A stretch of DNA of 34,882 nt from Chthoniobacterales bacterium (GCA_017853515.1 JAFMJK010000003.1:1-34882), one strand, 5' to 3'. Positions 1 to 34,882 are shown, counted from the stretch's first letter. The notes: generated from the sequence alone by a model not told the origin. Translations and numbers: made by a program.

Positions 1-20
1 GCGAGCCGCTCGTCCCTACC
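1..20 (-). repeat. Partial GTAG-type REP-like element (type A), truncated by window edge
   Basis: Reverse complement reads GGTAGGGACGAGCGGCTCGC. It shares the GTCCCTACC end with the element at 15384-15409. Confidence 0.55.
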
Positions 21-58
21 TCAAGTAACAAAGTCTAAAATCTTTTGGGACTTGGCAT

Positions 59-95
59 GACTTGTAGCGGCGGTCTGCGACCGCCGCTACAAGTC
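59..95. repeat. Perfect 17-bp inverted repeat, GTAG-type REP-like (type B); may also act as terminator or RNA stabiliser downstream of livF
   Basis: GACTTGTAGCGGCGGTC-tgc-GACCGCCGCTACAAGTC. It shares the CGCCGCTACA end with 15427-15451. Confidence 0.7.
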
Positions 96-126
96 GGCGA
101 ATGTCATCGCCGCGCCCGACGGGCGC

Positions 127-843
127 TCAGGCCGCGCCGAGGTAGGCTTCGCGCACGCGGGGATTGACGAGCAATTCGGCGGCGGGTCCCTCGAGGACGA
201 GGTTGCCCGTCTCGAGGAGGCAGGCTCGGTGGGCGAGGCGCAGCGCCATGTTGGCGTTCTGTTCGACGAGGAGGATGGTTGTGCCTTTCTCGTTCAATTG
301 CCGGATGACGCCGAAAATTTCCTGCACGAGTTTCGGGGCGAGCCCCATGGAAGGTTCGTCGAGGATGAGGATTTTCGCTTCGCTCATCAGGGCGCGTCCG
401 ACCGCGAGCATCTGTTGTTCCCCGCCGCTCAAGGTGCCGGCCATTTGTGTCGCGCGCTCGCGCAGGCGCGGGAAAATACCCATGACCATGTCGAGGTCGC
501 GCGCGCGCGCCGCCTTGTCGTTCCGGATCCACCCGCCGAGTTGCAGATTTTCCATCACGGTGAGGCCGCCGAAAATTCCGCGTCCTTCCGGCACGTGGGA
601 TAGTCCGAGCCGCAGGATGCGGTCGGGTGAGAGGCCGCGCAGGTCTTTTCCCTGCAGCGTGACTGCACCTTCGCAGGGCAACATGCCGGAGAGGGCGCGC
701 AGCGTGGTTGTTTTGCCCGCGCCATTGGCGCCGACGAGGGCGAGGATTTCGCCGCACTCGACGTGAAAGCTGATGCCTTTGACCGCGCGGATGTCGCCGT
801 AGCGCACCACGAGGTTTTCCACGCGCAGCATGGGATCACTCAT
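127..843 (-). CDS. livF: Branched-chain amino acid ABC transporter ATP-binding protein LivF
   Basis: Walker A GANGAGKTT, VPEGRGIF, signature LSGGEQQMLA, Walker B ILILDEPSMGLAP, LLVEQN, C-terminal VREAYLG. Confidence 0.95.
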   Translation of the reverse strand: MSDPMLRVENLVVRYGDIRAVKGISFHVECGEILALVGANGAGKTTTLRALSGMLPCEGAVTLQGKDLRGLSPDRILRLGLSHVPEGRGIFGGLTVMENLQLGGWIRNDKAARARDLDMVMGIFPRLRERATQMAGTLSGGEQQMLAVGRALMSEAKILILDEPSMGLAPKLVQEIFGVIRQLNEKGTTILLVEQNANMALRLAHRACLLETGNLVLEGPAAELLVNPRVREAYLGAA

Positions 844-1612
844 GGCCGTCCTCCTGGCCGAGATAGGCCTCGATGACCTTCGGATCGTTGCGCACTTCGT
901 CCGGGCTGCCTTCGGCGATGGTTTTTCCGAAATCGAGCACGGTGATGCGGTCGCAGAAGGTCATGACCAATTGCATGTGGTGCTCGATGAGCAGCATGGT
1001 CACCGAGAAATGGTCGCGCAGCCATCCGAGGAATTCGACCAGCTTGAGCGTTTCGGCCGAGTTCATGCCGGCGGCGGGTTCGTCGAGCAGGAGGAGCGAC
1101 GGTTGCAGGGCCATGGCGCGGGCGATTTCCAAACGGCGCTGCGATCCGTAGGGCAAGTCGCCGGCCCGTTCGTAGGCTGCATCGACAAGCCCGAATTTTT
1201 CCAGCAGGTCCGTGCAATGTTCGATGCTCTCCTGTTCCGCGCGGCGCGCGGAGGGAAGCTGGACCATGGCACCCGGCCACGAGTAGCGGGCGTGCGCGTC
1301 GTGCGCGATGCGCACATTGTCGAGCACGGTGAGGTCGCGGAAGAGACGGATGTTCTGGAACGTGCGGGCGATGCCGCCGCGCGCGATGGCGCTGGGACGG
1401 CGGCCGGAGATGATTTCGCCGCGGAAGAGGACGTCGCCCGCGGTCGGGGTGTAGATGCCGGTGATGACATTGAACGCGGTGGTCTTGCCCGCGCCGTTGG
1501 GGCCGATGATCCCGTGGGCGTGACCTTGCGTCACCTCGAGGTTCAGATCGGCGACGGCAACCAATCCGCCGAAGCGCATGGTGACGTCGCGCACTTCGAG
1601 CAGCGCGCTCAT
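836..1612 (-). CDS. livG: Branched-chain amino acid ABC transporter ATP-binding protein LivG
   Basis: C-terminal part of ORF 836..2344, starting MSALLEVRDVTMRFGGL. Motifs GPNGAGKTT, RTFQNIRLF, LPYGSQRRLEIARA, LLLDEPAAG, IEHHM, VIEAYLG. ATG at 1612 overlaps the livM stop (ATGA). Confidence 0.95.
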   Translation of the reverse strand: MSALLEVRDVTMRFGGLVAVADLNLEVTQGHAHGIIGPNGAGKTTAFNVITGIYTPTAGDVLFRGEIISGRRPSAIARGGIARTFQNIRLFRDLTVLDNVRIAHDAHARYSWPGAMVQLPSARRAEQESIEHCTDLLEKFGLVDAAYERAGDLPYGSQRRLEIARAMALQPSLLLLDEPAAGMNSAETLKLVEFLGWLRDHFSVTMLLIEHHMQLVMTFCDRITVLDFGKTIAEGSPDEVRNDPKVIEAYLGQEDGHE

Positions 1613-2586
1613 TTTTTGTCCTCCTTGGCCGGAAATTCGCGGCGCGGGACGAACCAGGGAAATTCGCGCATGCCCATGATGCCGCGCGGACGGAAGAGCA
1701 TGAGCAGGACGAGAATGAGCGGCAGAATGACCATGCGCCAGGTGCCGAGCGGCTGGAGAACCTGGGCGAGAATGGTGAACGCGGCGGCGCCGAGGATGGA
1801 TCCGCCGAGCGAACCGATGCCGCCGAGGTAGACCATGACGAGGATCTCGGTCGATTTGACGATGTCGAAGACTCCGGGGTTGATGAATTGCAGTTGGTGG
1901 GCGAAGAGCGCGCCGGCCACGCCGCCGAAAAACGAAGAGACGACGAAGGCGGCGAGCTTGGCTTTGCGCGTGTCCACGCCCATGGCATTCGCGGCGATCT
2001 CGTCCTCGCGCACCGCGACGATGCCGCGTCCGAAGCGCGAATAGACGAGGTTCCGGATGGCCCAGAGGGTGAGAACAGTCCACACCGCGGTCCAAAGCAG
2101 CGTGGTGTGGTTGCCGATGCCGAGGAAACCGCGCGGTCCGCCGACATACGGGATATTTTCGATCCCGGACTTCACGATCATGAGGAAAGCGAGCGTGATG
2201 ATGGCGAGGTAATCGCCGCGGGTTTTGAACGAGAGCAGTCCGAGGAGCAAGCCGACCGCGCCGGCGAGCAGTCCGCCGGCCATCACGGCGAGCGGGAACA
2301 TCCAGAGCGGGTCGCCCCAGCCGAGCCATTTGACCGAGACGCAAGCGGAGAGATAGGCGCCGAGGGCCATGAATCCGGCGTGCCCGACGGAAAATTCACC
2401 CATCCATCCGTTCACCAGGTTGAGACTGACGCAAAGGATGATGTTGATCCCGAGCGTGATGAGCACGAAGCGGACGTAATCGTCGACCAGTCCGAATTGT
2501 TCGATGGCGAAACACGCGGCCAGACCGGCGGCGAGCAACGCGAGCAGCACGCCGCGCGGCGGGGGTTGTTTGAACCACCGCATCAT
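1609..2586 (-). CDS. livM: Branched-chain amino acid ABC transporter permease LivM
   Basis: Hydrophobic. Motifs SLNLVNGWMGEFSVGHAGF, RGDYLAIITLAF, GRGIVAVREDEIAANAMGV, LGGIGS, RPRGIMG. Confidence 0.93.
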   Translation of the reverse strand: MMRWFKQPPPRGVLLALLAAGLAACFAIEQFGLVDDYVRFVLITLGINIILCVSLNLVNGWMGEFSVGHAGFMALGAYLSACVSVKWLGWGDPLWMFPLAVMAGGLLAGAVGLLLGLLSFKTRGDYLAIITLAFLMIVKSGIENIPYVGGPRGFLGIGNHTTLLWTAVWTVLTLWAIRNLVYSRFGRGIVAVREDEIAANAMGVDTRKAKLAAFVVSSFFGGVAGALFAHQLQFINPGVFDIVKSTEILVMVYLGGIGSLGGSILGAAAFTILAQVLQPLGTWRMVILPLILVLLMLFRPRGIMGMREFPWFVPRREFPAKEDKK

Positions 2587-3458
2587 ACTTTTTGCACGGA
2601 GGGACGCCCGAGGAGTCCGTAGGGTTTGAAGACGAGAATGACGAGGAGAAGCGAATAGACGACGAGGTCGCGGTAGGTCGAAGGCAGAATGGTGACGGTG
2701 AAGACTTCAACCGCGCCGAGAACGTAGGCGCCAAGGACCGCGCCGCGCACATTGCCGATGCCGCCGATGACCGCGGCGACGAACGCTTTCCATCCGACCA
2801 GCACGCCCATCGTCGCGCTGATCACCGGATAAGCCGACGCGTAGAGCACGCCGGCCGCGCCGCCCAGGGCCGCGCCGATGGCGAAGGTCATGGCGATGAT
2901 CTGGTTGACCGGCACGCCCATGAGCGGGACGGAGATGCGATCCTGCGCGATGGCGCGCATGGCCATGCCGTAACGCGTTTTGCGGATGAAGAAATCGAGG
3001 GCGATCATCAGTCCGACCGACACGCCGATGATGAGAACTTGCAGGGAGGAAACGGTGACGCCGCCGAAGTGCTGCAGGACGGGCACGAACAGCTCCGGCA
3101 TGCGCTGCGAGTATGGGCTGAGGCTGAGCGTGGTGTTCTGGATGACGAGTCCGCAGCCGAGCGCGGTGATGATGGCCGAGACCCGGGGCGCGTTGCGGAG
3201 CGGGCGGTAGGCGAGGCGCTCGATGGCCACGCCGAGGATGGCGGTGGCCAGCATGACGATGATCAGCGCGGCGCCGAAGGGGACGGGCAGAACGAGCAGC
3301 AGGAGAAAACAGAAGAACGAGCTGACCATGAAGACGTCGCCGTGGGCGAAGTTGATCATGACCAGCACGCCGTAGACCATGCTGTAACCCAGCGCGATCA
3401 GCGCATAGATCGAGCCGAGTTGGACGGCGTTGATGGCCTGCTGCGCGAAGTAATCCAT
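2583..3458 (-). CDS. livH: Branched-chain amino acid ABC transporter permease LivH
   Basis: Motifs LGSIYALIALGYSMVYGVLVMINFAHG, IERLAYRPLR, GMAMRAIAQD, KAFVAAVIGGIGN, KPYGLLG. Confidence 0.95.
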   Translation of the reverse strand: MDYFAQQAINAVQLGSIYALIALGYSMVYGVLVMINFAHGDVFMVSSFFCFLLLLVLPVPFGAALIIVMLATAILGVAIERLAYRPLRNAPRVSAIITALGCGLVIQNTTLSLSPYSQRMPELFVPVLQHFGGVTVSSLQVLIIGVSVGLMIALDFFIRKTRYGMAMRAIAQDRISVPLMGVPVNQIIAMTFAIGAALGGAAGVLYASAYPVISATMGVLVGWKAFVAAVIGGIGNVRGAVLGAYVLGAVEVFTVTILPSTYRDLVVYSLLLVILVFKPYGLLGRPSVQKV

Positions 3459-3475
3459 GCGCCCGGCTCAGGCGG

Positions 3476-4642
3476 TCACGGCTGCGCGTTGGTGACCCAC
3501 TGGAACGCGCCGTCCTTGATCTGCAGGACGACCGCGCTCTTCAACGGATCGCCCGAACCGGGTTCGAAGCGGAAGGTTCCGGTGACGCCTTTGTATTCGC
3601 GGATTTTGGCCAGCGCCTCGCGCAGGGCCTCGCGGTCGTTCTTGCCGCCTTCTTTGAGCGCCTCGGTGATCAGGCCGCACGCGTCATAGGTGAGGGCGGC
3701 GACATCGTCGGGAGCCTGTCCGTATTTCGCGGTGTAGTCGGTGACGAATTGCTTCGCCTCGTCGGTCGCGATCTGGGTCGAGAAGTGGTTGCAGAAATAC
3801 GAGCCTTCGACGTCGGCGCCGCCGAGTTTGATGATCTCGGGGGAGCTCCAGGCGTCGCTGCCGACGAATTTCGCGGTGATGCCGAGCCGGCGGGCCTGCT
3901 GCGCGATGAGCGGCACGTCGTTGTAATAGGTCGGGAGGAAAATGACGTCGGGGTTCGCTGCGCGGATGTTGGTCAGTTGCGCGGAGAAGTCCTTGTCGCC
4001 CGTGGTGAAGGTTTCGAAAGCGACGATCTCGCCGCCGTTGGCCGTGAAGGTGTCCTTGAAAAGGGTGGCCTGTCCGAGCGGAGCCTCGGAGGACACGTCA
4101 TAGAGAACCGCGGCTTTCTTGGCGCCGAGATCGTTGAGGACGAACTTGGCCAGCACGATGGCCTGGAAGGGATCGGTGAAGCATCCGCGGAACACGTATT
4201 TCTTCGGCTGGCCCGTCGTGGTATCCGTGGTGGTCTTCGGGTTGGTCGACCAGGGCGAAATCATGACGCACTTGAGGGCCTCGGCGATTTCCCCGGCCGG
4301 GATGGCGCAGGCGCTGGAGTTGGGCCCGACCATGGCGACGACATCCTGGCTGGAGATGAGTTGCTGCGCGACCGAGGCGGCTTGGTCGGCCTTGGCGCCG
4401 TTGTCGCGGATGACGAGTTCGACCTTTTTCTTTTTGCCTTCGGCCAGAGGGACACCGCCCGCGGCATTGATTTTTTCGAAAAACATCTCGGCCGCATTTT
4501 TGCTCGAGGCGCCCACCGCCGGAATTTCGCCCGTGAGTTCGATGTTCATGCCGATTTTCACGGCATCGGATTTCTGCGAGCCGCAGCCGGTCGGGAGGAG
4601 GACGGCGAGGAGCAGGGAGAGAAGGCGCAGGGTGTTGGTCAT
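3476..4642 (-). CDS. LivK/LivJ-family ABC substrate-binding lipoprotein (copy 1)
   Basis: Lipobox-like LPTGC. Motifs VKIG..ELTG, YVFRGCFTD, DKDFSAQLT, ALTYDA, YKGVTG. Directly upstream of livH. Confidence 0.92.
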   Translation of the reverse strand: MTNTLRLLSLLLAVLLPTGCGSQKSDAVKIGMNIELTGEIPAVGASSKNAAEMFFEKINAAGGVPLAEGKKKKVELVIRDNGAKADQAASVAQQLISSQDVVAMVGPNSSACAIPAGEIAEALKCVMISPWSTNPKTTTDTTTGQPKKYVFRGCFTDPFQAIVLAKFVLNDLGAKKAAVLYDVSSEAPLGQATLFKDTFTANGGEIVAFETFTTGDKDFSAQLTNIRAANPDVIFLPTYYNDVPLIAQQARRLGITAKFVGSDAWSSPEIIKLGGADVEGSYFCNHFSTQIATDEAKQFVTDYTAKYGQAPDDVAALTYDACGLITEALKEGGKNDREALREALAKIREYKGVTGTFRFEPGSGDPLKSAVVLQIKDGAFQWVTNAQP

Positions 4643-4751
4643 CGCCGTTCTTTAAGGGTGGGCCTTCCGCCCGGCAAGAGTATTCGGGCCGTCTCTTGGT
4701 ATCGGCGGGCGTAGACGAATCTGGGGGCCGACGCGAGCTTGGTGTCCCCGA

Positions 4752-5912
4752 TCAGTTGCCGAAATCGCCGATCCACTCCAGACCGGAGCCCTTGATCTGC
4801 AGCACCGGCATGGATTTCACCGGGTCGCCGGACCCGGGCTCGAAATTGTAGGTTCCCGCCACGCCCTCGAAGTTGCTGGTCCGGGCGAGCGATTCGCGCA
4901 GGGCCTCGCGCTCGTTTTTGCCGGATTTTTCCAGCGCTGCGGTCACGAGCCCGCACGCATCGTAAGTCAACGCGGCGACGTCGTCCGGGGGCGTGTTGTA
5001 TTTCGCGGTGTATTCCTCGACGAACTTGACCGTCTTCGGATCGGCGTCGCGGTGGTCGAAGTTGCGGCAGAAATAAAGTCCGTCGATGCCCAGCGCCGTC
5101 ATGCGGATGGTCTGCGGGGAATTCCAAAGTTCCGTGCCGAGAAATTTCGCGTTCAATCCCGCGGCTTCGGCCGCCTCGAGAATGTCGAGCGCGTCCTCGC
5201 AGGACGCGGCCACGAAGACGACTTCGGGTGAGGAGGACGCGATTGTTCCCACCTGCAGGGGGAAATCTTTGCCGACCGCCTCGAAGACCTTTTCCTCGAT
5301 CACTTCGCCGCCGGCTGCGGCAAAAGCTTGCTTGAATCCGGCGGCCTGTGCCGCGCCATGCGCCGAATCGGAGATGATGGCCGCGCGCCGGGCGCCGAGT
5401 TTTTTCGCGGCAAAATTGGCCATGATCCGGCCCTGCAATTCGTCGGTCGAGCCGGCGCGGAAGACGTAGCGTTTGGGCACGCCGGCCACGGGATCCATGG
5501 TGGTCATCGGATCGGGCGACCACGGGCTGATCATGACGCACTTGAGGGCCTCGGCGATGTCGGACGCGGTCGTCGCGCATTTTCCGGAATTGGGACCGAT
5601 CATCGCGATGATGTTTTCGCGCGAGATTTGCTGCTGGGCGATGGACGCGGCCTGCGTGGCGTTGGCCGCATTGTCGGCCGTGACGAGTTTCACGGGGCGT
5701 TTGCCCCCGGTCAGCTCGATGCCTCCCGCTTCGTTTTGCTTGGCGAAGAAAAGTTCCGCCGCGTTTTTGGCCGATTGGCCGATCGTCTGGATGTCGCCGG
5801 TCAGTTCGAGGTTGAGACCGACGACAACAGGATCGGGTCCGCTTTTGCCGCAGGACGCGGTCAGTGCGGCGACTCCGAGGGCGAGAAGAACAAAGAAGTT
5901 CCGCGGGCGCAT
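4752..5912 (-). CDS. LivK/LivJ-family ABC substrate-binding lipoprotein (copy 2, divergent paralog)
   Basis: Lipobox-like TASC. Colinear with copy 1, sharing EALKCVMISPWS, PDDVAALTYDACGL and FEPGSGDP. Confidence 0.9.
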   Translation of the reverse strand: MRPRNFFVLLALGVAALTASCGKSGPDPVVVGLNLELTGDIQTIGQSAKNAAELFFAKQNEAGGIELTGGKRPVKLVTADNAANATQAASIAQQQISRENIIAMIGPNSGKCATTASDIAEALKCVMISPWSPDPMTTMDPVAGVPKRYVFRAGSTDELQGRIMANFAAKKLGARRAAIISDSAHGAAQAAGFKQAFAAAGGEVIEEKVFEAVGKDFPLQVGTIASSSPEVVFVAASCEDALDILEAAEAAGLNAKFLGTELWNSPQTIRMTALGIDGLYFCRNFDHRDADPKTVKFVEEYTAKYNTPPDDVAALTYDACGLVTAALEKSGKNEREALRESLARTSNFEGVAGTYNFEPGSGDPVKSMPVLQIKGSGLEWIGDFGN

Positions 5913-5925
5913 GGGGCTGTTCGCC

Positions 5926-6393
5926 TCAGAGCGGGGGGGTGAGGAGGCGGACCTTCGGATCGAGCGCGCGGCGGTCCTTGAAGATGTTCGGCGCGGCGGT
6001 CGAGATCACATTGTAGCCGGTGAGGACGAACTCGGGATAGAACGTGTTGCTCGCCGGTTCGTAGACCTGGCCGCCGGTGAAATAGCCCTCGAGGCGGTAT
6101 TCGTAATTGTTGTCGGTGCCGAGCGTGCCTCCCTCGCGGTCGGGCGCGAGCTTGGTGTTCTCGTTCATCATGACGAGTTGCGAGGATTTCCAGGGCTGAC
6201 CCGGTTTGCGCACCCAGCCCCACATTTTGTAGTCCTTTTTGTAGTAGCGGCGGCCGATGTAGTAGTTGCCCGGCGCTTCGCCGGCGATGGCCGCGGCGAC
6301 GGAAGGACTGACGCCTCCGGTGGTCGTTTCGCAGCCGGTGAGGGGGAGAAGGGCCGCGGCGAGGAGAAGCGGAAGAAAATGTCCGGGACGCAC
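5926..6393 (-). CDS. Hypothetical lipoprotein
   Basis: Signal peptide with lipobox LTGC and normal globular composition. Ends 13 nt before the LivK copy 2 start. GTG at 6393 preferred over TTG at 6396 because of promoter spacing. Confidence 0.8.
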   Translation of the reverse strand: MRPGHFLPLLLAAALLPLTGCETTTGGVSPSVAAAIAGEAPGNYYIGRRYYKKDYKMWGWVRKPGQPWKSSQLVMMNENTKLAPDREGGTLGTDNNYEYRLEGYFTGGQVYEPASNTFYPEFVLTGYNVISTAAPNIFKDRRALDPKVRLLTPPL

Positions 6394-6399
6394 CAACCC

Positions 6400-6427
6400 A
6401 AACTAGATCGGCCGCGGCGGCGGTCAA
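6400..6427 (-). promoter_or_regulatory. Putative sigma70-type promoter TTGACC-N16-TAGTTT for the lipoprotein-liv operon
   Basis: Minus-strand TTGACC at 6427-6422 and TAGTTT at 6405-6400. Identical boxes and spacing recur at 13925-13952. Confidence 0.55.
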
Positions 6428-6473
6428 GACTGCGCGACTCGCTTCCGGCACCGGAGCATGTCATCCTGCCTCC

Positions 6474-7538
6474 GTGATTTCTTTGCTCGGAGAAACGCTC
6501 GACTCGCTCACCGAATCGCTCGGCGCCATGGGACAGAAACCCTACCGCGCTCGGCAGATCATGGATTGGCTCCACGAGAAACGCGTGGGCGACTTTGCGT
6601 CCATGACCGATCTGCCGGCGGAGCTGCGCGGGCAGCTTGCCGAAAAATATCCCGCGTCGCAGCTCGGGCAGGTGCGCATGAGCGGGTCGGAAGACACCAC
6701 CCGCAAATTCCTGTTCCGCCTGCCCGACGGACAATTCATCGAAAGCGTTTTCATCCCGGCCTCGCCCGCGCTCTACGGCGAGACGTCGGACCGCAAAACG
6801 CTTTGCGTCTCGACGCAGGTCGGTTGCGCCTACGGTTGCAAATTCTGCGCCAGCGGGTTGCGCGGCTGGAAACGCAACCTCACCGCGGGCGAAATCACCG
6901 CGCAGGTCATGCACGTCGAGCAGACGACCGGCGAGCGCGTGGACAACATCGTCTTCATGGGCATGGGCGAACCGCTGGCCAATTGGAAAAATTTGTCGGT
7001 GGCCATCGAAATCCTCAATGCGCCGTGGGGATTCGAGATCGGCGCGCGGCACATCACGGTTTCGACCAGCGGCCTTGTCCCGCAGATCCGCGAACTCGCG
7101 GATCACGCGGTGCCGGTGCGGCTGGCCATCTCGCTGCACGGCGCGACGGACGAGGTGCGCGAGCAGATCATGCCGGTGAACAAAAAGTATCCGCTCAAGG
7201 AACTTTTCGACGCCTGCGCCTATTTCACTTCGCGGCGCAAACAAAAGCTCGGCTTCGAATACATCCTCATCGCCGGGGTGAACGATTCGCCCGAACAAGC
7301 CCGCCTTCTTGCCGCGCACGCGCGACGGCTCGACGCCAAGGTGAACCTCATTCCCTACAACACGGTCGAGGGACTCGAGTGGGAACGCCCGAGCGAGGCG
7401 CGCCAGCAGGAATTCGTCCGCGCCGTGCGCGCCGGAGGGGTCGTCGCCACCATCCGCCGCCAAAAAGGCCATGACATCGATGCGGCCTGCGGGCAATTGC
7501 GCCTGCGCGCGGAAGACGAGCTGGCGGCGGCTTCGTAA
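6474..7538 (+). CDS. rlmN: 23S rRNA m2A2503 / tRNA methyltransferase RlmN (radical SAM)
   Basis: Motifs CVSTQVGCAYGCKFC (CxxxCxxC), RNLTAGEI, VFMGMGEPL, LAISLH, VNLIPYN, DIDAACGQL. Confidence 0.96.
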   Translation: MISLLGETLDSLTESLGAMGQKPYRARQIMDWLHEKRVGDFASMTDLPAELRGQLAEKYPASQLGQVRMSGSEDTTRKFLFRLPDGQFIESVFIPASPALYGETSDRKTLCVSTQVGCAYGCKFCASGLRGWKRNLTAGEITAQVMHVEQTTGERVDNIVFMGMGEPLANWKNLSVAIEILNAPWGFEIGARHITVSTSGLVPQIRELADHAVPVRLAISLHGATDEVREQIMPVNKKYPLKELFDACAYFTSRRKQKLGFEYILIAGVNDSPEQARLLAAHARRLDAKVNLIPYNTVEGLEWERPSEARQQEFVRAVRAGGVVATIRRQKGHDIDAACGQLRLRAEDELAAAS

Positions 7539-7651
7539 GCGACGATCAGCACCGCCGCCTTCCCGGTGGTCGTGTTGTTTGGTCGGGCGTGGATTTCGAA
7601 TTTGCCGCCTGGCATCGCGGTGCGCTGCCGCAATGTCGGGGGCAATATCCG

Positions 7652-8071
7652 CTACGGTTTCAGCCGCGCTTCGAGCAAGCGGTAGGCGGCATCGGCTTTG
7701 GCGATTTCTCGACCGGCTTTGTCGTAGTCGCCGCGCTCGGCCTCGTGCGCTGCTTCACTCCAGGCGCGCGCCGCGTTATTGGCCATGCCTGTGACGCGTT
7801 GTTTCGCGATCTCGTCCGGTCCGTCCATCATCGCGGGCACAGCTTTGACAAACGCTCCGAGGGCATCGGTCGCGGCGTGGACCGCCGCGGCATCTTTGGC
7901 GAGAAGCGCCGTGGACACTTCCGACTGCTTGGCGGCGATGGCCGCGCGCAGCTCGGGCAAGGTCGCGGGAACCGCGATGTGCCCGTGGCTGTGACCGTGT
8001 TCGGCAGTCTCGCCGGAAACGAGCGCGGCAGAGGATGAGAGGAGAACGATGAGGGTGAGGATGTGTTTCAT
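7652..8071 (-). CDS. Small secreted His-rich, Ala-rich helical protein (139 aa), last gene of the RND operon
   Basis: C-terminal part of ORF 7652..9034, starting MKHILTLIVLLSSSAALVSG (signal peptide) then EHGHSHGH. ATG at 8071 overlaps the pump stop codon (ATGA). Confidence 0.8.
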   Translation of the reverse strand: MKHILTLIVLLSSSAALVSGETAEHGHSHGHIAVPATLPELRAAIAAKQSEVSTALLAKDAAAVHAATDALGAFVKAVPAMMDGPDEIAKQRVTGMANNAARAWSEAAHEAERGDYDKAGREIAKADAAYRLLEARLKP

Positions 8072-11000
8072 GCTGTGCTGTTGGCTGGCTTTTCGGTGAA
8101 AGCCTGAGGCACGATTCGCTGCGAAGCGCGGCGTCCATATTGCCAGAAAACGAGCGGACGCACGACGAGATCGAGCAAGGTGCTGGTGAAAAGTCCGCAG
8201 AAGATGACCACCGCGACGGGGTGAAGGATCTCTTTGCCCGGCTGGTTGGCGCCGAGCAGCAGTGGAAAGAGGGCCAAGCCGGCGGTGAGAGCGGTCATGA
8301 GCACGGGCACGACGCGTTCCTGCGTGCCGCGCACGATCATCGCGCGGTCGAACTTCATCCCTTCCTCCCGCATGAGGTGCAGGTAGTGCGTGATCATCAT
8401 GATGCCGTTGCGCGCGGCAATGCCGGTCAGGGCGATGAAACCGACGAGGGAAGCGACGGAAAGCACGCCGCCGGAAAAAAACTTCACCCCGAAGACCGCG
8501 CCGACGAAAGCCAGCGGGATGTTGAGCATGACTTGGGCGGCAAAGGCCGTGCTGCGGAATTGCATGTAGAGGATGAAAAACATGGCGGCGAGACTGACCG
8601 TCCCGAGCACGAGAATGAGGCGCGAGGCCCCCGCCTCGCTCTCGAACTGTCCGCCGTAGGTGATGAAATAACCCTCGGGCAAAGCGACTTTTCGGGCCAC
8701 GGCCGCCTGCGCCTCTTGCACCGTGGAGACCAAGTCGCGGCCGGCCGCATTGGCCGAGACGTAAATGCGGCGCTGCGCGTTTTCGCGGTTGATCATGTTC
8801 GGACCCATGGCCTCGGAGACTTCGGCGACCAACCCGAGTGGCACGAGTTCGCCGCCGAGGGTGTCGATCGGAATCGCGCGGATGGCATCCAGATCCCTGC
8901 GGGCCTCGTCGGTGAGGCGCAACACGACATCGAAGGAACGCTGGCCCTCGAGCACTTCGGTCACCTCGACACCCCTGAGCGCCATGCCGGTGTAGAGCGC
9001 GGCTTCGCCGGGCCGGAGTCCGTAGGCCGCGCATTTGGCGCGATCGAAACGCACATGGACCTGCGGCACGAGAGTGACGCGTTCGATCTGGATATCGGTC
9101 AAGCCGCGCACCCCGGACACCGCGTCCCGCACTTCGGCGGCCAAGCGGCGCAATTCGTCAAGGTCGTCGCCGAAAATCTTGATGGCGATCTGCGCCTGCA
9201 CCCCGCTGAGGATGTGGTCGATCCGGTGCGAAATGGGCTGGCCGACGCTCACTCCCACCCCGGGCAGGTTGGCCAGACGTTCGCGGATGTCGGCGAGAAT
9301 CTCGGGTTTGGAGCGGTCGGAGGGTTCCAATTCGAATTCGATTTCCGTGGTGTTGACCTCGAGCACGTGTTCGTCGCCCTCGGCGCGTCCGGTGCGCCGG
9401 GCGATGGTGCGCGCCTCGGGCACGCCGGCCAGCAGTTGCTCGGCAATGCGGCTGATGCGGTTGCTTTCTTCCAAGGAAGTTCCCGGGGCGGAAACGACAA
9501 ACGCGGTGATGCTGCCCTCGTTGAATTCCGGCAGGAATTCGCGGCCGAAAGTCGGCGCGGTGACCAGCGCCGCGGCAAAGAGCGCTCCGGCCACGAGATA
9601 GACGCGCTTCGGCGCGGCGAACCCGATGTCGAGAAGGCGTGCCTCGAGGGCTTTGATCCGCCGCACCAGCCAGCCGTCGCTCCGGTGTTCCATGCGCTTC
9701 ATTCGCGGCAACAGCAGCGCACAAAGCGCGGGGGTGACAGTCAGCGAGACCAGCAGCGAGGCAAGGATCGACACCATGTAGGCCACCGCGAGCGGCGTGA
9801 AGATGCGGCCCTCGATTCCTTGCAGGGCGAAGAGCGGGAGAAAGACGAGGACAACGAGGATGGTGGCATAGACGATGGAATTTCGGATCTCGCGCGAGGC
9901 GGACACCACCACCTCGAGCACGGGCCGCGGCTGCGCGGCATGCCGGTTCTCGCGCAGGCGGCGGAAGACGTTCTCCACATCGACAATGGCATCGTCGACC
10001 AACTCGCCGATGGCCACGGCCAACCCGCCCAAGGTCATGGTGTTGATTCCGATCCCCGCCATTTTGAAAACGATGAAGGTGAGCAGCAGGGAGAGCGGGA
10101 TGGCTGTCAGCGTGATGGCCGTGGTGCGGAAATTGAGGAGAAAAATAAAAAGCACGACCGCCACCATGATGCTGCCGTCGCGCAGGGCCTCTTCCACGTT
10201 GCGCACGGCGCGTTCGATGAAGTTGCTCTGACGGAATATATCCGCGTGCACGAGCACTCCCTCCGGCAGACTCGTCCTGATCATTTCCAGCTCCGTCTCG
10301 ATTTTGCGGGTCAGCGAAATGGTGTCCGCCCCGGGTTGCTTTTGCACGGTGAGGATGACGCCGGGTTTTCCGTCTATGCCGGCATCGCCGCGCTTGTGCA
10401 TCGCCGCGCCTTCGCGCACCTCGGCGATTTGTCCGAGCAGGATACTCGAGCCATCGGGGAGAACTTTCACCACCGTGGCGGCCAGATCGTCCGCCGTTTC
10501 CACCCGGGCGAGATTGCGGATGAGCATCTCGGAATGGGCATCGGGCAGGAAGCCTCCGGAGGAGTTGACGTTGGATTCGTCGATGGCGGTCTGCACTTCG
10601 TGCAGCGAGATGCGATTGGCCGCGAGTTTGACCGGATCAACCAGCACCTGGTATTGCCGCACATCGCCGCCCATCACGGTGACTTGGGACACGCCGGGGA
10701 CACTCATCAGCCGCCGCCGCAGATCCCAGCCGGCCAAGGTGCGCAATTGCATCGGACCGACCTCGGGATTTTCGCTGGTCAGACCAATCGCCATGATTTG
10801 CCCCATGATCGAAGAGACCGGGCCGAGAAACGGCCGGACGTCGCGCGGCAAGGACGGGGTCACTTCCGCCACCTTTTCCCCGACGATCTGCCGCGCGCGG
10901 TAGACGTCTGTATCCCAGCCGAACTCGACAAAAACGAGAGACAGACCGATGCCGGACATGGAACGGACGCGCTCCACCCCGGCCGCCCCATTGACCGCCG

Positions 11001-11211
11001 TCTCAAGCGGCAAGGTGACTTGCAACTCCACCTCGTCGGGCGCGAGACCCGGAGCTTCGGTGAAAATGGTAACCGTCGGACGATTCAGATCCGGAAAGAC
11101 ATCGACCGGAATCCGGTTGAGCACATAGCCCCCGTAAGCGGCAAGCAGAGCGGCCACGACAACCACCAAAAGGCGGTTGCGCACGGAAAAGGCGATGAGG
11201 CGGTCGAACAT
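8068..11211 (-). CDS. CusA/CzcA-family heavy-metal efflux RND permease
   Basis: 1047 aa. Motifs PVDVFPDL, APGLAPDEVE, AIGELVDDAIVDVEN, EGRIFTPLA, GREFLPEFNEG, GFIALTGIAARNGI, ERVVPVLMTAL. Confidence 0.95.
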   Translation of the reverse strand: MFDRLIAFSVRNRLLVVVVAALLAAYGGYVLNRIPVDVFPDLNRPTVTIFTEAPGLAPDEVELQVTLPLETAVNGAAGVERVRSMSGIGLSLVFVEFGWDTDVYRARQIVGEKVAEVTPSLPRDVRPFLGPVSSIMGQIMAIGLTSENPEVGPMQLRTLAGWDLRRRLMSVPGVSQVTVMGGDVRQYQVLVDPVKLAANRISLHEVQTAIDESNVNSSGGFLPDAHSEMLIRNLARVETADDLAATVVKVLPDGSSILLGQIAEVREGAAMHKRGDAGIDGKPGVILTVQKQPGADTISLTRKIETELEMIRTSLPEGVLVHADIFRQSNFIERAVRNVEEALRDGSIMVAVVLFIFLLNFRTTAITLTAIPLSLLLTFIVFKMAGIGINTMTLGGLAVAIGELVDDAIVDVENVFRRLRENRHAAQPRPVLEVVVSASREIRNSIVYATILVVLVFLPLFALQGIEGRIFTPLAVAYMVSILASLLVSLTVTPALCALLLPRMKRMEHRSDGWLVRRIKALEARLLDIGFAAPKRVYLVAGALFAAALVTAPTFGREFLPEFNEGSITAFVVSAPGTSLEESNRISRIAEQLLAGVPEARTIARRTGRAEGDEHVLEVNTTEIEFELEPSDRSKPEILADIRERLANLPGVGVSVGQPISHRIDHILSGVQAQIAIKIFGDDLDELRRLAAEVRDAVSGVRGLTDIQIERVTLVPQVHVRFDRAKCAAYGLRPGEAALYTGMALRGVEVTEVLEGQRSFDVVLRLTDEARRDLDAIRAIPIDTLGGELVPLGLVAEVSEAMGPNMINRENAQRRIYVSANAAGRDLVSTVQEAQAAVARKVALPEGYFITYGGQFESEAGASRLILVLGTVSLAAMFFILYMQFRSTAFAAQVMLNIPLAFVGAVFGVKFFSGGVLSVASLVGFIALTGIAARNGIMMITHYLHLMREEGMKFDRAMIVRGTQERVVPVLMTALTAGLALFPLLLGANQPGKEILHPVAVVIFCGLFTSTLLDLVVRPLVFWQYGRRASQRIVPQAFTEKPANSTA

Positions 11212-11214
11212 GGA

Positions 11215-12168
11215 TCAGTGCGCGTGGTCGTGTCCGCCGTCTCCGGCCGGCGCCGCTATGTTCGTGGTGTATTGCAACTGGTAGTGCCCGTTGGTCACGA
11301 CGACATCGCCGGGCAGCACGCCTTCGACGATTTCCACCCGGTCGCCCGAGACTGTTCCCGTCATCACCTCGCGCCGCTCGAAGTGCAGCGGTTCGGTCTG
11401 CACGTAGACGAACCTGGCTCCGAGCCGCCCGAGCACGGCGCGACGCGGCACGGACACCACGCTCTGCGGCGCGCCGGTTTCGATGAGCATGCGACCGCGG
11501 TAGTTGGGGTGCAGTTTATCCGCGGGATTCGGCACGAGGGCGTAGATGTGGAAGAAGGCACTGCCGTCGAGATGCCCGGGATCCACCCGTTGCACCACGC
11601 CCTCGAAGCGTTCGCCGGGAAAAACGTCGAGCAAGACCACGACTTTCTGTCCGGATGCGATGCGCGTCAGTTCCGGCGATTGGTAGAAACTCCCGCGGGC
11701 CAGCAGTTCGCGGTAATCGCCCGTTTGCATCAGCGTGGTCTCCGGGGTGAAGGGCAGACCGATGACCGCGTCCTGCTCGAACACGATGCCGTCGAGCGGT
11801 GCACGGATTTCTTGCGACGGACTGCCCACGGCCAACGGCGTGACGCGCAGCAATGGCTGATCGCGCTTCACGTGGTCGCCGAGTTTGGCCAGCAGAGCGG
11901 TAACGCGTCCGGGAAACGGCGCCGTGATGCGTGCATGACGCTCCGGGGGCAGAACAAAGACGGCGGGCACTTCCAAGGTCGGGGCCAGCTCGATGATTTC
12001 CGCCTCCACAGTCTGCATGCCGAGGTTGGCCGCCTGTTGTGCGGTCAGCTCGACCGGGCCGTCCTGTGGCGCTGCTCCGCCCGGTTCGGACGGATGATCG
12101 TGGCCGGGACCGGCGTGCAGGGGCATCGCCGCCGCGAGTAGGCAGAATAAGGCAAGTGTTCGTGTCAT
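11215..12168 (-). CDS. RND efflux membrane-fusion (periplasmic adaptor) protein, CzcB/CusB-like
   Basis: Signal peptide, GPGHDH N-terminus, lipoyl half-motifs ITAPFPGRV...GDHVKRDQPL and IRAPLDGIV, VPRRAV, GDVVVTNG, C-terminal GHDHAH. Confidence 0.92.
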   Translation of the reverse strand: MTRTLALFCLLAAAMPLHAGPGHDHPSEPGGAAPQDGPVELTAQQAANLGMQTVEAEIIELAPTLEVPAVFVLPPERHARITAPFPGRVTALLAKLGDHVKRDQPLLRVTPLAVGSPSQEIRAPLDGIVFEQDAVIGLPFTPETTLMQTGDYRELLARGSFYQSPELTRIASGQKVVVLLDVFPGERFEGVVQRVDPGHLDGSAFFHIYALVPNPADKLHPNYRGRMLIETGAPQSVVSVPRRAVLGRLGARFVYVQTEPLHFERREVMTGTVSGDRVEIVEGVLPGDVVVTNGHYQLQYTTNIAAPAGDGGHDHAH

Positions 12169-13472
12169 GGTTGTTTGCTCCGATGCAGGGGTTTTTCCTC
12201 CAGGTAAGGCGCAGCCACCGCCGGATGCGTGCCCGCGGCGGATTCCAGTTCGACCAAGGCGAGGCCGAGATCCTCGAGGATCTTGGTCGACTCGATGCGG
12301 AGGCTCGCGTTCTGCGCGCGCACGAAAAGCAGGTCGCGCGCGTCGACGCGTCCTTCCTCGAACCCCTTGGCCATATCGCGCTCGGCTTCATCGATGACCG
12401 GCTGCGTGTCGCGTCCGTAGACCCGCGATTGCTGTTCGATCAACGACACGCGACGGCGGGCGGCGGCGATGCCGTTGGCCACCTCGAGTTCGAGCGCGCG
12501 CACCTGTGCCGCCCGCTGTTCCTCGGCAGCTTGGTTTGCCTCGATCTCGCCCTTCTTGGTGTCCCACACCGGCAGAGGGAGGCTCACTTTCACGCCGAGA
12601 AAATTTCCCTGGTCCACGCCCGCGGGTGCATCGACGGAGCGGTCTTGCATGTATTCCACGCCGACACGGATTCCTTCCCACGCGCTCGCTTTGGCCAGAC
12701 GTGTTTCCGCCCCGGCCCGGTCGAGAGCCAACAAGGCAAGCTCCACGTCCGGGCGGTAGGACGCACCGGATGCCGCGGCGCGCTGGCGCAGGGCATCGAC
12801 CGCAGATTCCAGAGATTGTGTCAATTCGAGGCGGGCGCCGGCTGGCAAACCCAGCGCCGTTTTCAATTCGAGCAGCAGTTTCTCGGCGCCGGTCGCCGCG
12901 GTGGTCGATTGCATGGTCCAGGTCTGCTCCTCGACCCGGGCGAGAGCCGACTCCGAAAGCGAGCCCTGGCCGGCGGCAATGCGCTCGGCAGCAAGGCCGG
13001 CCAGCTTGGCCGCTTCGGTCCGTGCGTTGCGACCATCCGCCTCGCGTTTCCGCGCGGCCTGGGTGCGGATATAGAGCTCCTGCACGCGGGCGATGAGCAG
13101 ACGTTCCTCGTTGCGCACCTCGCGCAGCGCTTCGGCCACGCCGACACGACTCACTTCACGCGCGAGGGAGAGTCGCGCCGTGAGGGGCAGCGCCTGATGC
13201 AGTCCGATGGTGAAAACACCTTCGTCGCCGGCGCCATCGACAAATCCGTTGAAGCCGTTGAATTCCAGCTCGGGATTCGGCAGGAGCCCGGACTGTCGCA
13301 AGCGGCCTTCCGCTTTTTTCACGGCGAAACGCGCGGCGACCAGTTCGCGGTTCCCCATAAGCGCCGCTTGCACCGCGCTCTCCATCGAGAGGGAGGCGGC
13401 GCGCGCATCGGACACGGCGACAATCGCGCACAGCGCGATGGTTATTTTCAAAATGTGCTGCTGTTGTTTCAT
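12165..13472 (-). CDS. TolC/CzcC-family outer membrane efflux protein
   Basis: Motifs LLPNPEL, RPDV, SLPLPVWD, GFEEG. Start re-assigned to MKQQQHILK (ATG 13472), which is followed by a signal peptide. Stop overlaps the MFP start. Confidence 0.9.
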   Translation of the reverse strand: MKQQQHILKITIALCAIVAVSDARAASLSMESAVQAALMGNRELVAARFAVKKAEGRLRQSGLLPNPELEFNGFNGFVDGAGDEGVFTIGLHQALPLTARLSLAREVSRVGVAEALREVRNEERLLIARVQELYIRTQAARKREADGRNARTEAAKLAGLAAERIAAGQGSLSESALARVEEQTWTMQSTTAATGAEKLLLELKTALGLPAGARLELTQSLESAVDALRQRAAASGASYRPDVELALLALDRAGAETRLAKASAWEGIRVGVEYMQDRSVDAPAGVDQGNFLGVKVSLPLPVWDTKKGEIEANQAAEEQRAAQVRALELEVANGIAAARRRVSLIEQQSRVYGRDTQPVIDEAERDMAKGFEEGRVDARDLLFVRAQNASLRIESTKILEDLGLALVELESAAGTHPAVAAPYLEEKPLHRSKQP

Positions 13473-13502
13473 AATCGTGATGGCCGGCAGATTGTGGGGC
13501 CG

Positions 13503-13588
13503 CGCCGGTCGGCGGCGTGAAGGCATCCGGAAGGATGCGACAGCCCGGCAGGCATGCCGGGGCGAGCGACGGGCACACTTCGCCCGTC
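13503..13588 (-). promoter_or_regulatory. Array of four short GC-rich hairpins between the uORF stop and the TolC start
   Basis: Stems CGCCG/CGGCG (13503-13517), GCATCC/GGATGC (13523-13538), CCCGGCA/TGCCGGG (13544-13561), GACGGGC/GCCCGTC (13568-13588). Confidence 0.5.
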
Positions 13589-13593
13589 AACGG

Positions 13594-13914
13594 TCAGGAC
13601 AACTGCGGCGGATGATCGATCGAGGAAACCGGCGGTGCGGGCGCGGCGAGAAACATCGGGGAAACATCGGCGATGGTTTCGGCGAAAGTAAGCAGAAACA
13701 TGCCGTCCATGAGCGCGGGCGCGTGATCATGCGAGGCGCAGCCGTGGTCATGGTGCGACCCGCTGTCTTCCGCCTCGCCGTCGGCATGGGTATGCGCCAC
13801 GCAATCCGCATGGGTGGCAATCTCCCAGTGCTCGAGCGCATGAGTGGCGTGGGCCACGGCCAAAAGCGACAAACCAGCCAGCCAAAAAATGCGGAATCGG
13901 CGTCCAGAGGTCAT
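13594..13914 (-). CDS. His-rich upstream ORF (106 aa), CzcI/DUF2946-like architecture with C-terminal IDHPP motif
   Basis: MTSGRRFRIFWLAGLSLLAVAHA (signal or TM), His/Cys cluster HADCVAHTH...HHDHGCASHDH, Pro-rich tail APAPPVSSIDHPPQLS. Lies just downstream of a putative promoter. Confidence 0.75.
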   Translation of the reverse strand: MTSGRRFRIFWLAGLSLLAVAHATHALEHWEIATHADCVAHTHADGEAEDSGSHHDHGCASHDHAPALMDGMFLLTFAETIADVSPMFLAAPAPPVSSIDHPPQLS

Positions 13915-13924
13915 CAAAAACCCC

Positions 13925-13952
13925 AAACTAGGCAGTGGTGTCGCCTGGTCAA
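13925..13952 (-). promoter_or_regulatory. Putative sigma70-type promoter TTGACC-N16-TAGTTT for the uORF-RND operon
   Basis: Minus-strand TTGACC at 13952-13947 and TAGTTT at 13930-13925, 10 nt before the ATG at 13914. Confidence 0.55.
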
Positions 13953-14126
13953 ACCCTTTCACTGAAGCCCAACGGCCCGCGCCGTCCGACGCTTCGCGGA
14001 CTTCGGGCCCTGCTCTTGGCAAAGAGGTGTTTCCGCATTTCTCTTTTCGGAAAGAAGGCATACCTGTCCCCGCCGCCGGCGTCCTGAAGTTGCCAAAAGC
14101 GTCCGCGAAACGTAACAATCCCCGCC

Positions 14127-15374
14127 ATGTCCACCGTTCTCGAGACGCCCGATGCCGCCGCGCGCACCCGCGCAGTCGAGGCGGAAGCCCGCCGCAATGG
14201 GGAACTGCTCGGAGAGACCGTGACGCTCAACATGGGTCCGTCGCACCCTTCGACCCACGGCGTGCTGCGCATCGTGCTCGAGTTGGACGGCGAAATCATC
14301 ACCAAGGCGGACGTCGACATCGGTTACCTGCACCGCGGCGACGAGAAGATCGCCGAGAACATGCAATACAACCAGTTCGTGCCCTACACGGACCGGCTGG
14401 ATTATCTCGCCCCGCTGGCCAACAACGTGGCCTACGCGCTGGCGGTGGAAAAATTGATGGGGTGGACGCTGCCGGCGCGCGGCCAGGCGATCCGCGTGAT
14501 CTGCTGCGAGTTGGCCCGCATTTCCTCGCACCTGCTCGGCATCGGGGCCTATGCCATGGACATCGGCGCGATGACCGTTTTTCTCTACACCTTCAAGCAT
14601 CGCGAGGTGGTCTACAACCTGACCGAGCAGTTGACCGGCGCGCGTTTCACCACGTCCTACACGCGGGTGGGGGGAATGACGCGCGATATGCCGGCGGGGT
14701 TCGATCGCCAGGTGCGCGATTTCATCGACGGACTGCTGCCCAGCCTCGACGAGGTCGACAAATTGCTCACCCGCAATCCGATCTGGCTCGACCGCACGAA
14801 AAATGTCGGCGTGATCAGCGGAGCCGATGCGATCGCCTACGGGCTCACCGGTCCCAACCTGCGCGGCTCCGGTGTGGATCACGATTTGCGCAAGGCGCAT
14901 CCGTATCTCGGCTACGAGCAATACGATTTCGATGTGCCGGTTGGTTCGGTCGGCGACTGCTTCGACCGCTACCTCGTGCGCATGGAAGAAATGCGCCAAA
15001 GCACGCGCATCATCCTGCAGGCGCTCGATCGCATGCCATCAGGACCGATCTGCGTGGAGGATCCGAAAAACATTTTGCCGAAGAAAACCGACGTGATGAC
15101 CAAGATGGAGGAACTGATCCACCAGTTCATCATCACCACGCAGGGGATCGATGCGCCGGTCGGGGAAGTTTATTTCGGCGCGGAGAATCCCAAGGGCGAG
15201 CTCGGCTTTTACATCTGCAGCAAGGGCGGCGGCGTGCCATACCGTCTGAAAATCCGCGCGCCCAGCTTTGCCAATCTGAGCATCATTCCGGGTCTTCTTC
15301 CCGGCCACTACGTGAGCGACGTGCCCGCCATTCTCGGCAGCATCGACTTCGTGATGGGCGAGTGCGACCGGTAG
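14127..15374 (+). CDS. nuoD: NADH-quinone oxidoreductase subunit D
   Basis: Motifs LNMGPSHPSTHGVLR, IGYLHRG.EK, TDRLDY, GDCFDRY..RMEEM, ENPKGELG, RLKIRAPSF, C-terminal DFVMGECDR. Confidence 0.96.
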   Translation: MSTVLETPDAAARTRAVEAEARRNGELLGETVTLNMGPSHPSTHGVLRIVLELDGEIITKADVDIGYLHRGDEKIAENMQYNQFVPYTDRLDYLAPLANNVAYALAVEKLMGWTLPARGQAIRVICCELARISSHLLGIGAYAMDIGAMTVFLYTFKHREVVYNLTEQLTGARFTTSYTRVGGMTRDMPAGFDRQVRDFIDGLLPSLDEVDKLLTRNPIWLDRTKNVGVISGADAIAYGLTGPNLRGSGVDHDLRKAHPYLGYEQYDFDVPVGSVGDCFDRYLVRMEEMRQSTRIILQALDRMPSGPICVEDPKNILPKKTDVMTKMEELIHQFIITTQGIDAPVGEVYFGAENPKGELGFYICSKGGGVPYRLKIRAPSFANLSIIPGLLPGHYVSDVPAILGSIDFVMGECDR

Positions 15375-15383
15375 GAAGTTTGC

Positions 15384-15409
15384 GGACGGCTGGGCCAGCC
15401 GTCCCTACC
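15384..15409 (-). repeat. GTAG-type REP-like palindrome (type A) between convergent nuoD and infA
   Basis: GGACGGCTGG-g-CCAGCCGTCC-CTACC; reverse complement begins GGTAG followed by the stem. Confidence 0.65.
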
Positions 15410-15426
15410 GGAGAAAACGAAACGAC

Positions 15427-15451
15427 CGGCGGCGAGGACGCCGCCGCTACA
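15427..15451 (-). repeat. GTAG-type REP-like palindrome (type B) between convergent nuoD and infA
   Basis: CGGCGGCG-agga-CGCCGCCG-CTACA; reverse complement begins TGTAGCGGCGG, like the element at 59-95. Confidence 0.65.
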
Positions 15452-15455
15452 TGTG

Positions 15456-15674
15456 TCACCGCTCGCGGTAAGTGATGCGCGCCTTGGTCAGGTCGTAGGG
15501 GGAAATTTCGATCTGCACTTTGTCGCCCGGGACGATGCGCACGAAATGTTTGCGCATCTTGCCGCCGATGTGCGCGAGCACGACGGTTCCATTGGTCAAT
15601 TTCACGCGGAACATCGTGCCGGGGAGCACCTCGACAACGACGCCTTCTGCGGGAATGGACTCTTCTTTGGCCAT
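15456..15674 (-). CDS. infA: Translation initiation factor IF-1
   Basis: 72 aa: [57 protein letters not shown]. Confidence 0.97.
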
Positions 15675-15697
15675 GGAGTCCGAGCAGTGAATCCTGC

Positions 15698-16780
15698 TTA
15701 CGACTCGAAATCAACCCACTTGACCAAAGAAGCGAGGCGGGGCACGCCGCCATTGTGCCAGGTCCAGTGCGGATCCTGCATGCGTCCGATGGCGCAAAAC
15801 CGCGACGGGCGCAGCGCGGCGAAGCGGTCGGCCAGTTCCTCCGTGCAGGGAAAAAGCCCGACCGCGCCGATGTATTCGGAGGCCGGACCGATCGACGAGG
15901 GCAGACCCTCCGGCAGCGGTTTGACGAAAATGACGCGGTTGAGCGGCGAGGCGGGAAACCACGCGTCTTCTTCGTAGACCACGGTCCAATCGAGATTCGC
16001 ACCCCCCTCCCAAAGGGCCACGCGCAGATCGCCCGCGGCGCGGAAGCGATAGGCGGCGCGGAGGTTGGCGATGGCCGCCTTTTCTTCCGTGGTGAGCGGA
16101 CCGCGCGGATGCGTGCGGTTGAAGCGGTCCATGGCCGAGGCGAGATGTTCCGCATATTCCCGCGCAAATCCGGAAGGCGTGTCCCGCACATAAAAAACCT
16201 GCGGGGAAAGGCATCCCTGCTGATCGAAGAGCGAAGCGTCGCGCGCGGCTCCGTCGCACGAGACAAAATGCGGATCGTCCCAAATGACGCCCAAGCTCGC
16301 CTTGTGCCCGTATCCGATAAAAATTTGCGAAGGCGAGGCCAGCCCGCGAAATCGCGCGACGGTCTCGTCCGAGCCGTAGACCACCACCGCTTCGGCTTCC
16401 GCCAGCCAACCCGGAGGCAACTCTTCCGCGGTTTGGACCTTTGCGCGCAACTCCTCGGGCAGGCGGGTGACAAAATCGCCGATCTCGGCGATCCCGCCGC
16501 GCGGAAGTTTGACCAGATTGCGGCTGCCGAGAAGCAATCCGCCGACGATCGATTGCAGCGCGGCGTGCGGCGTGTTGCCGCTGACCACGTGAAGAATGGT
16601 CTCGGGCGCAAAGGCTTTCGTCCTGCCCTTGCCGTAATCCACCCACTCGTCGATCGCACCGGCATGACCCAGCTCCAGAGCCAACCAAGCCAACAAGTCG
16701 TCCGCCCCCGTCGCACCGAGCAGGGCGCGAAATGGACCGGCCGCGACGGCCAGGGTCCCGGCTCTCTGCGCCGAGGTCAC
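15698..16780 (-). CDS. LuxC-like acyl-CoA / acyl-protein reductase
   Basis: Motifs [33 protein letters not shown], catalytic-Cys motif [20 protein letters not shown]...WHNGG. GTG start at 16780 overlaps the hppA stop (GTGA). Confidence 0.85.
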
Positions 16781-18885
16781 GCGGCAACCCAGAGCTTGAT
16801 GAAGATGGGAATGATCAGGATGGCCACGATGTTGACGACCTTGATCATGGGGTTCACCGCGGGGCCCGCCGTGTCCTTGTATGGATCGCCGACCGTGTCG
16901 CCCGTCACGCTGGCATCGTGGGCGGGAGAGCCCTTGCCGCCGTGACTGCCCAATTCGATGTATTTTTTGGCGTTGTCCCACGCGCCGCCGCTCGAGGTCA
17001 TGGCGATACCGATGAACAGCCCGGTGACGATCGTTCCGACCAGCATGCCTCCGAGCACCTTCGGACCGAAAAACGGCAACCAGGCAACAGCGACCACGAC
17101 CACCACCGGCAGGATGGCCGGTATGATCATTTCGCGCAGCGCCGCCTTGGTCACGATGTCGACGCACGTGCCGTATTCGGGCGTGTCGCTGCCGTCGAGA
17201 ATACCGGGCTTGGCCGCGATCTGCCGTCGGACCTCCTTGACCACGGCGCCGGCCGCTTTGCCGACGGCATCGAGGCTGAAAGCCGAAAAAATGAAGGGCA
17301 GGCCGCCGCCGATGAACAGCCCGATGATGACGTTGGGATCCTGAAGATCGAACGCGAGGTTGAACTGCGCGCCGAGTTGCGCGTAGGCATTTTTGAGTTC
17401 CTCGACATAGCTGCCGAAGAGAACGAGCGCGGCGAGTCCCGCCGAAGCGATGGCATAGCCCTTGGTCACCGCCTTCATCGTGTTGCCGATGGCGTCGAGA
17501 TCGTCGGTTGTGTGACGCACGCTTTTGTCGAGTCCCGCCATGACCGCGATGCCGCCGGCGTTGTCCGTGATCGGACCGAAAGCGTCGAGCGCGATGACGA
17601 TGCCCGACATGGAAAGCATGGCCATCACGGCGATCGCGATGCCGTAGAGTCCCGCGAAATTATACGACAGCATGATCGCGATGCCGATGAAGGCCACGGG
17701 GAGCGCGGTGGCATGGAGTCCGGTGGCCAATCCGGAAATGATGTTGGTGGCGTGGCCCGTTTCGGAGGCCTGCGCGATCATGCGCACGGGCCGGTGGTTT
17801 GTGGATGTGTAGTAGTTGGTGATGAGAAGCACGACGTAGGTCATGACCAGACCGATGAGCGACGCGCCGAAAACGCTGGCGGCCGAGCAGGCTCCTTTGC
17901 CGTGGATTTCGACGCCCTGCGGGAACAGCACCTGGGTGAGGGGCCAAAAAGCGATGGCGGAGAACAGGGCGCTGGTCAGCACGCCCGCCTGCAGAGCCTG
18001 GCGCGGCGCGAGGTTGATCGCATTGGTCAGAATAATGGCGACGACGGCTCCGATCACCGAAACGCCGCCGACGAGAAACGGATAAACGAGAGCGGCGGGG
18101 GAAGCGTCGCCCGTGGCTGTGAGTGATCCGATGAGAACCGCGCCGATCAGCGAAACAGCGTAGGTTTCGAAAACGTCGGCTGCCATGCCGGCGCAGTCGC
18201 CGACGTTGTCACCCACGTTGTCCGCGATGGTGGCCGGATTCCGCGGATCGTCCTCCTCGAGTTTGCTCTCGATTTTGCCGACGAGATCCGCCCCGACATC
18301 GGCGGCTTTGGTGTAGATTCCCCCGCCGAGCCGCGCAAAAACCGAAACGAGTGAACTGCCCAGCGCCGTCCCGACCAGGGCGTCGAGCGCGGCGCGCGAC
18401 GGGTCGGCCGCGCCGGTGAAATGGCTGATGCCGAGATACATCAGCCCCACGGAAAGAAGGGCGAGCCCGACGACGAGAAGTCCGGTCACGGCGCCTCCAT
18501 TGAGGGCCACGCGCAGGGCCGCGCGCGGGGATTCGGTCGCCGCTTGGGCGGTCCGCACATTGGCCCGCACGGCGATGGTCATTCCGATGTAGCCGGCGGC
18601 CAGAGAGCAGACCGCGCCGACGAAAAATCCGATGGCGGATTCCATACCGCGCCCCACCCAGACCAGGCCGATGATGATGACCGCGATGGTGCCGACACTG
18701 ACGATCTGACGGTTCAGGTAAGCCTTGGCTCCCTGCTGGACGGCGTGCGCTATCTCGCGCATGCGGTCGTTGCCGGAAGGTGCAGCCAAAACCCAGCGTA
18801 TCAACCAACCGGCGTAGGCCAGACCGAGCAAAGCGCAGGCCAACGAGATGAGCAGACCATCGGAAACAAGCGATATCTTGTGCAT
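16777..18885 (-). CDS. hppA: Membrane-integral H+-translocating pyrophosphatase, K+-independent type
   Basis: Motifs GGIYTKAADVGADLVGKIE, EDDPRNPATIADNVGDNVGDCAG, GPITDNAGG, GNTMKAVTKG, GGAWDNAKK, GDTVGDPYKDTAGP. Start set at MHKISL (ATG 18885). Confidence 0.95.
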   Translation of the reverse strand: MHKISLVSDGLLISLACALLGLAYAGWLIRWVLAAPSGNDRMREIAHAVQQGAKAYLNRQIVSVGTIAVIIIGLVWVGRGMESAIGFFVGAVCSLAAGYIGMTIAVRANVRTAQAATESPRAALRVALNGGAVTGLLVVGLALLSVGLMYLGISHFTGAADPSRAALDALVGTALGSSLVSVFARLGGGIYTKAADVGADLVGKIESKLEEDDPRNPATIADNVGDNVGDCAGMAADVFETYAVSLIGAVLIGSLTATGDASPAALVYPFLVGGVSVIGAVVAIILTNAINLAPRQALQAGVLTSALFSAIAFWPLTQVLFPQGVEIHGKGACSAASVFGASLIGLVMTYVVLLITNYYTSTNHRPVRMIAQASETGHATNIISGLATGLHATALPVAFIGIAIMLSYNFAGLYGIAIAVMAMLSMSGIVIALDAFGPITDNAGGIAVMAGLDKSVRHTTDDLDAIGNTMKAVTKGYAIASAGLAALVLFGSYVEELKNAYAQLGAQFNLAFDLQDPNVIIGLFIGGGLPFIFSAFSLDAVGKAAGAVVKEVRRQIAAKPGILDGSDTPEYGTCVDIVTKAALREMIIPAILPVVVVVAVAWLPFFGPKVLGGMLVGTIVTGLFIGIAMTSSGGAWDNAKKYIELGSHGGKGSPAHDASVTGDTVGDPYKDTAGPAVNPMIKVVNIVAILIIPIFIKLWVAA

Positions 18886-18910
18886 AAGAGAAGTGATGAG
18901 GGGAAACGGG

Positions 18911-18938
18911 AAGTTACCGCCGCGCCTGCGGCGGACAA
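18911..18938 (-). promoter_or_regulatory. Putative internal promoter TTGTCC-N16-TAACTT upstream of hppA
   Basis: Minus-strand TTGTCC at 18938-18933 and TAACTT at 18916-18911, followed by a pyrimidine-rich leader without a Shine-Dalgarno sequence. Confidence 0.45.
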
Positions 18939-18967
18939 GGCGAATTGCCGGGTCCCCCGACAACAAA

Positions 18968-19978
18968 TTACGCACCGAACCATTCGTCGGCCGAGCGCGA
19001 GCATCCGCGCGGCAAAGCGGCGGGGTCGCGTCCGAGCAATTCGAATGCGTCGCCGCGTTTGATGGCCAGATCCCGCGTGCGGATGCCGACGACCGATCCG
19101 ACATTGGCCGCATCGTAAATGAGCACGATGCCCGTTTCGCCTTCGCCGACCTCCTCGAGGGTGACCGGATCGGCGATGACGGCCCGGGCCCAGAACGGGC
19201 CGCGATGCAACCCCCGGGGACCGCGGGCGTAGAACTGCGAACTCAGCTCGGTCATGCCGTATTCGTTGCAGATGTCCGCGGGGTCAATGCCGAGCTTGTT
19301 GCCGAACAGCGCATAGAGGTCGGCCCGGGAGATGGTTCTGCCGCTCCCCTTGTATCCGCCTGTTTCCATCGCGCACGAACCGGAGGGAAGCCGGAGGGAA
19401 ATCTTTTGCCGGTCCATCGACTCGAACAAATGCAAAAACCCGAGCGCGGTGCCGAGGAGACAGACCGGTTCCCCGAGGGATGACAAGCGTGCGAGATCGA
19501 TCACCCCTTGCGGCGCGATGAAACTCTCGCGCGGCGCGAGCACGCCGAGCATGTGGCTGAGCGAAGAGTGCGGGGCTTCGTCGGGATGCGGGGCGATGAC
19601 GAGAAAAGGTCCCCGCGGCATACCGGCCAAGCGCCATCCCTCGCGCACCGCGGTCTCATAAATCTCCAGCGTGCGGAAATGGTGCTGACCGAATCCTTCG
19701 CCGGTTGTCCCGCTGGTGCGGAAAGTTTTGGCCGTTTGCCCGGCGGGGAAGCTGCGCAGGTCCGCGTGTTTGAAAGCTTCTTGCGGGACGCAGGGGATTT
19801 GGCGCCATGATTTCACGCTCTCGCCGACCCCCTGCTGCTCGCAAAAAAGACGGTAAGGCGTGTTGTGACGAAAATGGCACGCATGCAACTGGAGAGCCGC
19901 ATCTCCGAACTCGGCGCGGCGGTCTCCCCGGATCCACGAGAGCACCTGCGCCTCCGGATTTGCGGCTTCTTCCTGCAT
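18968..19978 (-). CDS. LuxE-like acyl-protein synthetase (adenylate-forming)
   Basis: Motifs FRTSGTTG loop, SSLSHM, METGGYKG, NEYGMTELSSQ, TRDLA, ELLGR, C-terminal RGCS acyl-acceptor Cys. ATG 19978 preferred to TTG 20011. Confidence 0.85.
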   Translation of the reverse strand: MQEEAANPEAQVLSWIRGDRRAEFGDAALQLHACHFRHNTPYRLFCEQQGVGESVKSWRQIPCVPQEAFKHADLRSFPAGQTAKTFRTSGTTGEGFGQHHFRTLEIYETAVREGWRLAGMPRGPFLVIAPHPDEAPHSSLSHMLGVLAPRESFIAPQGVIDLARLSSLGEPVCLLGTALGFLHLFESMDRQKISLRLPSGSCAMETGGYKGSGRTISRADLYALFGNKLGIDPADICNEYGMTELSSQFYARGPRGLHRGPFWARAVIADPVTLEEVGEGETGIVLIYDAANVGSVVGIRTRDLAIKRGDAFELLGRDPAALPRGCSRSADEWFGA

Positions 19979-20061
19979 GGCGCTATCCTGCCACCGTCCG
20001 GCGGCGGGCAAACCTCATTTTCTCCTCGCGCGCGGGCGGAAGCGGGGCACATTTTGGACAT

Positions 20062-22887
20062 GTGCGTCTGTGTGTTGTCACTCTTTGCCTCTTGCTGGCG
20101 TCGCTGATCCCGCACACACACGCGGCGGACAAGGTGGCGGCGCAACCGGCCGAAGCCGGCACGGCGCGCGATGTCATTTCGCGCGCGGACACCGCCTACA
20201 ACAACAAGCGTTACGAGGAGGCGGTGGCGGGATACCGCAATTTTCTCGCCGACTTCGGCTCGTCGGCGGAAGCGGCGCCTTGGATGCCCCGCGTGCGCTA
20301 CCACCTGGCTGCCGCGCTCCTGCAATTGCAGAAATACAACGACGCGGTCGAGGCCATCGAGGAAGCCCGCAACATCAAGGAGATGGGCGCGAAAGAAAGG
20401 GAAGATCTCTCTTTCTGGGCGGGCGTGGCTTTGCTGCAGACCGGCAATCACGAGGAGGCGGGCAAAGCGCTGGCCGAATTCCGCCAGGAGTTTCCGCAGT
20501 CCGCCCGCCGCCCGGACGCAGAACTGCTCGCCGCCACCGCGTTGTTGGCCGGGGGAAAAAAGGAGGAGGCGGCCAAGTCGTTCGCCGTCATCCGCAAATC
20601 CCCGAAGCATCCGCATGCCGGGCGCGCCGCGGTGCTTGAGTTGCACTGCCTGATCGAAACGGGTCAGGACAACCCCGCGCTCGAACTTCTTGCCGAGGAG
20701 GGGCCGGAGATGGGCAAAAGGATCAACCAAGTGGCGACCTTCCAGACGCTGGCTCTCGCCCTGGGCGAAAAGCTGCTCGAAGAAGACCGGCCGCGCGATG
20801 CCATCCGCGCTTTGCAGAACGTCTGGGCGCGGGATCGTTTGATCGCCCACCAAAAACGGAAGCTCGAGGAAACCAAGCAGCGTCTGGCCGCGATCGAGGC
20901 CTCGCCCAAGCCGGATGTTTTTGCGCGCGCGCAGGCGAAACAGCTGGTGCGCGAAGTGGAGAAAGAGCTGGCCAACCTCGAAAAGATTCCGTCCTTCGAC
21001 GCTTCGGTCCGCTTCCGTCTGGCCACGGCTTTCCACGCGCAGGAGCGCTACCGCGAGTGCGCCATGTTGCTCGACGATATGTTGCGGCAGATGAAACCGG
21101 ATCCGGTCGTGGAAAAAGCCACGCTCAGCGCCCTGCAAAGTTGGATGGCGATCGAGCGTTACGACCGCGCCATCGAAGCCTCCCAGCTTTTCGAGCAGAA
21201 TTTTCCCGCGTCGAAAAGCCTGCCCCTCGTCATCTACCTGCGCGGCACGGCGCAACAAAAAGCGGAAAAATACGACGATGCCGTGGCGACGTTCTCGGTC
21301 CTGCGCGAAAAATTCGCATCTTCCGAGCAGGCGCCGCGCGCATTTTTCATGACCGGGTTCACGCAGTTGCTGGCAGAGCGCAATGACGAAGCGGCCGAGA
21401 CTTTCCGGCAATTCGAGGAGAAGTATCCCGAGCACGAGTTGGCCGAACCGGCGAACTACTGGCGCGGTTCGGCGCTGGCCTTCGCCAAGAAATTCCCCGA
21501 AGCGCGCGAGGTGCTGGGGGCGCACGCGGAGAAGTTCCCCAAGGGAACGCTGCTCGGACCGGCGGCCTTCCGCCGCGCCTATTGCGCGCAGTCGCTCAAG
21601 GAATACGAGACGGCGGAAGCGGAGTTGAAGGATTACCTGAAAAAGTTCCCCCAAGGCGAAGAGAACGCCGAGGCGCGCATCCTGCTCGGCGATGCCTTGC
21701 TCGCGCAGGCCGAATCGGACGAGGGGAAGAAAGTTTATGCCTCGATCGAGCCCGCGTCGGGGCGTTTCCACGAAGACGCGCAATTCAAGCTGGCCAAGGT
21801 GCTCAAGCTCGAGGAGGACTACGATGGGCTGCGCGACCTGATGCAGAAATACCTGCAGGCCTACCCGCGCAGTCCGCGCGCGGCGGAAGCGCTTTTCCAG
21901 ATCGGGCAGGCGTGGCGCAAACAAGACCAACCCGAGAAGGCGATCGAGGCATACTGGGCGGCCATCGGCGAGCGGGGCAACGACGACCAAGCCTACGCCG
22001 TGGAGGACATGATGCTGGCCCTCGACCGCCACTACAAAGGCGAGTCGGAGAAGCGCGACTTCCAGGCCCGCCTGCGCGCGGTGCGCGAGAAAGCGCAAGC
22101 CGAGGGGCAAAGCGTTCTGACCGTGCGCACCATCTGGGCCCTGGCCCGCAGCGTGAAAAAAACGGATCCCGCGCTGAGCGAAGCTTTGTTGCGGGAGGCC
22201 GGCGCGTTGGCCGAGGCGGAGCGGACCAGTCCGGTGATTCTGGCGGACTGCGCCGAGGCGCAATTCGCCGCCGCCGCCGCTGCCGCGCCCGAGGACGCGG
22301 CCGTGCGCCGGGCCAACGCCGCACAGATTTATCGCGACCTGCTCAAGTGGCACCCGCGCGCGGCGCAGAAAGACAAGGCGCTCGCCGCGCTCGCGCGCAT
22401 CGCTGTCGACGCGGGGGACACCGAGACGGCGCTGGCCTATTACGACCGGCTCGAGCGGGACACACCGTGGTCCTCGCTCATGGGCGAGGTCCTCGCGGCG
22501 CGCGCCGGCATCGAGATGGAAGCGGGGAACACCGACAAGGCGGCGGAGGCATACACGCAGTTGCTCGCCGCGGAAAACGTGCCGAGCAAAATGAAAGCGC
22601 AGGCCCTTCTCGCCCTCGGTGAGATCGAGATGTCGCGCCAGCGGCCGCAGACGGCCATCCCGTATTACCAACGCATCTATGTCCTCTATGGCAAATGGCG
22701 CGAGACCGTGGCGCAGGCTTACCTGCGCAGCGGCGAAGCTTTCGAGCAACTCAAGGATGCCGAGGCCGCGCGAAAAACCTACGAGGAGCTGGCCAACAGC
22801 GAGGACCTCGCATCGCTTCCCGAAGTGCAAACCGCGCGCGAACGCCTGAAGCGGTTTCCCGCCGCGCCGGACCCGTCGTCATCGTGA
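20062..22887 (+). CDS. Large secreted tetratricopeptide-repeat protein (about 940 aa)
   Basis: Signal peptide VRLCVVTLCLLLASLIPHTHA. Many repeats of the form A...F..F...FP.S/YP.S (BamD/CpoB-style TPR). The GTG start at 20062 is inferred. Confidence 0.85.
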   Translation: MRLCVVTLCLLLASLIPHTHAADKVAAQPAEAGTARDVISRADTAYNNKRYEEAVAGYRNFLADFGSSAEAAPWMPRVRYHLAAALLQLQKYNDAVEAIEEARNIKEMGAKEREDLSFWAGVALLQTGNHEEAGKALAEFRQEFPQSARRPDAELLAATALLAGGKKEEAAKSFAVIRKSPKHPHAGRAAVLELHCLIETGQDNPALELLAEEGPEMGKRINQVATFQTLALALGEKLLEEDRPRDAIRALQNVWARDRLIAHQKRKLEETKQRLAAIEASPKPDVFARAQAKQLVREVEKELANLEKIPSFDASVRFRLATAFHAQERYRECAMLLDDMLRQMKPDPVVEKATLSALQSWMAIERYDRAIEASQLFEQNFPASKSLPLVIYLRGTAQQKAEKYDDAVATFSVLREKFASSEQAPRAFFMTGFTQLLAERNDEAAETFRQFEEKYPEHELAEPANYWRGSALAFAKKFPEAREVLGAHAEKFPKGTLLGPAAFRRAYCAQSLKEYETAEAELKDYLKKFPQGEENAEARILLGDALLAQAESDEGKKVYASIEPASGRFHEDAQFKLAKVLKLEEDYDGLRDLMQKYLQAYPRSPRAAEALFQIGQAWRKQDQPEKAIEAYWAAIGERGNDDQAYAVEDMMLALDRHYKGESEKRDFQARLRAVREKAQAEGQSVLTVRTIWALARSVKKTDPALSEALLREAGALAEAERTSPVILADCAEAQFAAAAAAAPEDAAVRRANAAQIYRDLLKWHPRAAQKDKALAALARIAVDAGDTETALAYYDRLERDTPWSSLMGEVLAARAGIEMEAGNTDKAAEAYTQLLAAENVPSKMKAQALLALGEIEMSRQRPQTAIPYYQRIYVLYGKWRETVAQAYLRSGEAFEQLKDAEAARKTYEELANSEDLASLPEVQTARERLKRFPAAPDPSSS

Positions 22888-23777
22888 GAAAGACCGTCGC
22901 CATCTTTGCCGCCGTCCTCTGCGCAGGCGCCGCGCCGCTCGCGGCGCAGGACACCGTCCATTTGACCGACGGGACGAAGCGCAACGTGAAGATCCTCGGC
23001 TTGCAGGCCGAAGCGTATCTCATTTCGCTTCCGTCACCCGTGCCGGGGCAGGCCGCGGGCACCACGACCATGAAGCGCGACACCGTTTCGCGCATCGTTT
23101 TCGGGCCAGATCCGGTTTTGGACGCGGTGGCCGCCAATGTCGTCGCCGGTTCTCTCTCCTCCGCCCGCTCGCGCTGGCAAAACCTGCAGCCTTTCCTCGG
23201 TATTCCGGAATCGCGCGCCGGCGAGGCGGGTTGTCTTGTCGGGGAAATTCTTCTGCTCGGCCCGGACCCCGCGCGCCACGAGGAGGCGCTGGCCGTTTTC
23301 AAGACGGTCGAAGCGGGCGCGTGGAATGTCGGCGACCGCCAGCGCGCGACACGCGGGCGCCTCATGGCCATGATCAAAAAAGGACAACTCGAGGAAGCTT
23401 CGCTCGAGGCGGAACAGATCGAACGCACGGCGGAGGAACCGGATCTGGTCATCGAGATAAAACTGCTCCTCGCCGAGGCCCGCATGGCGTCGCTCAAGAC
23501 GCTCTTGGCCGACAACCCCCGCTGGAACGAGGATCCGCCGGTGCGCGCCGAGCGGGCGCGCCTCATCCACGAAGGCGTCGAATTCGCGCTCTTTCCTTTT
23601 CTTTTCCACGGCACCAAGCGCGCCCAAGCGGCCCGCGGTCTCTGGCTGGCGCACGGGATCTATGTGCTCGCCGGCGACGAACATGCGGCGCGCGAGGTTG
23701 CCACCGACCTCACGTCGATATATTCCGAAACACCCGAGGCGGAAAAAGCCTCGGCCCTTCCCGACAAAAAATCATGA
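22884..23777 (+). CDS. Secreted hypothetical protein with N-terminal DTVHLTDG beta-domain and TPR-like helices
   Basis: GTG at 22884 overlaps the TPR stop (GTGA). Signal peptide ends APLAAQD. Stop overlaps the exbB start. Confidence 0.8.
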   Translation: MRKTVAIFAAVLCAGAAPLAAQDTVHLTDGTKRNVKILGLQAEAYLISLPSPVPGQAAGTTTMKRDTVSRIVFGPDPVLDAVAANVVAGSLSSARSRWQNLQPFLGIPESRAGEAGCLVGEILLLGPDPARHEEALAVFKTVEAGAWNVGDRQRATRGRLMAMIKKGQLEEASLEAEQIERTAEEPDLVIEIKLLLAEARMASLKTLLADNPRWNEDPPVRAERARLIHEGVEFALFPFLFHGTKRAQAARGLWLAHGIYVLAGDEHAAREVATDLTSIYSETPEAEKASALPDKKS

Positions 23778-24577
23778 TCACACCGAAATACATCCGAGTC
23801 CTTGCCCTTGCCGCCCTGGCGTTCCTCGCCGTTCTGGCCGGAGCCCAGGCGCAGGACGCGCCCGCAACACCGCCCGCCGGAAAGCCCGCCGTGGAAAAAA
23901 GCCTTCTCGACCTCTTCTTTGCGGGCGGCGCGCTCATGTGGCCGATTCTGGCCTGTTCGGTCGGCACGATCGCGGTCGGTGTCTACTGCTTCATCCAAAT
24001 CAACCAGAAGAAGATGATGCCGAAGGCGCAGGAATCCGCCGTCTCGCAATGTATGCAACTGCGCGACCCGAACGCGGCCTATCAGCTCTGCCAGAGCCAG
24101 CCCAATGTTTTCGCCAACACGATGAGCGCGGCCTTGCTCAAAGTGAACTTCGAACGGGAATTGGCCAACAAGCTGTCCATGGAACAGGCCGCCGGCGAAA
24201 CGCTCATGCAGGAAGAGCAACGGCTCATGATCTGGGTCAACTACCTCAACATCTTCGCCACCATCGCGCCGATGCTCGGTTTGCTCGGCACGGTCACCGG
24301 CATGATCCAGAGTTTCGACCAGCTGGCCGCGGGTCGGAGCGAACCGTCCGACCTGGCCGGCGGTATCGGCGAGGCGATGTTGACCACGGCGGGCGGACTC
24401 ATCGTCGGCATTCCGGCAATGTTTCTCTTCTTCTACTTCCGCAACCTCCTGCAGGTGGCGATCGGCAACATCCAGAAAGCGGTCACTTTCATGATTGATG
24501 TGCTTTCGGGCGAATTGAAGCTCGAGAGCGCGGTGCATTCGCACGAGGTCGCGGCCGAGGAACCCGCCGAGGAATAG
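23774..24577 (+). CDS. MotA/TolQ/ExbB proton-channel family protein
   Basis: Motifs GGALMWPI, IAPMLGLLGTVTGMIQSF, LAGGIGEAMLTTAGGLIVGIPA. N-terminal signal-peptide-like segment. ATG 23774 in an ATGA overlap. Confidence 0.93.
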   Translation: MITPKYIRVLALAALAFLAVLAGAQAQDAPATPPAGKPAVEKSLLDLFFAGGALMWPILACSVGTIAVGVYCFIQINQKKMMPKAQESAVSQCMQLRDPNAAYQLCQSQPNVFANTMSAALLKVNFERELANKLSMEQAAGETLMQEEQRLMIWVNYLNIFATIAPMLGLLGTVTGMIQSFDQLAAGRSEPSDLAGGIGEAMLTTAGGLIVGIPAMFLFFYFRNLLQVAIGNIQKAVTFMIDVLSGELKLESAVHSHEVAAEEPAEE

Positions 24578-24598
24578 CCCCGCGTCTTTGATCCCGTC

Positions 24599-25006
24599 AT
24601 GAAGATCTCCCGCCGCCCCGACGACGAGATGGGCTTTCAACTCGCCCCGATGATCGACATGACTTTCCTCCTGCTCATCTTTTTCATGGTGACGACGAAG
24701 ATTTCCAAGGAGCAGATCAAGGAGGAGATCAAGCTGCCGGTGGCGAGCAACGCCGTCATCCCGAAGGACATCAGCAACCGCGACATCATCAGCATCGACG
24801 ATCAGGGCCGCTATTTCATCGGCGCCGAGCCGACCGACAAAAAGCGTTTGGCCGACTACCTGAAGAAGCGCTTCGAAAACACGCCGCCCCTGCGCCTTTA
24901 CATCCGGGCCGACAAAACGACGCCCGCCAAAAAAATCAAAGAAGTCATGAAGATGGCCGCGGACGCCGGGGCGATCGATGTGATCTTCGGCAGCTACCAA
25001 ACCTGA
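24599..25006 (+). CDS. ExbD/TolR family protein (copy 1)
   Basis: LAPMIDMTFLLLIFFMV with the conserved TM Asp, IKLP, YIRADK. Confidence 0.93.
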   Translation: MKISRRPDDEMGFQLAPMIDMTFLLLIFFMVTTKISKEQIKEEIKLPVASNAVIPKDISNRDIISIDDQGRYFIGAEPTDKKRLADYLKKRFENTPPLRLYIRADKTTPAKKIKEVMKMAADAGAIDVIFGSYQT

Positions 25007-25009
25007 ACC

Positions 25010-25459
25010 ATGCAAGTCCGCCGTCGCGACCAGCAGCTCGTCGAGATGCAAATGGGCCCCATGATCGACATGGTGTTCCTGCTCCTTGTCTTCTTCATGG
25101 TCACGGCCAAGCCGGTGAAACAGGAAAGCGACATCAGCCTCGGGTTGCCCGGCACGGTCTCGGCGGAGGAAACGGTGGAGTTGCCCGACGAGCAGCGCAT
25201 CCGCATCGAGGACGACGGCAGTGTCGTGCTCAACGACTCCGTGATCGGACCGCCGGCCGACAGCGCGTTGACCGGGCTTGTCGCCACGCTCAAGCGCTTC
25301 AAGGAATCGGCCGACGCGAACAAGGCCGACGCGCTGGTCACGCTGGATGCTTCCGACGGGACCAATCAGCAACGCATCGTCGATGTTCTCAACGCCTGCG
25401 CCAAGGCCGACATCGGCGGTGTGACCTTCTCGGACAGCGCGAGCGAGGAGGAGATGTAG
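25010..25459 (+). CDS. ExbD/TolR family protein (copy 2)
   Basis: MGPMIDMVFLLLVFFMV with the conserved TM Asp, LGLP, IVDVLNACAKA. Confidence 0.92.
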   Translation: MQVRRRDQQLVEMQMGPMIDMVFLLLVFFMVTAKPVKQESDISLGLPGTVSAEETVELPDEQRIRIEDDGSVVLNDSVIGPPADSALTGLVATLKRFKESADANKADALVTLDASDGTNQQRIVDVLNACAKADIGGVTFSDSASEEEM

Positions 25460-25466
25460 CGTTGCG

Positions 25467-26570
25467 ATGACGACGGAGACTCTCGATCCGCAGATCGCCG
25501 CCCGTCAGCGACGCAAGAGGTTGATCGTCACGGTCATCGTGGCCAGTATTGCCGTGCACTTCATCGGCGCGATTGGAGCCGGTATCTGGATCGTCGCGCG
25601 CTATTTTCTCCCGCCGGCCGCCACGTTCGAAGTGAAGAAGGAAATCCGCATCGCCGCCGAGGAGCGCGAGCACCGCATGAACATGGCGGAGTTCGACGCG
25701 GCGCAGCCCAAGCCGACTTTCACCGACAAGATGTCTTCGGCGCGGCCGACGGAGTTCGCGCTGCCCGACTTGCCGCTCCTGCCGGTGGACACGGCGACTA
25801 CGCTCGATCCGAGCGACATCGTGTCCGATCAACTCTCCGCCCTCGCCGGCGCAGGCGCCGGCGCGGGAACCGGATCCGGCGGCGGGGGGAAGAGTGGCTC
25901 GGCGGTCAGTTTCTTCGGTATTTCCGACATGGCCACGCGCGTCATTATCGTCGTCGATGTTTCCAACACGATGTTCGACCGCCAGCCCGGCAAGTTCCAC
26001 GCGGTCAAGACGGAGGTGGCCAAGCTCATCCAGGGCCTGGGGATCAACACCCTTTTCAATGTCATCATCTACGAGGGCGGATCGGTCGCCATGTTCCCCG
26101 AACCGCAGCCGGCTTCGGATGGCAACAAAGCCAAGGCGGCCGCTTGGGTGGAAAGTGTCGATGGAGGCAGCGACAAGTCGGGCGCGTCCTACAAGAGCAA
26201 ATACAGCCAGATGGGCACCGGCCTTTACGAAGGCGGAGGCACGCGCACCGATACCGCGCTGAAGCAGGCGCTGTCCATGCGGCCGAGCACGGTTTTTCTC
26301 ATCACCGACGGCGAGATGAGCCGGATGGGTGGCGGCGCGCCCGCCGAAGAGGAAGACCGCAAGAAGGATGACGGTGCGAGCTCCGATATCACCGAGGCCG
26401 AGTTGCTCCGCATGATCAAAGACCTGCAGGGCAAAATGGAGCAGCCCGCGAGGATCCACGTGGTTCATTTTCTGACCAAAGCCGCGCGCGACGAGGAGGA
26501 AAAAGTGTTGCGCTCGGTGGCGCGGCGCAACGACGGCCGCTTCCAACAGGTCAAAGCCGAGGATTACTGA
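25467..26570 (+). CDS. Membrane-anchored von Willebrand factor A (vWA) domain protein
   Basis: N-terminal TM (LIVTVIVASIAVHFIGAIGAGIWIV), Pro/Thr-rich then Gly-rich linker, vWA strands IIVVDVSNTM, FNVIIY, GGGTRT..AL..AL, VFLITDG, IHVVHF, VARRNDGRF. Confidence 0.85.
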   Translation: MTTETLDPQIAARQRRKRLIVTVIVASIAVHFIGAIGAGIWIVARYFLPPAATFEVKKEIRIAAEEREHRMNMAEFDAAQPKPTFTDKMSSARPTEFALPDLPLLPVDTATTLDPSDIVSDQLSALAGAGAGAGTGSGGGGKSGSAVSFFGISDMATRVIIVVDVSNTMFDRQPGKFHAVKTEVAKLIQGLGINTLFNVIIYEGGSVAMFPEPQPASDGNKAKAAAWVESVDGGSDKSGASYKSKYSQMGTGLYEGGGTRTDTALKQALSMRPSTVFLITDGEMSRMGGGAPAEEEDRKKDDGASSDITEAELLRMIKDLQGKMEQPARIHVVHFLTKAARDEEEKVLRSVARRNDGRFQQVKAEDY

Positions 26571-26624
26571 TTCGGCTCCACTTCATGCTGGCCGAAGTGG
26601 CGGTCGCCGTTTAGAAGGAAATGA

Positions 26625-27347
26625 ATGGTGGAAATCCTGGAGAAACTTCTCCTCCTGCAGGAGCGCGATCAGAAGCTGCAGGCTTTTCACCATGAGATCA
26701 ACGGCGTGCCGGGTGAGAAAGCCGCGTTGCAGAGGGAGCTCGATGCCGCCCAGCGCACGCTGGAGAACGACAAAGCCCGCGCCACCCAGATCGAAATCGA
26801 GCGCAAGCGGCTCGAGGTCGAGGCCGATGCCAAGCGTGCGCAGATCGCCAAATACCAGACGCAGCAACTCGAGACGCGCAAGAACGAGGAGTATTCCGCG
26901 CTGAAGCACGAGATCGAGCGCGCGCAGTCGGACATCACATCGATCGAAGACCGCGAACTCGAACTGATGCAGGAATTCGAAGATCTCAAGCCGGTCATTG
27001 CCGCGGCCGACGCGAAATACACCGCCGAAAAAAACCGCGTCGCCGCGCTGGTCAAAACGGCCGACGAAAAAGTCGGCGTGCTGCAGGGCCGGGCAGCCGA
27101 ATTGCAAGTCGAGCGCGAGGCGGTTGCCGCGGAAGTCAAAGCGGCCGACGAGGATCTTTTCGAGCTCTACGAGAAATTGTTCCGCTCCAAAACCGGGCGT
27201 GCCGTCGTTCCGCTCGAAGGCAACCACTGCTCGGGGTGCCACATGACCGTCACCCCCGCCACGCTGCGCGATGCCAAAGTCGGCGCTAGCGTCGTCTCCT
27301 GCGAGCAGTGCGGACGGATTATCTACAACCTGCCGGAGTACGCGTAG
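26625..27347 (+). CDS. Coiled-coil protein with C4-type zinc ribbon (DUF164 / CT398 / HP0958-like)
   Basis: Long heptad-rich helix, KNEEYSAL.HEI, C-terminal CSGCHM...CEQCGRIIY. Confidence 0.88.
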   Translation: MVEILEKLLLLQERDQKLQAFHHEINGVPGEKAALQRELDAAQRTLENDKARATQIEIERKRLEVEADAKRAQIAKYQTQQLETRKNEEYSALKHEIERAQSDITSIEDRELELMQEFEDLKPVIAAADAKYTAEKNRVAALVKTADEKVGVLQGRAAELQVEREAVAAEVKAADEDLFELYEKLFRSKTGRAVVPLEGNHCSGCHMTVTPATLRDAKVGASVVSCEQCGRIIYNLPEYA

Positions 27348-27350
27348 AAA

Positions 27351-29234
27351 TTAGTGCCCGTTGGCGCCGTTGCCGTTGGTTCCGGCGCCGCGCGGCTCGA
27401 ACTCATCGCGGAATTTTCCGACAAAGCTCTGCGTCGGCCACGCGCAGGCTTCCCCGAAAGCGCAGACCGTTCGGCCGGCGATGTTGTCCGCGATACCGAC
27501 GAGTTGCTTGGCGTCGGTCGTCTTGATGTCGCCGTGGAGCATGCGCGTGGTGACCTTGGACATCCACAGGCTGCCCTCGCGGCAAGGCGTGCACTGCCCG
27601 CAGCTCTCGTGAGCGTAAAAGTCGTTGATGTTGTTGAGCACCCAGAGCATGTCGCGCGAATCGTCGAGGATCATGACGCCCGCGCTGCCGATCATGGAGC
27701 CGGCGGCGGCCAATGAGTTCGCATCCATGACCAGATCCATGAGGTCGACCTCGACCGTGGTTTCGGCGCCATCGGGACCTTTGCGCTTCATTTTGAATTT
27801 CTCCCCGGCCTTGAGCACTTTGGCCGAGCTGCCGCCGGGAATGATGGCCTTGAGTTTCCGTCCGGGCTTCATTCCCCCGCACAGTTCGATGAGCTGGCCG
27901 ACGGTGACTTGGCCGCATCCGAGTTCGTAAAATCCCGGGTTCCGCACATCGCCGCTGACGCCCAAGGTGCGCGTGCCGCCGTCGCCCGGCGACCCGAGTT
28001 TGGCGAATTCCGCGCTGCCCATCGCGATGATGTGCTTCACGTGGCAGAGGGTTTCGACGTTGTTGACGATGGTCGGGCAGTTGTAGAGACCGAAGACCGC
28101 GGGGAAGAAAGGCGGTTTGATGCGCGGGTAGGGGCGCTTGCCCTCGAGCGATTCGAGGAGGCTTGTCTCCTCGCCGCAAATGTAGGCGCCGGCTCCCTGG
28201 TGGACATAAATGTCGCAGTCGAATCCGGAGCCGAGGACGTTCTTGCCGATGAAGCCGCGCTCGCGGGCCTCGGCGATGGCTTTGGTCACGATGCGCGCCG
28301 CTTCGGGGAACTCGCAGCGGATGTAGATGTAGCTGAGGTGCACATTGAGCGCCCAGGCGGCGATCATCATGCCCTCGAGCAACTGGTGCGGATCCTCGTG
28401 CAGGATGTAGCGGTCTTTGAAAGTGCCCGGCTCGGACTCGTCGCCGTTGACCACGAGATAGTGGGGCTTGCCGTCCTCGCGTTTGATGAAGCTCCACTTC
28501 ACGCCGCACGGGAATCCAGCGCCGCCGCGCCCCCGCAGGCCCGAGGCCTTCACCTCGTTGACGATTTCGTCCGGCTTCATGCCCAGCGCTTTCTTCAAGG
28601 ACTCGTAGCCGCCGTTCCGGAGGTAACAATCGATCGAAGCGTCATAGTCTTCCCGCCCGACATGGCGCAGGACCAAGCGCCGCTCCGCGGGATGCGGCGC
28701 GCGGATCGTCTTGCGGTAGCCGGTCTCTCGTCCGAGCAACGAGGCGGCGTCTTCGGGAGCGATGCGTTCGTGCAGATCGTCGCCGACCATGGCGACCGGT
28801 GCGCTGCCGCAGCTGGCCAGGCACTCGACAAATTCGATGGTGCAGCTGCCGTCCGGTGCGGTCACCTCGTGCGCATGATCGTCATGGTCGGTGTCGCAAC
28901 CCGCCGCGCGGCAGAGATTCTTGTGCAGGTCGTAGGATCCGGCCATGGCGCATGAGAGAGTGCGGCAAACGCGGATGATTTTCCTCCCCGGCGCCGTCTG
29001 GCGGAACCACGGGTAAAACGTGACCAGTTCGAGAATATTGATCGGCTCGAGTTCGAGACGGCGCGCGATCCAGTCGACCCCGCTGTCGTCGATCCAGCCG
29101 AAGTGATTCTGCCAGAGGTGGAGAAGGGGGAGGGACGCGCTCCGCTTCGAGACGGGGTAGTGGGTGACGGCCTCGTCAACGGCGGCCAGAAGGCCCTGCG
29201 GGATATTGTCGGCTTGGCGGGACGTGGCGGTCAT
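27351..29234 (-). CDS. nuoEF: Fused NADH-quinone oxidoreductase subunits E and F
   Basis: NuoE part: VTFYPWF, CRTLSC...ECLASC 2Fe-2S ligands. NuoF part: [54 protein letters not shown]...C. Single continuous frame. ATG 29234 (alternative TTG 29243). Confidence 0.93.
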
Positions 29235-29358
29235 GAACGGCAATTAGTCCTTCAAGGATACGTCCGCTTCAAGAAAAACGATGCTTCGGGCGCCCCGCGG
29301 CGCTTGCCAGCCTGCGGGGAGCCTGCGAAAATGGAAGCCAATCAAAGAAAGGCCATTC

Positions 29359-29658
29359 ATGAGCGAAAAAACATCCCAAGAAGCGAATCACAAATTCCAA
29401 AGCAGCAAGACTCACGCGGCCGAAGCGGCGCGCGAATTGCGCGAGGCGGCGGCGGCCAAAGCCCACGATTTGCGGGAAACTCTGACCGAGCGTGCGGGTG
29501 AATACCGCGAACGGGCCAACCGCGTTTGGTCGGACACATCCGTGCGCGCACGCGGTCTTCAGGACGACGGCGAGGACTACATCCGCGAGAACCCTCTGCA
29601 GGCCGTCGGCATTGCCCTGGCCGCGGGATTCGTTCTCGGCCTGATCCTGCGCCGTTGA
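29359..29658 (+). CDS. DUF883 / ElaB-YqjD family tail-anchored membrane protein
   Basis: C-terminal YIRENPLQAVGIALAAGFVLGLILRR signature, helical N-terminus, ATG 29359 after AAAGG. Confidence 0.9.
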   Translation: MSEKTSQEANHKFQSSKTHAAEAARELREAAAAKAHDLRETLTERAGEYRERANRVWSDTSVRARGLQDDGEDYIRENPLQAVGIALAAGFVLGLILRR

Positions 29659-29669
29659 CCGGACGCCAA

Positions 29670-30074
29670 ATGCAATCGTCACCCGGCGCGGATCAACCGG
29701 CGTCGCCGGAGCCGCCAGGGCTTTCCGCTGCGGCTTCCGACTTCTCCGCTTCGGCCATCCGTTTTTCCCGCGCGCTGACCGGACTTCTCGGTCTGGAATT
29801 GCGCGAGTCGGGATGGCACGCGCTCGTGCTCACCGCTCTCGGGATCGCCCTGCTGCTCGCCTTGGTTTTCGGCTACATTTTTCTCCTGCTGGCCGCGGGA
29901 CTCGCGGTGGTCAAAGTATTCGGTGCGGGCCTGATGTCCACCTTGCTCGGCTTGGGATTGTTCCATGTGCTCGTTGCCGTGGCGCTGGTGCTCGTGCTGC
30001 GCGTGCGGATCAGACGTCCGATCTTCCCCGGGACGCGCGAGGCGGTGCGGCGCGAAGCGGAACGCCTGTCATGA
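29670..30074 (+). CDS. YqjE-like membrane protein (so-called phage holin family)
   Basis: LLGLELRE motif followed by two long hydrophobic segments and FPGTREAVRRE. Directly follows DUF883. Confidence 0.75.
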   Translation: MQSSPGADQPASPEPPGLSAAASDFSASAIRFSRALTGLLGLELRESGWHALVLTALGIALLLALVFGYIFLLLAAGLAVVKVFGAGLMSTLLGLGLFHVLVAVALVLVLRVRIRRPIFPGTREAVRREAERLS

Positions 30075-30403
30075 ACCGGGAAGATTATCTGCGCGAGTTG
30101 GACTCCGCCGGGCGCGAACTCAGGCGCAGCGGCGCGGATCTCGTTTCCGCGGCCAATCCCATCAACCAGCTTCGCCACGGCGTGGCCCACGAGTGGAAAT
30201 GGTGGTTGCCGGGTGCTTCGGTCGCGGGGTTCGCTTTGGCGCGCTTCCTCCGGCGTCCCGCGCGTCAAGCGAAGACGGCCGGGCGCGATGCCGCGCAGAC
30301 GGGCGCCGCTTTTTGGATTCCGCTGCTGGTCAAACTCCTGCCGGCTGCCTTGGCGCAACTGGCTCCTCTTCTTTTGAGTTTGCGCTCGGGGCGAAAGCCG
30401 TAG
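30071..30403 (+). CDS. Small membrane-associated hypothetical protein, YqjK-like position
   Basis: ATGA overlap with the previous gene. Amphipathic N-terminus, WWLPGASVAGFALA hydrophobic segment. Third gene of a yqjDEK-like triplet. Confidence 0.7.
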   Translation: MNREDYLRELDSAGRELRRSGADLVSAANPINQLRHGVAHEWKWWLPGASVAGFALARFLRRPARQAKTAGRDAAQTGAAFWIPLLVKLLPAALAQLAPLLLSLRSGRKP

Positions 30404-30422
30404 AAACCTTCGCGCCAACGCT

Positions 30423-31553
30423 GTGTCTGCCGCCCCGGAACAAAGCATCGTCGAAGTCGTCGAGGAGAACCCGCCTGCCGTCCATGTGCTGCACCATGTG
30501 GACCAATACTTGGCCATCGGCAAGGAGTCCGGCGCATCGGACATCCATCTGAGCGTCAACCTGCGGCCGACGTGGCGCCGCTTCGGGACGCTCGAGCCGA
30601 TCTGGTTGCAGGCGGACAAATTGACCGCGGCCGATACCGAGCGCCTGGCCATGAGTTTTCTCGATGAAGCCCAGAAAAAGCTGCTCGAGGAGCGGGGCGA
30701 TGTGGACTTTGCCTATACCAACGAAAACGGACGCTACCGCACGAGCGTGGTGCGGCACCGTTTGGGTTACGACCTCGTTTTCCGGATCATCCAGGCAAGC
30801 GTGCGTTCCATGGACGAACTTGGACTGCCGCCGCAACTCAAGCTTCTCACCCAATTTCAGAACGGGTTGGTTCTGGTCACGGGTTCGGTCGGCAGCGGCA
30901 AGAGCACGACGCTTGCCGCGCTGGTCGAGGAGGTGAACCGCACGCGCCACGAACACATCATCACGCTGGAGGATCCGATCGAATACCTTTTCACCCCGCA
31001 GGGCTGCCAGGTGAACCAGCGCGAAGTGCACACCCATACCGAATCGTTCGGCGCCGCGCTGCGCGGTGCTTTGCGCGAGGATCCGGATGTCATCATGGTC
31101 GGCGAAATGCGCGATCTGGAGACCATCTCGCTGGCCATCACGGCCTCGGAGACCGGCCACTTGGTGCTCGGCACCCTGCACACCGGCAATGCGGCACGAA
31201 CGCTTGACCGCTTGCTCGACGTCTTCCCGGTCGACCAGCGCGAACAGATCCGCACCATGGTCAGCGAGTCGTTGCGCGGGATCATTTCCCAGCAACTCGT
31301 GCCGCGCGCCGACGGAGCGGGCCGGGCGCTGGCCATCGAAATTCTCATGAACACCCCGGCGGTGGCCAACGTCATCCGTGAATCGAAAACGTTCATGCTT
31401 CCCGGGATCATCCAGACGGGCAAAAAGCTGGGCATGAAGCTGATGGATGATTCATTGGCCGACCTCTACCGTGCGGGACTCATCTCCGCCGACGAAGCGG
31501 TGTCGCGCGCCGAGCAGAAGCCGGCCATGAAGCAAATCTGCGGCGTCATCTGA
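30423..31553 (+). CDS. pilT: Type IV pilus retraction ATPase, PilT family (copy 1)
   Basis: Motifs GASDIHL, Walker A GSVGSGKSTT, ITLEDPIE, ALREDPDVIMVGEMRD, ETGHLVLGTLH, AVANVIRE. Confidence 0.9.
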   Translation: MSAAPEQSIVEVVEENPPAVHVLHHVDQYLAIGKESGASDIHLSVNLRPTWRRFGTLEPIWLQADKLTAADTERLAMSFLDEAQKKLLEERGDVDFAYTNENGRYRTSVVRHRLGYDLVFRIIQASVRSMDELGLPPQLKLLTQFQNGLVLVTGSVGSGKSTTLAALVEEVNRTRHEHIITLEDPIEYLFTPQGCQVNQREVHTHTESFGAALRGALREDPDVIMVGEMRDLETISLAITASETGHLVLGTLHTGNAARTLDRLLDVFPVDQREQIRTMVSESLRGIISQQLVPRADGAGRALAIEILMNTPAVANVIRESKTFMLPGIIQTGKKLGMKLMDDSLADLYRAGLISADEAVSRAEQKPAMKQICGVI

Positions 31554-31558
31554 CTTTT

Positions 31559-32659
31559 ATGGCCCACCGTATCGACCAACTTTTCGAAGTGCTGATCAAC
31601 GCGGGCGCTTCCGATCTGCATTTGGCCGAAGGCCAACCGCCGAAGATCCGCCGTCATGGCGACGTCATTCCAATCCGCGACGAGGTGCTCACCGCGGACG
31701 AAATGAACTACATGCTCAGCGAGATCTGCACGCCGAAGAACTGGGAGCGGTTCCAGAACAAAGGCGACCTCGACTTCGCCTACGAGATGAACGAGGACAG
31801 CCGGTTCCGCTGCAATTATTTCAAGCAGGTGCACGGCTTGGGCGCCGTCTTCCGGTTGATCCCGACGCGCATCGCCACGATCGACGAATTGGGCCTTCCT
31901 CCGGTCATCAAGGAGTTCGGTCACCTCCGCGGGGGCCTTGTCCTCGTCACCGGCCCGACCGGATCCGGCAAGAGCACGACCCTGGCCGCGCTCATGGACT
32001 ACATCAACACCAACTTCGCCCGCCACATCGTCACGGTGGAGGAGCCGATCGAGTTCGTGCACTCGAACAAGAGCAGCATCATCACGCAGCGCGAGGTTCC
32101 CGAACACTCGGCGAATTTTCCGGCGGGACTGAAGGCGGCGCTGCGCGAGGATTCCGATATCGTCCTCGTCGGCGAGATGCGCGACTTGGAGACAATATCG
32201 CTGGCTTTGACCGCTGCGGAAACGGGCCTGCTTGTTTTCGGAACGTTGCACACCAACAACGCGCGCAAGACGGTCGACCGCATGATCGATGTCTTTCCCT
32301 CGGACCAGCAGGCGCAGGTCCGCACCATGCTCGCGTCTTCGCTGCGGGGTGTGGTCGCGCAGTTGCTGCTCAAGCGGCACGACGGCGGCGGGCGCATTGC
32401 CGTGAACGAAATTCTCGTCGTCAACAGCGCGGTCGGGGCCATCATTCGCGAGGGGGCCACGCAGAAGTTGCAGGACGCCATCGTGGGCGGCAAGGCGCAG
32501 GGCATGCAATTCATGGACGATGCCATCTGGGCCCAACTCCAGCAGGGACACGTTTCACCGCACGAGGCCTTCATGAAGGCGATCGACAAGAGCCGCTTCA
32601 AAGCATTTCTCCCGGAGGAGGAGGCCCAGCTGGCCAACTCGGCCGGTGGCGCCGCGTAG
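31559..32659 (+). CDS. pilT: Type IV pilus retraction ATPase, PilT/PilU family (copy 2)
   Basis: Motifs GASDLHL, Walker [54 protein letters not shown]. Confidence 0.85.
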
Positions 32660-32747
32660 GAAGCGCCTCTTTCGCCCCTTGCCGGGGAAGGCCGGGCCCG
32701 ATATTTGTTTGCCTCCGCGAGGGCCACGCCCGGCGCCACTATCTCCC

Positions 32748-34882
32748 ATGAAGCCGACCGTATCCCCCGAAGAATTGGCCGCCTTTCTCGAGGCCCGGCA
32801 CGGCGATCCTTTCCAGACGCTCGGGATGCGTCGGGCGGGCAATTTCATCGCGGTGCGCACGTTCCGCCCGGATTGCGCCGCGGTGAGCGTGGTCGATGCC
32901 GGAGACCGCACGAAGGTTTTTGCCGCTGCAAAAATTCATCCCGACGGATTTTTCGAGGCGGTGCTGCCCAAGGGCGAAAAGGAGTTTCCGTATCTGCTGC
33001 GCTTGAAGAGCCACGCGGGCGAAGAGTGGGAAGAGCGCGATCCGTATTCCTTCGGGCGGGTTCTCGGCGAAACCGACGTGCACCTTTACGCCGAGGGCAA
33101 CCACTGGGACATTTACCGCAAGCTTGGCGCGCATCTTTGCACGGTCGAAGGCGTGGCCGGAGTGAGTTTCAGCGTCTGGGCCCCGAACGCGCAGCGCGTC
33201 AGCGTGGCCGGTGATTTCAACAATTGGGACGGCCGCGTGCACGTCATGCGCAAGCTCCTCGGCAGCGGCATCTGGGAAATTTTCATCCCCGGAGTCAGGG
33301 AGGGAGCGCACTACAAGTTCGAGATCAAAGGACAACACGGCAACGTTTTTCTCAAGAGTGATCCGTTCGCCTTCTACGGTCAGCACGGACTGCAAACCGC
33401 ATCGATCGTCTACGATCTCGACCGCTTCAAGTGGTCCGACCAGGGTTGGATGGACTATCGCGCCAAACAGGAGTGGCACCGCAAGCCGCTCAGCATCTAC
33501 GAAGTCCATCTCGGTTCATGGCAACGCATGGCCGACGATCACAACCGGCCGCTCAGTTACGTCGAACTCTCCCAGCGCCTTATCCCTTACTGCCTCGAGA
33601 TGGGATTCACCCACATCGAACTCATGCCCGTGGCCGAGCATCCGTTCGACGGTTCATGGGGCTACCAGGTTGCCGGCTACTACGCGCCGACCAGTCGCTT
33701 CGGTAATCCCGACGAGTTCCGCCATTTCGTCGACAACTGCCACAAAGCCGGCATCGGCGTGATCCTCGACTGGGTGCCGGCGCACTTTCCGAAGGATGCG
33801 CACGGGTTGGCGGAATTCGACGGCACTCATCTCTACGAGCACTCCGACCCGCGCCAAGGCGAACACCGCGACTGGGGCACTTACATTTTCAACTATGGAC
33901 GCAACGAGGTTCGGAATTTCCTCATTGCCAACGCGCTCTTCTGGTTCGAGCAATACCACATCGACGGGATGCGGGTGGACGCCGTGGCTTCCATGCTTTA
34001 CCTGGATTACTCGCGCGAGGGAGGACAATGGGTTCCGAATTGCTACGGTGGACGGGAAAATCTCGAGGCGATTTACTTTCTCAAGCGTTTCAACGAGGTG
34101 AGCTACGAGCGCTTCCCGGGGATCATCACCATCGCGGAGGAATCAACGGCTTGGCCCGGTGTCTCGCGTCCCACCTATCTCGGAGGACTCGGGTTCGGTT
34201 TCAAATGGAACATGGGGTGGATGCACGACTTCCTCCACTACATGAGCCTCGACCCGATCTATCGGCGTTACCATCAGGGCAGTATCACTTTCTCACTGCT
34301 TTACGCGTTCCACGAGCATTTCGTTCTTGTGCTCAGTCACGACGAAGTTGTTCACGGCAAGGGCGCGCTGCTCGGAAAGATGCCCGGCGACATGTGGCAG
34401 AAGTTCGCCAACCTCCGCATGCTCTACGGCCTCATGTGGGCGCACCCCGGGAAAAAACTTCTGTTCCAGGGCGGCGAGTTCGGCCAGTGGGAAGAGTGGC
34501 GCTACAACCAGAGCCTCGACTGGCACCTCACGCAATTCCCGCTGCACGCCGGCCTTTCCCGTTTGGTGCAGCACCTCAACCACATCTACAAAAATTATCC
34601 GGCTTTCTACGAACTGGATGACACCCACGACGGCTTCGAGTGGATCGACTTCCACGATTCGGACAACAGTGTGGTGGCCTTCATGCGCAAGTCGCGCGAC
34701 GGGCAGACCGTCGTTTTTGTCATGAACGGAACCCCGGTCGTGCGCGGCGGTTACCGTCTGGGCGTGCCGAAACCGGGCCATTACAAAGAGATTCTCAATA
34801 CGGACGCCGAAGTTTATGGGGGAAGCAATGTGGGCAACATGGGCGGCGTGGGATCAGAGGCGATACCCTGGCAGGGACGCGA
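32748..34882 (+). CDS. glgB: 1,4-alpha-glucan branching enzyme GlgB (3' end truncated by window)
   Basis: Absent from the ORF track, presumably because its stop lies beyond the window. Translates [22 protein letters not shown]..., [29 protein letters not shown], and catalytic motifs [25 protein letters not shown]. Confidence 0.95.

Follow-up and report, generated by a model that had tools for sequence, protein, structure and literature searches.

A putative proton-driven ExbB/TolQ–ExbD/TolR motor operon of a Chthoniobacterales bacterium, with a membrane-anchored vWA protein as its probable output arm

What does an ExbB/TolQ–ExbD/TolR motor drive when its operon encodes no protein with a TonB C-terminal domain? 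The question is raised by a 34,882-nt sequence from a Chthoniobacterales bacterium, a freshwater Verrucomicrobium (GCA_017853515.1 JAFMJK010000003.1:1-34882), which is the whole stretch of DNA analysed here and is called the window below. On its plus strand, from 20062 to 26570, lie six co-oriented genes whose junctions are 4-nt overlaps or gaps of 3–21 nt. In one RNA library, short contigs at 90–97% identity, which stem from a relative, give weak evidence of transcription. The original prediction, made from the DNA alone, was that the six genes encode one ExbB/TolQ, two ExbD/TolR proteins, an anchored vWA protein, and two exported proteins of TPR type; gene calls, Pfam searches, and structural models bear this content out. 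We put at roughly 0.7 the probability that the operon encodes a proton-driven inner-membrane ExbB/TolQ–ExbD/TolR motor in which the vWA protein, not TonB or TolA, is the output arm.

The motor genes occupy the middle of the operon. The ExbB/TolQ gene (23774–24577, ATG start; 267 aa) overlaps gene 2 by 4 nt. Its product has an N-terminus resembling a signal peptide, followed by three TM segments, and matches MotA_ExbB (PF01618) at 1.3e-24. After a 21-nt gap comes the first ExbD/TolR paralogue, ExbD1 (24599–25006, 135 aa; PF02472, 1.1e-21), and, 3 nt farther on, the second, ExbD2 (25010–25459, 149 aa; PF02472, 2.5e-19); the two are about 28–33% identical in cross matches. ExbB retains the residues aligned with those that we take to be T148, E176, and T181 of E. 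coli ExbB. In both ExbDs, as had been predicted, the TM Asp is kept when they are aligned to E. coli ExbD, at the position that is presumably D25. In NCBIfam profiles, TolQ scores above ExbB (61.6 bits vs. a cut-off of 221, and 45.5 bits vs. 206.2 for TIGR02797), and with each of the two paralogues TolR likewise outscores ExbD (TolR, 52.7 and 45.1 bits vs. a cut-off of 127.3; ExbD NF008429, 44.2 bits for ExbD1 and 18.3 for ExbD2 vs. 216), all of these values being far below the equivalog level. A PDB sequence search finds ExbB (5sv0, 1.8e-8) and TolQ (3.3e-7) as the closest solved relatives. In a 15-row tree, whose long branches carry a warning of false joins, the operon ExbBs group together (92/92), and neither the genome's own tonB-linked ExbB nor E. 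coli ExbB and TolQ fall within this clade. None of the six operon proteins matches a PADLOC model, a set that covers anti-phage defence systems with MotAB-like motors such as Zorya, at E ≤ 0.01.

The sixth gene (25467–26570, 367 aa) begins 7 nt after ExbD2 and encodes the vWA protein. Its AF2 model (pLDDT 82) has a TM helix at residues 8–47, a helix at 64–79, a low-confidence stretch at 80–144, and a vWA fold at 145–367. The TM anchor (residues 19–47; 25521..25607) has an N-in topology, with a basic cytoplasmic stretch before the helix, and carries S27-x3-H31. Among 115 aligned representatives, the Ser is kept in 84 and the His in 98. Of the SHLS motif, the first half alone, S-x3-H, is retained, with A/G and V/I at +7 and +11 from the His. 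E. coli TolA also carries S-x3-H. The anchors of distant loci have S/T-x3-H in six of the seven shown, with S-x4-H in the remaining one (L066). Right after the helix lies a candidate motor box (residues 53–62; 25623..25652), with F54 present in 104 of the 115; since the monomer model shows only coil at these residues, we infer a motor box here rather than observe one. The linker, residues 48–144 (97 residues), is Pro/Gly-rich and largely disordered apart from its one short helix. The head (residues 145–367; 25899..26567) matches Pfam VWA_3 (1.2e-6) and VWA_2 (3.9e-6), and Foldseek returns 227 PDB matches at E ≤ 0.001 with vWA domains on top (ITIH1 6fpy, 2.7e-8; BatB 3ibs, 5.1e-8). A MIDAS-like motif is formed by D164-x-S166-x-T168, T259, and D281; the consensus in relatives is D.S.S, ..T.., and ..DG, and D164, S166, D281, and G282 are each conserved in at least 90% of the 47 sequences of the alignment.

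The N-in, S-x3-H-bearing TM helix, the post-helix motif, the linker of ~97 residues, and the globular head together make the vWA protein a likely motor arm, that is, a putative force transducer with the build of TonB or TolA. Neither the vWA protein nor any other of the window ORFs scanned matched the TonB C-terminal domain (PF03544/PF13103), and the families TonB_C, TolB, Pal, and TonB-dependent receptor likewise gave no match among these ORFs (sets of 13 and 40), as had been claimed for the window. The description of the motor as “TonB-less” thus holds in the sense that no TonB_C protein is in the operon; it fails in that a transducer is present. Nor is the vWA protein well described as merely a partner of the motor, its TonB/TolA build making the role of arm likely. 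Compared with the Ton system, the locus shares the ExbB/ExbD-type motor with its key Thr, Glu, and Asp residues, the N-in S-x3-H anchor, and the long flexible periplasmic linker. In contrast to Ton, a vWA head replaces TonB_C, there are two ExbD paralogues, and no TonB-dependent receptor was found in the 90.9%-complete genome; the operon ExbB and ExbDs also remain far below the equivalog cut-offs of NCBIfam.

Operons of this kind have been described in silico, as vWA force-transducer operons of the PVC group (Williams-Jones et al. 2025, Mol Biol Evol 42:msaf138, PMC12204202). [quoted passage not shown] According to the same account, “many” members carry the SHLS motif, the motor box is a β-strand predicted in the disordered stretch that follows the TM helix, and the anchor His binds the motor edge in AF3 models of homologues; it also states that no deletion phenotype has been reported. 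The present locus shares with these operons the SHLS-type His helix, the disordered linker, about 100 residues long, that holds the post-helix motif, the vWA head, and the gene order. Judged against that account, nothing essential differs, and the locus adds a Chthoniobacterales member. It follows that the locus belongs to a known, uncharacterised kind: as to the novelty that the original prediction left unconfirmed, the operon type was already published in 2025, while the function is indeed uncharacterised. The small second TPR protein, the MIDAS motif, siblings with PA14 heads, and loci without motor genes go unmentioned in section 8 of the paper and in the legend to its Fig. 4, though its figures or supplements may show some of them. 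A second family described there, TPH-vWA, likewise pairs a TolQ-like gene with a vWA protein anchored in the membrane. In that family, an ExbD-like helix bears an Asp, and tolQ stands alone, with no tolR genes. The present protein does not belong to it, since its anchor helix bears a His but lacks Asp and two ExbD genes precede its gene.

We propose that the machine would work as follows. The TonB-like helix would hold the vWA arm in the membrane, where the ExbB pentamer is expected to receive the conserved His on its outer face. The ExbD pair would grip the post-helix motif with its periplasmic domains. A mixed ExbD1/ExbD2 pair, the heterodimeric rotor of the original prediction, is plausible, as is action on a TPR scaffold. 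The gripping subunit is most likely ExbD2, whose gene is always beside the vWA gene. The flexible linker of ~97 residues would let the head span the periplasm. A metal-ion-dependent adhesion site is retained in the head, which therefore probably clamps a partner by an acidic residue; the head would be pulled as the motor turns. In the cell, such a machine may tether or remodel the envelope, or it may serve uptake or movement over surfaces.

The two TPR proteins are encoded by the first two genes. Gene 1 (20062–22887, GTG start) encodes a 941-aa protein whose N-terminal signal peptide contains no lipobox Cys. Pfam finds TPR_6 (1.5e-30), TPR_16, and YfiO, reflecting many TPR_6/YbgF-like and BamD-like repeats, and NCBIfam gives 195 bits for tol_pal_ybgF across seven stretches (cut-off 90.1) and 115 bits for BamD. 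Gene 2 (22884–23777, GTG start; 297 aa) overlaps gene 1 by 4 nt and has no match in Pfam. Its product has a signal peptide, and the AF2 model (pLDDT 91) shows a small β domain (23–72) and a helical-repeat solenoid (77–290); VIA-align scores this model at Z 15.8–15.0 against TPR solenoids and at Z 12.1 against the TPR domain of Xanthomonas YbgF.

A YbgF-like TPR protein beside a TolQ-leaning motor brings to mind a system for envelope integrity and division like Tol-Pal, with the vWA protein standing in for TolA and the large YbgF/CpoB-like protein for CpoB, that would tether or remodel the outer membrane and cell wall. This proposal concerns the role of the machine and not its build. Its resemblances are the NCBIfam preference for TolQ and TolR, the YbgF/CpoB-type TPR protein in the operon, with its score above the cut-off, and the S-x3-H shared with TolA. 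In addition, Williams-Jones et al. (PMC12204202), in their account of the family, derive the vWA transducers from Ton/Tol stock. However, the TolQ and TolR scores fall far short of their equivalog cut-offs, and the PDB search puts ExbB slightly above TolQ. The 195 bits, being summed over seven repeats of a 941-aa protein, show the repeat type and not orthology. The operon also differs from Tol-Pal in having no TolA C-terminal domain and no TolB or Pal gene, in the operon or elsewhere in the window, and in having a second, small TPR protein and a TPR protein of many repeats in first position. Among the window ORFs, the families TolB_N, PD40, and OmpA gave no match. Across the genome, TolB_N had no match, a result that proves little since the genome is 90.9% complete; PD40 was matched on C221 and OmpA-like domains on C55 and C164. 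On balance, we consider a Tol-Pal-like role unlikely.

Gene order in relatives supports treating the six genes as one unit. All six were matched in order in 10 of 16 fetched loci from the same order and in 4 of 11 further loci. Among loci from other classes of the phylum, 13 of 20 have the succession of TPR, small TPR or a gap of 0.7–1.4 kb, ExbB, ExbD1-type, ExbD2-type, and anchor genes. One of these 13 is from a Kiritimatiellia MAG, in which the operon order is identical and the anchored protein is matched by the vWA family profile at 3.3e-71. The synteny on which the original prediction depended is thus conserved from Chthoniobacterales to Kiritimatiellia, and the arrangement is not a matter of chance. 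Orthologues of gene 1 take the first operon position in the fetched relative loci. A family HMM of gene 2 matches 32 frames in related loci, and the gene at position 2 of distant operons encodes a small TPR protein by Pfam; a small TPR gene is the conserved second gene of these operons. ExbD1 orthologues invariably fill the first ExbD slot, in same-order and distant loci alike, and ExbD2 invariably adjoins the anchored vWA gene. In two distinct loci, L053 and L057, it does so even though ExbB and ExbD1 are missing (L025 and L057 are one contig and were counted once).

In some other loci, the motor genes are missing. In L046, L056, and L029, the TPR, small TPR, and anchored vWA genes are kept with no motor gene between them, and anchor genes with no motor gene nearby were found in 6 of the 20 distant loci as well as in L046 and L056. 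Coupling to this particular motor is, therefore, not obligatory. The genes of the two exported TPR proteins accompany the vWA gene even at loci with no motor genes, which makes these proteins the most likely partners or scaffold of the arm.

The same conservation argues against an ordinary ExbBD motor serving a TonB from another locus, in which case the TPR and vWA genes would be neighbours of unrelated function, such as Bat-like proteins for aerotolerance. The rest of the genome holds five further ExbB loci and three TonB_C matches, so cross-talk is possible. However, the TonB_C gene of C71 directly follows an exbB-exbD pair of its own and the TonB_C match of C155 lies just upstream of another such pair, and neither the TonB-dependent barrel (PF00593) nor Plug (PF07715) was found in the genome at its 90.9% completeness. 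The Bat comparison has some substance: BatA/BatB with BatC/BatE likewise combine membrane-anchored vWA and TPR proteins, the head fold is like that of BatB (3ibs), and the large TPR protein has a weak BatC match in NCBIfam (6.9e-5; 22.4 bits vs. a cut-off of 175). In contrast to a Bat operon, the locus has ExbB and ExbD genes inside the operon, and no MoxR ATPase or DUF58 match was found among the window ORFs scanned. Taken with the S-x3-H of the vWA anchor and the order kept as far as Kiritimatiellia, these observations make an ordinary ExbBD motor with chance neighbours very improbable.

A motor of one TolQ-like and two TolR-like subunits is also found in Myxococcus, where vWA and TPR proteins take part in the work of AglR/AglQ/AglS and where the vWA adhesin CglB is an outer-membrane or surface protein. 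By analogy, the operon might encode an adhesion or gliding machine of the Agl-Glt type, powering a vWA adhesin along a TPR scaffold. The likeness is one of composition alone. Here, the vWA domain is fused to an inner-membrane anchor, unlike CglB, and no TonB_C-type GltG/GltJ-like protein or other Glt family was matched in the window. Two PilT-like ATPases are encoded 4 kb downstream of the operon, but unrelated genes on both strands separate them from it. A gliding role is suggested in PMC12204202 itself, within its treatment of these operons. We regard a machine of the Agl-Glt type as improbable for the present locus.

We return to the vWA protein as the arm of an ExbB/TolQ–ExbD/TolR motor. 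Some sibling operons encode the same anchor with a PA14-like head. It is tempting, though decidedly tentative, to propose that the TonB-like anchor is a swappable chassis, bearing a MIDAS-carrying vWA head or a PA14, lectin-like head within the same operon, and that Verrucomicrobiota thereby possess proton-powered grappling arms. At times there may be two tandem arms, and the N-terminus may carry cytoplasmic SAM or Ser/Thr-kinase domains. The two TPR scaffolds may hold the ligands, protein or glycan, on which the arms pull. Were this so, such arms would be a main route by which inner-membrane energy reaches the outer envelope where no TonB-dependent receptor is found. The anchor family occurs in 49 of the 151 sampled Verrucomicrobiota genomes and in 36 of 79 genera.

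The window corresponds to contig C261 in a Chthoniobacterales MAG of 2.2 Mb (275 contigs, 90.9% complete), and close homologues of the window proteins are labelled Chthoniobacterales or Verrucomicrobia. Six co-oriented genes are packed between positions 20062 and 26570 of the forward strand, as follows. Gene 1 (20062–22887, +, from the chosen start) encodes a large TPR protein of 941 aa with a signal peptide. Gene 2 (22884–23777, +), which overlaps gene 1 by 4 nt, encodes a second exported protein of 297 aa, also with a signal peptide. Gene 3 (23774–24577, +) overlaps gene 2 by 4 nt and encodes ExbB. After a gap of 21 nt comes the ExbD1 gene (24599–25006, +), followed 3 nt later by the ExbD2 gene (25010–25459, +) and, after a further 7 nt, by gene 6 (25467–26570, +), which encodes a 367-aa vWA protein. 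Gene calls together with Pfam and NCBIfam results agree with the original prediction of this gene set, its spacing included. The large TPR protein matches numerous TPR families (Pfam TPR_6 at 1.5e-30, TPR_16, YfiO) and, in NCBIfam, tol_pal_ybgF with 195 bits across seven stretches and BamD with 115 bits. The Pfam matches of the other genes are MotA_ExbB for gene 3 (1.3e-24, in the frame starting at 23774), ExbD for genes 4 and 5 (1.1e-21 and 2.5e-19, respectively), and VWA_3/VWA_2 for gene 6 (about 1e-6); gene 2 has no Pfam match. A 278-aa ORF at 23662, in another frame than ExbB, was set aside as spurious. The predicted lack of TonB-type partners in the window also stands, as none of the 13 + 40 ORFs scanned matched a TonB_C, TolB, Pal, or TonB-dependent receptor family. 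The idea of a defence system was dropped, there being no PADLOC match.

The available transcript data come from one metatranscriptome run (X20), in which 13 short RNA contigs from a relative match at 90–97% identity. One of these spans the ExbB–ExbD1 junction (24425–24670). The contigs do not establish that the operon is read as one transcript or that the strain itself expresses it, and the parts left uncovered are meaningless. The scan for signals was uninformative: it gave no promoter-like site, and its 16 terminator-like sites compare with 10.3 ± 3.6 in shuffled sequence.

The motor encoded by the operon is of the ExbB/ExbD type and complete, catalytic residues included. ExbB retains the residues aligned with T148, E176, and T181 of E. 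coli ExbB, and both ExbDs retain the Asp aligned with D25 of E. coli ExbD. In a PDB sequence search, the best-scoring relatives were ExbB (1.8e-8) and TolQ (3.3e-7), with MotA at 4e-3, so that the motor proteins belong to the ExbB/TolQ branch and not to that of MotA. They score under the NCBIfam equivalog cut-offs of both ExbB/ExbD and TolQ/TolR. In a 15-row tree, for which long branches call for caution, the ExbBs of operons of this kind form a clade with support of 92/92. As the original prediction expected of a motor distinct from the Ton and Tol systems, this clade is separate from the canonical E. coli ExbB and TolQ, from the tonB-linked ExbB of the same genome (contig C71), and from that of contig C155. 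The two ExbDs are also distinct from each other. In all 13 distant loci with this order of motor genes, the first ExbD is closest to ExbD1, and the second is closest to ExbD2 or to the counterpart of ExbD2 in a distant operon. The duplication is therefore old, and its two copies are not interchangeable.

The ExbB clade also takes in an ExbB from contig C38 of the same genome, which groups with those of the PA14/vWA-type operons of loci L028 and L030. The C38 locus (L015:5453–8095, − strand) is a second, paralogous one, encoding a TPR protein (253 aa), ExbB (303 aa), and two ExbDs. No anchored protein was found there, and the locus converges on a 1196-aa ORF without a Pfam match. Over the whole genome, ExbB loci number six, ExbD matches eight, and TonB_C matches three. 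Searches of this 90.9% complete assembly turned up no match to Plug, to a TonB-dependent barrel, or to TolB_N. At the cut end of contig C242, a weak match to the anchor module of the vWA protein lies just downstream of exbB-exbD.

The vWA protein was folded from a 47-row alignment (pLDDT 82). In the model, a basic N-terminus leads into a single long TM helix (residues 8–47), followed by a short helix (64–79), a low-confidence Pro/Gly-rich segment (80–144), and a vWA fold (145–367). The vWA fold matches PDB vWA domains, among them those of ITIH1 (2.7e-8) and BatB (5.1e-8), with 227 matches at E ≤ 0.001. An exhaustive search for the family gave 1377 matches at E ≤ 0.001, 51 of them at ≤ 1e-30, and the query was aligned with 114 representatives of 320–480 aa from the best 150 of these 1377. 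Within the TM helix, S27 is conserved in 84 and H31 in 98 of the 115 rows. Just past it, 104 of the 115 rows retain F54, and further on E68-H69, P83, L99-P100, and F149-F150-G151 are conserved. The head retains D164-x-S166-x-(S/T)168, T259, and D281-G282, a MIDAS-like pattern. An N-in S-x3-H anchor, a conserved motif, and a flexible spacer of about 100 residues give the protein the build of TonB and TolA, a TonB-like anchored arm carrying a vWA head. E. coli TolA has the same S-x3-H; of the SHLS motif, only the S-x3-H half is kept in the anchor of the vWA protein.

The original prediction of an uncharacterised envelope machine is supported in part; the class itself was already described in 2025, as vWA force transducers, by Williams-Jones et al. 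(Mol Biol Evol 42:msaf138; PMC12204202). According to the accessible part of that paper, these proteins occur in Proteobacteria, Planctomycetes, Verrucomicrobia, Bacteroidetes, and Rhodothermaeota; the anchor His sits at the motor edge in AF3 models; and no deletion phenotype is reported there for the class. The window operon shares with the vWA transducer operons set out in that part of the paper the TM anchor with its conserved His, the linker of about 100 residues, the C-terminal vWA fold, and the gene neighbourhood of a TPR gene, one tolQ-like gene, and two different tolR-like genes. The locus is a further example of a class published from sequence analysis alone, and its novelty is limited since that publication; the machine is widespread, and a specialist knowing the 2025 paper would not be surprised by it. 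Akkermansia mucin-utilisation loci are a possible link. Literature searches, with most subscription journals outside their scope, returned no paper on that link; nor did they return a further paper describing operons of this type or any that pairs PA14 heads with ExbD.

The same anchor also carries other heads. When the heads of the best 150 representative clusters were classed by phmmer, the N-terminal module (TM helix, post-helix motif, and linker) was joined to a vWA head in 94 and to a PA14-like head in 13; when 13 proteins of the latter kind were scanned, 7 matched Pfam PA14. The module stood alone in 14, mostly fragments, and in 29 only the head matched. PA14-like heads on an S-x3-H anchor and linker are found in locus L030 (1318–2514, −) and in the family representatives P0156, P0177, P0178, P0195, P0204, P0209, and P0223. 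The L030 protein aligns over its full length with P0178 (9e-44) and ends the same six-gene order, after TPR, small TPR, ExbB, ExbD, and ExbD. In three representatives, cytoplasmic SAM and/or Ser/Thr-kinase domains precede the anchor: P0182 has SAM, Ser/Thr kinase, and anchor; P0166 has SAM, anchor, and vWA; and P0242 has kinase, anchor, and vWA. These fusions hint at signalling through the arm. Neither the PA14-headed nor the SAM/kinase variants were found in the accessible part of Williams-Jones et al. (PMC12204202), whose main text never uses the words PA14, kinase, SAM domain, or MIDAS.

A locus search with the single vWA protein recovered only Chthoniobacterales-level relatives, and among 41 genomes sampled across the genus and the order, 30 have the protein, the window's own included. 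Sixteen loci from these genomes were analysed by tblastn. All six genes stand in the same order in 10. Three more (L027, L028, and L030) have TPR, a gap of about 1 kb, ExbB, ExbD, ExbD, and an anchored protein; by Pfam, the gaps of L028 and L030 each encode an exported TPR protein of small size, and that of L027 an exported ORF with a marginal TPR match only (E 0.0063). The rest are L025, with ExbD2 and vWA only; L029, with TPR, small TPR, and an anchored vWA-like protein and no motor; and an uninformative 3.1-kb contig. Among 11 further loci, four (L047, L048, L050, and L060) have the six genes, two (L046 and L056) have TPR, small TPR, and vWA uninterrupted by motor genes, and two are cut by a contig end. 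In the remaining three rows, which represent two distinct loci (L053; L057, identical to L025), only ExbD2 adjoins the vWA gene. The anchors that were read in these variants (L046, L029, L053, and L057) still carry A/S-x3-H.

Across the phylum, the family profile matches (E ≤ 1e-10) 49 of 151 sampled Verrucomicrobiota genomes at least 90% complete. These represent 36 of 79 genera, and a single genome may have as many as four copies. Thirteen of 20 distant loci, one of them from a Kiritimatiellia MAG (L064), have the order TPR, small TPR or a gap of 0.7–1.4 kb, ExbB, ExbD1-type, ExbD2-type, and anchor; in six, the anchor gene has no motor genes nearby, and one gave no match. The six genes are kept together over a wide phylogenetic span (10/16, 4/11, and 13/20 loci). 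Three distant loci (L073, L080, and L082) have two tandem anchored-protein genes after the motor genes; in L073, both products are about 440 aa long and have S-x3-H. A 1.2-kb contig binned as ‘uncultured Microbacteriaceae’ (L036) has a vWA-anchor gene 72% identical to that of the window; misbinning is the probable cause, rather than a true Gram-positive member of the family.

The small TPR protein, folded from a 43-row alignment (pLDDT 91), is modelled as a signal peptide, a small β domain (residues 23–72), and a helical-repeat solenoid (residues 77–290). Foldseek gave no match to the model at E ≤ 0.001. VIA-align Z values of 15.8–15.0 against TPR solenoids and 12.1 against the YbgF TPR domain indicate the fold class only, since such values are common among helical repeats. 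In distant operons, the gene at the same position encodes a small TPR protein (Pfam TPR_6, 7.8e-9 and 8.6e-10), and in the ESM Atlas, the neighbours of the window protein are clusters of small TPR proteins from Verrucomicrobiota and Planctomycetota. A complex prediction with small TPR residues 20–297 and vWA head residues 143–367 scored 0.00 against a mark of 0.32; no controls were folded, and the score argues neither for nor against binding.

Ton and Tol are the two textbook routes by which proton-motive energy reaches the outer membrane in double-membraned bacteria. A third type of arm with an adhesin-like head, as widespread in Verrucomicrobiota as the sampled genomes indicate, points to an envelope process. 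We propose that the anchor would dock on the ExbB pentamer via H31, that the periplasmic domain of one of the ExbDs would grasp the F54 stretch, and that proton flow would pull the arm. ExbD2 is the best candidate for this grasp, since the ExbD2 gene adjoins the vWA gene even in loci that have lost ExbB and ExbD1 (L053, L057). The head would hold a ligand via its MIDAS site, and the ligand or scaffold would most likely be one or both of the exported TPR proteins of the operon, since TPR, small TPR, and vWA are kept without motor genes in L046, L056, and L029. The YbgF-type repeats would suit a Tol-Pal-like role in tethering or remodelling the envelope. With its tether to the inner membrane, the vWA head is a poorer fit to the gliding or adhesion role suggested in the accessible part of PMC12204202. 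The window locus is a clean, compact six-gene example that focuses attention on the anchor His, the TM Asp in both ExbDs, the MIDAS residues of the head, and, as candidate ligands, the two TPR proteins.

The flanking genes are unrelated to the operon. A gene for a CT398-like coiled-coil and C4 zinc-ribbon protein (26625–27347, +) begins 54 nt after the vWA gene. It also follows the vWA gene in the five loci examined (L017, L019, L020, L031, and L032) of the six same-genus loci that reach past it, the sixth being that of genome G001, via L052. By tblastn, it has no match in the other-family loci that extend past the vWA gene; with its position kept in same-genus loci and no match in other families, it was left out of the system. 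On the − strand immediately 5′ of the operon (15698–20011), genes for a LuxC-like acyl-CoA reductase and a LuxE-like acyl-protein synthetase lie on either side of an H+-pyrophosphatase gene. A lone NuoD-like gene is found at 14127–15374. A single 630-aa ORF at 27351–29243 (−) combines a NuoE-like 2Fe-2S thioredoxin-like domain with NuoF-like FMN/4Fe-4S domains. About 4 kb downstream of the operon, two tandem PilT-type T2SSE ATPase genes (30423–32659, +) are followed by glgB.
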